Shown in pieces: positions 1 to 55,033 of a stretch of DNA of 55,033 bases (its first letter is position 1; each line of letters begins with the position of its first letter). A program made the position numbers and the translations under genes. This stretch comes from Bacillota bacterium (lineage in GTDB: Bacteria; Bacillota; Clostridia; Oscillospirales; Acutalibacteraceae). The notes below the pieces were generated by a model. It was not told where the DNA came from. It did no database searches and saw nothing but the letters and a program-made list of their open reading frames with translations. The DNA lies in the NCBI GenBank assembly GCA_023401495.1, contig JAEXDU010000007.1, positions 1 to 55,033 of the forward strand, given 5' to 3'.

Positions 1-615
1 CTCTAAGTAAGTAGTATGAATTATATTCTTGAAAAGTCGCGAAAGATATTGAGGCGATAAGAATACATGCTGCGCAACATCGCTTAAAAGAATGCGACTT
101 TTATAATTCTGATGAATATACTCCAAAGCGGACTTCATCCGTTGGTCCGTACTTGGCTCGAAGGGTTTTATTATTGCCACTGAAAACTCAGTTACAAGCA
201 AATGCAATATCTGAAAGAAAGTAGACTGAAAACGTAGTTTTGATTCCTGCGTTTTTTTCAAATCCAGAAATGCAAGCTCGGCTATCTGCTTTTGAAGAGA
301 CGTGTAAGCAGCTTCATCATCTCTATCCTGCGCACTGTAAATACAGGAAAAATGATATTGTGAAATCTGTGGAAATCGTGCTGTTATGTATTCCCTGGAA
401 AATTGCATCCATACCAAAATGTTGGAATCTTCGCTCTTTAAGCAGTAAAAATCCTTGTCATTGATAACTGCGATTCCTCCATCGTACAGAGTATAAGGTG
501 TATATTCATACTCCAGAGTGATAGATCCGCGCAGTACAAGCAAAAAAGTGATGCCATCACACAAAATCCGTGGTATCATATTGACCGTTCCAATGCGAAT
601 TTCTTTGTCTATCAT
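1..615 (-). CDS. AraC-family transcriptional regulator (cupin-like N-terminus + HTH), runs off the left edge; absent from the ORF track
   Basis: Manual translation from ATG at 615 (AAAAGGGGG RBS): MIDKEIRIGTVN...DQRMKSALEYIHQNYKSRILLSDVAQHVFLSPQYLSRLFKNII, open to position 1; typical AraC first HTH. Confidence 0.85.
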   Translation of the reverse strand, partial: MIDKEIRIGTVNMIPRILCDGITFLLVLRGSITLEYEYTPYTLYDGGIAVINDKDFYCLKSEDSNILVWMQFSREYITARFPQISQYHFSCIYSAQDRDDEAAYTSLQKQIAELAFLDLKKTQESKLRFQSTFFQILHLLVTEFSVAIIKPFEPSTDQRMKSALEYIHQNYKSRILLSDVAQHVFLSPQYLSRLFKNIIHTTYLE

Positions 616-813
616 AAGGCCCCCCCTTTTAGTTTACAAAGTTTAAGGACTCCTAAACCGATGGCGAGATAAGACACATGTTAGAATCGTATAATAACAA
701 AAATATATCTTATTTATACTGTAATAGCAATAAGCAAATCAGGAAGAAAGTTTTATTCTCATCTTCTAACGTTTCACATTCGAGAGATTATAAATCTTTT
801 CCTTTTTCACAAG

Positions 814-917
814 GCATGCGCCTTCAAACTTATGGAGAAGACCAACTCTGGAGAATTAAATAACCAGTCTATAAAGGTTTGCGTGATGATAAAGAGCCAA
901 AGATTGTAAGGAGATAA
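814..917 (+). pseudogene. C-terminal remnant of an ATP-dependent DNA ligase
   Basis: ACAFKLMEKTNSGEL / frameshift+stop / PVYKGLRDDKEPK resembles the ligase C-terminal 'LRxPxFxGLRxDK' motif. Confidence 0.55.
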
Positions 918-963
918 ATCAGCTCAAGACATTTTAGTGTTTTTAGATTAATTTCTCTCCACC

Positions 964-1012
964 CTATTTTAGAATCAAGTCGGACAAAATATCCGACTTG
1001 ATTCTAAAATAG
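964..1012. repeat. Inverted repeat with perfect 21-bp arms around core GTCGGACAAAATATCCGAC
   Basis: ctattttagaatcaagtcgga-caaaata-tccgacttgattctaaaatag. Confidence 0.9.
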
Positions 1013-1017
1013 TGGTA

Positions 1018-1068
1018 TTGACAATATGGGATAAATCCCATATAATGATTATAGGATTTATCCTATAA
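1018..1068 (+). promoter_or_regulatory. Consensus sigma-70 promoter of the TA operon with two palindromic operators
   Basis: TTGACA(1018)-17 bp-TATAAT(1041); palindromes atatgggataaatcccatat (1024-1043) and ttataggatttatcctataa (1049-1068). Confidence 0.9.
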
Positions 1069-1084
1069 GAAGGGTGGCCAAATA

Positions 1085-1445
1085 GTGCAAGAGTTTGAAG
1101 TGATATTTTATGATAAAGAAGATGGAACAGTTCCAGCTCAAGAGTTTATATTGAGTCTTGATAAAAAAATGCGGGCGAAAATGTTAAGAACAATTTCAAT
1201 ACTGGCCGATAATAGAACTGGACTCAGGGAACCTTATTCTAAGCCTTTGGGTGATGGTATTTTTGAATTACGTGCTAAGGTTGGTTCAGATATTTCCCGC
1301 GTTTTATATTTCTTTTTTTGTTGAACGGCGAGTGATTATTACGAACGGATTCGTTAAAAAGACACCAAAAACACCTCCTGCTGAAATAGAACGAGCAAAA
1401 CAGTACCGTGCCGAATACCTGAAAAGAAAGGGGCTTAAAGCATGA
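1085..1445 (+). pseudogene. RelE/HigB (Gp49-like) type II toxin, frameshifted in a T7 tract
   Basis: N-half ...LREPYSKPLGDGIFELRAKVGSDISRVLYFFF joins C-half VERRVIITNGFVKKTPKTPPAEIERAK if one T is removed from 1313-1319. Confidence 0.85.
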
Positions 1446-1732
1446 ACACCAATTTTAACGACTTTTTAAAGGATCAGCTGAGCGATCCGGAGATAAAGGC
1501 TGAATATGACGCGCTGGAACCTGAATTTGCGATTATTCAGGCGATGATTGATGCGCGGAAAAGCACTGGCATTACCCAAAAACAGCTTGCTGAAATAACC
1601 GGTATCACACAGGGCGATATCAGTAAGCTTGAAAATGGGAGCGCAAACCCGTCTTTAAGGACGCTCCAACGGCTTGCAGCTGGAATGGGTATGAAATTAA
1701 AGATCGAGTTTGTACCAACCACAAATAGATAA
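1442..1732 (+). CDS. XRE-family HTH antitoxin (HigA-like)
   Basis: ARKSTGITQKQLAEITGITQGDISKLENGSANPSLRTLQRLA; ATGA overlap with the toxin stop. Confidence 0.92.
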   Translation: MNTNFNDFLKDQLSDPEIKAEYDALEPEFAIIQAMIDARKSTGITQKQLAEITGITQGDISKLENGSANPSLRTLQRLAAGMGMKLKIEFVPTTNR

Positions 1733-1741
1733 AGAAAAATC

Positions 1742-1777
1742 AAAGGCGGTCACTTCAAATGGGTGACCGCCTTTTTT
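1742..1777 (+). terminator. Intrinsic terminator of the TA operon
   Basis: aaaggcggtcac...gtgaccgcc followed by a T run. Confidence 0.85.
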
Positions 1778-1793
1778 ATTGTACAAATAAGCA

Positions 1794-1828
1794 TATATGA
1801 AGCCGGACATTTTGTCCGGCTTCATATA
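1794..1828. repeat. Inverted repeat with perfect 16-bp arms around core GCCGGACATTTTGTCCGGC
   Basis: tatatgaagccggaca-ttt-tgtccggcttcatata. Confidence 0.9.
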
Positions 1829-1851
1829 GTAAGAAACAGTGATAAATCATC

Positions 1852-2030
1852 CTATCCCTTTACTTCAACAAACCAACGATCATCCTCGCGCCATAAAAAA
1901 CGTTCTTGGCCTTTAATTCGGCACAAGTAACGAAGCTTTTAGCGAAGCAGCCTGCCGCACATCCAGTATACGGTCTATCTCATACAGCTGATCCGGTGAC
2001 CAACGGATAGCTAAGCCCTTATTTCTTTCA
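1852..2030 (-). pseudogene. Remnant of a small conserved clostridial protein usually encoded next to dinB/umuC
   Basis: IRWSPDQLYEIDRILDVRQAASLKA / frameshift / RYLCRIKGQERFLWREDDRWFVEVKG*; family recognised from memory. Confidence 0.55.
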
Positions 2031-2250
2031 GTTTTAATAAACGATATCTGTTCGTAATTATTTATAAATTCTTATTCAAATTCAAGCATTACTTTTCCGT
2101 GAATAACGGATCATATTGACGGAGAGATTTAGATCCCTATTTCAGTCTGAGCAGCATTATTTTACTAATCCGCAAACCTCTACAAGTTGTCCTCTGTTCA
2201 GAATGCTTTCCGCAAAAGTCGGATGCCTGCTATTTCGGTATCCAATCCTA

Positions 2251-2640
2251 TTAGATATCTTGAACTGTGTCCTGATCCTCTGAGATCGATGGTTTCAAGC
2301 TGGTTTTTGCGCGGGTGATGAAATAGTAGATAACCGCCAGAAGATAAACTGCCAACACGGCAAAAATCAATTTTCCCTGTTTCAAAATGGAAATTAGAAT
2401 CCCGCTTACTACGACCACATCCAATATTAACGCAATGATGGGAAGAATCGGATAAGCTACACGATAGGGCGCTTCAGATCTGATTGGGACTGACGCAGGC
2501 GAAAAACAGAAAAGATACACAGAAGTATCATAACCGCCGAGGCCGAAGTGGAAATACATACCAGAGCATTTACTTTTCCAATTAACACGCACACCAACCC
2601 GATCGCATGTAATAGCTTATAACTGGTTTCCCTCATAGCA
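2251..2640 (-). pseudogene. C-terminal fragment of an APC-family amino acid permease, frameshifted
   Basis: ORF 2457-2669 ends FRLRQSQSDLKRP and ORF 2251-2592 continues PYRVAYPILPIIALIL, rebuilding the APC 'LRxxxPDLxRPY/FK..YP' tail. Confidence 0.65.
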
Positions 2641-2677
2641 AATACTGCTTTCAACACACAAAATGACAAAGACCATT

Positions 2678-3616
2678 TCAGCTATCAATTCCTCCAAAGA
2701 TATTGACAGCCATATTGATAAACGCTTTGTGGCAAGCTGATAAATAGAATGATTTATTATAGGCGATGGAGATGCTGCGCCGCGCTTCGGCGTGGTCAAT
2801 GGGGATTGTGTAGTAGTTTTCATATTCAGGTGGGTTCAGAAGCTTAGTTATCTCTGTTTCTGAGGTGATGGTACAGTACATACCTGTACCTGCCAGTGAG
2901 CGGGCCAGGTCGCTGGAATGAATTTCCATAGCAATTTTCGGCACCAAGCCAGCAGAGGAAAAGAGCTTATCCACCCAGAGGCGCGCCGTATATCCATGGT
3001 ATGTAAGAATTAATTCTTCCGTTACGAGCTTATCCAGAGTGATCCGTTCAGGAATCGGACCATCCTTGCCAAAAAGCCGTTCGGCCGCACTCGATGTCTT
3101 GCCTACGATGAAACACAAATACTCATCACATAAGAAAACATATTCGTTATTGTAGTCGTAATTGACAAAGCTGGCAATGACCAAGTCGTATGTACCGTCT
3201 TGCAGGCTTTTCTCCCATTCAACAATGCCGTTGCGTCTGTCTGTAATATTAAGTTTAACATTTGGGTATTGGTGTACGAACCGTGGAAGGATCAATGGCA
3301 GCATATGTTGGGCTCGCCTTGCAGATATTCCCAAGGCGATCTCCCCCGAGTCCGTTCCGTTCAGGTCACTAATTTCGTTGAGAAACATTTGTCGGCTTCG
3401 CAAAACACCCTGAGCCAACGCTAGAAAACGTCTTCCAGCATAAGTCAACTTGATGCGCTTATTGTCCCGATCGAGCAGGCATACACCCAATTCATCCTCC
3501 AAAGTTTTGATCATCTGGCTGATGGATGATTGAGAAACATAAAGATTTTCCGCGGCCCGGGTCAAGCCGTTTGCCTTGATTACCTCAATGAAATATTCCA
3601 TTTGACGAAAGTTCAT
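2678..3616 (-). CDS. LysR-family transcriptional regulator
   Basis: MNFRQMEYF...LTRAAENLYVSQSSISQMIKTLEDELGVCLLDR; GGGAGG RBS before the ATG at 3616; divergent from the opine dehydrogenase operon. Confidence 0.95.
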   Translation of the reverse strand: MNFRQMEYFIEVIKANGLTRAAENLYVSQSSISQMIKTLEDELGVCLLDRDNKRIKLTYAGRRFLALAQGVLRSRQMFLNEISDLNGTDSGEIALGISARRAQHMLPLILPRFVHQYPNVKLNITDRRNGIVEWEKSLQDGTYDLVIASFVNYDYNNEYVFLCDEYLCFIVGKTSSAAERLFGKDGPIPERITLDKLVTEELILTYHGYTARLWVDKLFSSAGLVPKIAMEIHSSDLARSLAGTGMYCTITSETEITKLLNPPEYENYYTIPIDHAEARRSISIAYNKSFYLSACHKAFINMAVNIFGGIDS

Positions 3617-3689
3617 TGCTATCCCTCCCCAATATACAGTGTAGAGGAAAGTGCCACAGCCTGTGTGAATTTTGCACAAAATCAGCGAG

Positions 3690-3713
3690 AATCATAATGA
3701 AAAACTTATGATT
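3690..3713. promoter_or_regulatory. Candidate LysR binding site
   Basis: Inverted repeat aatcataa-N8-ttatgatt in the divergent intergenic region. Confidence 0.4.
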
Positions 3714-3794
3714 AGACCAATTATATTGATATTTTCCAAAAAAGTCAAGCCGTGATATGATGAAGCCACAAAAAACAACAAGGAGGGAAAGTAC

Positions 3795-4943
3795 ATGAAA
3801 CCAGCAAGAATCACTATTATTGGAGGCGGTAACGGTGCCTTTGCCGCAGCTGGTCATCTGACGCTTGTGGGCCATCAGGTTACGCTGTTTGAGATGCCAG
3901 CTTTTCAGGCAAGTCTTGATCCCATTAAAAAGAGAGGAGGAAAGCTGAAGGTAAAGTGCCTGCCAAGCAACCATCTACCGGAGGGCGAGGCCATGCTTCA
4001 CAAGCTCACGATTGATGCAAGGGAGGCCATGGAAGAATCGGACATTATCCTTGTTATCACACCCGCTCAGGGACATGAGAGCATTGCAAAGGCGATTGCC
4101 CCCTATGTTCGCAGCAACCACGTGATTGCCATTACACCTGGCAACTTTGGCGGCAGCATCAAATTCCGCAACTATCTGATAGCGGGTGGCTGCGAAGAGA
4201 GTGTGAAGGTTGCTGAATTTGAGACTATGCCATATGCAACGCGTAAGGAAAAAGATGAAAATGGCGAGATCGTGGGGCCGTGGATTCGCGGCTACAAGCA
4301 TGGTCTTGGCTGCTCTGTTTTCCCTAGCAAAAACAGCGATGAGATTTTCAACAGACTCTACGACATCTACGATATTCTCGAAAAAAGAGACAATGTTTTG
4401 GTCACCGGTGTCAGCAATGTGAATACCTATGGCCACCCGCCCTGCATGGTCGGAAGCATTCAATATATTGATAAAAAAGAAAAACCGCTGATGAATGAGA
4501 TCAAGACCGAAAGCATTGCTCACATAAGAAAAGAGCTTGATCTTGAGCATATGCAGCTGAAGAATATCGGCATCAATGTGGTTTCTGCCAGAGAAATCAC
4601 AAAAAGCTACTACGGGTATCAAAATGTATCCGAAGGCGGCAAAATTGATGATTTGGATCCTGATGATGTCTGGAGACATAACAAAATTTATGTGGACAGC
4701 AAATTGCCCGATGATTGGAATCACCGTTATTTGACGGAGGATATTCCTTTCGGTCTGGTTCCTCTTGAGGAGCTGCTTGAACAGTACGCATTACCCCATC
4801 CGATCACTACCGCATGCATCAACTTTGCAGACCTGCTTTGCGGCAAAAACTTCCGTGAGGAAGGCGCCAAATTGGCGGACTGCGGCCTGAAGGGGCTGAC
4901 GCTAAGTCAACTGCATCAGTATCTGGAGAACGGTACATATTGA
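3795..4943 (+). CDS. NAD/NADP-dependent opine (octopine/nopaline) dehydrogenase family protein
   Basis: Rossmann IIGGGNGAFAAAGHL, NVNTYGHP, and C-terminal HRYLTEDIPFGLVP signature. Confidence 0.9.
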   Translation: MKPARITIIGGGNGAFAAAGHLTLVGHQVTLFEMPAFQASLDPIKKRGGKLKVKCLPSNHLPEGEAMLHKLTIDAREAMEESDIILVITPAQGHESIAKAIAPYVRSNHVIAITPGNFGGSIKFRNYLIAGGCEESVKVAEFETMPYATRKEKDENGEIVGPWIRGYKHGLGCSVFPSKNSDEIFNRLYDIYDILEKRDNVLVTGVSNVNTYGHPPCMVGSIQYIDKKEKPLMNEIKTESIAHIRKELDLEHMQLKNIGINVVSAREITKSYYGYQNVSEGGKIDDLDPDDVWRHNKIYVDSKLPDDWNHRYLTEDIPFGLVPLEELLEQYALPHPITTACINFADLLCGKNFREEGAKLADCGLKGLTLSQLHQYLENGTY

Positions 4944-5182
4944 TCTAAAAGAACATCGAATTGTTAAGATCCGTGCCTCCCCAAAAAGGTTGACCTTGCG
5001 ATTAGGGCAGATGTATGATAGCAATAAGCGGCAATGTTTTTCTGTACCCATGATCTGCGCTCTTTGCTTACTGAGGGCTACCTGCATTTAGTTCATTTTG
5101 GGGAGGGGGAGCTGGAGGAAATTTAAAAGTATTCAACAGTCAAACAAGCAAACAATTATTAATTTAAGATTGGAGAGAACAA

Positions 5183-6187
5183 ATGAAAAAGCATTTTAGC
5201 CTTTTTATGGCCGGCTTGCTGATTTTCGCTACTCTCACGACAGGCTGTTCACAAAAAGAAGTAAATCCTCCACAAAATCAGCAATCGGCACCCATTAGCT
5301 ATCCCACCAGAGCCATTGATCTGGTTGTCCCTGGAGCAGCCGGTTCATCAACTGACCTGCAGGCAAGAATCATTTCGAAGTATTTGGCTGAAGAATTAGG
5401 GAAACCCGTAAATGTAGTCAATCGCGAAGGCGGTGGTTCTGTGACGGGTACGTTGTCGGTTTATGATGCTGAACCAGATGGGTACACACTGCTGGCTGAT
5501 TCCGGATCTTGGTCCTCCTTCCAGTTGGCGGATGAATCTCAAAAATTGCCATATGACGTATTGGATAGATCGTTTATCTGTAAAATCTCGGTTGGCGAAA
5601 CTTTCCTATGTTGCTCCTCAAAAATGCCTTGGCAAAGCCTTGATGACGTCGCGAAGGCCATTCGGAAGGATCCTGAAGACTTCATTTATGGTGGTTTGGG
5701 CGGTTTGAGCGTTAGCGACCTGATTCCCAAACAGTTCTTAGTTGAGACGGGGGCGGATTTGTCGAAAATGAACAAGCTGTCTTATACAGGTGGTGGGCAG
5801 ATTATGGCTGCTTTGGCTGGTGGCAATATACAGTTCTCCAGCGGTGGGTATGCAACAGTGCTGCCCTTTGTTCAGAGTGGTACAATCCGACCGCTGGCTG
5901 TGATCAGCGATACGCGCAATCCCAACTTCCCTGATGTACCCACTACAGTTGAAGCCGGATATCCTTCCGTAGTGTTGCGGTCATGGACTGGTATTTCTGG
6001 CCCCCCCAAGCTGCCACAGGAAATCGTTGAAAAGATTGATGCTGCTGTGGCCAAGATCGTTGAGAGGAAAGAATTCATTGACGAAATGAATTCACTATAT
6101 GCGCAGATCAAATACACAAATCACAAGGATGCGAAGGCTACTGTTATTGATGAGGCTGAAATCGTGAAGAAGCTCTTGAGCCAGTAG
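5183..6187 (+). CDS. tctC: Tripartite tricarboxylate transporter substrate-binding lipoprotein (Bug/TctC)
   Basis: Lipobox LTTGC; YPTRAIDLVVPGAAGSSTD, VVNREGGGS, PDGYTLL, PDVPTTVEAG. Confidence 0.92.
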   Translation: MKKHFSLFMAGLLIFATLTTGCSQKEVNPPQNQQSAPISYPTRAIDLVVPGAAGSSTDLQARIISKYLAEELGKPVNVVNREGGGSVTGTLSVYDAEPDGYTLLADSGSWSSFQLADESQKLPYDVLDRSFICKISVGETFLCCSSKMPWQSLDDVAKAIRKDPEDFIYGGLGGLSVSDLIPKQFLVETGADLSKMNKLSYTGGGQIMAALAGGNIQFSSGGYATVLPFVQSGTIRPLAVISDTRNPNFPDVPTTVEAGYPSVVLRSWTGISGPPKLPQEIVEKIDAAVAKIVERKEFIDEMNSLYAQIKYTNHKDAKATVIDEAEIVKKLLSQ

Positions 6188-6336
6188 GTTCAAAAGTCAG
6201 GGTATAAGGGTGTAGTTTGTCGCGCAATTTTGAGTAAAGGTTCATGCGCAGGCGAAATACACCCTTTATCTTAAGGCTGATAGTTGCAAGCTCCGTACGA
6301 TGTGCGTATTAAAAACGAACCCGGGAGGGATACAGC

Positions 6337-6918
6337 ATGAAACTATTAATAGATAAACTACGCGGGTCTGGTTATGCGTTTTTTATGGGGATATTGGGGA
6401 TTATGACACTAGCTGAAGGTTTGCGCCTGAATCTTCAGTCCACTTTGAATAAGAAGTGGCTCCTACAGCCTGGCAGTTATATCATCATTATCGGCGCTGC
6501 CCTACTGCTGCTTACCTGCTTTGAATTATTTCGTTGGTTGAAAACAAGAAATCTACAGGAAAGTACACAAGAAGTAAAAGGGCTGGCAGAAACACAAGAA
6601 ACACAAGAGACACATGAGATACAAGAGACACATGAGATACAAGAGACACATGAGCCGGTTAAAGCAATTTTAGTCCAGTGGCTTGAAAAGAACAAACGAG
6701 TTTTAATTACTTTAGTATGTATAGGAGTATATATCTTGATCATTCCATATGTTGGGATGGCGATTGCAACGATTCCGTTTCTAATAGCGGTTATGAGAAT
6801 AATGAAAAACAGTAAAAAGGCAATGGCGATCACGATACTCATTTGTTTTCTTTTCGGATATGTGCTCTTGCCGATGATGGGAATATCATTGCCACGCGGT
6901 ATTATTTTTCCGTTTTGA
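6337..6918 (+). CDS. tctB: TctB-family small membrane subunit
   Basis: Hydrophobic, C-terminal ISLPRG motif, lies between tctC and tctA. Confidence 0.8.
   Translation: MKLLIDKLRGSGYAFFMGILGIMTLAEGLRLNLQSTLNKKWLLQPGSYIIIIGAALLLLTCFELFRWLKTRNLQESTQEVKGLAETQETQETHEIQETHEIQETHEPVKAILVQWLEKNKRVLITLVCIGVYILIIPYVGMAIATIPFLIAVMRIMKNSKKAMAITILICFLFGYVLLPMMGISLPRGIIFPF
6589..6654 (+). repeat. In-frame 9/18-bp tandem repeat in tctB (ETQETQETHEIQETHEIQETHE)
   Basis: gaaacacaa gaaacacaa gagacacat gagatacaa gagacacat gagatacaa gagacacat gag. Confidence 0.9.
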
Positions 6919-6970
6919 TCAATTGATAAGAAATAACTGAGAAATACATTTATTTTTATAAGTAAGGGAG

Positions 6971-8458
6971 GTGTGTCCTTTGGACGCCGGATGGTTGATT
7001 GATGGTTTTATTTCGGCATTGTCGCCTAGCAACCTTTTTATTGCACTTATAGGGTGCTTGTTAGGAACGTTGGTGGGCGTTCTGCCAGGACTTGGTCCCG
7101 CATCTGCAATCGCTTTGCTGATTCCGTTTACAGCATATTTATCTCCTGCTGGTGCAGTGATTGGGTTGGGCTCTATTTTCTATGGGGCAATGTATGGCGG
7201 TTCAACGACATCCGTATTGTTGAATATTCCCGGTGAAGTTGCATCTGTGCCGGCAGCGCTTGAAGGTTATCAGTTGTGTAAAAAAGGCCGAGGAGGACCT
7301 GTCCTTTGTATCTGTGCACTTGTTTCTTTTATGGGGGCAATTATTGCGCTTTTAGGACTCTCGTTTTTTGCGCCGAAACTGGCTCAAATAGCGATCACTT
7401 TCGGTCCTTTTGAGTATCTTGCACTGATGATTCTCAGCTTATCCTGTGCGGTAGGACTGGCAAGTGATTCTGTCGTCAGAGGAGTAGGTGCGGCATTTGC
7501 AGGGCTAGTGATTGCAGTTGTCGGCTACGATCCTTCGGAGAATATTTTCCGGATGACGTTTGGCTCATCGTCATTGTTGTCGGGTTTTGACAGTATACCG
7601 ATTGTTGTTGGCCTTTTTGGTGTTGCCGAGGTGCTCTGTGGCATTGAGAAGGAAACCAAAATGATTACAGAAAAAATCGGAAGTTTAATTCCTTCTAAAA
7701 AGGAAATGAAGCTTGGGATGCCGGCAGGACTTAGAGGATCCTTCATTGGCGCGCTGCTGGGACTTTTGCCCGGCATGACTGCTTCCGTTGCATCGTTTCT
7801 TGGTTATGCAGTGGAGAAAAGAGTCGCGAAGGAAAAACATCTTTACGGGAAAGGCATGTTAGAAGGTGTCGCCTCGTCCGAAGCTGCAAATAACGCATGT
7901 GCGGTTTCTGGGTTCGTGCCGCTTATGGCTTTGGGTATCCCCACAGGTCCAATTATGGCTATGGTTTTGGCAGCTCTTCTGATGCAAGGCGTGGTTCCTG
8001 GACCGCTGATGTTCTCGACGAATCAGGCACTAGCGGGAACCATTATAGGCAGCTTTTTCATCGGCAACATTATTCTTGTTATATTAAACCTCCCGTTGGT
8101 AGGCATGTGGGTTCGCATTGCTACGATTCCTTACAGGATCATGGCGCCAGTTATTTTGTTCCTGTGCGCCGTAGGATCTTACTCGATTAGAAACTCCATG
8201 TTTGATCTGTGGGTGATGCTGTTATTTGGTGTTATTGGCTATATTGCAAAGAAAGTGAATTTTGGTGTGGCTCCCATGATATTGGGCTTGATTCTGGGAA
8301 CACAGCTGGAGTTCTATTTCAAACAAGCATCGGTGTTAGGATTTGGTGCTTTGTCAAATCGCCCCCTTGCAATCTGTGTTTTTATCGTGGCTGGGATCGT
8401 GTTGGCGGCGTTCACAGTTCTCAAGGGGAGAAATGCCGCATTTGGTGAGGATGATTAG
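6971..8458 (+). CDS. tctA: TctA-family large permease (start may be TTG at 6980)
   Basis: GTLVGVLPGLGP, YGGSTTSVLLNIPG, EAANNA, LGIP motifs. Confidence 0.95.
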   Translation: MCPLDAGWLIDGFISALSPSNLFIALIGCLLGTLVGVLPGLGPASAIALLIPFTAYLSPAGAVIGLGSIFYGAMYGGSTTSVLLNIPGEVASVPAALEGYQLCKKGRGGPVLCICALVSFMGAIIALLGLSFFAPKLAQIAITFGPFEYLALMILSLSCAVGLASDSVVRGVGAAFAGLVIAVVGYDPSENIFRMTFGSSSLLSGFDSIPIVVGLFGVAEVLCGIEKETKMITEKIGSLIPSKKEMKLGMPAGLRGSFIGALLGLLPGMTASVASFLGYAVEKRVAKEKHLYGKGMLEGVASSEAANNACAVSGFVPLMALGIPTGPIMAMVLAALLMQGVVPGPLMFSTNQALAGTIIGSFFIGNIILVILNLPLVGMWVRIATIPYRIMAPVILFLCAVGSYSIRNSMFDLWVMLLFGVIGYIAKKVNFGVAPMILGLILGTQLEFYFKQASVLGFGALSNRPLAICVFIVAGIVLAAFTVLKGRNAAFGEDD

Positions 8459-8531
8459 TGGCGATTGACGGAAGCAAGTTCATTTGGCGCCGGGGTTAGC
8501 TGTGTCAATTATTGAAAGGAGAGTATATATT

Positions 8532-9863
8532 ATGTTACGAATTGTAAACGGAACCATCGTGACAGGAGATGGTTTAACCATGATTTCAGGTGGCACGGTG
8601 TCTATCCATGAGGATCGTATTGTGGGTATTTCCTCGCAATATGAGGTTATGCCAGATGATACGGTGATTGACGCACAGGGTTGCTTGGTTTTTCCGGGCA
8701 TTATCAATCATCATGTACATGGTGTTGCGCCCGGACCACTGTTCCCCAGCGCCGCCCCGGCGCTTCCAATCGAGAAGGTTCGCGAGAATCTGACCCGGCA
8801 TATCTGCGAAGGAAGCACAACGATCCTCAATGTTGATGGTTTTGCCACGATGGAGGATATCGAAGAGGCACGCAAATTGGTACCCATCAATCTAATGACT
8901 GCAACCTCTCACACCCCGCTGAATTTTAAAGCGGCAGTGGCTGTTGATGGAACGGGACTTAAGGAGCGCCACAAAGCTATGACCGCTAAAAAGATGGTCG
9001 AAGCAGGTGCTGTCGCCATTGGTGAGATTGGCGGTGGACATACGCTAGGTGGCGGCGGACAGGATTATCTCTATATCCCTAGGGCTATCCGAGAGCGTAC
9101 AGGAGTTGAGATTACAGCGCCACAGGCAAAGAAACTCAAGTTTGCGGCGTTGGGGCGCTATGTTGATGTGAGTGCTTACGATGAAAAGGCCATGAAGACG
9201 GCCATGCAAGCCGCCGGGCTGGAAGGCTGCATCTCGCCGGAGATAACACGGCAGCTTATCTGCAATTCTGTGTTACCCTCTATCCAGCTTGGGCTTGACG
9301 CATTTTTAGAGGCGGCTGAGATTGCCAATCAGCTGGGCAAAACCTCGATTTATCACAATTCAGCGCCCTCCATGAATCAGATGCTCAACATTACCAAAAA
9401 GTTCCCGAACATAATCGCCGGTCACTCGAACCACACGACATTTGACCCTGATGAATCTGTTTCGTTTGCCCGTAAGCTGAAGGAAGCAGGAGGAATTATT
9501 GATGTTTCAACTCTTAAGCTTGTTTCAGCCGGAATCTATGAGGATATTCGACCTCTCTATGAGTTCTATCGAAGTGGCTTGGTGGATACCATAACGACCG
9601 ATTACGCTGCTGGATTTTGGAACTCGGTGCTGTATGGATTGGATCATATTATCAAAGAAACGGGTATCAGCCTTACCTATGCTATTGCTACGGCAACCAG
9701 CAATGTTGAGAAAGCAATTCCGGGTATTGCCCCGGATCGCGGGCTAATTGAGCAGAATAAAATTGCGGATATCACGATTGCTAGTGCCGAACGGCTCTAT
9801 GATATTAAGTATGTTTTGCTTGGGGGGAGAATTGTCGTTAAGGACGGGAAGCTTTTGGCGTAA
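8532..9863 (+). CDS. Metal-dependent amidohydrolase superfamily protein of unknown substrate
   Basis: IDAQGCLVFPGIINHHVHG (HxH), TTDY, DRGLIEQNKIADI; AGGAG RBS before the ATG at 8532. Confidence 0.85.
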   Translation: MLRIVNGTIVTGDGLTMISGGTVSIHEDRIVGISSQYEVMPDDTVIDAQGCLVFPGIINHHVHGVAPGPLFPSAAPALPIEKVRENLTRHICEGSTTILNVDGFATMEDIEEARKLVPINLMTATSHTPLNFKAAVAVDGTGLKERHKAMTAKKMVEAGAVAIGEIGGGHTLGGGGQDYLYIPRAIRERTGVEITAPQAKKLKFAALGRYVDVSAYDEKAMKTAMQAAGLEGCISPEITRQLICNSVLPSIQLGLDAFLEAAEIANQLGKTSIYHNSAPSMNQMLNITKKFPNIIAGHSNHTTFDPDESVSFARKLKEAGGIIDVSTLKLVSAGIYEDIRPLYEFYRSGLVDTITTDYAAGFWNSVLYGLDHIIKETGISLTYAIATATSNVEKAIPGIAPDRGLIEQNKIADITIASAERLYDIKYVLLGGRIVVKDGKLLA

Positions 9864-9900
9864 TACCCACCTCAATCTTAGATGATACGGATCAGAGTAC

Positions 9901-9934
9901 ATAGAGAGTATTTACGGTCGTAAATACTCTCTAT
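9901..9934 (+). terminator. Hairpin/terminator ending the opine dehydrogenase-TTT operon
   Basis: atagagagtatttacg-gt-cgtaaatactctctat. Confidence 0.7.
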
Positions 9935-9944
9935 TATTGTAGAA

Positions 9945-10010
9945 CAACCACCGGCTGTGCCGGTGGAGCAGAAAAAACTTTGGCTTTGCCCATGAAATAA
10001 ACTCACTTTT
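9945..10010. mobile_element. Probable IS200/IS605-family end remnant
   Basis: ccaccggc-tgt-gccggtgg hairpin followed by an agcagaaaaaactttggc tract, like clostridial IS200 ends (recalled); no transposase present. Confidence 0.4.
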
Positions 10011-10435
10011 TGAAAAATCAAAATAGAGAATAATATAAAAAGAGACTGCTAGATAGGCGTTTTAAGACCCTCCAATTGCATTTATGCAATTGGAGGGTCT
10101 TGACGTACCAAAAATATCTCGTAACAAAGAACTGCCAGCTTATCGTAACAGCCAGATGATTCAGAAATTCTTCTTTTACATAGTTTCAAAAGGCCAAGTG
10201 AATATTGAAGCGGCAAACGTACCACTTTTCATTTAACTCTTTTCTATTTCTTTATCTGTAAAGATTAAAAATATTATAAATTTTGTCAAACAGTTTTATT
10301 TATCGGAGCTTCATACTTCAAGACAAAATGTCCAAAGCAAAAAACGTTTCTCCTGGTTGCTACTCCCCCCCTCCCGATTTCGATTGTTCAACTCAAAAAT
10401 CAGAATGGAGGAAAGCATATGGCAATAATTAATAA

Positions 10436-10545
10436 TGATGTCGGAGGGGTCGTCCGGGTTAATTGATCCTATTGGACATCGACGAATACAAACATCGCAG
10501 TGATTGCACTTTTCCATATCCGTCTTTGGCTTGGCGGGCATAAGC
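10436..10545 (-). pseudogene. Fragment of a 4Fe-4S-binding (ferredoxin-like) domain
   Basis: KPKTDMEKCNHCDVCIRRCPIGSI = CxxCxxCxxxCP; no second cluster motif and no clear start. Confidence 0.55.
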
Positions 10546-10681
10546 CACCCACCTCTGATTCAATACCGTTTAATGGAAAAATCAATTTACAATTAGAAAA
10601 TATGTGCATTCGTACTTCGAGAGACTTTCAAGTGCGGATACTTATATACCAACCGCAAAGGAGGGACTTTCTGAGAGCTTA

Positions 10682-10729
10682 TTACCACTGCTCGTTATGC
10701 TTTTTTAACGCTTCAGCTGCATAATTCAT
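10682..10729 (-). pseudogene. 5' stub resembling a malic enzyme start
   Basis: GAGG RBS + MNYAAEALKKHNEQW*, like the clostridial malic enzyme N-terminus (recalled). Confidence 0.35.
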
Positions 10730-10890
10730 TTGTCGTTCCTCAAATTTTTGCGCATTTGGTTTTAGTATAATATGTTCTCGCTAGCTTTCAGGAATAGTCC
10801 CTCAAAATTCTTGCAAAATAAAGAAAAATATGTTTAGATTGAAAATATAAGCAATATTTCAAACTCAGCAGAGAAAGGAGATTGCTTATT

Positions 10891-11060
10891 ATGTACCAAG
10901 CATGTATCCTTGCCTTGGAAGAAACTTTGGCCGATACGCCCGATTTCATTGCGTATTTCAGACTCTGTACTGACAGAATATGGGCACTCGGCGATTAGCC
11001 GCGAAAGGTTTCGTTACCTAGCTGGAAAAGGCTCGAATTTTCTGATGCGTGGAAATGCTC
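10891..11060 (+). pseudogene. Decayed HAD-family (phosphoglycolate phosphatase-like) hydrolase
   Basis: AGGAG RBS; MYQACILALEETLADT (degraded FDLDGTLADT), then after a frameshift SVLTEYGHSAISRERFRYLAGKG. Confidence 0.6.
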
Positions 11061-11353
11061 CAGGGAATTTCTCCGAAAGGATACACAAAATACGACATAT
11101 TACTGCTTCGTAAAATTTAAAAAAAATTTTACAAGAAGGATCCAATGCTCTTTGTATATTAGTATCTGGTGCACCGGGAAAGACAGCGGCATAGTGATTC
11201 AGAAACATAAGGAAAACAAATGCAGATAGAGGAGTTCATGCCTTAAAACCACGGTCTGCGGCTGCCAAAGAAGACATTTCTGCGTTAAATGGGGAAAATA
11301 TGTCCTCTTTTATAAAATTATTCTAACCGACACAAAGATAAGAGGAGTTCACA

Positions 11354-13324
11354 ATGAAGAAAATCATAATTTTAATGCGTAATGGGCAAAAAGACAGGTG
11401 TGCAGCGAAATTTATTTCTGACAATCTTAATGAAGTTCTCGAAAACACGGTTACTATCCAAATCATGTATTTGGATGAAATTAAGACATCGCATTTATTG
11501 GAAGCAGATATTATACTTGTACCTGTTTATAATATGCTTTATGAGATAAAGGATTATTTTCATGGGGAATGGGACAATATTCTTCTTGCAACAAGAACGC
11601 TGTCGAAAGACGCTTGGAATCACATTAAGGAAATACCCGCCAAAGAAAATGTACTTGTTGTCAATAAGACGAAGGAAACTACGTTGGATATGCTTCGCCT
11701 GTTGTACCAGCTTGGAATCATGCATTTGAATTTTGTGCCTTATCAAGACGGTTATTCCTATCAGGATTTCCGATATGTTGTAACAACCGCATATGACATA
11801 AACCTTTCATTGCCCGCATCCACCAAAGTGATTGACGTGGGGTACCGAAAACTAGATACGCAAGTTTTTTTAAACATTTTTTCTAAACTTAAGATTGAGA
11901 GTGACCGCATTACCAGAAATCTAATTCAATACATGCAGAAACTTCCTCAAAAAGATACCGATGTAGAGCGGAGATATTTATCCTCAAAGCTATTAAATAA
12001 AACATTAATTAAAGTGATTGATAAATCCGAATCTGGAATCATTGTTGTTGATAATGATAAAAGAATAGTCTGTCACAATCAAATGGCAAATCATATTCTT
12101 CACACCACATTTGATTTTGGAGATCTTTTCGAGCTTCCATCAACACCCGATATAACAGAAATGTTATTTCAAAAGAATTTTCTTCAAGAACTCATACAAA
12201 TTGCCGGTGAATATATAATGGTGAAGCGAAGCCAACTGATGAGTATGGAAGAAGTGATCGGTTATTATTTTGATTTTCATACTGCTAAAAGCATCAATGA
12301 GATGGGAAGTAAATTAAGTTCCAAGCTTCACAAATCAGGATTATACGCTAGATACACCTTTCACGATATTATTTACAAGTCAGAGAATATGGAAAGGTGT
12401 CTTACAGTTGCGAAATCAATATCCAATACAAAATATCCTGTTATTATTTACGGAGAAACTGGTTCGGGTAAAGAGCTACTGGCGCAATCTATACATAATT
12501 TTTCCGACCGAAGAGAAGAGCCATTTGTTGCGGTAAACTGTGCGGCCCTTCCGGAGCAGCTTTTAGAAAGTGAATTGTTTGGTTATGAAGGGGGAGCTTT
12601 TACCGGCTCAAAGCGGGAAGGAAAACTAGGGTTATTTGAGGCCGCAAATAACGGAACCATTTTTTTAGACGAAATAGGCGATATGCCTCTTTCCCTTCAA
12701 TCAAAACTTTTAAGAGTGTTGCAGGAGCAGCAAATCATGAGAGTCGGAAGTAATGAAATCATCGATATTAACGTTCGCATTCTGTCTGCAACAAATAAAG
12801 ACCTGATGAAAGAAATTGCAAAAAATAAATTCAGAGATGATCTGTATTATAGGTTGGCCGTCTTTACGGTAACTCTTCCTGCTCTACGTGATAGAAAAGA
12901 AGATATTTTGCCTCTGTTCTATCTATTTTTCAATCTGAAACAAAATAAATTAACAGACAGTGAAAAGCAACAGCTAATAAGCTATAACTGGCCGGGAAAT
13001 GTAAGAGAGTTGCAAAATGCGGCCACCTACTACCGCATGATTGGAAATTTACAGTGCATTTCGCATCCCGCACAAAAATCTATAATTACTCAGACCGCAC
13101 AGGCAGAGACAGAAATGCTGAAAATCCTATCTGCTTATTCTGATATTGGGCTGGGCCGAGGCAATATAATAAAAATGCTTCATCAAAAAGGTGTTGAAAT
13201 CAGTGAAAAAAGATTTGAAAGTATTGTACAAAAGTTATTGAAAGACGGGCTAATAACTCGAAGTCGGGGACGAGGTGGTATTAAGCTGACAGATATAGGA
13301 AAATCTCAGGTTACTGAGCAATAA
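11354..13324 (+). CDS. Sigma-54-dependent enhancer-binding protein (N-terminal sensor, PAS-like, AAA+, winged-helix C-terminus)
   Basis: GETGSGKE, ESELFGYEGGAFTGS, TIFLDEIGD, WPGNVRELQN; C-terminal RSRGRGGIKLT. Confidence 0.95.
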   Translation: MKKIIILMRNGQKDRCAAKFISDNLNEVLENTVTIQIMYLDEIKTSHLLEADIILVPVYNMLYEIKDYFHGEWDNILLATRTLSKDAWNHIKEIPAKENVLVVNKTKETTLDMLRLLYQLGIMHLNFVPYQDGYSYQDFRYVVTTAYDINLSLPASTKVIDVGYRKLDTQVFLNIFSKLKIESDRITRNLIQYMQKLPQKDTDVERRYLSSKLLNKTLIKVIDKSESGIIVVDNDKRIVCHNQMANHILHTTFDFGDLFELPSTPDITEMLFQKNFLQELIQIAGEYIMVKRSQLMSMEEVIGYYFDFHTAKSINEMGSKLSSKLHKSGLYARYTFHDIIYKSENMERCLTVAKSISNTKYPVIIYGETGSGKELLAQSIHNFSDRREEPFVAVNCAALPEQLLESELFGYEGGAFTGSKREGKLGLFEAANNGTIFLDEIGDMPLSLQSKLLRVLQEQQIMRVGSNEIIDINVRILSATNKDLMKEIAKNKFRDDLYYRLAVFTVTLPALRDRKEDILPLFYLFFNLKQNKLTDSEKQQLISYNWPGNVRELQNAATYYRMIGNLQCISHPAQKSIITQTAQAETEMLKILSAYSDIGLGRGNIIKMLHQKGVEISEKRFESIVQKLLKDGLITRSRGRGGIKLTDIGKSQVTEQ

Positions 13325-13387
13325 TTTTGTTAATTATTAGAGTTTTAAGAGAAAGATACTAATTTTGCACTATTTTTTCAAGAAAGA

Positions 13388-13427
13388 AAAGTTAAATCCC
13401 ACATGTATACATGTGGGATTTAACTTT
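13388..13427. repeat. Perfect 40-bp palindrome (terminator and/or activator site)
   Basis: AAAGTTAAATCCCACATGTA|TACATGTGGGATTTAACTTT. Confidence 0.9.
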
Positions 13428-13481
13428 ATTTATTGGATCTAATTTGTAAATATTGCTCTAATCTGCAACAAACAGAACAAC

Positions 13482-13497
13482 TGGCACGGTAATTGCT
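13482..13497 (+). promoter_or_regulatory. Sigma-54 (-24/-12) promoter 1
   Basis: TGGCAC-ggtaa-TTGCT, directly downstream of the enhancer-binding protein gene. Confidence 0.9.
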
Positions 13498-13586
13498 TAT
13501 TATTAACGCAAGTAAGTTTGAATGAAACAGTAAATCGTTAAAAGCAAACTGTTTTCACTCAAATAATTATGAAAGGGGGATTACCC

Positions 13587-13676
13587 ATGGTAAAAAACAT
13601 TCTAGTGGACTGGAAATTATTCGGAGCCAAAGAGTGTATAAATTTTTTGGTTAGATCATTAACAACAGCTCGTTAA
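13587..13676 (+). pseudogene. Truncated paralogue of the 16156 gene (29 aa)
   Basis: Strong RBS (gaaaggggg); MVKNILVDWKLFGAK aligns with MVTHIQLEWPSLGIK, then diverges and stops. Confidence 0.55.
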
Positions 13677-13697
13677 AAGCGGAATAATAATAAGGGG

Positions 13698-15182
13698 GTG
13701 TATTCATTGGGAAAACTAACAGAATTTTTATCTGGCGAAAAAAAGGGGCGGTACCCTAAGTTCGGAGAAGCCTGTTTATTAATGGTCTTAGTTTGTGCAA
13801 TCCTAATTTTCTTTAATCTAGTGATAAAAACAAATACCATCGTAACGTTGGTTATGGCCTTAACTGTGTGTGCCGCTTTCGCCGCATTTTGGGGAAATAG
13901 CTGGCAGACAATTGAAGACATGATGCTGTCTGGACTCAGCAAGGGTCTTTTGGCACTGTTTATCAATGTCTTGATTGGAATGCTGATTGCAGCATGGTGT
14001 GCTGGAGGAACAGTTCCATATATCGTTTATTTAGGCCTTAAACTGATTGAACCACAGTTTTTGCTGGCCGCGACATTCATCGTCTGCTTTATTATGTCTG
14101 CATGCACAGGCAGCTCATGGACAACCGCTGGAACAGTTGGAATTGCAATGTACGGAATTGGTGTTGCAATGGGAATGCCACCAGGTCTAATTGCCGGAGC
14201 CGTCCTTGCAGGATCTTATGGTGGAGACAAGTTATCAATTGTGTCTGAAACGACCAATCTGGCAGCGGCTACTTCTGAAACCAAAATAATGACACACCTG
14301 AATTCCATGCTTTATGTTAGCTTACCTGCCGCAATAATTACTTTGGTGGTATATGTAATTGTCGGCTGGAGATATGGCAGCGCAGGCGTTGTCAATGATT
14401 CTGCGGTGACAGAGCTGATTCATGGATTAGAAAAAAGCTTCTGGCTCAATCCTATCCTTCTTCTACCGCTTGTAGCAATGGGATATTTGGTATACAAAAA
14501 AACTCCTCCCGTCCTAACAATGCTCGTAGGCATCATTATGGGATCAGGGTTAGCGATGTTTCAAGGCCATGATTTCAAAACAATTGCTGGAAGTTTAATC
14601 AATGGATACAATGCAAACTCTGAAATTGACTCCATCAACTCGATGTTATCTAAAGGCGGAGTCCTTGAAATGACCACTGTCGTTTTCATTATTATTGTCG
14701 GCATGTCTATGGGGGGAATTTTAAAAGATACAAAAACTTTGGAAACTATTGTCTTCCAGTTCCAAAAGTTAATCAACTCCAGATTTGCAGTTATAACGTC
14801 ATCGATGTTCACGGTTGGCACTATGGCAGCTGTTTGCGGTGATACTTACGCTTCTTACATTCTCACTTCCTCGGCATACGCAACCGCACACGACCGTCTA
14901 CAGATAGACCGTAAGGTTTTATCCCGTTCTTGTGAGCTGGGAGTTATTCTTTCCTGCCTAATGATTTGGACCTCTGGGGGACAGTTTATGTCAAACCTTT
15001 TTGGAATCTCACCTGCTGAATATGCACCATATTACATTTGGGGATATTTAATCTTTATCGTCAATATGTTTTGCGCAGCTACGGGTTGGGGCATATTTTA
15101 TACACACGGACGACGTGGATGGGGTAAAAACAAAGAGATTCCTCCTATCCTAGACATGGATCCCTTTTCGGAAAAAACATAA
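13698..15182 (+). CDS. NhaC-family transporter (start may be TTG at 13707)
   Basis: TGSSWTTAGTVG, GDKLSIVSETTNLAA, multiple transmembrane segments. Confidence 0.92.
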   Translation: MYSLGKLTEFLSGEKKGRYPKFGEACLLMVLVCAILIFFNLVIKTNTIVTLVMALTVCAAFAAFWGNSWQTIEDMMLSGLSKGLLALFINVLIGMLIAAWCAGGTVPYIVYLGLKLIEPQFLLAATFIVCFIMSACTGSSWTTAGTVGIAMYGIGVAMGMPPGLIAGAVLAGSYGGDKLSIVSETTNLAAATSETKIMTHLNSMLYVSLPAAIITLVVYVIVGWRYGSAGVVNDSAVTELIHGLEKSFWLNPILLLPLVAMGYLVYKKTPPVLTMLVGIIMGSGLAMFQGHDFKTIAGSLINGYNANSEIDSINSMLSKGGVLEMTTVVFIIIVGMSMGGILKDTKTLETIVFQFQKLINSRFAVITSSMFTVGTMAAVCGDTYASYILTSSAYATAHDRLQIDRKVLSRSCELGVILSCLMIWTSGGQFMSNLFGISPAEYAPYYIWGYLIFIVNMFCAATGWGIFYTHGRRGWGKNKEIPPILDMDPFSEKT

Positions 15183-15339
15183 GTAATTATACCTATTTTC
15201 ATCAAAGCTCACTTAATAAGCGAACCATTTTCCAGTGCAGTTATAGATCATATTAAATTTTCAATGGTTATAGGCAACAAGCATCCGTTAACTAATTAAA
15301 AGAAACAATAAAAACATAACGGATAAACAGGTGTTAAGA

Positions 15340-15659
15340 GGGATGAAGATCGCATACAAAACTAGTCATAGAAATGGAAGCTGTTGGAGCTATCTTCATA
15401 CCACTTGCTCCATAAAACACTTCTATGCCTGCATGGAACCATAGAACAGCAACTTTGGAGATATTTCCTGCTGTTATACTCTGGAAAAGCCATCCGATTC
15501 CACATAAGGCCTTAAGCATGGGTTGAAAGCCTTAAAAAAACTGACGTAGGGACGTTTGTGCCTCTTACAGGCGTTTTAATCTAATCAAGCAGCTACCCCC
15601 CACAAAGGTTCCCCAAAACGAATTTTTGGGAGCCTTTGTGGGGGTTTGTAGCAATCTGT
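15340..15659 (+). mobile_element. Degraded 3' end of an IS (IS1182-like)
   Basis: Traces of TIExxFGD and (N)LKKL motifs, a cccccacaaagg...cctttgtggggg hairpin, and a terminus ggtttgtagcaatctg resembling IS1182-type inverted repeats (recalled). Confidence 0.35.
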
Positions 15660-16059
15660 AGAAAAATCCCGCGCTGTGCGGACTCCACCTTTGCAGATAT
15701 AGAGAATATGAGAAGAAGGTCTTAAATCAAGGTGATTGAAAGTGCCGGACTCATAACAATCTGCTACTGTACCAGATTATTATGCTTAGCATATTTTGTT
15801 TTTCCCACTCATTCTTTTGAATAAAAGATTGCTCAAACACGCTGCTTTTCAGTTGTTGCCGAAAGTAATATCCCAGAAGATATTGCCTTCACTAAAACTC
15901 GCAGCGGCTAAAATATTCTTAGACAATTCTAAAGACAATTTAAAATATAAATAGTGTTTAATACGATTTAAAATAATTGACACAATTAAAACCTTAACTT
16001 CTTTTAACAAATTACGCAAAATAGAGGGATTTTGAGCAATTTCTTCTCTAAAAAACACT

Positions 16060-16075
16060 TGGCACAAAACTTGCT
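16060..16075 (+). promoter_or_regulatory. Sigma-54 (-24/-12) promoter 2
   Basis: TGGCAC-aaaac-TTGCT about 80 bp upstream of the 16156 start. Confidence 0.9.
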
Positions 16076-16155
16076 GATGTATAGAGTTATAGTAAAACTG
16101 TGTACTCTTCTTGAGCAACGCAGTTATCTAAAAAAACGTTGAAGGAGAAACGAAA

Positions 16156-16575
16156 ATGGTAACACACATCCAATTAGAATGGCCTTCTTTAGGCATCAAA
16201 GTTCGTGCAAAGTTGATGCAGGATAAGGCTCCACATTTTTGCGCGGAACTGGAAAAACTGCTTCCTTTTGAAAGCATCCATGGCCATACCGTTATTTCGG
16301 GTCACAACATGAGCATTCCTATGAAACTTCTGTGGTTGGAGCGCGAGTGTGATGCTCCTCGCCAGCCTGGCAGACTGTTCATCTACACCAATGGCCAGCG
16401 TATTGTAATCCCTTACGCGGCTACAACGGAGCCCGGTGATGTTAATTGCTTTGCGGATGTTTTTGAGGAAGATCTGCCTCTGCTCATGCAGGCTGGTCTT
16501 GACTGCAAGCATCGTTTTATGACTGGCGATTGTGAACCCCAGATAGTTATCGTATCCGCACTGAAGGAGGTATAA
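16156..16575 (+). CDS. Stand-alone N-terminal (cyclophilin-like fold) half of a McbB/cucumopine synthase-family Pictet-Spenglerase-like enzyme
   Basis: IQLEW..LGIKV, LLPFESIHGHTVISG, PYAATTE, EEDLPLLMQAG..C are colinear with the recalled McbB N-domain; GAAGGAG RBS. Confidence 0.75.
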   Translation: MVTHIQLEWPSLGIKVRAKLMQDKAPHFCAELEKLLPFESIHGHTVISGHNMSIPMKLLWLERECDAPRQPGRLFIYTNGQRIVIPYAATTEPGDVNCFADVFEEDLPLLMQAGLDCKHRFMTGDCEPQIVIVSALKEV

Positions 16576-16577
16576 TT

Positions 16578-17096
16578 ATGAATTGGCGTGAAGTAAAACA
16601 ACAAATCTTAGCTCAAATCGATGAAAACTGGCTTAAAGAGCCCGAAGCAATGTGGAAGGTTCGCCACGGCATTAGTGTGACAGGTGCGGGTTCCTTTAAT
16701 CAGTATCTTTCAACAATGATGTTCGTCGGCGTTTATACCATAGCTTATGGACAGCATACATTTTTTATGTTCTTGCAGATGGCAGAAGATCCCGAGATTT
16801 CTCTAGAGGTTTTAAAGAAGTTGACACATAATGAGTTAGCCGTCGGTTTCCAGTCCATGCAGTTTCTGGCCTACGTTTCTACACCGGAGGTCAACCAGTT
16901 TGCCAAAGATATCGATGCCGTTCTTGATCAACTCCAAACCAAGAATGATTACAAGGAATTGATTGGCGCCTATGATCGCTACATCAATCTGATCCACTAC
17001 TGGCATCACTGCACCTTCCCGTGGCATGTCGGCATGATGTATCAGTACAGAACTTCCGAGGATATTGATACGATGTGTAAACTGGCGCACGAATAG
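16578..17096 (+). CDS. Stand-alone cucumopine synthase C-terminal helical-bundle-like protein
   Basis: WLKEP, GAGSFNQYLSTMMF, FLAY, W..CTFPWHVG match the recalled McbB C-domain (W..PP, RAGSYDQYFSTLVF, FLGY, FPW.HG); own AAGGAGG RBS, 2 nt after the upstream stop. Confidence 0.8.
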   Translation: MNWREVKQQILAQIDENWLKEPEAMWKVRHGISVTGAGSFNQYLSTMMFVGVYTIAYGQHTFFMFLQMAEDPEISLEVLKKLTHNELAVGFQSMQFLAYVSTPEVNQFAKDIDAVLDQLQTKNDYKELIGAYDRYINLIHYWHHCTFPWHVGMMYQYRTSEDIDTMCKLAHE

Positions 17097-17116
17097 AAAT
17101 GGATATAGTATATGGA

Positions 17117-17230
17117 ATGGGATTAGAACATATGAAATCAAGGGATGAATCCTGAATTACAGAGGTAGTGATTCTAATATTTCTGATCTGTATCACTATG
17201 GCCTATTTAAACATCGGATTGAGTACTTAG
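17117..17230 (+). pseudogene. 5' remnant of a second NhaC paralogue
   Basis: 17159-17230 reads TEVVILIFLICITMAYLNIGLST*, aligning without gaps to GEACLLMVLVCAILIFFNLVIKT of the 13698 NhaC. Confidence 0.5.
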
Positions 17231-17338
17231 TTCTTCAATAGAACTTATTGCACTTCTCTTTACGTAGCAAATTGCAGCGCATAGCAGAAACGGACGAGGA
17301 ATAGAAACCTCTGACGTAAAATATAAAAGGATTACGTA

Positions 17339-17378
17339 GCCTGACTTCGCTCTTCAAACGGGGTCAGGCATGTTTTTA
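17339..17378 (+). terminator. Intrinsic terminator of sigma-54 unit 2
   Basis: gcctgacttcg...cggggtcaggc followed by atgttttt. Confidence 0.65.
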
Positions 17379-17434
17379 ATTGTAGACATTTATACGTGGA
17401 AGCCCTCTTTATTTCTTTGATTGCCTAAATACAG

Positions 17435-17694
17435 GATAAGGTAGAATAAGTTGCGCAAATTGAAAAAGGGATAAAAAGAGACATGGTTTGCAGCTCTTTG
17501 ATAGAATGAAGTTACCACACACCATTCTGGGAAGGAGACAGCAAACCATGTCCGAGAAAATTGTACAGTTAAATGAGGAAGTAATCAAGGGGCAAATCAA
17601 GGAGTTAGTGCATGGCAGTGTGGAGGAAACGCTAAACGGCCTGCTGGAAGCTGAAGCTGAGAAGCTGACACAAGCCGCAAATATCAAAAAATGA
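17435..17694 (+). mobile_element. IS256-family left end and truncated transposase
   Basis: End sequence gataaggtagaataagttgcgcaaattg; ORF from 17548 MSEKIVQLNEEVIKGQIKELVHGSVEETLNGLLEAEAEKLTQAA stops early. Confidence 0.8.
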
Positions 17695-17905
17695 CATAAC
17701 ATGCCTCTTTTTCACGAATATCTCAATTCCTATGCCGGATATATTCTAGGTCATCAAACTTACCAGTGAGCTTCCTTTTATCGCTAAAACCTCTCGCTGA
17801 CCGAACTTCACATAATTGCTAATAACGCAAATATCTATTTATTCTTAATTATATCTTTGTAAAGATTATAATTCAACCAAATTTCACCATTTACTATATA
17901 AAAAA

Positions 17906-17928
17906 TAGTCGGACAAATTGTCCGACTA
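17906..17928. repeat. Third copy of the GYCGGACA-N3-TRTCCGRC palindrome
   Basis: tagtcggaca-aat-tgtccgacta. Confidence 0.85.
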
Positions 17929-18249
17929 AGATATAAATATCATCAGATAATCAAAGTTCTTATTTCTTTCCTACCCGCAAAATGGTACAATTTAGAAGAA
18001 AGCAAAATTTAACCCCATTAACAACACATTAGCTGTAAGAAATTTTGCCGAATTCTTACACTAATCAAAACGTAAATCCAGTACGTTTGAAGACTAAATG
18101 TCATTAACAGGGTTGGTTTTCTGTGTTACCTCATGGTAGCATGGTTATCATATTCTTGTCAGGGGTCTTAGACGTACAGTTTACCGGCTGCGTCTAGGCT
18201 CTTGTTTTTTTGCCTCTCAGCAAAAGGATAAGATCGTGGATGTAGTAAA

Positions 18250-18445
18250 TCCATGAAAAACTGAATGCCAAAATCGGTATAGGGTGAAGTAATACTCTTA
18301 TGGTAGATAGTGCAGCCACGACCTTAACAGTTGGAACCTGTTAAGCGAGCGCGCCTGTCCTGCATAGCAGGAAAGAGCAAATACGTATCTGGTGAGAGTA
18401 GCCAGATATAGGACAGACCAGACCCGATTATTAATGACACTCAAA
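18250..18445 (+). ncRNA. Candidate structured RNA of ICE/IME type (possible antitermination element), orphaned
   Basis: Nested helices (aatcgg/ccgatt, cttaacag/ctgttaag, ctgtcct/aggacag, tatctgg/ccagata) and ordered motifs AAAACTGAAT..GCCACGACC..GCGAGCG..TAATGACACT. Confidence 0.4.
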
Positions 18446-18561
18446 AAAGATGTATATAAGGGCGATTTCAATTCCAGTTGTCTTCGCCCATTATATATAA
18501 TTTTGTCTTAATACTGCAACAAGCCCATATTACTATGAGCTTGCCGGAGTATTAAGAAGTT

Positions 18562-18638
<77 letters not shown>

Positions 18639-18669
18639 ATATTTTGCCGCTCCTCAAGAGCGCTTAACT

Positions 18670-18698
18670 ATAATAACACCGGCATTTAAAAAAGTCAA
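18670..18698 (-). promoter_or_regulatory. Sigma-70 promoter of tRNA-fMet
   Basis: TTGACT-17-TATTAT with TG extension on the minus strand. Confidence 0.75.
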
Positions 18699-18820
18699 TA
18701 CTTTTTTACATTTTATTGTAAATTAATGTGAAAGGCAAGCTGTTTTCTTGTCAGGAAAATTGCTTTATGCTATACTTTTCTCAATCAATACAGCGCGAAA
18801 CCGCAGACAGGAAGTGCACG

Positions 18821-19303
18821 ATGGCGATCATCAGAGAATATCAAAAACAGGACGTTCCCGCGTTGACGGAGATCTGGAACACTATCATTGAAGAGGAGAA
18901 TACATTTCCGCAAACTGAATTTCTGACGCAGGAGCAAGCGGAAGAGTTTTTTGCACAGCAGAGCTTTACCGCAGTCGCAGAAGAAGATGGTGAAGTGGTG
19001 GGTTTATACATTCTTCACCCCAATAACGTAGGGCGATGCGGGCATCAGGCCAACGCCGGGTACATGATCCGGCCTTCGGCCAGAGGAAAAGGCATTGGGG
19101 AGCTTTTGGTAAAGCACTCACTGGAAAAGAGCAAGGCTCTTGGTTTTCAGCTTTTACAATTCAATGCCGTGGTAAAAAGCAATGTGCATGCCATCCGTTT
19201 ATACCGCAGGCTGGGCTTTATCGAAATCGGAACCGTTCCCCGCGGCTTTTTGATGAAAGACGGTACTTATCAGGATATTATTTTATTCTATCATACTTTA
19301 TAA
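18821..19303 (+). CDS. GNAT-family N-acetyltransferase
   Basis: LHPNNVGRCGHQANAGY, ARGKGIG, QFNAVVKSN..AIRLYRRLGF. Confidence 0.92.
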   Translation: MAIIREYQKQDVPALTEIWNTIIEEENTFPQTEFLTQEQAEEFFAQQSFTAVAEEDGEVVGLYILHPNNVGRCGHQANAGYMIRPSARGKGIGELLVKHSLEKSKALGFQLLQFNAVVKSNVHAIRLYRRLGFIEIGTVPRGFLMKDGTYQDIILFYHTL

Positions 19304-19488
19304 AACGGAAAATCATTTTCTCCTCCCTTGTGCTTTTGCGGATCACCGAAGCACGGGGGAGGATTTTTATTGTGGGATTGTGGATTTGTTTTTCGTTTTT
19401 CCGGAACTGAAAGAGCTTATGACGTCTTTTCTGAATGCCGGCAAGCAGAAATATTTCAAAAAAAATCAAATTATTTCTGAAAATTAGA

Positions 19489-19517
19489 TTGACTAAAAAA
19501 TAACAACGTGATAAAAT
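19489..19517 (+). promoter_or_regulatory. Sigma-70 promoter with no downstream protein gene
   Basis: TTGACT-17-TAAAAT with TG extension. Confidence 0.6.
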
Positions 19518-19744
19518 GCAAATAAGTTATTTCAATGGCTGGAAAATACATGACTCATGATTCACATAGATTCCGGATGCAAGCTGCTTTGACGGATTCT
19601 TAACCGAATTTCTTAGGGTTTGGCAGCACTTCGGAACAACTACCCCCCTTTGCGGCTCAAAGCGCCAGCGAATCTTTCACTGGTTGCAGAACAGCCTTAC
19701 CGATGCTTACGCCACACTTTTCCCATATTACTATGTAATGAACC

Positions 19745-19784
19745 CCCGAAAGGGCCCGTCTTTTTACAGACGGGCCCTTTCGGG
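19745..19784. terminator. Strong 17-bp hairpin (possibly bidirectional terminator)
   Basis: cccgaaagggcccgtct-N6-agacgggccctttcggg; no clear U-tract. Confidence 0.6.
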
Positions 19785-19870
19785 TGATTAGGATATTTGG
19801 TTTCTACAATCATATCTTGGGGATGGTTCAGTCATTTTAAATGATACTTATGTGATGGCAGATTCTCAAA

Positions 19871-20083
19871 TCAGGCGGTTTTGATTCCTTCCTGATTGAA
19901 GTAAGCATCGATCGATTCCAAATCATAATATTGTCCATTATGTATGAAACCGAGATGCAAAAATGCGGGGTTATATTCCGCTCCATCTTTTTGCGCCGGT
20001 ACAATGCATAACTCAATTAAATCATTATGACTGACTTGAGTCAGTTTGCGTTCCAGCTCTTCTTTTGTTACCATTATTCTCAT
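19871..20083 (-). CDS. Small hypothetical protein (70 aa)
   Basis: AAAGGA RBS, protein-like composition, no recognised motif. Confidence 0.55.
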   Translation of the reverse strand: MRIMVTKEELERKLTQVSHNDLIELCIVPAQKDGAEYNPAFLHLGFIHNGQYYDLESIDAYFNQEGIKTA

Positions 20084-20426
20084 CAGTGTTATACATCCTT
20101 TCTATTTATCACTCATTTTCTGTTTTTAATTATAGCGCATGCATATGGTGAATCTTGTCAAAATATACGTTTATTTCCTGAATTGATTAAAAATGGAGGT
20201 TTTATGAATAATCAGGCGCTTATTTGTAATCCTTTCGGTAAGAATGCCGAAATTGCCAAAATATGCCATGAATCGATAGCGAAAATTCTCGCCATATCAA
20301 AGATTTCGATCTTATCCTTTTCTTTCTGAAGGACTCTCAGGCCGTATTCGTTTTAGGGTTCTTTTGCACGAATGTCGAATTAAGAGAGGCCAAAGAAAAA
20401 TTGTCGAATTTTTTTTAAAAACCTTG

Positions 20427-20455
20427 TTGACAAACAAAAATCGCCATGCTATAAT
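20427..20455 (+). promoter_or_regulatory. Consensus promoter of tRNA-Leu
   Basis: TTGACA-17-TATAAT with TG extension. Confidence 0.9.
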
Positions 20456-20482
20456 ACTCAAGCAGTCAAGCGATTGCGAAAA

Positions 20483-20572
<90 letters not shown>

Positions 20573-20573
20573 A

Positions 20574-20609
20574 CAGAGCAGAAACAATTGTTTCTGCTCT
20601 GTCTTTTTA
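20574..20609 (+). terminator. tRNA-Leu terminator
   Basis: acagagcagaaac-aatt-gtttctgctctgt followed by a T run. Confidence 0.85.
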
Positions 20610-20931
20610 TATCTCAAATTCTATTTTGAAATAGAATAATCCCCGCCATTTTCGCCGCGCCGTATGACTTTTGTCTGTTTATGCTATAATAACCTCACGG
20701 CGTAAGCGAAAGCAAAGCGCCTAAGAGAGCATGGAAGCGCCGGCTTAGCGGTTTTGTTTTCTCGGGCAGTTCTTTTATCAATATAGTTCTGAGCTTGTGC
20801 TATAATAACCTCAGGAAGCTTCTTTTCATAATAAAATACGGTTTTATGGTTGCCGTCATGTCATCATCAGCTTGTATTTGAATATAGGGTAAGTTCTACT
20901 CACAAACAAAAAACAGAATGGAGGCAGTGTT

Positions 20932-21882
20932 ATGTCAGAAATCTATTTAGCGGGCGGTTGTTTTTGGGGTACTGAAAAATACCTCTCTGCTATTCCCGGG
21001 GTTTTATCCACACAGACCGGCTATGCAAACGGAACGACGGATTCCCCGACCTATGAAGAGGTTTGCAACCAAAACACCGGGCACGCCGAAACGGTGCGCG
21101 TTGTTTATGACCCTCAAAAGCTGTCTCTGGGATTTTTGCTGGAGTTGTACTACGGCTCGATCAATCCGCTGTCGCTCAACCGGCAGGGTGGCGACGTCGG
21201 GCGTCAGTACCGCACGGGAATCTATTACACCGATGCAGACGATCTGCCGGTGATCGAACAGTCTCTGGCCCGTTTGCAAAAGCGATACGACCGCCGCATC
21301 GCGATTGAGGTGCAGCCGCTTTCCAATTACTTCCCCGCGGAAGAATACCACCAGAAATACCTGGACAAGAATCCGGGCGGCTATTGCCATATTGCTCCGG
21401 TCCAGTTTGAAAAGGTCAAACAGGCGGTCGTGAATCCCGCGGATTATCAATTACCCGACGACGAGACCCTGCGCAGCAGCTTAACACCTATGCAATACAA
21501 GGTGACACAGCAGCAGGCGACGGAACCGCCGTTCCAGAACGAGTTCGACCATCAATTCCACTCCGGCATCTACGTGGACATCACGACCGGCGAACCGCTT
21601 TTTTCTTCCAGCGATAAATTTGATTCCGGCTGCGGGTGGCCCAGCTTCGCAAAGCCGATTGATCCCAATGTGGTGCGGGAACAAACCGATTCCTCTCACG
21701 GGATGCTGCGCACAGAGGTCAAAAGCCGTGTGGGCGACGCCCACCTGGGCCATGTGTTCCCGGATGGCCCAAAGGAGCTGGGCGGCCAGCGGTACTGCAT
21801 CAACAGCGCCGCGCTGCGGTTTATCCCGAAGGGAGAAATGGAGCGCGAAGGATATGGATACCTTCTGCCGCTTGTTCGCTGA
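20932..21882 (+). CDS. msrAB: Bifunctional peptide methionine sulfoxide reductase MsrA/MsrB
   Basis: [38 protein letters not shown]. Confidence 0.97.
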
Positions 21883-22013
21883 AGATGTACCGGCAAACGA
21901 TTCAGCACTCACCGGCTTTACCGCAATATCTTTTTCGATAGTAAAAAGAAAATGCGCCTTGAAATGGCATGAATGCCAAATCAGGGTGTATTATTTTGCA
22001 TACACAGAGTTCC

Positions 22014-22493
22014 TTACTTTGCTCTGACCAGTTTAACAATGAAAAAAAGAAGAGAGCTGAACAGAAGAATCAGGAAAACCGGAAGAAACCAAACCGGTAA
22101 ACTGTCAGATGACGCGGAGTTCAGCGCCAAATAATCAAACACGATTACCACAATCAGTTTTGTGGTCCCAATCATATCTTTCAGGATTCGATAAACTTTT
22201 GTTTTATTTTCTTCTGTAATGGCAACACCTGTATTCCAAACCTGCGGAAAACGCTCCAGAACAGTGATACCGATGTACATCATCCACCCAATCAACGGCA
22301 GAATCATCAATTCTCCCTTATTTCCCCATCTGTCAACTTCTCCCGCAGCATTATAATGCCCGGGAATAACATTCGGAATATGGTTCCAGTTCACGACCAA
22401 ATACACCACTATCCCAAACAGCAGCAGTAAGCAGAGAAGATTGACTGCAATATCGTATTTGCTTCTCTTGATTGGCATTTTCATCGACCCCAT
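22014..22493 (-). CDS. DUF1648-like membrane protein
   Basis: IPNVIPGHYNAAGEVDRWG motif, four hydrophobic segments. Confidence 0.75.
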   Translation of the reverse strand: MGSMKMPIKRSKYDIAVNLLCLLLLFGIVVYLVVNWNHIPNVIPGHYNAAGEVDRWGNKGELMILPLIGWMMYIGITVLERFPQVWNTGVAITEENKTKVYRILKDMIGTTKLIVVIVFDYLALNSASSDSLPVWFLPVFLILLFSSLLFFIVKLVRAK

Positions 22494-22630
22494 TCCATTG
22501 TGCTATCTGTTTTTCTGCCCGCATTTTGCTTTTATTAAAACTCCCGTTATACCCCTGTCTCCATTTCAAAATTTTCTTCCTGAAGGAAAGCAAATTTCAT
22601 GGTGAAATGTTTCAATATGGTTTTGCCCCG

Positions 22631-23596
22631 TCAGGTTAGCCCGCTTAATAAATTGATGACGGCCATCAGGATAAAACCCAGCCCGCCTAACGAGGTGAAA
22701 TAGGTCTTATATTTGCTTTTATCTGATTTCATCTGTGTCCAGATTTTTTTCATACCTGCTTTTATGGAAAAATCCCGCAGACTAATCTTCTGACGAGCAG
22801 TATAAAGGAGAAAGCATATAACACATAGCACAGTGAACAGAACCCAAAGAGAATAAAAGCGGAGGGATGGGATGCCTTCGTAAAAGGGAAATAGATAGGT
22901 CATCGCCACCATAAAGCCGTTATGCGCCGTATGCAGAAGAATGGGCCACAAAATACTCCCGGTTTTGGCAAAGAGGATTCCGGCGCACAATCCAAGTAAG
23001 AGAGCATAAAAGACTTGAAAACGGACACCGTGTGCGAATGCAAAAACGACGGAAGAAGTAATTACAGCAAACATCGTCCCATATTTTTGCGCGTACTGAA
23101 AACCGATTCTGCGGAATAGAATTTCTTCATTTACAGGACCCAGAATGCAGGGGCCAATGATTGCTATCATTAAATAAAACAAGGGCGCCGGGTTAAATTC
23201 ATCAAGTGAAAATCTCTTCAAAAAAGGAATACTCAATAAAACGATTCCCCATTCACCGAAGAAAAGAGATAATGTTAAAAGGATACTGTCCATAGCCGGA
23301 AGCTTAGGAGCTGTCCTCTTTCCAAGGATAATCTGTTTCGGGGTAGTCCGAAACAGGCGGCTGCCGAAAACAAGTGCAAGGATCAAAGCGATACACAACA
23401 GTAAAATTCGGCCTAAATCATCCACCAATGCGCTTTTCACGCTTCTTTGAACAATCTGTACAACAATCGAAGACAAACCGTAAGAAGAGAGAAAAAGAAG
23501 CAGAAGGCGGTTTGCGAAAGACGCAATCTCTTCCAAATCCTGCTTACTCTCCTGCAAGCCGATTGTACTGCCTTCAACGGGTTCCTTTTCTTGCAT
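22631..23596 (-). CDS. CPBP-family (CAAX/Abi) intramembrane metalloprotease
   Basis: EEILFR, FAFAH, HTAHN motifs. Confidence 0.88.
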   Translation of the reverse strand: MQEKEPVEGSTIGLQESKQDLEEIASFANRLLLLFLSSYGLSSIVVQIVQRSVKSALVDDLGRILLLCIALILALVFGSRLFRTTPKQIILGKRTAPKLPAMDSILLTLSLFFGEWGIVLLSIPFLKRFSLDEFNPAPLFYLMIAIIGPCILGPVNEEILFRRIGFQYAQKYGTMFAVITSSVVFAFAHGVRFQVFYALLLGLCAGILFAKTGSILWPILLHTAHNGFMVAMTYLFPFYEGIPSLRFYSLWVLFTVLCVICFLLYTARQKISLRDFSIKAGMKKIWTQMKSDKSKYKTYFTSLGGLGFILMAVINLLSGLT

Positions 23597-23871
23597 ACCA
23601 ATTCCTCCTATTCTCCTTTTATTTAAACGATAAAAATGAAAAGAATGTAAGAGAGGCTATTCTAAAATTTCATGTTGCAAGTACAATAATTCTAAATAAC
23701 GATTCAGCAGCACCGCAAGCCTTTTTACAGTATATCACAAACACAAAGTCTCCCCTGTGTTCTATTGGCAAATGAGCAAGATTGGTATATTCAGGATTTC
23801 CTTTCACATCATAAAACGGCGCCCCCGCAAAAGCAGGGGCGCCGCATAAAAGGGAATCGATATAAGCGGTA

Positions 23872-25356
23872 TCAGAGTGTTACGCCGTCTTTGAAGATCG
23901 GCAGGTCGCGCTTGTCCAGGCTTTCGGATTTTGCGTGCTTGCTGCCGGAAGCGACATCCACGACAAAATTGAAAAACTCCTCGGCGACGTCGCGCATGGA
24001 ACGACCCTCCAGAAGTTGACCGGCATTAAAGTCGATCCATCCGGATTTTTTCTGGCTGAGCGCCGTGTTACTGGAAATCTTGATGGTCGGCACCGGACAG
24101 GCAAACGGCGTGCCGCGGCCCGTGGTAAACAGGACGATATGCGCCCCGGAGATCGCCAGCGCTGTGGACGCCACCAGATCATTGCCCGGCCCTTGCAGCA
24201 GGTTGAGTCCCTTCTGGGTAACTGCCTGACCATAACTCAGGACATCCACCACCTTGCTGCTGCCGCCCTTCTGGATGCACCCGAGGGATTTATCCTCCAG
24301 TGTGGTGATTCCGCCGGCTTTGTTGCCGGGGGACGGGTTAGAGTCGATCTCTTCCCCATAGCGCATAAAGTATTTTTTAAAGTTGTTGATCAGGTCGACA
24401 GTCTTTTCAAAGGTCTGGCGGTCTTTTCCGCGGTTCATCAGGATCGTTTCTGCGCCGAACATTTCCGGCACCTCGGTCAAGATGCTCGTACCGCCCTGCG
24501 CGACCAGCAGATCGGAAAACGCGCCGACAAGCGGGTTCGCGGTGATGCCGGAGAAGCCGTCGGAGCCGCCGCATTTCAGGCCGATCACAAGATCGGAAAC
24601 GCTGCACTCCTCCCGATGGAACTGCGACGCATACTGGCACAGCTCTTCCATCAGGCGGACGCCCTCCTCGACCTCGTCTTCAAATTCCTGACAGATCATA
24701 AATTTGATGCGCTCGGGGTCGTAATCCCCCAGCACCTTCTTCATCTGTTCCATGGTGTTGTTTTCACAGCCGAGACCCACCACCAAAACCGCTCCGGCGT
24801 TCGGGTGATGCGCCATCCCTGCCAGAGCCAGCTGGGTGTTCACATGGTCGCCGGAAAGCTGCGAGCAGCCGTAGGGATGGGTATAACAGAAGATGCCGTC
24901 CAGCTCGGGTGTTAAAAACTGCTGGGACTGCAGCTCGATCTGCTTGACGATGGAATTGACGCACCCCACGGTCGGGATGATCCAGACCTCGTTGCGAACA
25001 CCCACCTTACCGTCTTTTCTGCGGTAGCCCTGAAAGCTTTTGGGCGCGAGGGCCTCCAGCTCGTGGAAATCGGGCGTGTAGGTGTAGTCCAACAGCTCGC
25101 CGAGCGTCGTTTTGACATTATGGGTATGCACCCACTCCCCGCGCTGAATCAGGCGGGCCGCGGTGCCGATGGGAAAGCCGTATTTGATGATCGGCTCTCC
25201 CTTCTCCATCTCTTTCAGTGCAATCTTATGGCCCGGCGGCACATCGTTTACCGTGGTCAGCTCTTGTCCGTCCACATCGAGCACCGTTCCCGCGGGAATC
25301 GGCTGCAGTGCGACGATGACCGTATCTTTCGGGTTAATTTGATAAAACTGGTTCAT
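23872..25356 (-). CDS. uxaA: Altronate dehydratase
   Basis: N-terminal SAF domain, IPTVGCVN, HPYGCSQL, LGCENN, KCGGSDG, FTTGRG. Confidence 0.95.
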   Translation of the reverse strand: MNQFYQINPKDTVIVALQPIPAGTVLDVDGQELTTVNDVPPGHKIALKEMEKGEPIIKYGFPIGTAARLIQRGEWVHTHNVKTTLGELLDYTYTPDFHELEALAPKSFQGYRRKDGKVGVRNEVWIIPTVGCVNSIVKQIELQSQQFLTPELDGIFCYTHPYGCSQLSGDHVNTQLALAGMAHHPNAGAVLVVGLGCENNTMEQMKKVLGDYDPERIKFMICQEFEDEVEEGVRLMEELCQYASQFHREECSVSDLVIGLKCGGSDGFSGITANPLVGAFSDLLVAQGGTSILTEVPEMFGAETILMNRGKDRQTFEKTVDLINNFKKYFMRYGEEIDSNPSPGNKAGGITTLEDKSLGCIQKGGSSKVVDVLSYGQAVTQKGLNLLQGPGNDLVASTALAISGAHIVLFTTGRGTPFACPVPTIKISSNTALSQKKSGWIDFNAGQLLEGRSMRDVAEEFFNFVVDVASGSKHAKSESLDKRDLPIFKDGVTL

Positions 25357-25371
25357 AGAAGCCCCCTCCGT

Positions 25372-26847
25372 TTATTTTCCCAGCAGCTTGCGAATTGCGG
25401 CTGTCATTCCGTTCACGCGGATGTCCTCGAGATCGGCGGTTACTGCTTCCGCAAAATCGCCGTACTTTGTCAGGTCCTCGCCCCAGAATTCCACATGCGA
25501 CGCGGCCGCGCGCACATATTCCGCCACGGGCAGCTTGCAGTGCTCCAGGAAGAATTCCATAACCGGCTCATCGTCCTTAAAACGATAAGGCTCGCCGCCG
25601 CGCAGGCAGACCATCACGCCGTCTTCCAGCTTTTCAATGGTATAGAACGCGAGCAGAGCCGCAAAGGAGAAGGTGAGGAATTTGGGCGCTTTGCCGCTTG
25701 CCGCATACTGATCTTTAAAGGTGGGCAGAATGCGGGATTTCCATTTGGAAACAGAGTTCAGCGCGATGGAGAGAATCTCGTGATCGACAAACGGGTTGTC
25801 AAAGCGCTCCAGCACCGAGTTGGCAAAGGCCTCCGCCTGCTCGCGGGGCAGCTTGACAGTGGGGACGATCTCGTCGAACACGGTGCGCTCCATCAGTTCA
25901 CGGCACAGGGGGTCCTGCATCGCGTCGCGCACGATGTTTTTGCCGGTCAGATACGCCGCCAGAACACAGGAGGTATGCGCGCCGTTGAGGATACGCACCT
26001 TTCTCTCGCGGTACGGCTTCTGGTTATCGGTAAAGATCACGTCCATCCCGGCTTTGCCGAGATGATCGATCGGCAGCTCGCCGGAGATATCCTTGTCGCT
26101 CTCGATGACCCACAGCGCGAACGGCTCGCCGGCATCCAACAGCTCATCCTGATAGCCGAGCTCTTTTTCGCAGATCGCATCGGCTTCCCCTCTGGGGTAA
26201 CCGCTGACAATGCGGTCTACCAGCGTGCTGCAGAACACGCAGCTTTCGGCCACCCAGCTTTTGAATTCATCGCCGAGCTTCCACAGGTCGATCAGGCGGT
26301 TCACACAGTCGCGCAGCTTGCCGCCGTTGTTCTCGATCAGCTCCACCGGCAGCATGATCAGACCCTTGTCCTGCGCACCGGCAAACGCCTGCCAGCGCTC
26401 ATGCAGGAACTTGGTCAGCTTGCCGGGGTAGGTGTTGGGGGGAGTCAGCTCAAAGCGGTCGGTTTCGTCATAGACGATGCCCGCTTCCGTCGTGTTCGAC
26501 ACCACAAAGCGCAGGCCGGGGAGCTTCGCCAGGGCGGCGTATTCCTCGTACTCGCCGTAAGCGTCCACCACCTGATTGATGCAGGTGACCACGCGGTTTT
26601 CCACATAGGGCTCGCCGTTTCTGCGGCCGCGCAGAGAAACCGTATACAGATTGTTCTGCTTGTGAAAACGCTCCAGAGTTCCGAACGAGATCGGCTTTAC
26701 CACAGCCACGTCGCCGTTGAACGCGCCCTTCTCGTTGGCGACGTCAATAAAATAGTCCACAAAGGCTCTCAAAAAATTCCCTTCGCCGAATTGTACGACC
26801 TTTATCTCGCGGGGTGTGCGCGAATGAAGCTCCTGAATCTGTTTCAT
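25372..26847 (-). CDS. uxaB: Tagaturonate (altronate) oxidoreductase
   Basis: QFGEGNFLRAF, SNTTEAGI, LVDRIV, RILNGAHT; start MKQIQ at 26847 after AAGGAG. Confidence 0.95.
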   Translation of the reverse strand: MKQIQELHSRTPREIKVVQFGEGNFLRAFVDYFIDVANEKGAFNGDVAVVKPISFGTLERFHKQNNLYTVSLRGRRNGEPYVENRVVTCINQVVDAYGEYEEYAALAKLPGLRFVVSNTTEAGIVYDETDRFELTPPNTYPGKLTKFLHERWQAFAGAQDKGLIMLPVELIENNGGKLRDCVNRLIDLWKLGDEFKSWVAESCVFCSTLVDRIVSGYPRGEADAICEKELGYQDELLDAGEPFALWVIESDKDISGELPIDHLGKAGMDVIFTDNQKPYRERKVRILNGAHTSCVLAAYLTGKNIVRDAMQDPLCRELMERTVFDEIVPTVKLPREQAEAFANSVLERFDNPFVDHEILSIALNSVSKWKSRILPTFKDQYAASGKAPKFLTFSFAALLAFYTIEKLEDGVMVCLRGGEPYRFKDDEPVMEFFLEHCKLPVAEYVRAAASHVEFWGEDLTKYGDFAEAVTADLEDIRVNGMTAAIRKLLGK

Positions 26848-26941
26848 AACAACGATAACTCCTTTTCCTAACTGTTCTTCAAGGAAAGCATCAAAGGATA
26901 CCTCTTCCCACTTTTCCATTGAAGATTTCCATTTACAGTCG

Positions 26942-27107
26942 ATGTAAGTGCTTACATTTTTCATTTTAGCATTTAGGGGACAAATGTCAATAGATTTTTC
27001 AAAAGCTTTTGTATTATTCTTTCATCATCCATAAAAACTAAATTTTCAGGAAAATATCCTTGATTTTTTAGATAGAAAAGGATATACTCAATTGTAAGCC
27101 CTTACAA
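26942..27107. promoter_or_regulatory. Divergent uxaB/lacI control region with two LacI-type operators
   Basis: atgtaagtgcttacat (26942-26957) and ttgtaagcccttacaa (27092-27107); minus-strand TTGACA-16-TAAAAT (26963-26990). Confidence 0.8.
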
Positions 27108-27127
27108 AAGAGGTGATGCATCGTTTT

Positions 27128-28120
27128 ATGAATATTTATGATATTGCGCAGCGCAGCGGTGTTTCGATCGCTACGGTTTCGCGCGTGATGAACGGCAGCC
27201 CCAACGTGAGCGCCGCCACGCGGGAAAAGGTGATGGCCGTGATCGTGCAGGAAGATTATATTCCGAACGCGTTTGCGCGGGGCCTGAACCTGAATTCTAT
27301 GAAAATCATCGGGATTCTGTGCACCGATATTGCCGATACCTTTTACGCGAAGGCGGTTTCTCTGGTAGAGGGACTGCTGCGCCGGAACGGATTTGACGCG
27401 CTTTTGTGCTGCACCGGGAATGACCTGGAGGACAAGAAAAAATACCTGGAGCTGCTTTTGGCCAAACGGGTGGACGCGGTAATTCTCATTGGCTCCGCTT
27501 TTAAAGAGAATGTGGACAACAGCCATATTGAAAACGCGGCAAAGCAGGTTCCCGTCATTATTATCAACGGGCTGGTAGAGCTGCCCGGCACCTATTGCGT
27601 CACCTGCGACGAGCAGTCCGCCGTAGCGCAGAACGTGGCTCTGCTGAACCGCCAGAAGCACCGCGATATTCTCTATCTTTACGATATCCTGACGTACAGC
27701 GGCTGCTCCAAGCTCAGCGGCTACCGCGCCGGGATGAAGCAGTGCGGACTGCCGGTCAATGAAAACCTGATCATACAGGTGCCCAAGTCAGTGGATGAAG
27801 TCAAACGCCGCGTGCTTTCGCTTCTGGAATCCGGCGTGTCTTTCAGCGCCGTGATGGCATCGGAAGACCTGCTGGCGATCGGCGCGATGAAAGCGCTGCA
27901 GGAATTTGGCCGCAGCGCGCCGGTGATCGGCTTTAACAACTCGATTTTGTCTGAGTGCTGCTCCCCTTCCCTCACGAGTGTGGACAACATGCTCGACACG
28001 CTCTGCCCCGCGGCCATCTCAATGCTGACCGGGATTCTGGAGGGAAAAAGTGTACCGCAGAAAATGGTGATCTCCGCTACGCTGGTACAGCGGGACACCT
28101 TTCATACCGATCTGCAATAA
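27128..28120 (+). CDS. LacI-family regulator of hexuronate genes
   Basis: MNIYDIAQRSGVSIATVSRVMN; context between uxaB and uxaC. Confidence 0.93.
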   Translation: MNIYDIAQRSGVSIATVSRVMNGSPNVSAATREKVMAVIVQEDYIPNAFARGLNLNSMKIIGILCTDIADTFYAKAVSLVEGLLRRNGFDALLCCTGNDLEDKKKYLELLLAKRVDAVILIGSAFKENVDNSHIENAAKQVPVIIINGLVELPGTYCVTCDEQSAVAQNVALLNRQKHRDILYLYDILTYSGCSKLSGYRAGMKQCGLPVNENLIIQVPKSVDEVKRRVLSLLESGVSFSAVMASEDLLAIGAMKALQEFGRSAPVIGFNNSILSECCSPSLTSVDNMLDTLCPAAISMLTGILEGKSVPQKMVISATLVQRDTFHTDLQ

Positions 28121-28241
28121 AAAAGTGAAAAGCTGGTTGTTCGCTCCCGCTTTCAGCAGGAGAAAAACAACCGCTGCGATTCCACGTTTTATGGAAGATT
28201 GGTATTCAATGTGATGAAAGAAAGAACTGGAGGATCAAATC

Positions 28242-29651
28242 ATGAAAAAGTTTTTGGATGACGATTTCCTGTTGACCAATGAAACGGCGAGAACGCTGTT
28301 TCACGACTACGCGAGCAAAATGCCGATCATCGACTATCACTGCCACATCATCCCGCAGGAGATCGCCGAGGACCGCAAGTTTGACAACATCACGCAGGTA
28401 TGGCTGGGCGGCGACCATTACAAATGGCGTGTCATCCGCTCCTGCGGCGTAGACGAGGATTTGATTACCGGCAACAAGAGCAGCGACCGCGAAAAATTCC
28501 AGAAATTTGCCGAGTGCCTGCCGAAAGCGATCGGCAACCCGGTCTACCACTGGACGCACCTGGAGCTGCGCCGCTACTTTGGCTACGACGGCGTTTTGAA
28601 CGCCGACACCGCCGAGGAAGTGTGGAACGTGTGCAACAAAAAGCTGCAGGAAGACGGCATGAGCGTTCGCGGGCTGATCAAGCAGTCCAACGTGAGGGCA
28701 ATCGCAACCACCGATGATCCGATCGATTCTTTGGAATGGCACCAGAAGCTGAAGGACGACCCCACTTTCGATGTAAAGGTGGTACCGGCCTGGCGCCCCG
28801 ACAAGGCAATGAATATCAACAAGCCCGACTTTGCGGAATACATGCAGAAGCTCGCAAAGGTTAGCGGCGTTTCCATTCAGACCGTCGAAGATGTGCGCAC
28901 CGCGCTGGCCAAACGAATGGAATTCTTCGACAGCATGGGCTGCCGCGCCTCTGACCACGGCGTGGATTATCTGATGTACAATCCCGCTACGGAAGAAGAG
29001 CTCAACGCCATCCTGAAAAAGGGTCTGAACGGTCAGGCTTTGACACAGGACGAAATCGAAAAATACAAATATGCGATTCTTCTGTTTGTCGGCCGCAAAT
29101 ACGCGAAGCTCGGCTGGGTGATGGAGCTGCATTACGGCGCGCTGCGCAGCGTAAACGACCGCATGTTTGACCGCGTCGGCCCCGACAGCGGCTTTGACTG
29201 CATCGCCACCTACTGCTGCGCGGACGGCGCAGCGAAATTCCTGAACGAGCTGAACAACACCGGCGAGCTGCCCAAAACCATTATCTATCCCCTGAACCCC
29301 ACGGACAACGCGATGGTCGGCGCCCTGATCGGGTGCTTCCAGGGAACCGAAGCGGAAGGCAAGCTGCAACAGGGCTCCGCATGGTGGTTCAACGACACCA
29401 AGACGGGCATGATCGAGCAGATGATGAGCCTCGCGAATCTTGGAGTACTCGGCACCTTTGCCGGTATGCTGACCGACTCCAGAAGCTTTTTGTCCTACAC
29501 CCGCCACGAGTATTTCCGCCGCATCCTGTGCAACCTGATCGGCACATGGGTAGAAAACGGCGAATATCCGGATGATATCGAGTACCTTGGCAAGATGGTA
29601 CAGGATATTTCCTTCAACAATACCAACCGCTATTTTGGGTTTCACGTATAA
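28242..29651 (+). CDS. uxaC: Uronate isomerase
   Basis: PIIDYHCH, GDHYKWR, WWFND, LTDSRSFLSY.RHEYFRR. Confidence 0.97.
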   Translation: MKKFLDDDFLLTNETARTLFHDYASKMPIIDYHCHIIPQEIAEDRKFDNITQVWLGGDHYKWRVIRSCGVDEDLITGNKSSDREKFQKFAECLPKAIGNPVYHWTHLELRRYFGYDGVLNADTAEEVWNVCNKKLQEDGMSVRGLIKQSNVRAIATTDDPIDSLEWHQKLKDDPTFDVKVVPAWRPDKAMNINKPDFAEYMQKLAKVSGVSIQTVEDVRTALAKRMEFFDSMGCRASDHGVDYLMYNPATEEELNAILKKGLNGQALTQDEIEKYKYAILLFVGRKYAKLGWVMELHYGALRSVNDRMFDRVGPDSGFDCIATYCCADGAAKFLNELNNTGELPKTIIYPLNPTDNAMVGALIGCFQGTEAEGKLQQGSAWWFNDTKTGMIEQMMSLANLGVLGTFAGMLTDSRSFLSYTRHEYFRRILCNLIGTWVENGEYPDDIEYLGKMVQDISFNNTNRYFGFHV

Positions 29652-29675
29652 TCCTTTTTCATCTTCCCCCCTAAT

Positions 29676-29712
29676 TGGAAAGGGCCTCCGCAAATTGCGG
29701 AGGCCCTTTCCA
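29676..29712. terminator. Hairpin between convergent genes
   Basis: tggaaagggcctccgcaa-a-ttgcggaggccctttcca. Confidence 0.75.
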
Positions 29713-29744
29713 TTGCAGCCGGAGAGTTTCTTTTGGCAGCCTGA

Positions 29745-30299
29745 TTACAAAGCCGGATTCTTTTGTTCATGCTCCATCCGCAGACAGTGAATTATCCGGA
29801 TGGCGGACGACAGGATACAGAACAGGATCGTCATTGCAAACAGACCGATTCGCACTTTGGGCACTGTACTGCTCAGCAATAACGTCAATATGGGCAATCC
29901 ATATAATAACGCCGCCGACAGTCTCCCGAAAGGGTCAAAAAAGAATGCGTTCTGCCTTTTGCCGATCTGTCTGCTCCAGTGGGATGTCACGAGAAATTCA
30001 GTAAATTTTATGATGATCACGATCGGCAGGATCATCGGCATTCTGCCTGTGAGCCAAAGCGACAGACAGGATACGATCATAAAAAACAAATCACAGGAAA
30101 CGTCTAACCACGCGCCAAGAGCTGAGGTCGCATGCAAGGTGCGGGCCAGCTTTCCATCCAGCCAATCCGTAAGGGACACCAGTAAAAAAACGATCAGGCA
30201 AGGCCACAGAGGCCGTTCTAATTTAATACAAAAGTACCCGAACAAAAAGGAAAGTGGGATTCTGGACAAAGTCATTGTCGTTACGAATGCTTTTTTCAT
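29745..30299 (-). CDS. CDP-alcohol phosphatidyltransferase family protein
   Basis: DWLDGKLAR...GAWLDVSCD motif. Confidence 0.88.
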   Translation of the reverse strand: MKKAFVTTMTLSRIPLSFLFGYFCIKLERPLWPCLIVFLLVSLTDWLDGKLARTLHATSALGAWLDVSCDLFFMIVSCLSLWLTGRMPMILPIVIIIKFTEFLVTSHWSRQIGKRQNAFFFDPFGRLSAALLYGLPILTLLLSSTVPKVRIGLFAMTILFCILSSAIRIIHCLRMEHEQKNPAL

Positions 30300-30345
30300 C
30301 TTAATTCAGATCACACCCCCAAACACAGGATTCTAAAGGAAGGAT

Positions 30346-30930
30346 TTACGGATTTGTTCTTTGCTGCTTCGTGATTCCCAGAGCTGCAAATTTGACAAGC
30401 CACTGAACCGTTTGAAGAGCCCCGGCGGAAGAGTGATCCTCTAAATTGGCATCCAGATAGACCAGCGCGTCAAATACGGCCAAAATCTCTTCATTGCTGA
30501 TATCTTCCCGCAATTTATGGTCACAACGCCATTGGTCGAGCAATGCTTCTAAGAACCCCCGAACAGAGGTCGCGTAGTTCTGCGGATTGTTTCGGTAATA
30601 GGCTTTTAGTTCTTTTTCAATATTTCCTGCGCACCATTCGCATAAAATCAGGTTATTCTTCATTGCTTCCATATTCAGTGAGATGAATTTTTGCGCGATC
30701 TCCGCAGGCCAGGCGGACAAATCCAAAGATTCTATGATGTGATCTTTGACCTTTTTATTTTCTTCCATGTAAATTTCTATGAACAGGTCTTCTTTGGACG
30801 GATAATAATGATAAAAAGACCCCACGCTGATCCCGGCCAAACGAGTAATGTCTGCTACATTCACAGACTTAAACCCGTTCTTTGAAAAAAGCTCATAAGC
30901 GGCTGAGAAAATATCTTCTTTTTTCCCCAA
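30346..30930 (-). CDS. TetR/AcrR-family regulator
   Basis: IFSAAYELFSKNGF...ITRLAGISVGSFYHYYPSKEDL; TTG start after GGAGGGAG. Confidence 0.92.
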   Translation of the reverse strand: MGKKEDIFSAAYELFSKNGFKSVNVADITRLAGISVGSFYHYYPSKEDLFIEIYMEENKKVKDHIIESLDLSAWPAEIAQKFISLNMEAMKNNLILCEWCAGNIEKELKAYYRNNPQNYATSVRGFLEALLDQWRCDHKLREDISNEEILAVFDALVYLDANLEDHSSAGALQTVQWLVKFAALGITKQQRTNP

Positions 30931-30944
30931 AATACTCCCTCCTC

Positions 30945-30983
30945 AGAATATGAATGAATAAATTTTTTATTCATTCATATTCT
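30945..30983. promoter_or_regulatory. Probable TetR operator palindrome
   Basis: agaatatgaatgaataaa-ttt-tttattcattcatattct just upstream of tetR. Confidence 0.75.
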
Positions 30984-31200
30984 ATCAGATGATTCCGTTT
31001 TCGTCAAGCTGTTTGATCGCTGTTGCTCTTCTTCCCCTCCCGATCCGTTCACAATTTTATCGCGCTGCTCTTTGATGCTCCCTGTGCAGGAAGCAGAAGG
31101 CAACTAACCGCAATTGAAACGAGAAAAGTGTCCATGAACCGCGGTTCATGGACACCCTTTTCATTTATAATAGTATATTCAACGATGTTTCAGCCCAACT

Positions 31201-31728
31201 TCACCGAAAGAAAATTCCTTTCACGTCCTGGTTCAGCACCGGAGAGGTCAAGCAGAGAACCAGTTCCTCTATGGCGGCGAGGGTAGCAAACACGCAAACC
31301 GCCGCCCCGGCCGAAAGCCCCCAAAGAGGAAACCCGTAGGGCAGGCAGAACAGCAGCAGCCCGGCTGCCTTATTGGCATACGTGTGCAGAAAAGCTACCT
31401 GCTTGTACCGGATAGATCCAGCCGCGAGGGTAGAGAACTTAACAAGCAGGATGCCGGCAACCCACCAAAAGAGCCAGACCGGCAGGTTCATCGCCGGAAT
31501 CAGCCGAAACATCAGCACCACGGCAAAAGTAAAGTCCGCCGCGCTGTCGAGCCGGGCGCCCGCCGGGCCGGCACAGCCGAGCCTTCGGGCAAGGTACCCG
31601 TCGAGCATATCGCTGATCCCGCAGATGGTGTACAGCACAAAGAACCATACGGAAAAAGGCCGCAGAAACAGCAGCGGAACGCACAGCACGATCCGCAGCA
31701 GAGTCAGCGCATTCGGCAGATACTTCAT
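31201..31728 (-). CDS. CDP-alcohol phosphatidyltransferase family protein (PgsA-like)
   Basis: LPNALTLLRI, DMLDGYLAR...GARLDSAAD. Confidence 0.9.
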   Translation of the reverse strand: MKYLPNALTLLRIVLCVPLLFLRPFSVWFFVLYTICGISDMLDGYLARRLGCAGPAGARLDSAADFTFAVVLMFRLIPAMNLPVWLFWWVAGILLVKFSTLAAGSIRYKQVAFLHTYANKAAGLLLFCLPYGFPLWGLSAGAAVCVFATLAAIEELVLCLTSPVLNQDVKGIFFR

Positions 31729-31734
31729 ATGGAA

Positions 31735-32223
31735 TTACCCCTCGGCAGACTGTTCCCTCCAGCCCTTACAGACATCGACCCAGCCCTGAGCGCGGGAGCA
31801 TTCCAGCAGTTCCTCACATGTGAGCTCAATGGCCGAATTCGAGGTTCCGCAGGCCGGGAACACCGTTTGAAAGCGGCGCAGGGATTCATCCAGATACACC
31901 TTCGCCCCGTCGGGATTATCAAACGGGCAGATTCCCCCCACGCGGTAGCCGGTCAGCTCTTCCGTCTCCTCCGGCACAAGCATTCTGGCTTTCATGCTAA
32001 AGTGACGCTTGAATGCGGAATTGTCGATCTTCCCATCGCCGGCGGCAACAATCAGAATGCAGCCGTTTTCATCCTTTAAAGAGATCGTCTTGGCGATTCT
32101 GGCGGGCTCTACCCCCAACGCCTCGGCGGCAAGCTCCACCGTCGCGCTGGATACATCGAACTCCTGCACCTGGCTATCCTTGTCAAACTGCTTTAAATAT
32201 TCCCGAACTCTTGCCGTACTCAT
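31735..32223 (-). CDS. YbaK/EbsC-family aminoacyl-tRNA editing protein
   Basis: SSATVELAA, IAKT, GGICPF motifs. Confidence 0.9.
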   Translation of the reverse strand: MSTARVREYLKQFDKDSQVQEFDVSSATVELAAEALGVEPARIAKTISLKDENGCILIVAAGDGKIDNSAFKRHFSMKARMLVPEETEELTGYRVGGICPFDNPDGAKVYLDESLRRFQTVFPACGTSNSAIELTCEELLECSRAQGWVDVCKGWREQSAEG

Positions 32224-32249
32224 ATCGGTAACGCCTCCGTTTCAGCGCC

Positions 32250-33848
32250 TTAGGCGCGCTGCGCTTTCATTTCCAGATATTCTTCATACGTTGTCATGCG
32301 GTCAAGCACGCCGCCCTCGGGCAGAATCTCGATGATGCGGTTCGCGACCGTCTGCACAAACTGATGGTCGTGAGAGGCAAACAGGATCACGCCCTTGAAC
32401 TCGATCATGCCGTTGTTCACCGCCGTGATGGACTCCAGATCGAGGTGGTTGGTGGGCTGGTCGAGCAGCAGGACGTTTGAGCCAAACATCATCATGCGCG
32501 AAAGCATGCAGCGCACCTTCTCACCACCGGAGAGCACATTCACCGGCTTTAACACATCCTCGCCGGAGAAGAGCATCTTGCCCAAGAAACCGCGCAGGTA
32601 GGTTTCGGTGGTATCCTTGGAATACTGCTCGAGCCACCTGAGAATGCTCAGGTCGCAGTCATTAAAATATTCCGAGTTGTCCTGGGGAAAATACGACTGT
32701 GTGGTGCTCACGCCCCATTTGAACGTTCCCTCGTCCGGCGTGAGCTCTTCCGTCAGGATTTTGAACAGGGTGGTAACGGCCAGTTTATTTTCCGCAAGGA
32801 ATGCGATCTTGTCGCCCTTGTTCACGCGGAACGAAACATTGTCGAGCACCTTGACGCCGTCTATCGTTTTGCTCAGGTTTTCCACCGTCAGGATTTCCTT
32901 GCCGGGCTCGCGGTCCATCGTAAAGCCCACATAGGGGTAACGGCGGGACGAAGCGGGCATTTCCTCCACAGTGATTTTATCCAGCAGCTTTTTACGCGAG
33001 GTAGCCTGCTTGGATTTTGATTTATTCGCGGAAAAGCGCTGAATAAACGCCTGCAGCTCTTTGATCTTGTCTTCGTTTTTGCGGTTCTGGTCGCGCATCA
33101 CGCGCTGAATCAACTGGCTGGATTCATACCAGAAATCGTAGTTGCCCACATACATGCGGATTTTGGTATAGTCGATGTCTACAATGTGGGTGCAGATATC
33201 ATTCAGGAAATGGCGGTCATGCGACACCACGATGACGGTGCCGATGTAATCCATCAGAAAATCCTCGAGCCAGTGGATGGAATCGACGTCCAGACCGTTC
33301 GTCGGCTCGTCCAGCAGAATAATATCGGGCTGGCCGAACAGTGCCTGCGCCAGCAGAATCTTTACCTTTTCCGTTTCGGAAAGCGCGCCCATCTGCGAAT
33401 GCAGCAGATCGACCGAAAGGCCCAACCCCTGCAGGAGCTTGCCCGCCTCGGTCTCGGCGTCCCAGCCGTTCATTTCGGCGAACTCCGCTTCCAGCTCCGC
33501 CGCCAGATTGCCGTCTTCCTCCGAAAAATCCTCTTTTGCGTACAGGGCGTCCTTCTGCTTTGAAACCTCGTACAGGCGCGGATTGCCCTGCAAAATCGTA
33601 TCAAACACCGTAAAGGCGTCAAACGCGTAGTGATCCTGCTTGAGCACCGACATGCGCAGCTTGGGGTCGATGATGACATCGCCCTTGGTCGGTTCCAGCT
33701 CGCCGGACAGGATTTTCAAAAAGGTTGATTTTCCAGCGCCGTTCGCGCCGATCACGCCGTAGCAGTTGCCCGGGGTGAAGAGCAGGTTAACGCCTGAAAA
33801 TAAATTCTGCCCGTTAAAGCCCAATCCCAATTCGGATACTGTTATCAT
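32250..33848 (-). CDS. ABC-F family ribosome-associated ATPase (YbiT/YkpA-like)
   Basis: Two ABC domains (GANGAGKST, LLDEPTN; LSGGE, LLDQPTNHLD), no transmembrane segments. Confidence 0.93.
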   Translation of the reverse strand: MITVSELGLGFNGQNLFSGVNLLFTPGNCYGVIGANGAGKSTFLKILSGELEPTKGDVIIDPKLRMSVLKQDHYAFDAFTVFDTILQGNPRLYEVSKQKDALYAKEDFSEEDGNLAAELEAEFAEMNGWDAETEAGKLLQGLGLSVDLLHSQMGALSETEKVKILLAQALFGQPDIILLDEPTNGLDVDSIHWLEDFLMDYIGTVIVVSHDRHFLNDICTHIVDIDYTKIRMYVGNYDFWYESSQLIQRVMRDQNRKNEDKIKELQAFIQRFSANKSKSKQATSRKKLLDKITVEEMPASSRRYPYVGFTMDREPGKEILTVENLSKTIDGVKVLDNVSFRVNKGDKIAFLAENKLAVTTLFKILTEELTPDEGTFKWGVSTTQSYFPQDNSEYFNDCDLSILRWLEQYSKDTTETYLRGFLGKMLFSGEDVLKPVNVLSGGEKVRCMLSRMMMFGSNVLLLDQPTNHLDLESITAVNNGMIEFKGVILFASHDHQFVQTVANRIIEILPEGGVLDRMTTYEEYLEMKAQRA

Positions 33849-34142
33849 GTGCTGTTTCCTCCGTTGCTTCTAAGGGGCGGAATCCCCCGCCCGTTCTATA
33901 CAAATACCGTTTTATTCTACCACAAATGAACTTAAATTCAAAATTTTATTTCGATCTTCGTTACAGCCGCCGAAGCAACATCGCTTTTCTGCCCCGGGCT
34001 TGTGCAAAACAGCAGACTTTTGCATCGCTTTGTCAATGACAGGCCGCATCACTTCATCGATTCATGAATCAGTTTCTCCTGAGAATGTCTGTACTTTTCT
34101 TCAGTACCCAAACCGGACAATTTGAAACGGAGGATTACTTTT

Positions 34143-34571
34143 TCAATTCTTTTTGTTCGAGGAGGATTCCTCATACCTGCTTAAAATATTTTTTAAAGCA
34201 AAAGCGGTTTCATCGCTGATGAGATGCTCCATTTTACACGCATCTTCGCTTGCTGTTTGCTCATTCACATGGCAACAGTCGATCAACAATTGTTTGATCA
34301 GATGAAACTTTGCCGTAATGAATTGTCCTTGCTTTTGTCCTTTATCAGTGAGGCAGATTTCACCGTGCAAAGGCTTCACAACGAATCCCTCTTCCTGCAA
34401 TGCAGTCACGGCACTATTCACACTGGGCTTTGAAACGCCTAAATAAACAGCAAGATCAATGGAACGGACTAACCTCGTCTTTTCCGATAACTGATAGATC
34501 GCTTTTAAATATTCCTCCTTGGAAGGGCTTATTTTTTTCCCCGGATGAGAACATGTATTTTTACTCATCAC
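34143..34571 (-). CDS. DtxR/MntR-family metal-dependent regulator
   Basis: EEYLKAIY, VRSIDLA..LGVSKPSV, DACKMEH. Confidence 0.92.
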   Translation of the reverse strand: MMSKNTCSHPGKKISPSKEEYLKAIYQLSEKTRLVRSIDLAVYLGVSKPSVNSAVTALQEEGFVVKPLHGEICLTDKGQKQGQFITAKFHLIKQLLIDCCHVNEQTASEDACKMEHLISDETAFALKNILSRYEESSSNKKN

Positions 34572-34631
34572 CGATCCTCCTTATATGAATCAAAGACAAA
34601 ACGCGTATAGGTGCTATACGCTTAGATAGAT

Positions 34632-34829
34632 TCATTCGTTTTTCTTTTGAAAGTGTTTATCAGCTTCTTCCCTTTCCTGTCTATGATCAAAAGAACGGGC
34701 TTGCGGAAGCATTGGACAACCATACAGGTAAAGCGGAAAAGAAATGCATGAGATGAAAGAATTGCAAACGGCGCACAATTTCTTTTCCTCCGCTTCAATC
34801 TCTTTCTCCCTGTGCTCCTGCTCACTCAT
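34632..34829 (-). CDS. Possible small Cys-containing protein (CxxC...C...C)
   Basis: Only ORF between regulator-bound sites; weak RBS. Confidence 0.25.
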   Translation of the reverse strand: MSEQEHREKEIEAEEKKLCAVCNSFISCISFPLYLYGCPMLPQARSFDHRQEREEADKHFQKKNE

Positions 34830-34878
34830 TTTTCTAGTACCAGAAGCCACAAATGACTTTGATGATTTTTTCTTTTTG

Positions 34879-34933
34879 ATGTTAGCACCTTCTAACATAA
34901 TGATAACAAAAAATGTGTATAGCAGCTATACAC
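34879..34933. promoter_or_regulatory. DtxR-type box plus MarR-type operator
   Basis: atgttag-cacctt-ctaacat (34879-34898) and gtgtatag-cag-ctatacac (34915-34933). Confidence 0.65.
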
Positions 34934-34946
34934 TTTTGCAAATTTT

Positions 34947-35420
34947 TTATTCATCAAAATTTTCATTAAAAAATTTCACCCTGTTTATCAGGGATGATAA
35001 AAAGTTTATTAAAAATGCCAATTCATCTTCGGAAGCATTTTTCAGCTCATCTTCTACCATACTATTTAAAACAGCATGGTAATGCATATGGTTGTTGTGC
35101 GCCCTTTTCCCCTTTTCGGTCAGGTTCAATGAATATCTGGATAAATTAAGATCATCGACTTCCTTGATTACCAGAGCCTTTCTCTCCAGTTTTTTAAGGA
35201 TTTCAGAAACAGCGCCTTTTGTTACTCCCAGTATATCTGCCAAACCGCCCACATGAATACCAGGATGCTCGGCGATAGCCATTATGACATGTATTTCAGA
35301 GTGAAAAATCGGCACATCTGTCCCGTAATAACGGGTCTTTTTATCCAGGTCAACCAAGGCAAGCGCTAAATGAAGAGATTTGTATGCAATTTGATGTTTG
35401 TCATTTATCATTTTGTCCAT
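34947..35420 (-). CDS. MarR-family regulator, probably leaderless
   Basis: SEIHVIMAI...LADILGVTKGAVSEILKKLERKALV...LTEKG; no RBS; promoter places +1 at the ATG at 35420. Confidence 0.9.
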   Translation of the reverse strand: MDKMINDKHQIAYKSLHLALALVDLDKKTRYYGTDVPIFHSEIHVIMAIAEHPGIHVGGLADILGVTKGAVSEILKKLERKALVIKEVDDLNLSRYSLNLTEKGKRAHNNHMHYHAVLNSMVEDELKNASEDELAFLINFLSSLINRVKFFNENFDE

Positions 35421-35426
35421 GTCCAT

Positions 35427-35455
35427 AGTATATGGTTGCTATACACTTTTGTCAA
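35427..35455 (-). promoter_or_regulatory. marR promoter overlapped by its operator
   Basis: TTGACA-17-TATACT; imperfect operator gtatatgg-ttg-ctatacac (35428-35446). Confidence 0.8.
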
Positions 35456-35725
35456 GCCCCGCAATGATATCTGTGAGAATACGAAATTGCAGGATTCTCG
35501 CAGGGGCAGGACCGTGAAATCACAAAGAAATTCACAGGGAGCAAGGCAATGAATCGGTGTACCGAAAAATTGTTGAAAGGATTTTGGTTTGCAACCAGAG
35601 AAGTGCCAATTCCTATTTTTTTCTGAATTGTCCAATTGCATTCTATTTCTGCGATCTTGTGCAAAACAGCGGACTTTTGCCCCTTGAAAAAAAGTTCTAA
35701 GCATGATATATTGAATATAAATAAC

Positions 35726-35970
35726 GCGAAGAAAAAGGAAAGTACCCGTTTTTCCCCGGACAGAGAGAGCGTGCCATGGGCTGGAAGCATGCTTGCGGAC
35801 GGATTTCGGAGAAGTTCCCTTTGGAGCGGCGCTGCTGAACCTGATGTAAGTAGGCGGCGACGGAAGGCACCGTTACAGGCCGCAAAAGTGTTTGAGGATT
35901 CAAAAATCAGGGTGGTACCGCGGAGGAGTTTTGCCTTCGTCCCTTTTTCATAGGGGGCGAAGGCTTTTTT
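35726..35970 (+). ncRNA. T-box riboswitch (Phe specifier)
   Basis: AGAGA and GCTGGAA motifs, specifier TTC at 35815-35817, AGGGTGGTACCGCG (35909-35922), terminator 35933-35970; promoter TTGAAA-17-TATATT at 35684-35712. Confidence 0.95.
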
Positions 35971-36116
35971 ATTTCCGCGTATTTGTTCTTAAGCGAAACG
36001 CGCACGACAAAGTACTGAAAGGCCACCGATTTCTTTCTCCTTTTGCGGAAAAGGAATCGAAGCACTTATTTCGTAATGCGGCATTCCCACAAAACACACC
36101 GAAAGGAAGAATATTC

Positions 36117-37136
36117 ATGAAGCAGCAGCTGGAAGCCATCCGCGACAGTGCGGTAAAAGAGCTGGCCCAGGCAAAGGGACAGCAGGTTCTGGAAACGCTT
36201 CGGGTCAAATACCTGGGCAAAAAGGGCGAGCTGACCTCTATTTTAAAGCAGATGGGCGGCCTTTCCGCCGAAGAGCGCCCGGTGATTGGCCAATTGGCCA
36301 ACCAGGTTCGCTCCCTGATTGAAGAAGAGCTGACGAAACGCGCCTCTGAGCTCAAGGATCAGGTTGTACAGGCTCGTCTGGAGCAGGAAAAACTGGACGT
36401 GACCCTGCCCGGCAAGCACCACGAGCTGGGCGCAAAACACCCGCTCTCGATCGTGCTGGATGAGATCAAGGAAATTTTCGTCGGCATGGGCTTTGAAATT
36501 GTGGACGGCCCCGAGGTAGAGTACGACTACTACAACTTTGAGGCGCTGAATATCCCCAAAAATCACCCCGCACGCGACACGCAGGATACCTTCTATATCA
36601 ACGACAATATCGTTCTGCGCACGCAGACCTCCCCCGTGCAGGTGCGCGTGATGGAGAAAACGCAGCCGCCGATCCGCATCATTTCGCCCGGCCGCGTGTA
36701 CCGCTCCGACGCGGTGGACGCCACCCATTCCCCGCTGTTCCACCAGATCGAGGGCCTTGTGGTGGATAAGGGCATCACCTTCGCAAACCTGAAGGATACG
36801 CTCGAAACCTTTGTCAAGCGCCTGTACGGCGAAGATTCCGTCGTGCGTTTCCGCCCGCACCACTTCCCGTTTACAGAACCGTCCGCCGAGGTGGATGTGC
36901 AGTGCTTTAACTGCCACGGCGAGGGCTGCCGCCTGTGTAAGGGCGAAGGCTGGATCGAGATTCTGGGCTGCGGCATGGTACACCCGAAGGTGCTCTCGAA
37001 CTGCGGCATCGACCCCGAGGTATACAGCGGCTTTGCGCTCGGCATGGGCCTGGAGCGCGTCGTCATGCGCCGCTACAACATTGACGATCTGCGTCTGTTC
37101 TATGAGAACGACATCCGATTCTTAAAGCAGTTTTAG
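36117..37136 (+). CDS. pheS: Phenylalanyl-tRNA synthetase alpha subunit
   Basis: [36 protein letters not shown]; start MKQQL after AAAGGA. Confidence 0.98.
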
Positions 37137-37150
37137 GAGGTGAGCACAGA

Positions 37151-39529
37151 ATGAATCTTTCGATGAAATGGTTAAAGGAATTTGTTGCGCTGGACCCGAT
37201 GCCGATGCGTGATTTCACGGAGGCTGTTACGATTTCCGGCTCTAAAGTAGAAGAATACCACACAGAGGGAACCGACATTGACAAGGTCGTCGTCGGCCGC
37301 GTGCTGTCGATTACGCCGCACCCCGATTCGGATCACCTGCTGATCTGCTCGGTTGATGTCGGTGAAACCGAGCCGGTTCAGATCGTGACCGGCGCGCAGA
37401 ACCTGAAGGAAAACGATCTGGTTCCCGCGGCGCTGCACGGCTCTACCCTGCCGAACGGCGTGAAAATCAAAAAAGGCAAGCTGCGCGGCGTAGAGAGCTT
37501 TGGCATGATGTGCTCCCTGAGCGAGCTGGGCCTGACGCTGAACGACTTCCCCTATGCGATTGAAAACGGCATTTTCGTATTGCAGGAGGACTGCAAGCCC
37601 GGCGACCCGATTCAGCAGGCGATCGGCCTTGACGACACGCAGGTGGAATTTGAGATCACCTCGAACCGCCCCGACTGCTTTTCTGTGATCGGTCTGGCAC
37701 GCGAGGTTGCCGCCACTTTCCAGAAACCGCTGACCCTGCACACCCCGGCGGTAAAGGGAGGCCACGGCAGCGGCAAGGAGCTTTTGGACGTCGCGATCGA
37801 AGCGCCTGACCTTTGCTCTGCCTACTGCGCGCGCATTGTAAAAAATGTGCGGGTGAAGCCCTCTCCCCGCTGGATGCGCGAGCGCCTGCGCGTGATGGGC
37901 GTGCGCCCCATCAACAACATTGTAGACATTACCAACTATGTCATGCTCGAATACGGCCAGCCCATGCACGCCTTTGACCTGCGCTTTGTGGAGCAGGGAA
38001 ACATCCGCGTACGCCGCGCGAAAACCGGAGAAAGCATCACGACGCTGGACGGCGTGGAGCGCAAGCTGAATGAAAGCAATCTGGTGATTGCCGACGCAGC
38101 CAAGCCGGTCGCTGTGGCCGGCGTGATGGGCGGCGAATACAGCGGCATCATGGACGACACCACGACGATCGTGTTTGAATCCGCATGTTTCGACGCTGTT
38201 TCCGTTCGTCTGACCGCAAAGGCGCTCGGCATGCGCACCGACGCTTCCTCCCGCTTTGAAAAAGGGCTTGACCCCAACAACTGCCTGCCCGCGCTGGAAC
38301 GCGCCTGCGAGCTCGTTGAGCTGCTCGACGCCGGCGACGTGCTGAACGACGTGATGATGGACGGCACAATCGAGGTTCAGCCGCGCCGCATTCCTCTTGA
38401 GGCGGACTGGATCAACCGCTTCCTCGGGTGTGAGCTTTCTGCCGCGCAGATGGAGGAAATCCTTGGCCGCATCGGCTGCCGCCTGGACGGCGACACCGTC
38501 GTCGTGCCGACGTTCCGCCCCGACCTGCAGCATAAAGCGGATATCGCCGAGGAAATCGCCCGTTTTTATGGGTATAATAACATTCCGGGCCAGAGCCTTC
38601 CCGGCGGGGCGCAGGGCAAATTCAGCGCCCGCCAGCGGTTTGACTCCGCAGTCAGCAGCGCCATGCTGGCGTTGGGCCTGAGCGAGATCACCACGTATTC
38701 TTTCATCAGCCCCAAGTATTACGATAAAATCCGCATGCCCGCGGATTCCCCCCTGCGCCGCTCTGTTGTGATCTCGAACCCGCTGGGCGAGGACACGAGC
38801 ATCATGCGCACGGTGGCGCTGCCCTCCATGATAGAGATTCTGGCGAAAAACTACAACAACCGCAACGCGGCCGCCGCCCTGTTTGAACCCGCCAGAGAAT
38901 ATCTGCCCACCGAGCCCGACAAGCTGCCCATAGAGCGCAAGGTGCTTATCGCAGGCCTGTATGGAAACGACGCGGACTTCTTCACCCTGAAGGGCATCGT
39001 CGAAGACCTGCTGGATCGCGTCGGCGTTACCGGGTGGGATATTGCCGCTGCTTCAGATGAGTTCAGCTATCATCCCGGCCGCTGCGCGGTGCTCACAATC
39101 GATGGCGAACGCCTTGGCGTTCTGGGCGAGATTCACCCCCAGGTGCAGGAGAATTACGGCATTGGCGAGCGCGTTTACAGCTTTACGCTCGATCTTGACC
39201 TGATGTTCCGCTGTGCGCAGACCGAAAAGCACTATACGCCCCTGCCGAAATTCCCGGCGGTCACCCGTGACCTGGCGCTGATCTGCAGCGACGAAATTCC
39301 GGTGCGCGACCTGCAGAAAGCCATTGTGCGCGGCGCGGGCAAGCTGCTGGAAAGCGTCCGCCTGTTCGATGTGTACAAGGGCGAACAGATCGAGGCCGGC
39401 AAAAAGAGCGTGGCGTTCAGCCTGGTTCTTCGTTCCGGCGAAGGCACGCTCAACGAAGAGGCCACCAGCGCTGTGATGAAAAAGGTATTCCAGGAGTTGG
39501 AGAAGATCGGCGCGCTGCTGCGCTCCTGA
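37151..39529 (+). CDS. pheT: Phenylalanyl-tRNA synthetase beta subunit
   Basis: [27 protein letters not shown]-terminal RDLA..FDVYKG. Confidence 0.98.
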
Positions 39530-39626
39530 TTTTCAGGACAAATCAAATCTGTTTCGATTTTTGTCACGAAATCCCCTTGTTTTCCACCGTGAAATATTGT
39601 ATGATTATCATACTGGAGGTGTATCC

Positions 39627-39872
39627 ATGTTCGATAAAACGATGACTTTTTCCTTTCCCGGCGACCGTGAGGAGGATATTAAAATTATCCTGACCACTGT
39701 CTATGATGCTTTGAAAGAAAAAGGATATAACCCGATCAATCAGATTGTAGGGTACATCCTCTCCGAGGATCCTACGTATATCACGGCGCATAACAACGCC
39801 CGCAGCCTGATTCGCCGCATTGACCGCGACGAGTTATTGCAGGTGCTGCTGAAATCCTATTTAGGGGAATAA
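39627..39872 (+). CDS. ireB: IreB/ReoM-family (DUF965) regulatory phosphoprotein
   Basis: [45 protein letters not shown]. Confidence 0.93.
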
Positions 39873-39885
39873 ATATCAATATGTA

Positions 39886-39923
39886 AAAAACCGGTGAACC
39901 AAAATATGGTTCACCGGTTTTTT
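39886..39923. terminator. Bidirectional terminator
   Basis: aaaaaccggtgaacca...tggttcaccggtttttt. Confidence 0.85.
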
Positions 39924-40081
39924 TAGATCGATAAATGCCTGTTATCCGTTTGCTCCGGCTCTCTCAGGCCGAAAACGGCTCTTGCGCTTTCTGCACTGGG
40001 ATCATGCTTCACATTTTTGGAACGGAATTTTCCATCTTGTTTTTTTCCGTTCTTTGTACTTTTCTTTTTATTATCAGCCAT
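39923..40081 (-). CDS. Small basic protein (52 aa), CPC_1213-like; absent from the ORF track
   Basis: MADNKKKSTKNGKKQDGKFRSKNVKHDPSAESARAVFGLREPEQTDNRHLSI; AGGAG RBS; KHDPxAESARA motif recalled for this family. Confidence 0.7.
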   Translation of the reverse strand: MADNKKKSTKNGKKQDGKFRSKNVKHDPSAESARAVFGLREPEQTDNRHLSI

Positions 40082-40090
40082 AATAATCTC

Positions 40091-40300
40091 CTATTCGTAT
40101 TCAATCCGGAAGCCCGTATTTTCAATGCAGTTTTTCAGCTCCATTTCCGTTGCGGGTTCATTGTATTTGACTTGTATGCTGCCTGTCACGAGGTTGACAC
40201 CAACCTGATTGACCCCTTTGATCTTGTTCAGCGCGTTTTTGATCTGGGTTTTGCCTTCCTTATTCTGAAGACCTGACACGCTGCAAAGCATGGTGTTCAT
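40091..40300 (-). CDS. HMA-fold (CopZ-like) protein lacking the CxxC motif
   Basis: VSGLQNKEGKTQIKNALNKIKGV..V.VNL..GSIQVKY...IENTGF. Confidence 0.75.
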   Translation of the reverse strand: MNTMLCSVSGLQNKEGKTQIKNALNKIKGVNQVGVNLVTGSIQVKYNEPATEMELKNCIENTGFRIEYE

Positions 40301-40455
40301 CTCATGTCCTCCTTCGTTTTTTCAAATTCGGCATCATGCGATCCTATTTTTTTACCATTGATGATCCCAACGTCTGAATTTTCCCGGGGCTTCATTTTTC
40401 TGAGCTCCGGATTGCTTTTCGGTCTGTCCTTCATTCTGTTCTTATTATTATCCAT
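40297..40455 (-). CDS. Small hydrophilic protein (52 aa)
   Basis: MDNNKNRMKDRPKSNPELRK...; AAGGAAAGG RBS; ATGA overlap with the next gene. Confidence 0.6.
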   Translation of the reverse strand: MDNNKNRMKDRPKSNPELRKMKPRENSDVGIINGKKIGSHDAEFEKTKEDMR

Positions 40456-40867
40456 AATTTTCCTTTCCTTTTTCATTTTCCACCCGTCGATTGGCCCAAT
40501 TCTATTATTTCCTGCCGCATGGTCTGAAACACAGCGTTTTTTGAGGCAATTATTTGCATGGCAATCGCAATGTAAAATCTTAGTTTGAACAAGCATTATG
40601 ATTTTTTCAAAAGATTTCAGCGGATGATTCCATGAGCCGCGCGGAAAAAAGCGGACTGGGATTTTGATCCAAAATATCAAAATTTTGAATAAATAAAAAA
40701 GCATATCGGAGTTATTTGTACCGGCACACAGAAAAAGCCCGCGGCTTTGGGGAGGCCGCGGGCTTTTTCCCGCCTTTCGGCGGAAGAGGAGTAGTTTCTA
40801 TCAAAAGGTCTTATAAGCAATTGTTAGATGGGTCTGTGCACGCGGTATGCGTCCACAAAATGGTTCA

Positions 40868-42223
40868 TCATCCGGGGAGTTCGGCACTTTTTGCTTTTAC
40901 CGCATGGGATGCTTTTTCAGGGTAAACCTCCTCGGTTTCGGTAAAAGCAAACCCTGCATTCGGGGAATCCACCCCGTCAAAGGCCGGGTAGGCAGGCTCC
41001 CCATGCTCGGAAATATCCAGGCCAAGCGCTTCTTCTTCAGGGGTGACACGGATTCTTCTCAAAACCAGCTGAGTCACACCCAAAGCAATCCCTGTACCGA
41101 CCAGAGAGATGACCAACGTAATGCCGATTGCGATCAGCTGGCGCACAAACAGCTCGCTCTGACCAAAGAACAAACCGTTCCACTGTACCACATCTGCGCT
41201 GGGATCGGGATTAAAGCCCTTTACCGCGAAGATGCCGGTTGCAATTGCGCCCCAGACTCCGCCGATGCCGTGGCATCCGAACGCATCCAAAGAATCATCG
41301 TAGCCAAACTTGGGCTTGACTGCGGTAATGAAGAAATAGCAGATGGGGCTGACCAAAGCGCCGATCACCAGAGAGGCCCAGATCGGTACAAAGCCCGCGC
41401 CGGGAGTAATGGCAACCAGACCGACGACGATTCCGGTAGAAACGCCCGCAAGCGTCGTCTTCCCCGTGCGGAGTTTCTCGATCAGCATCCAGGAGAGCAT
41501 TGCAGCCGCGCAGGCGGTGTTGGTGGTCATAAACGCGTGTACTGCAAGAGTGTTGGCCGCGCCCGCGCTGCCTGCGTTAAAGCCGAACCAGCCGAACCAC
41601 AGAAGCGCCGCACCGAGAAATACCAATGGCATATTGTGCGGGCGAGCCGCCTCTTTTTCGGTCTTTTTGCGGGCGCCCAGCCAGATAGCGGCCATGAGAG
41701 CGCTGACGCCGGAACTGATGTGAACCACCGTGCCGCCTGCAAAGTCGATCGCGCCCAATTCCATCAGGTAGCCGCCGCCCCACACCATGTGTGCCAACGG
41801 ATAATAGACCAGAACCGACCACAGAGCGATGAAAACAAACAGAGCGGAAAAGCGCATTCTGCCGATCAGCGCGCCGGTAATCAAAGCGGGGGTGATGATG
41901 GCAAACATCATCTGAAATACTGCAAAACACACGGTTGTCGGCGCATAAGCGGCAGCCGCCGAATCCTCTGTAAAATTCATGCCGAACCAGCTGAAATCAC
42001 CGATGATTCCCCCGGCCCCGCCGCTAAAGGACAGGGAAAATCCGAACAGAACCCAAAGAATAGAAGCAAGGCCCATGATAAAAGCGGACGACATAACGGT
42101 ATTGACTGTGTTTTTTCGACCGGCCATTCCCCCATAAAACAAGGCAAGACCGGGGGTCATAATTAAAACAAGAGCGGAAGAGGTCAGCATCCAAGAGATG
42201 TCCCCTGAGTTGACAGCATTCAT
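40868..42223 (-). CDS. amtB: Ammonium transporter
   Basis: MTPGLALFYGG, FQMMFAIITPALI, DFAGGTVVH, WFGWFGFNAGS, DDSLDAFGCHG. Confidence 0.97.
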   Translation of the reverse strand: MNAVNSGDISWMLTSSALVLIMTPGLALFYGGMAGRKNTVNTVMSSAFIMGLASILWVLFGFSLSFSGGAGGIIGDFSWFGMNFTEDSAAAAYAPTTVCFAVFQMMFAIITPALITGALIGRMRFSALFVFIALWSVLVYYPLAHMVWGGGYLMELGAIDFAGGTVVHISSGVSALMAAIWLGARKKTEKEAARPHNMPLVFLGAALLWFGWFGFNAGSAGAANTLAVHAFMTTNTACAAAMLSWMLIEKLRTGKTTLAGVSTGIVVGLVAITPGAGFVPIWASLVIGALVSPICYFFITAVKPKFGYDDSLDAFGCHGIGGVWGAIATGIFAVKGFNPDPSADVVQWNGLFFGQSELFVRQLIAIGITLVISLVGTGIALGVTQLVLRRIRVTPEEEALGLDISEHGEPAYPAFDGVDSPNAGFAFTETEEVYPEKASHAVKAKSAELPG

Positions 42224-42368
42224 TCGTTTTCCTCCTCAATATGATTGGACTGTGTTGTAGGCGTGCCGCTCCAAACCTGCGAAGATTCGATTTTGAATCT
42301 GCCGATTTAAAAGTGCACCGAACTATATCACAGCAATTCTATTTTGGATGATCGCCGGCCAACCACCT

Positions 42369-42473
42369 AAGAAAGGCCTCATTCGCGGTGCTGGCTGCAC
42401 CATGAATGAGGCCTCATTGCCGAATTACTGATTGAATTAAAAAAATGATACCATACATATTTACCAAAATCAA
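42369..42473 (-). promoter_or_regulatory. amt promoter and leader terminator with an ANTAR-type hairpin
   Basis: TTGATT-17-TATCAT (42445-42473); GGC-AATGAG-GCC hexaloop (42410-42421) overlapping the 5' arm of the terminator stem 42374-42414. Confidence 0.65.
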
Positions 42474-42793
42474 TCCGAAATATTTTACTATCCTTTTTTC
42501 ACGAAACGCTTAAAATTTGTTCAGAATAGAAATCTTTCTACCTGTTTTGGCACAGAAGAATCATTCCCCCTCAAAATCAGCCGAACTTTGGCGGCAAACC
42601 GAACAAGCCGTGCCCAAATGTGCGGGGCCCAAAGGGAAGTGACCTGATGGAATAAAACGAGATCGACCATCAGCAGGCGGAACTCTATCACACAAAAACG
42701 GATGCTGCGATTGCGCATCCGTTTTTTCATCACGAGAAAACTTCAAACATACTTACCACAAAAGAGCTAACCACATGATCGCCAGATTAATCT

Positions 42794-43405
42794 CTATTGC
42801 TGCTGTGACGCATGGATCAGCGGCATAAAAATATCGTCAACGATCTCCGTTATTGCGGTGTCGGAAACAGGCTCCTGCTTTGTGATTATCTCGCACTGCA
42901 GCAGGTCCAGCGGCAATGTGATGATCCGGGGCGACAGCTTTTCAAGGCTGATTTCCCCGCGGAGTTCCGCGTTTTTCATAATGGACATCATAATCGCCGT
43001 CAGCTTGTTTTCCGGTCTCTTCTGGAAAATTTGCGGCATAAAGGCGGCTATGGTACGCCAAACCCGTGGGTCCATCATAAGCCCCCGAATCGCCTGCACG
43101 TTGATTGTTCTCGTCGGTTCCACACGCGCATGAAGAAAGGCATATACATCGCCGCGCAGACTGCCCGTATCGGGAACCTCATTCGTGATCTTTGGCAAAT
43201 GCTTGCGTAGGGCGGCCATCACGAGCTCCGACTTGTTGTCCCATCGGCGGTAAAGGACGGCCTTGTTGGTTCCCGCCCTCGTTGCAACGCTTTCCATCGT
43301 CAGATGCGCATAGTCTTTTTCCGCGAGTTCTTCCCACGCGGCGCGCAGGATCGCCTCTTCCAGAACTTCTCCGCGGCGGCGCGTCTCTTTCTTTCGTTCT
43401 TCCAT
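42794..43405 (-). CDS. TetR/AcrR-family regulator
   Basis: AILRAAWEEL...LTMESVATRAGTNKAVLYRRW. Confidence 0.92.
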   Translation of the reverse strand: MEERKKETRRRGEVLEEAILRAAWEELAEKDYAHLTMESVATRAGTNKAVLYRRWDNKSELVMAALRKHLPKITNEVPDTGSLRGDVYAFLHARVEPTRTINVQAIRGLMMDPRVWRTIAAFMPQIFQKRPENKLTAIMMSIMKNAELRGEISLEKLSPRIITLPLDLLQCEIITKQEPVSDTAITEIVDDIFMPLIHASQQQ

Positions 43406-43460
43406 CTTTTATATCCCTCCGAGCTCCGACAATCCATGTATCGTTGTTGTAGGAACATCC

Positions 43461-43563
43461 ATAAGAAACTAAAAAGTTTCTTATTTCTATATGGAGAATT
43501 CCCATTGAATTCAATTTGAATTTATCATATCATATTCACATAAGAAACGCAATTGTTTCCTAG
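43461..43563. promoter_or_regulatory. Two TetR-type operators between tetR and the MFS gene
   Basis: ataagaaac-taaaaa-gtttcttat (43461-43484) and ataagaaac-gcaatt-gtttcctag (43540-43563). Confidence 0.75.
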
Positions 43564-43585
43564 TTGAAGGAAAAGGAGATTTCTC

Positions 43586-45073
43586 ATGAATACAACAAAT
43601 GTGAAACCGGCAAAAGAAAAACTCGACCCAGTGGTGCTTCGGGTTGCCATTATTCTTGTTGTCGGCGCGCTTGCGCCGCTGTTCGATTCAACGATGGTCA
43701 ATGTAGCCCTGCATACCATTGCAACCGATATGAAAACAGGCCTTTCTACCGTACAGTGGATCACGACGGGATATGTTCTGGCGATGGGGCTGGCCGTTCC
43801 GGTTTCCGGATGGGCCACCGAACGATTTGGCGGAAAACGATCCTACCTCTTCTCATTGGCGCTTTTTTTAGCCGGCTCCGTGTGCTCTATGCTGTCTTGG
43901 AACATAGAAAGCATGATCGGGTTCCGGGTCATTCAGGGGCTCGGCGCCGGGCTGATGATGCCGACACTGCAAACCGAACTCGTACAGATTTCCGGAGGAC
44001 GCAATCTTGGGCGGATCATGGCGATTGTCAGCATCCCCGCTCTTCTGGGGCCGATCCTTGGCCCGGTGCTGGGCGGAATCATTGTCAACAGCCTGAGCTG
44101 GCGCGCCATCTTCTGGATCAATATTCCGATCTGCATCATAGCGATTGCGCTGGCCCTGTGGGGAATCCCGGCCGATAAGCTTTCGGAAAAGAAAGCATCC
44201 CTTGATGTAATCGGCATGCTTTTGCTCTCCCCCGCGTTCGCCCTCTTGATCTACGGCATTGCCGAGGTCGCCAAGCATGGAGGTTTCGGCAGCAGCGCCG
44301 TCTATGTTCCGCTGATTCTCGGCGTTGTTTTGATGGCATCGTATGTCATCTATGCTCTGAATACGAAACGGGAACCGGCCCTGAATGTGCGGCTGTTCCA
44401 ATCCGTGAATTTTACCGCTTCCAATATCCTGCTGATTTTCAGCGGAATCATCACGAACGGGGCCATGCTGATGCTGCCGCTCTATTATCAGGAGGTACGC
44501 GGAGCAAGCGCCCTGTCTGCCGGATTGTGGCTGCTGCCGCAGGGAATCGGCATGCTGCTCACCAGAAGCTGGGCCGGAAAGGCGGCTGACCGCGACGGCT
44601 CGCGCAATATTGTGCTTTTCAGCCTCGCCGCTGTCGCAATCGGCACGCTGCCGTTTGCCTTTGCCAATGCGGATACGAATTTGATTCTTCTGGCTGCCGC
44701 CCTGTTGATCAGGGGAGCCGGGCTTGGCGGTTTGTTTATTGCGATCATGATGTCCGCTTATATTGGGCTGCCCAAAGAACAGGTTCCCCACGCGAGCATC
44801 TCTACAAGGATTTTTCAGACCATCGGCGGGGCTTTCGGGTCGGCCATTCTCGCGACCGTCGCCCAGCCGCAGACGACGGGCCACGGTGGCTCCGATCTTC
44901 AGGCGATCGCCGGGGCGTTCAACGTCTCTTTCTGGTGGGCGATCGGCTTTACCGTGGCCGCGGCGATTCCCACACTGTTTTTGGCAATGAATCAAAAATC
45001 GGGGCCAGAGCCGGAACCGGAACTCGAATTGGAACCGGAACCGCAATCAGAACCCCAATCGTGCCATGAATGA
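43586..45073 (+). CDS. DHA2 (EmrB/QacA) MFS efflux transporter
   Basis: DSTMVNVAL, FRVIQGLGAG, GPILGPVLGG, WRAIFWINIP; C-terminal EP repeat. Confidence 0.93.
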   Translation: MNTTNVKPAKEKLDPVVLRVAIILVVGALAPLFDSTMVNVALHTIATDMKTGLSTVQWITTGYVLAMGLAVPVSGWATERFGGKRSYLFSLALFLAGSVCSMLSWNIESMIGFRVIQGLGAGLMMPTLQTELVQISGGRNLGRIMAIVSIPALLGPILGPVLGGIIVNSLSWRAIFWINIPICIIAIALALWGIPADKLSEKKASLDVIGMLLLSPAFALLIYGIAEVAKHGGFGSSAVYVPLILGVVLMASYVIYALNTKREPALNVRLFQSVNFTASNILLIFSGIITNGAMLMLPLYYQEVRGASALSAGLWLLPQGIGMLLTRSWAGKAADRDGSRNIVLFSLAAVAIGTLPFAFANADTNLILLAAALLIRGAGLGGLFIAIMMSAYIGLPKEQVPHASISTRIFQTIGGAFGSAILATVAQPQTTGHGGSDLQAIAGAFNVSFWWAIGFTVAAAIPTLFLAMNQKSGPEPEPELELEPEPQSEPQSCHE

Positions 45074-45097
45074 AGCATATTCAGCACATCGCAACTC

Positions 45098-45520
45098 TTA
45101 TTCGATTGGGAAACTTTCAGACTTAAAATTCGCATAATATCGTCCTGCGCTTGCTGTGAATTTCAAGACGCAATAGTCCGGGTCTGTAACACCTTTAGTG
45201 TAATACTGCGTGTCGCCCTCCTGCCAAATCATTTCTTTACTTTCGGCGTCCTCCAGCACCTGAACTGTGCCGATCAGCATTACCCCTCGAAAAAACCTTT
45301 TGTCGCAGAAATAGATGCACGCTTTTGGGTTAGAGCGATACTGTGATACCCTCATAGAAGAAGTGTTTGTTGTAAAGTAAAAGGTTTGGATTCCCTCTCT
45401 TTTTCTCGGGGGAAGCATGGCCTTTGTATTAGGGAATCCATTTTCATCCACTGAACTAATGAAAGAAACACTCTGTTTATCAATCAGATTTCCTATTGTT
45501 TTCTCCGCATCTCTTAGCAT
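45098..45520 (-). CDS. Pyridoxamine 5'-phosphate oxidase-like FMN-binding protein
   Basis: ISSVDENGFP, FYFTTNTSS, DPDYCVLKF; GGAGG RBS. Confidence 0.85.
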   Translation of the reverse strand: MLRDAEKTIGNLIDKQSVSFISSVDENGFPNTKAMLPPRKREGIQTFYFTTNTSSMRVSQYRSNPKACIYFCDKRFFRGVMLIGTVQVLEDAESKEMIWQEGDTQYYTKGVTDPDYCVLKFTASAGRYYANFKSESFPIE

Positions 45521-45598
45521 TTTATCGCCTCCTGCTGCAAGCATAGCACGATGCAATGACGAAGTAAATGACCCACTTTTTTGTGGGTATCCTTTTCA

Positions 45599-45955
45599 TC
45601 AAATAAACCCCTGTTCTTTGAGAACGTCAAACATACCGTTCTCTTTCATCAGGTCGATCCCGATCGACTGCATGATGACAATCGCTTCTAACAATTTATG
45701 CCCACGTTCCGTCAATGAATATTCTACTTTTAAAGGATGGCCCTCGAAAGATTCTTTTTCAATCACTCCAAAATCCAGCAGCTCTTTCAGCTGCTCCAAC
45801 AACATTTTCTGATTGATCCCCCTGATATCGCGCTCAAGCTGCGATAATGACATTTTGCCTTTCCCCAGCTGCCACAGAATCATGGGCTTCCATTTTCCTC
45901 TGGTGATGTCATGGGTCAATTCCAAAGGGCAAGTATATTCCTCTCGCAGCTTCAT
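45599..45955 (-). CDS. HxlR-family winged-helix regulator
   Basis: CPLE...GKWKPMILWQL...GINQKML..QLKEL...PLKVEYSLT. Confidence 0.92.
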   Translation of the reverse strand: MKLREEYTCPLELTHDITRGKWKPMILWQLGKGKMSLSQLERDIRGINQKMLLEQLKELLDFGVIEKESFEGHPLKVEYSLTERGHKLLEAIVIMQSIGIDLMKENGMFDVLKEQGFI

Positions 45956-46077
45956 AAGACCACCTCAATCAGTAAAAACACAGCATTAGACTTCTGGACA
46001 ATTTTAACATGCCCGTCTGCTGGCTGTCCATCTTATTGTTTTGTATTGGGCAGTTGCTTCCATATGCACCCTGCCCA

Positions 46078-47355
46078 TCAGGCACGGCTTATTTTGCGGT
46101 ATTCCCCTGGGGCAGAGCCGGTGATTCGTTTAAAAACCACGCTGAAATACTGCGGGTTGCTGTACCCCACCTTTTCAGATATTTCGTATGTTTTCAGGTC
46201 TGTTTCCGCCAGCAGGCTCATCGCCTTTTTCACGCGGAGCTCCATCAGGTAATCGCTGAGATTGACCCCCTGGTACTTTTTGAACAGAGTGCTGATATAG
46301 CTCGGCGTCAGATGGACCTCTTCGGCGATCCGGTTCAGCGAAAGGTCCTCCTGATGATAATTGGAATCCATAAACGACAGCACCTGACGCAAAACGGCGG
46401 CATGAGAAACACTGCTGTTTTTCAGCTCCTCGAACCGGATGAGATTCTTCCCTTCCTGCAGGCGGGATTCCAGCATGCTTTTCATTTCCAGGGCCTGCGT
46501 CGCTTCCGTATAGGATTTTAGAATATTAGAATACCCCTTGTACAGCGAGCCGGCCCCGGCGGCCAGCGTTACGTTCTGGGTCTCTCTCACCAGAGAAAAC
46601 GCCTGCTCCAGCTCAGCGAAGAATGATTCCTGCTCGCTTTCAGACAGCCGCTCCGCAAAGTTGACGACCAGATTGAGGTAAATGTCGCCCACAAAATAAT
46701 ATACGTGCACATTCGGCAGGCTCAGGCGGCTTTGCAGCAGTTCCCCAATCTTTTCGCAGAGCTGCTTTTTCTGCCACAGCAGAATCTCTGCCTCCCGTTC
46801 GCTCCGTTTACCGACATCGATACAAACGACGCAAAAAGTGGAGCTGATAAAACGGATATTCAAGCGCTTTGCGCGTTCCACCAATTCGTTGTCATCCTGA
46901 AAATTGACCACCAGATCATAAAAGAATTTATTTTCCAGCAGTTTTCGGCCGCGGCTGACAATCTCGACGTTATCCTTCTGGTCATCGGATTCTCTGGCGG
47001 CTTTCAGCACGGCGCCCAGAACCTCGGAGTTATGCTCGTATTTCATCACGTATTGGCAGACCTTATAGTTCAGCGCCATCTGCGCGTATTTGAAATCGCC
47101 GTACGCCGTCAGCAGAACGACCTTGATGTGCGGGTACAGCCGGTACACCGCCTCCATCAGCTCTATGCCGTCCATAAAGGGCATTTTGATATCGGTGAGG
47201 ATGATATCCGGCAGACAGCTCGGGATCATCTCGAGGCATTCCCGCCCGTTGCTGGCGGTTCCCACTACCTCGATGCCGTTTTCCTCCCAGTTGATATTCT
47301 GCTTCATCCCGGCCCGGATGATCTGGTCGTCGTCAACAATCAACAGCTTATGCAC
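46078..47355 (-). CDS. YesN-type response regulator (REC + AraC HTH)
   Basis: LIVDDD, TDIKMP; C-terminal LSLNRIAEEVHLTPSYIS...VGYSNPQYFS. Confidence 0.95.
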   Translation of the reverse strand: MHKLLIVDDDQIIRAGMKQNINWEENGIEVVGTASNGRECLEMIPSCLPDIILTDIKMPFMDGIELMEAVYRLYPHIKVVLLTAYGDFKYAQMALNYKVCQYVMKYEHNSEVLGAVLKAARESDDQKDNVEIVSRGRKLLENKFFYDLVVNFQDDNELVERAKRLNIRFISSTFCVVCIDVGKRSEREAEILLWQKKQLCEKIGELLQSRLSLPNVHVYYFVGDIYLNLVVNFAERLSESEQESFFAELEQAFSLVRETQNVTLAAGAGSLYKGYSNILKSYTEATQALEMKSMLESRLQEGKNLIRFEELKNSSVSHAAVLRQVLSFMDSNYHQEDLSLNRIAEEVHLTPSYISTLFKKYQGVNLSDYLMELRVKKAMSLLAETDLKTYEISEKVGYSNPQYFSVVFKRITGSAPGEYRKISRA

Positions 47356-47361
47356 GAAAAC

Positions 47362-49158
47362 TCATCCTTCCTCCGGACCGGCAAGCGGAATCACAATGCT
47401 CGCCTGGGTATAAACGCCCTGAACACTTTCAAATACAATTCCGGACTGTTCCCCAAAATACAGCCTTAAACGGGTATTGACATTCCGCAGGCCGAAATAT
47501 TTGGTATGGTTTACTTCGGGCGGCAGTTTCAGCGTGCTGCGCAGGTCTTCCAGCTTTTCGCTGTCCATGCCCACGCCGTCGTCGTACACGGTTAAAATCA
47601 CACGGTCCTCCTGCTTTTCCCCGCTGACCAGAATCATCCCGATGCCGTCTTTTGTCTTGATCCCGTGGTAAATGGCATTCTCCACAAGCGGCTGAAGGCT
47701 CAGCTTGAGAATCTGGATGGACAAAAGCTCTTCCTTAACATCAATTTCATATTCAAAGTCGTCGCCATAGCGCATTTTCTGAATTTCCAGATAGCTCGCC
47801 ACATGCTCCAGCTCTTCCTTGACCGTGACGATCTCTTTTCCGCCGCTGATGCCCAGCCGGTAAAAGCGCGCCAGCTCCACGCACATATCGCTTGCCATAT
47901 GATTGTTTCTCATATTGACCAGTTGGCGGATGGAGCCGATGGTATTGTACAGAAAATGGGGCTTGATCTGCTCCTGGAGCGCCAGAAGCTGCATTTTTGT
48001 TTTCTGCTCCTGCTCGCGGCGCACCTGCGCCAAAAGCTCTGTGACGGCGATCTTTAAATACGAGAGGCCGTGCGCCAGAACGCCGATCTCGTTGCCGGCA
48101 TCCACCTGAAAGCTGACGTTCATATCTCCGTTATCGAACTTGATTACCTGATCGGAAAGGTACTCGATCGGTTTGGAAATGCTTTTGGCCAGCAGGTTCG
48201 AGAGAAAGACGACAAGCAGCGTCAGCGCCAGCATCAGCACCAGCAATATGTATTTGAATTCCCCCGCGCTGCTTAAAAGATCGCTTTCCGGCATGACGGC
48301 CGCGACGATCCAGCCGTTGGCCTCGATGCTCTGGTAGGTAACGATCATCCGCTGATTTGTCACGCTGCGCAGCACGGTGCTGCCGCTGGAGCCGAAATGC
48401 TCTTTGAGCTTTTCCACGGCCGAAAGCGTCAGGCAATACCGATTCTGCATTGCGGCGGACTGCAGCGTACCGTCCCTGCTGATCAGCATCATGTATCCGT
48501 TTTCAGACACATGGACGTTATCGAGAATCCCGGAAAAATAGCTGCTGTTTAAATTAAAAAGGATGATCCCGCTGGCGGCGGACTGCGGGGAACCGATGAT
48601 CCGAAACACGGAAATCACCTTATGCGGCGTCGTTGTCTGGAACACGTCGTCCCGGTGATCATTGAGCCAATACACCCCATGCGGCGAGGTGTTGTATTTT
48701 TTCATCCACTGGGTCAGCGAAAGGCCGATGTGCTTCGGCACATCGCTGACAAAATATTTGACCTCGATCCCGCGGTTGTTGCAGAAATACAGCGAATCGA
48801 TCATCTGGTCATAGTTGCGGTAAATCTCTTCCATGCTGCTGTAGCAGGTCATCAGGCTGCTGAAGTCCTCTTCTGAAGAGCTTTCGCTGAGCAAAAGGGT
48901 ATTGACCGCCGGACTTCCCGACAGATTGATCATCTGCGTAAAGGCGGTCATCATTTTGTCATTGAGCAGAATCGAGATCTGGCTCACCATGCTCTGCGTG
49001 AGGAAAGAAGCATTCTTTTTGATATTGTTCGTTTCAAAGAAATACGCGAATAATCCGATGATCAGCACCGCGGCAATCACCACCGGAAGAAAAAGGAGCA
49101 TGATCTGTTTTTTGATCGGCTTTTGAAATACTTTTTTCAAGACCCCGCGCTCCTTCAC
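47362..49158 (-). CDS. YesM-type sensor histidine kinase
   Basis: Two transmembrane segments, HAMP, QIKPHFLYNT, QPLVENAIYHG, DDGVG. Confidence 0.95.
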   Translation of the reverse strand: MKERGVLKKVFQKPIKKQIMLLFLPVVIAAVLIIGLFAYFFETNNIKKNASFLTQSMVSQISILLNDKMMTAFTQMINLSGSPAVNTLLLSESSSEEDFSSLMTCYSSMEEIYRNYDQMIDSLYFCNNRGIEVKYFVSDVPKHIGLSLTQWMKKYNTSPHGVYWLNDHRDDVFQTTTPHKVISVFRIIGSPQSAASGIILFNLNSSYFSGILDNVHVSENGYMMLISRDGTLQSAAMQNRYCLTLSAVEKLKEHFGSSGSTVLRSVTNQRMIVTYQSIEANGWIVAAVMPESDLLSSAGEFKYILLVLMLALTLLVVFLSNLLAKSISKPIEYLSDQVIKFDNGDMNVSFQVDAGNEIGVLAHGLSYLKIAVTELLAQVRREQEQKTKMQLLALQEQIKPHFLYNTIGSIRQLVNMRNNHMASDMCVELARFYRLGISGGKEIVTVKEELEHVASYLEIQKMRYGDDFEYEIDVKEELLSIQILKLSLQPLVENAIYHGIKTKDGIGMILVSGEKQEDRVILTVYDDGVGMDSEKLEDLRSTLKLPPEVNHTKYFGLRNVNTRLRLYFGEQSGIVFESVQGVYTQASIVIPLAGPEEG

Positions 49159-49176
49159 GAAAATCGTAAAGCGTTG

Positions 49177-50520
49177 TTACCCCTGTGTACTGTCGAACTG
49201 CTTTTTGGCGGTTTCCAGCAATTTGGCCCACTGATCGAGCAGGTTTTTCGCCGACATGCTGCCCGCCATCACCTTTTGAATCATCGGCTCCACCTCAGAC
49301 TGAATCTCGGTGTACTGCGGCAGATAGACCGGCACCTGAATCTGCACGGAGCCGTCTTTGCCTGATACCATCTGCTCGGCCAGCCGCAGGTACGGGTGAG
49401 TGTCGTCGATATAATCGGGGCTTGACGCCGCACCGGCCACCACGGGAACCTCTCCCTGTGTTTTGCAGCGCGGAATCTGCACCGCGGCGCTGCAGTAGAC
49501 CGTCATGGCCTGAAAGGCCGCCTCTTTGACATCGGACTTGGAATTCATGCTGACAGAGCGCATCATTACAAACCGCATCTGAGCGCTGCCGTCGGCTGTT
49601 CGGGGAAGCTCTGCCGCCTGATACCGCGACTGATCCCCGTAAAAGGCGGTGGCAATCGATGTGCCCGAGCCGAAATTATGAAAGATGATGCCCGCTTTGC
49701 CCGCCTGAAAGGATGCTGTCAACTGCGTCCAGCCCTTTACCAGATCATCCTGCGCGGAATAGCGGTTATAAAGGCCCAGGTACCGCTCGACAAACTCCAC
49801 ATGCTTAGAGGAATTGATGGTACACTTGCCGTTTTTGTCAAAATAATCGGTAAGCCCCGAGTAAGCGTACATCAGGGCTTCGAGCGTATTGCTGCTGCCC
49901 GGGCCGCCGCGCAGCGCTATGCCGTACTGATCGTTTTCGCGGTTGGTCAGCTTCTGCACCGCGGTGAAAAACTCGTCCCATGTCTGCGGGACACCCATCC
50001 CCGCTGACTGCAGAAGATCGGTGCGAACCCACATGCCCCACGGCTGCATCGAAAACGGAAGCGTATACAGGCGCTGCTGCTTCGGGTCATAGGCGCGCGC
50101 CTGAAGAATGGCGTCGGCACTCAGCGACTCTTTTTCGCTCCACTGATCATAGAAAGCATCGAGCGGTTCATAAAAACCGCTCTTTATGTATTTGGAATCA
50201 TAAAAATCCGTAAAATCCGGTGCGGTATCCGACGCGATCGCCACATCGAGCTTTTGCATAAAGGTGGGGATATCCCCCGGAATCCCCAGGTAATCCAGGG
50301 TGATTTCGGGATGCTGCTCCTTTAAAATCTGCTGAAAGCGGACGAAATCCTGCTCGCGTTCCGGAGTGGTGCAGTAGGTCCAGAATTTTACGGTCGTTTC
50401 AGGGAGACTGCTCACCGCACTCTCGTCCGGCGGCGCGGCAGTATGGTCAGCGCAGCCTACAGGCAGCAGCAAAACTGCCGTAAGAAGCAACCCTACCGCT
50501 TTTCGTGCCGTTTTTTTCAC
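49177..50520 (-). CDS. ABC carbohydrate-binding lipoprotein
   Basis: Lipobox LPVGC; family-1 binding-protein features (P.TWDEF, FQAGKAG). Confidence 0.88.
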   Translation of the reverse strand: MKKTARKAVGLLLTAVLLLPVGCADHTAAPPDESAVSSLPETTVKFWTYCTTPEREQDFVRFQQILKEQHPEITLDYLGIPGDIPTFMQKLDVAIASDTAPDFTDFYDSKYIKSGFYEPLDAFYDQWSEKESLSADAILQARAYDPKQQRLYTLPFSMQPWGMWVRTDLLQSAGMGVPQTWDEFFTAVQKLTNRENDQYGIALRGGPGSSNTLEALMYAYSGLTDYFDKNGKCTINSSKHVEFVERYLGLYNRYSAQDDLVKGWTQLTASFQAGKAGIIFHNFGSGTSIATAFYGDQSRYQAAELPRTADGSAQMRFVMMRSVSMNSKSDVKEAAFQAMTVYCSAAVQIPRCKTQGEVPVVAGAASSPDYIDDTHPYLRLAEQMVSGKDGSVQIQVPVYLPQYTEIQSEVEPMIQKVMAGSMSAKNLLDQWAKLLETAKKQFDSTQG

Positions 50521-50919
50521 GACGACATCCCCCTGATTCAAAACTTTGTACAACTTATTATAAAAAACTTTCGGTTATTTGTCAAATAATATAGATTTTC
50601 CTATTTTTGTTTATAATAATCAGAGAAAATGTCGTTTGAACTTACAATTATTTCACTTGAACGAGAGATTGGTCTCTTCCCCCGCCTGCGGAGGGGGAAG
50701 AAATCGCTGTACTTTCATAAGGCTATTTTGAAACGAACCGGCTATATCATCCGGTTGAACACAGGCAGACTTTGAAAATGGCCCGGTAAAGGTGACAGAC
50801 ACCGCAAGGGAAAGATCATACTCCGTGGTATGTGGCTAAATTTTGCGGCATTTGCCAACGCAGTCGCAAAATAATAAAACCATTTTACGGCGGCAAAATT
50901 TTCGATGGTTCTGAAAACG

Positions 50920-52137
50920 CTATTCGCATTTTCTTTTGACCACAACCTCTTTTTCCTGATATTTATAGGGGACGAAATACTCCTTATGGCCAAGGTGCTC
51001 CGCGTTGGTCGGTTCGCCGGAACAAACCCGGATCACCTCATCGCACAGATTTTCGCACAGTTGTTCTAGAGTGACCTCGCCGCTTAAGACCGGCCCGGCG
51101 TTAAAGTCCATATCCCCGCTCATTCGGTGGAAGGTACCGCTGTTCCCGGTGATTTTATACACCGGAGCCACCGCGCTGCCCACGATATTCCCGCGGCCGG
51201 TCACCAGAAACACCAGCTGACAGCCGCACGAGATCAAATCCATAAGCCCTTCGTTGTCGTTGGGATTGGTATAGCCAAAACCCATCCAGTACGGGTCTGG
51301 CGTGCTGTCGAGCAGCCATAGCCCGTTTTTGGGCGGGTGCTGGGAGACCTTGATCACGCCGCTGATGGGTCGGCTGCCGCTTTTGATCACAGCGCCCATG
51401 CTCTTCTCTTCAATGGAGGAAAGGCCGCCCGCGAAATTCCCGGGAGAAACGGAATACTGGCGCACCGACTTGCAGTACTCCAGCGCTTTGTCATAGGTAT
51501 AGGCAAGCTGTTCCCGCGCGCAGTCGTCCGCGGCCCGCTGTACCAGCAGGTCTTTCAGGCCCACTGCTTCCACAATTTCTTCAAACACGGCGGTGCCGCC
51601 CAGATCGACCAGCTTATCGTAAAAGCGGCCGACCACCACATTCCCGGCCAGACCGGAGGTATAGTCCGAGCCGCCGCATTCCGCGCCAACAACCAGATCG
51701 GAAAAGCCCATCGGCACCACGGGCGTCTGCCGGAGCTCTTCGAGCAGCAGGCGGGCCTGCTGCAGGCCGTATTCGATGGAAGGCTCGGTGCCCCCGTGCT
51801 CCTGCACAAAGAACCACTGCGCCGGTTTCCCGGCCTCCAGCGCTTTTTCCGCCAGGTGCTTCGGCTGCACATACTCGCAGCCAAGGCCCACAGCCAGCAC
51901 GCCCCCCACGTTCGGGTGACGGATCAGGGCCAGCAGAAGCCGCACCGCGTACTCATTGTCGCAGCAGCCGTCAAAGCCGACAACATCCACATCGCTGCTG
52001 TCGATACGGCGTGCAATCTCTTTCGCAACATGCGAGGAACACTCCACCGTATACACAACCAGCAGCTTATTGCGGATCCCCTTCCTGCCATCCTGGCGAA
52101 GATACCCTTTCCAGCGTACATTCTGATACTCTTTCAT
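50920..52137 (-). CDS. UxaA/GarD-family dehydratase, catalytic subunit
   Basis: [33 protein letters not shown]; no SAF domain. Confidence 0.9.
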
Positions 52138-52255
52138 CTCTGCTTCTCCATGTTGAACTCATTTTTCATCAAACGGTGGAACTGTAGCGGTCATGTCTCC
52201 ACCGACTTCGGCGGGGGATATGACCATAGCCCTGTATTTTCACTGCGAATGACGG

Positions 52256-52588
52256 TTACTCATAGTGCGTATCCGTCGGCGCACCGGTCACAACATCCAG
52301 GCTCGACGATCTTGCGTCGTACAGGCTTTTCATATTGTGCAGATGGACCCATTGTCCCGTTTTGATTTCTTTGGTAGCGCACCCAATCACCACACCGTAT
52401 TTCACGATGTTCTCGCCGGGCGCAATATCGCGGAGCGCGAGCTTGTGCCCTGCCGGTATCTCTTCGGCAACGGTGACGCTCGGCTGGGACGGGTCGCCGT
52501 GCGCCGCGGCGGTGCCCGGCACAAGGGTCTGGAGCGCGGTGGCCACATTATCCGCCTGATCGATCTGGAAAACGGCCTGCTCGGTCAT
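52256..52588 (-). CDS. UxaA-family SAF-domain subunit
   Basis: DNVATAL, IPAGHKLAL, KYGVVIG, WVHLHN. Confidence 0.9.
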   Translation of the reverse strand: MTEQAVFQIDQADNVATALQTLVPGTAAAHGDPSQPSVTVAEEIPAGHKLALRDIAPGENIVKYGVVIGCATKEIKTGQWVHLHNMKSLYDARSSSLDVVTGAPTDTHYE

Positions 52589-52602
52589 ACTCCCGGCCCC
52601 CT

Positions 52603-53268
52603 TTACAAAATGCCGAATTTGGCGAAGGCCGCGGTTGCGGTCATGCCGCCCTCGATCGCTTTTCGGACCACTTTCTCGCCCGCCGCTTTTTCCAGCGCCT
52701 TTTCAAATACTTCTGTTTCGTATTTCTGTGGAATGATCAGCACGCCGTCGATGTCACCGAACACGATATCGCCGGGATTGACCCACACGTCGCCGAATTC
52801 GATCGGGCAACGGAAATCTACCACCTGCGTGCGCACGGAGGAATCCTGCGCGTAGCAGCCGCAGCTGAACACCGGCCAGTTCTGCTCGAGCACCTGCGGC
52901 GTGTCGCGGTGCCAGCCATTGACAACGGCGCCCGCCGCTTTTCTGGTTCTGGCGGTGGCCGTGAGCAGCTCGCCCCAATAGGCGCAGCGCTTCGTGCCGC
53001 CGGTGGCAAGATAAATCTCATCCTCTTCGAGCTGATCGAGCGCCTCTGTGAGAAGGCCGAACGGTTTTTTCTGCGGCCCGTACACATCGATCATCAGAAC
53101 CGGCATCGCGCGGCCTACCAGCTTCATATCGTCGCGCAGGGGGCGGACGTCCTGCGGAAGAAACTGATGGTAGCAGCCGAGGCCGTCCAGAATATCCCCC
53201 ACAACGGGGGTGTACAGACGTTCTTTCACGAGCGCAAACAGTTCCTTGTCGTTATTCCATTGTGCCAT
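52603..53268 (-). CDS. RraA/HMG-CHA aldolase family protein
   Basis: [31 protein letters not shown]. Confidence 0.88.
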
Positions 53269-53397
53269 GGTGAAACCCTCCCACTGTTTTTTGGCATATC
53301 TCATTCCATTTTTAAAAAGCTGTTCGCACCTTCCCCGGCCTGCGGCAGAGGAAGGTGCCGCTATTTTCACATAACGTACTTTTCAGGTGATTTCGCC

Positions 53398-54168
53398 TTA
53401 AAAGCCGATCAGAGCGCCGCCATCCACCGGGAGCGCAACGCCGTTGACAAATTTCGCGGCGGGAGAGCAAAGGTACACAACCGCCCAGCCGATATCCTCC
53501 GGATCGCCGAACCGGTTCATCGGCGTTCTGCCGAGAATCTTCTGCTGGCGGGGCGGATCGTTATCGACGGCCTTGTGGAACATGGGCGTATCGATCCAAC
53601 CGGGCGCGACCGCGTTGACGCGGATTCCGTCTGCGGAGACCTCGGCGGCCAGCGAGCGCACCATTCCCAGAAACGCGGATTTGGCTGCGGCGTAGCCCAT
53701 CACATAGGGCATGCCGATAAACGAGGTCATCGACGCCGTAAAGACGATGCTGCCCTTTTGGTTCTTCCTCATATGAGGGACAAATGCGCGGGTGAACGCG
53801 TAAGAACCGACCACGTGGACGTTGAGTACATCGGTAAAATCCTTAACGGACATTTCTTCAATCGGCTTTTTGCAGTGATTGCCCGCGTTGTTGCACAGGA
53901 TGGTCACATCGCCGTGCTCCTTTACGATTTGGTCGGCGATTTCCTGCGCGCGGTCGGTATCGGTCACATCGTAAGCATAATAGCTCGCGCCGCCGCCCAG
54001 CTCTTCGCACGCTTTTTGGAGCTTATCGGCATCCCGGGCCAGAAGGACGACCTCGGCCCCCGAGGCTACCATACATTTTGCCATCGCAAACCCAAGACCG
54101 GTGGCGCCGCCGGTAATGACGGCACGCTCCCCTTTCAGAGAAAACATATTTTTGAATTCTTCGCTCAT
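53398..54168 (-). CDS. SDR oxidoreductase (gluconate 5-dehydrogenase/KduD-like)
   Basis: TGGATGLG, NNAG, YAAAK, VNAVAPG. Confidence 0.9.
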   Translation of the reverse strand: MSEEFKNMFSLKGERAVITGGATGLGFAMAKCMVASGAEVVLLARDADKLQKACEELGGGASYYAYDVTDTDRAQEIADQIVKEHGDVTILCNNAGNHCKKPIEEMSVKDFTDVLNVHVVGSYAFTRAFVPHMRKNQKGSIVFTASMTSFIGMPYVMGYAAAKSAFLGMVRSLAAEVSADGIRVNAVAPGWIDTPMFHKAVDNDPPRQQKILGRTPMNRFGDPEDIGWAVVYLCSPAAKFVNGVALPVDGGALIGF

Positions 54169-54321
54169 TTGCTTGATCTCCCTTTCCCTATGAAATAGCA
54201 TCTGTTTTCCCCCTGCCTTTGGCGAGGGATGTGCTTGTATCTTTTTGGTAGTTTATTCTCCCCATCAGTTACGGAAAGAATGTCGGTATCTTTCCTGCCG
54301 TTCGTTGCTTCCCTGCCGTTT

Positions 54322-55033
54322 TTACAGGGTCAGCACTTTATAAGAGACACAATTCCTTTCGATCAACTCCCAGTCAAGCTCCGCGCCGATGCCCGGTGTT
54401 TTGGGCACGGTGATGATCCCGTGATCGTCAATGGGGAGCTTCCCCTTCATCGGGAACTGGAAGCTCTCTTCCGGCACAAAATATTCAAAGAAACGGCAGT
54501 TGCGGATCGCGCAGGAAACATGAAGATTGACGATGTCCATATAGGTCATGGTCGTGGTGTGAATTTCACAGCGCAGGCCAAAACTGTCTGCCAGATGGGC
54601 GATTTTCAGCGTGCCGGTAATGCCGCATTTCCAGGAAACATCGGCGCGTACAATGTCCGCCGCACGCTGGCTGATGACCTGCGCCACACCCCAGTGAGCG
54701 CCGCGCGTCGTCTCCGTTGCGGCGATCGGGATATCCAGCGTTTTGCAGAGCTCCTGATATTTGTAAAGCTCGAAATCGCGGAACGGCTCTTCAAACCACA
54801 GGTAGTTGAGTTTTTCCAGATGGCGGCCCACCGTGATCGCTTCGTCCAGACTGTATTCGCCGACGGGGTCTGTCATCAGGCCCATGTCGGGGCCAACCGC
54901 TTCGCGGAGCTTCTGGTGAATTTCCATATCAAACTCATACGGGCCGGGCGGATGCACCTTATAGAACGGAATGCCCTTGTCACGATAGTACAGCGCTTCG
55001 TTCACATAGGCATCCACGGTATCATAGAAAAGG
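54322..55033 (-). CDS. Mandelate racemase/enolase-superfamily dehydratase, 5'-truncated by the window edge
   Basis: YKVH, LMTD, WFEEP, ATE, CEIH, PGIG motifs. Confidence 0.88.
   Translation of the reverse strand, partial: LFYDTVDAYVNEALYYRDKGIPFYKVHPPGPYEFDMEIHQKLREAVGPDMGLMTDPVGEYSLDEAITVGRHLEKLNYLWFEEPFRDFELYKYQELCKTLDIPIAATETTRGAHWGVAQVISQRAADIVRADVSWKCGITGTLKIAHLADSFGLRCEIHTTTMTYMDIVNLHVSCAIRNCRFFEYFVPEESFQFPMKGKLPIDDHGIITVPKTPGIGAELDWELIERNCVSYKVLTL

Follow-up and report, generated by a model that had tools for sequence, protein, structure and literature searches.

The two consecutive ORFs at 16,156 to 17,096 are identified, by sequence homology, as the subunits of a split member of the McbB/KslB/cucumopine-synthase superfamily of bacterial Pictet-Spenglerases. 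New here is that members of this family, split or fused, also sit in those regions of Ri/Ti plasmids that serve mikimopine and cucumopine catabolism. We lean towards the interpretation that the pair is an inducible two-subunit retro-Pictet-Spengler "opine lyase", which would set free a 2-oxo acid together with an amino acid, the latter probably histidine.

The window, meaning the whole stretch of 55,033 nucleotides analysed, carries the pair together with a regulator, a transporter and two promoters (Table 1). The first-pass annotation had described two tightly coupled genes, each with its own ribosome-binding site, and their layout is as it proposed. Both ORFs are on the same strand and each is preceded by a GAAGGAG(G) Shine-Dalgarno sequence, at 16141-16147 for ORF1 and at 16563-16570, within the final codons of ORF1, for ORF2. 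The ORF1 stop codon TAA (16573-16575) and a gap of 2 nt separate the two reading frames, so that a feature of the characterised members, both domains on one polypeptide, is absent here. An IS-like fragment and a tRNA gene are found downstream.

Table 1. Features of the sigma-54 unit and the gene pair (positions in the window)
Feature	Position	Strand	Length, match or evidence
Sigma-54 enhancer-binding protein	11354..13324	+	656 aa; PF00158, 233.6 bits
18-bp perfect hairpin after the activator gene	13388..13427	.	Terminator-like, both strands
Sigma-54 promoter (-24 GG / -12 GC), TGGCACGGTAATTGCT	13482..13497	+	Upstream of the transporter gene
NhaC-family membrane transporter	13698..15182	+	494 aa; PF03553, 96.9 bits
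Second sigma-54 promoter, TGGCACAAAACTTGCT (TGGCAC-N5-TTGCT)	16060..16075	+	About 80 nt upstream of ORF1
ORF1, beta-barrel (cyclophilin-like) catalytic subunit	16156..16575	+	139 aa; HMMER alignments, fold comparison
ORF2, helical-bundle subunit (PF18631)	16578..17096	+	172 aa; Pfam match and HMMER alignments

The anticipated sigma-54 promoter ahead of the pair is present and has a counterpart in front of the transporter gene. Within the 55 kb window the motif TGGCAC-N5-TTGC has just two matches, namely these two promoters on the plus strand, for a chance expectation of 0.18 (two or more matches in 2 of 100 shuffles). The activator has an N-terminal region of unknown fold, a weak PAS match, the AAA+ sigma-54 interaction domain and a C-terminal winged-helix/HTH; its best NCBIfam match is PrdR-like and lies under the cut-off of that model. 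It probably drives both promoters. Full-length orthologues with 45-65% identity adjoin the same gene pair at four related loci (L004, L027, L033, L034), and orthologues of the transporter (57-60% identity) do so at the last two of them. The transporter scores 331.9 bits to TIGR00931 (NhaC) and 271 bits to ArcD, both under the respective cut-offs, and is presumed to be an importer or antiporter of the substrate. With two rpoN genes in the genome (two Sigma54_DBD matches), the -24/-12 promoter, the adjacent enhancer-binding protein and the sigma factor of a sigma-54-dependent operon are all found, in agreement with the importer and sigma-54 activator first seen around the pair.

Protein sequence analysis and structural homology led to the family assignment. 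ORF2 matches PF18631 with 82 bits (cut-off 27; E 6e-23) over profile positions 2-138 of 141 and aligns with McbB (3X27) at E 7e-13. The best PDB matches of ORF1 are KslB/AsKslB (9NS6, 9K0A, 9UWA), actinomycete Pictet-Spenglerases acting on L-Trp and 2-oxoglutarate: E is 4e-9 for 9UWA and 9e-9 for 9NS6, KslB-type chains spanning 4e-9 to 1e-8, and 2e-6 for McbB. The AlphaFold model of ORF1 (pLDDT 94.6) has Foldseek TM scores of 0.81-0.86 to KslB and McbB. The proposed likeness to McbB is significant in both sequence and fold, and HMMER alignments to 3X27 recover all the motifs named at the outset, EW, LP..S..H..SG, Y...TE and ED..L..AG..C in ORF1 and AGS..QY.ST..F, FL.Y and FPW..G in ORF2. McbB of Marinactinospora thermotolerans, the marinacarboline beta-carboline synthase, has the same beta-barrel followed by a helical bundle and the same catalytic Glu (TM 0.86), ORF1 aligning with chain residues 21-144 and ORF2 with 186-333. 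It is, however, one polypeptide of about 314 residues in a biosynthetic cluster, whereas the present pair is encoded by two genes, each with a ribosome-binding site of its own, in the company of an importer and a sigma-54 activator and with biosynthetic genes absent. KslB differs in having the helical bundle first, on a single chain, and is a synthase of kitasetaline biosynthesis. The domain order first attributed to both McbB and cucumopine synthase, N-terminal catalytic and C-terminal helical, holds for McbB but not for the cucumopine synthase of pRi2659, in which the helical bundle precedes the beta domain.

Relatives of ORF1 are named "DUF3830 family protein" by NCBI. ORF1 itself matches DUF3830 (PF12903) with 21.4 bits, under the Pfam cut-off of 26 and over residues 13-56 only (18.6 bits in the genome scan). 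The DUF3830/cyclophilin-like structure 3KOP shares the beta-barrel fold (TM 0.73), but ORF1 is closer to the beta domains of Pictet-Spenglerases.

KslB R256 is essential for 2-oxoglutarate binding. It falls opposite a gap in ORF1, R73 being two residues before this gap; R82 aligns with K264, the other basic residue with which KslB binds 2-oxoglutarate, and is not retained in the split protein of pRi1724. The indole-pocket residues Y230 and W232 of KslB are replaced by S53 and P55, and with these changes and the gap at R256 the sequence does not disclose the substrate. E92 of ORF1, within T91-E92, aligns with T273-E274 of KslB (position 274 of 9NS6). Its counterpart in 3X27 is the Glu at chain index 118; assuming 21 additional residues at the N-terminus of that construct, this Glu is residue 97. 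Passages of PMC12012969 equate KslB E274 with McbB E97, the catalytic Glu, bearing out the equivalence first suggested for E92. H44-T45-V46-I47-S48-G49 aligns with KslB H221-A222-V223-V224-S225-G226, of which V223-V224-S225 are described there as the oxyanion hole that binds the amino-acid carboxylate. Residues E92, H44, G49, G72 and G114 are invariant in 27/27 aligned beta domains covering all three architectures. In ORF2, F49, F96, Y99 and H144 align with the KslB pocket residues F46, F89, Y92 and H134 (HMMER against 9NS6).

ORF1 would provide the beta-barrel with the catalytic glutamate and the loop for the amino-acid carboxylate, and ORF2 the helical bundle closing the pocket. We infer that the two bind each other. 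Complex prediction gave a median ipSAE of 0.60 (runs 0.71, 0.60 and 0.52; best of three controls 0.00), with partner pLDDT of at least 80 and at least 69% of contacts common to the runs, a score that may reflect memory because solved fused structures exist. Of 80 solved complexes, 58 reached the mark used, as did 2 of 110 mismatched pairs; a passing ipSAE of 0.60 or below was seen for only 7 of the 80 and for both passing mismatched pairs. The prediction counts as weak support for a complex. The active site of KslB is built from both domains plus the dimer partner. Because a residue of that partner lines the site, the active enzyme is probably an (ORF1-ORF2)2, i.e. (alpha-beta)2, assembly: of the heterodimeric Pictet-Spengler-type enzyme envisaged at first, the two-subunit family member stands, while a simple heterodimer appears less likely.

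Gene contexts give indications of function. In pRi1724 a split pair with 40% identity to ORF1 (E 7e-29) is located just past a T-DNA border core, with hydantoinase/oxoprolinase A/B, a GntR regulator and an ABC importer for amino acids as neighbours. The split pair on plasmid pHS1 of Sodalis praecaptivus is accompanied by hutH, oxoprolinase A/B and an ABC importer. These pairs and those of Sinorhizobium medicae plasmids, annotated as "DUF3830 family protein" and "hypothetical protein", have the gene order and two-gene architecture found here with importers adjacent, and share 35-40% identity with ORF1 and 29-31% with ORF2. They differ in belonging to Proteobacteria, in their partners (amino-acid ABC importers, oxoprolinase A/B, hutH) and in having GntR/RpiR regulators instead of sigma-54. 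In pRi2659 and pTiLBA1190, two fused cus-like members lie within an island of hutH/hutC/hutI/hutG/hutU and hydantoinase (HyuA/B) genes with ABC importers; this is likewise a catabolic setting, but the genes are not split and belong to distant branches of the beta-domain tree. The two fused copies of pRi2659 differ from each other and stand side by side. Cucumopine synthase (Cus, helix-beta, pRi2659 T-DNA) and mikimopine synthase (Mis, beta-helix, pRi1724 T-DNA) are of the same superfamily and use His and 2-oxoglutarate, but they are fused synthases expressed in the plant from the T-DNA. In Agrobacterium, the T-DNA thus houses the synthase genes, and copies that are split or additional are found outside it. 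The cucumopine-catabolic region is reportedly described by Hooykaas et al. 2022 (Plasmid 121:102629).

The same partners are found beside close relatives of the pair, which have 69-88% identity to ORF1 and include relatives from gut Firmicutes at 76-87% identity; 13 of these loci have flanking sequence. An importer adjoins the pair in all 13 (Opp-type ABC in 6, SSF in 4, NhaC in 3), and the orthologous sigma-54 activator is found in 7. HyuB/HyuA lie beside the pair in three loci (L022, L027, L031) and a histidine/aromatic ammonia-lyase in one (L025, an 86% relative); a HAL is also found at L010. No tailoring, oxidation, export or resistance gene adjoins the pair in the 13 loci, nor did we see tailoring or export genes at the pair in the window, as had been noted for tailoring genes from its sequence. 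Compared with the Ri/Ti cucumopine/mikimopine module, the window has the importer, while linked HyuA/B and HAL/hut are absent from it; remnants of SSF, HyuA/B, HAL or Opp genes were not found in the window, including its gene-poor segments 9864-11353, 15183-16155 and 17097-18560. Elsewhere the genome encodes three HAL-family proteins and one urocanase. Its only HyuA/B (contig C180), with 36-38% identity, is not an orthologue of the pair-linked HyuA/B.

These neighbours (importers, HyuA/B, ammonia-lyase) and the opine islands suggest that the reaction runs in the reverse, catabolic direction. Ring opening of cucumopine-like compounds was one of the roles considered at the outset, and the plasmid and close-relative contexts lend it strong comparative support. 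We infer the following course. The enhancer-binding protein would sense the ligand and fire two promoters, one for the transporter and one for the pair, and the unit would import a cucumopine/mikimopine-like heterocyclic amino-acid adduct. The enzyme would then reverse Pictet-Spengler chemistry, E92 protonating a ring carbon; breakage of the C-C bond would yield an iminium ion, whose hydrolysis would release the amino acid, most likely histidine, and the 2-oxo acid for fermentation. Several points count against this reading. The Pictet-Spengler reaction is usually strongly downhill, and we know of no enzyme of the McbB/KslB/cucumopine-synthase family shown to run in reverse. Neither hydantoinase nor HAL adjoins the pair in the window itself, HAL adjacency among the close relatives is a single locus (L025), and the NhaC-family carrier could be an exporter or antiporter. 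In the literature searched, no protein had been assigned an enzymatic retro-Pictet-Spengler reaction.

The main competitor is a Pictet-Spenglerase working in the biosynthetic direction, joining imported Trp, His or Tyr to a keto acid or aldehyde and making a beta-carboline or imidazopyridine for signalling or carbonyl detoxification. The catalytic residues are all kept, thermodynamics favour condensation, and all characterised members (McbB, KslB, AsKslB, Cus, Mis and fungal tryptopine synthases) are synthases according to the portions of PMC12012969, PMC12547825 and PMC12536604 consulted. We nevertheless regard this function as unlikely: biosynthetic neighbours of the kinds sought are missing from the 13 close loci, the partners that do recur (importers, lactam-opening enzymes, an ammonia-lyase) resemble those of plasmid opine-catabolic islands, and the Agrobacterium synthases are segregated in the T-DNA from the split or extra copies.

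It is considerably less probable that the pair is an isomerase or epimerase of Pictet-Spengler adducts, for example between cucumopine- and mikimopine-type diastereomers, or performs another non-lytic step preparing the compound for a different cleaving enzyme. If one active site opened the ring and closed it again, the quaternary carbon would be epimerised. Some loci are multiply equipped, L009 with a beta-helix-beta arrangement and L037 with two tandem pairs, and these copies, like those of pRi2659, could differ in stereospecificity or in role. At most loci, though, there is just one pair, and the neighbourhoods show no other recurrent candidate for C-C cleavage. For a non-catalytic ligand-binding or regulatory pair, such as a cytoplasmic receptor for the transported compound, the chances are slim; the cyclophilin-like fold of ORF1 is common to uncharacterised DUF3830 proteins such as 3KOP, but neither the catalytic Glu nor the oxyanion loop varies in any of the 27 aligned sequences, known enzymes included.

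Preference for a genuine two-subunit enzyme is strengthened by the distribution of the split. We found 34 stand-alone relatives of ORF1 (83-145 aa) and 26 of ORF2. Stand-alone beta proteins account for 50 of 79 representative clusters and fused forms for 22 of 79, the split form being the commonest architecture among the representatives. The helical-bundle gene directly follows the beta gene at 10/10 assessed loci; in metagenomes it is directly next in 17 of 20 loci, the other three ending at a contig end (17/17 assessable). The locus counts given here overstate independence, since L004 hardly differs from L021 and one species may be represented by several of the metagenome loci. An alignment of eight sequences had retrieved four related genome loci, to which the metagenome scan was added. 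The two-gene layout is seen in Bacillota, Spirochaetota and Pseudomonadota. A strain-specific lesion of a family otherwise fused, one of three outcomes that were to overturn the first interpretation, is contradicted by this recurrence; the checks of the other two, likeness to McbB and association, did not overturn it either. Fused forms do exist and the pair is followed by the IS-like fragment and the tRNA gene, but the idea that a frameshift or nonsense mutation broke up a once-fused gene, or that the split arose in assembly, with inactive products, has a negligible probability and is rejected, given the stand-alone relatives, the recurrent two-gene loci, the start codon and Shine-Dalgarno of each ORF, and the conservation of both proteins to about 20-40% identity with intact catalytic residues.

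The pair is rare, being found in 2 of 61 genomes in the scan of relatives and 2 of 401 in the phylum scan, both counts including the genome of the window. Since the non-own matches are distant split systems (G001 and G100), vertical inheritance cannot be inferred from these genome samples. The beta-domain tree, a quick IQ-TREE reconstruction with SH-aLRT support on 145 columns, has many unresolved forks and is unrooted, for which reason we keep an ancestral split at the level of a hypothesis.

To our knowledge, the family members studied so far are only single-chain and biosynthetic, and they are being engineered as biocatalysts. If the catabolic role is true, the pair would perform enzymatic retro-Pictet-Spengler C-C cleavage, the cleavage step that has long been missing from cucumopine/mikimopine catabolism on Agrobacterium plasmids would be identified, and animal-gut anaerobes would use related "opine-like" nutrients. 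A broader scenario, which we advance tentatively and hold slightly less probable than its alternatives taken together, is that gut-type anaerobic Firmicutes and some spirochaetes have a sigma-54-induced "opine-like" salvage with the first dedicated retro-Pictet-Spenglerase at its core, in ancestral split form. This two-subunit C-C lyase would open imidazo- or pyrido-fused ring adducts and recover the amino acid, the adducts being His-oxoacid compounds similar to cucumopine and mikimopine that come from plants or the diet or form spontaneously. The two-subunit form as commonest architecture offers a simple explanation for the puzzling swap of domain order between McbB and KslB: McbB-type (beta-helix) and KslB/Cus-type (helix-beta) synthases may have arisen by alternative fusions of a split ancestor, with beta-helix-beta arrangements like that of L009 as intermediates.

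ORF1 and ORF2, the beta-barrel and helical-bundle subunits, are assigned by homology, predicted fold and catalytic residues to the superfamily of McbB, KslB, Cus and Mis. ORF2 hits the Pfam helical bundle PF18631 (Cucumopine_C; 82 bits, cut-off 27), the C-terminal half of McbB (PDB 3X27, chain residues 186-333; E 7e-13) and also the N-terminal half of KslB-type enzymes. ORF1 matches the beta-domain of AsKslB/KslB (9UWA, 9NS6, 9K0A; E 4e-9 to 1e-8) and the N-terminal half of McbB (E 2e-6). Its AlphaFold model (pLDDT 94.6) superposes on KslB and McbB with TM of 0.81-0.86, which bears out the McbB likeness read earlier from the sequence, and on the cyclophilin-like DUF3830 structure 3KOP with TM of 0.73. 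As a Pfam DUF3830 member ORF1 falls below threshold (21.4 bits, cut-off 26). All superfamily members studied are single polypeptides, whereas the window encodes two. That McbB and KslB differ by a swap of domain order is documented in PMC12012969. Cucumopine synthase of pRi2659 (L042 9920-10882) carries its helical bundle at residues 8-170 and its beta domain at 179-318, and not the catalytic domain first, as had been supposed.

In PMC12012969, the KslB E274Q variant is inactive and E274 is equated with McbB E97. ORF1 E92 aligns with E274, in agreement with the pairing of Glu92 and Glu97 made in the first-pass annotation. By the same comparison, V46-I47-S48 match the residues of the KslB oxyanion hole for the carboxylate, V223-V224-S225; T91 and R82 align with KslB T273 and K264, and ORF2 F49, F96, Y99 and H144 with F46, F89, Y92 and H134. 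E92, H44, G49, G72 and G114 are invariant in 27/27 beta domains of every architecture. The alignment argues for a conserved chemistry, but the substrate cannot be read from these residues, because KslB R256 faces a gap in ORF1 and the indole-pocket residues Y230 and W232 are replaced by S53 and P55. Both domains and the dimer partner (Y92) contribute to the KslB pocket; both ORFs would therefore be required for one active site, likely in an (alpha-beta)2 assembly. This form is likelier than the simple heterodimer first proposed, whose association receives weak support from complex prediction. There the median ipSAE was 0.60, against 0.00 for the best of three controls, and partner pLDDT was 80 or higher, a pass that may reflect solved fused structures already known to the predictor.

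The proposed unit of two coupled ORFs behind a sigma-54 promoter is confirmed (see table). A stop codon and 2 nt lie between the ORFs, each preceded by a GAAGGAG(G) ribosome-binding site, that of ORF2 inside the last ORF1 codons. The motif TGGCAC-N5-TTGC occurs in the 55 kb window solely at the two tabulated promoters, for a chance expectation of 0.18 (at least two matches in 2/100 shuffles). The enhancer-binding protein has a PrdR-like top NCBIfam match, under cut-off, and the genome carries two sigma-54 genes. The 29-codon ORF behind the second promoter may encode a leader peptide or may be open by chance. Between transporter and ORF1, ~970 nt (15183-16155) hold a long inverted repeat and no convincing gene, and show no similarity to neighbour genes of related loci.

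Coordinates of features in the window
Feature	Position	Strand	Remarks
LysR regulator		minus	in 2678-9863
Octopine_DH-family NAD(P) dehydrogenase	3795-4943
TctC/TctB/TctA tripartite tricarboxylate importer	5183-8458
Amidohydrolase	8484-9863
Sigma-54 enhancer-binding protein	11354-13324		656 aa; upstream of pair; PF00158, 233.6 bits
Second sigma-54 element TGGCACGGTAATTGCT	13482-13497		ahead of transporter gene
29-codon ORF	13587-13676		strong Shine-Dalgarno; before transporter start
NhaC-family transporter	13698-15182		494 aa; upstream of pair
Inverted repeat	~15590-15650		G/C-tipped
Sigma-54 promoter TGGCACAAAACTTGCT	16060-16075		-24 GG / -12 GC spacing
ORF1	16156-16575	same as ORF2	139 aa
ORF2	16578-17096	same as ORF1	172 aa
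68-aa ORF	17488-17694		just after pair; no Pfam match
tRNA-Met	18562-18638	minus
tRNA-Leu	20486-20572	plus
T-box leader	35720-35947		116 bits; ahead of ORF 35892-37136

Plasmids gave the decisive lead on function. The pair has its nearest relatives in split pairs, themselves uncharacterised, that Ri and other plasmids carry. In the mikimopine-type pRi1724 the fused synthase gene lies within the T-DNA and is followed by an exact T-DNA border core; ~630 nt past the border starts a split pair annotated as 'DUF3830 family protein' and 'hypothetical protein', whose beta protein shares 40% identity with ORF1 (E 7e-29) and which adjoins an amino-acid ABC importer, hydantoinase/oxoprolinase A and B and a GntR regulator. 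On Sodalis praecaptivus pHS1, hutH, an ABC importer and oxoprolinase A/B accompany a split pair (35% identical). The cucumopine-type pRi2659 and pTiLBA1190 each carry two fused members in addition to the T-DNA synthase, in an island with hutC, hutH, hutI, hutG, hutU, formimidoylglutamate deiminase, an ABC importer and hydantoinase A/B. pRi2659 has an MmgE/PrpD-family gene that separates cus from the amino-acid ABC/HyuAB genes. Hydantoinase/oxoprolinase pairs of Ti plasmids are ascribed to opine-lactam opening in PMC6733357 and PMC8554961. This plasmid context suggests a catabolic use of the family, of which the searchable literature yielded no demonstration; Hooykaas et al. 2022 may discuss it.

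The same partners surround the close relatives (69-88% identical to ORF1), found in Oscillospiraceae and Clostridium MAGs and metagenomes. Flanks were compared at 13 loci (the window and related loci L004, L006, L020-L025, L027, L031, L033 and L034), leaving out L005, L026 and L028-L030 as too short and L032 for unannotated flanks; L004 and L021 are near-identical, hence the counts are not fully independent. An importer is adjacent in 13/13 (Opp-type ABC in six, SSF in four, NhaC in three), a sigma-54 activator orthologue (45-67% identical) is present in seven and a GntR/FCD regulator in three. HyuB/HyuA follow the pair in L022, L027 and L031, and an aromatic/histidine ammonia-lyase in L025. 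Among split systems further removed, those of L007 and L009 form part of TRAP or TAXI-TRAP operons, and that of L010, which comes from another species in the genus, immediately follows a HAL gene. The order in L033 and L034 is activator - pair - NhaC, so the window order, activator - NhaC - pair, looks rearranged.

We favour as rather probable the hypothesis that ORF1-ORF2 is a catabolic lyase. The activator would sense the compound or its product and fire both promoters, the NhaC-family carrier would import the compound, and the enzyme would run the Pictet-Spengler reaction in reverse. With E92 as general acid/base, the ring C-C bond would break to give an iminium ion, whose hydrolysis would release a 2-oxo acid together with an amino acid. 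For the latter histidine is the best candidate, since hutH/HAL recurs and cucumopine and mikimopine are His-2-oxoglutarate adducts, and a histidine-derived substrate is proposed tentatively. Three full-length HAL-family genes (open frames of 509-529 aa; on contigs C80, C249 and C93 of the window's genome, G000) and the single urocanase could use the histidine released. However, no family member is known to work in reverse, condensation is normally the downhill direction, a single locus accounts for the link to HAL among close relatives, and neither HyuA/B nor HAL was found beside the pair in the window. The pair occupies a potential rearrangement point, which may account for these missing partners. 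A synthase working in the usual direction is an unlikely alternative; tailoring, oxidation or export genes were found at none of the loci examined, which agrees with the context described in the first-pass annotation. An epimerase or other non-lytic step has a slim chance, and a non-catalytic binder, for a pair retaining the catalytic glutamate, is more improbable still.

The split form is common in databases. Stand-alone relatives number 34 for ORF1 (83-145 aa, 50-100% identical) and 26 for ORF2. An exhaustive search of 50%-identity representatives gave 79 matches, sorted by domain HMMs into 50 stand-alone beta proteins, 14 beta-helix fusions, eight helix-beta fusions, four fragments, one 253-aa protein without helix match and two long repeat proteins not matching the beta HMM. 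A stand-alone helical gene directly follows the stand-alone beta gene at 10/10 loci (window, genome contigs, genome handles, plasmids) and at 17/20 metagenome loci, the other three not being assessable with the beta gene 43-416 nt from a contig end. The split is the rule, which refutes a strain-specific lesion. A quick tree of 88 beta domains, left unrooted, has split forms scattered throughout with beta-helix fusions interleaved; in it, helix-beta forms make one supported clade (SH-aLRT 97) that includes one stand-alone row, P0110, and the window's domain falls in an all-split clade (SH-aLRT 99). The pair is rare among genomes sampled: counting the window's own genome, PF18631 occurs in 2/401 genomes of the phylum and ORF2 in 2/61 relatives. 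While the family and its domain swap are known, no mention of the split form was found in the searchable literature. A version from anaerobes that has two subunits, is under sigma-54 control and is probably catabolic is unreported, and testing it would be easy.

L009 (G100:C8, another genome; 7460-8863, minus) presents a beta (140 aa) - helical bundle (172 aa) - beta (146 aa) set embedded in its TAXI-TRAP operon, which also includes an asparaginase and a GntR regulator. A fusion of the second and third genes would produce the KslB/Cus domain order, and one of the first and second genes that of McbB. Two beta+helix pairs lie in tandem in related locus L037 (1725-3830), flanked by a class I/II aminotransferase, an MmgE/PrpD-family protein and a class V aminotransferase. 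In the window, a second cluster of 'opine-type' flavour (2678-9863) immediately precedes the sigma-54 unit, and the two adjoining units may form a small catabolic island for amino-acid/oxo-acid conjugates. The 68-aa ORF shows a putative likeness to the N-terminal part of an IS256-type transposase.
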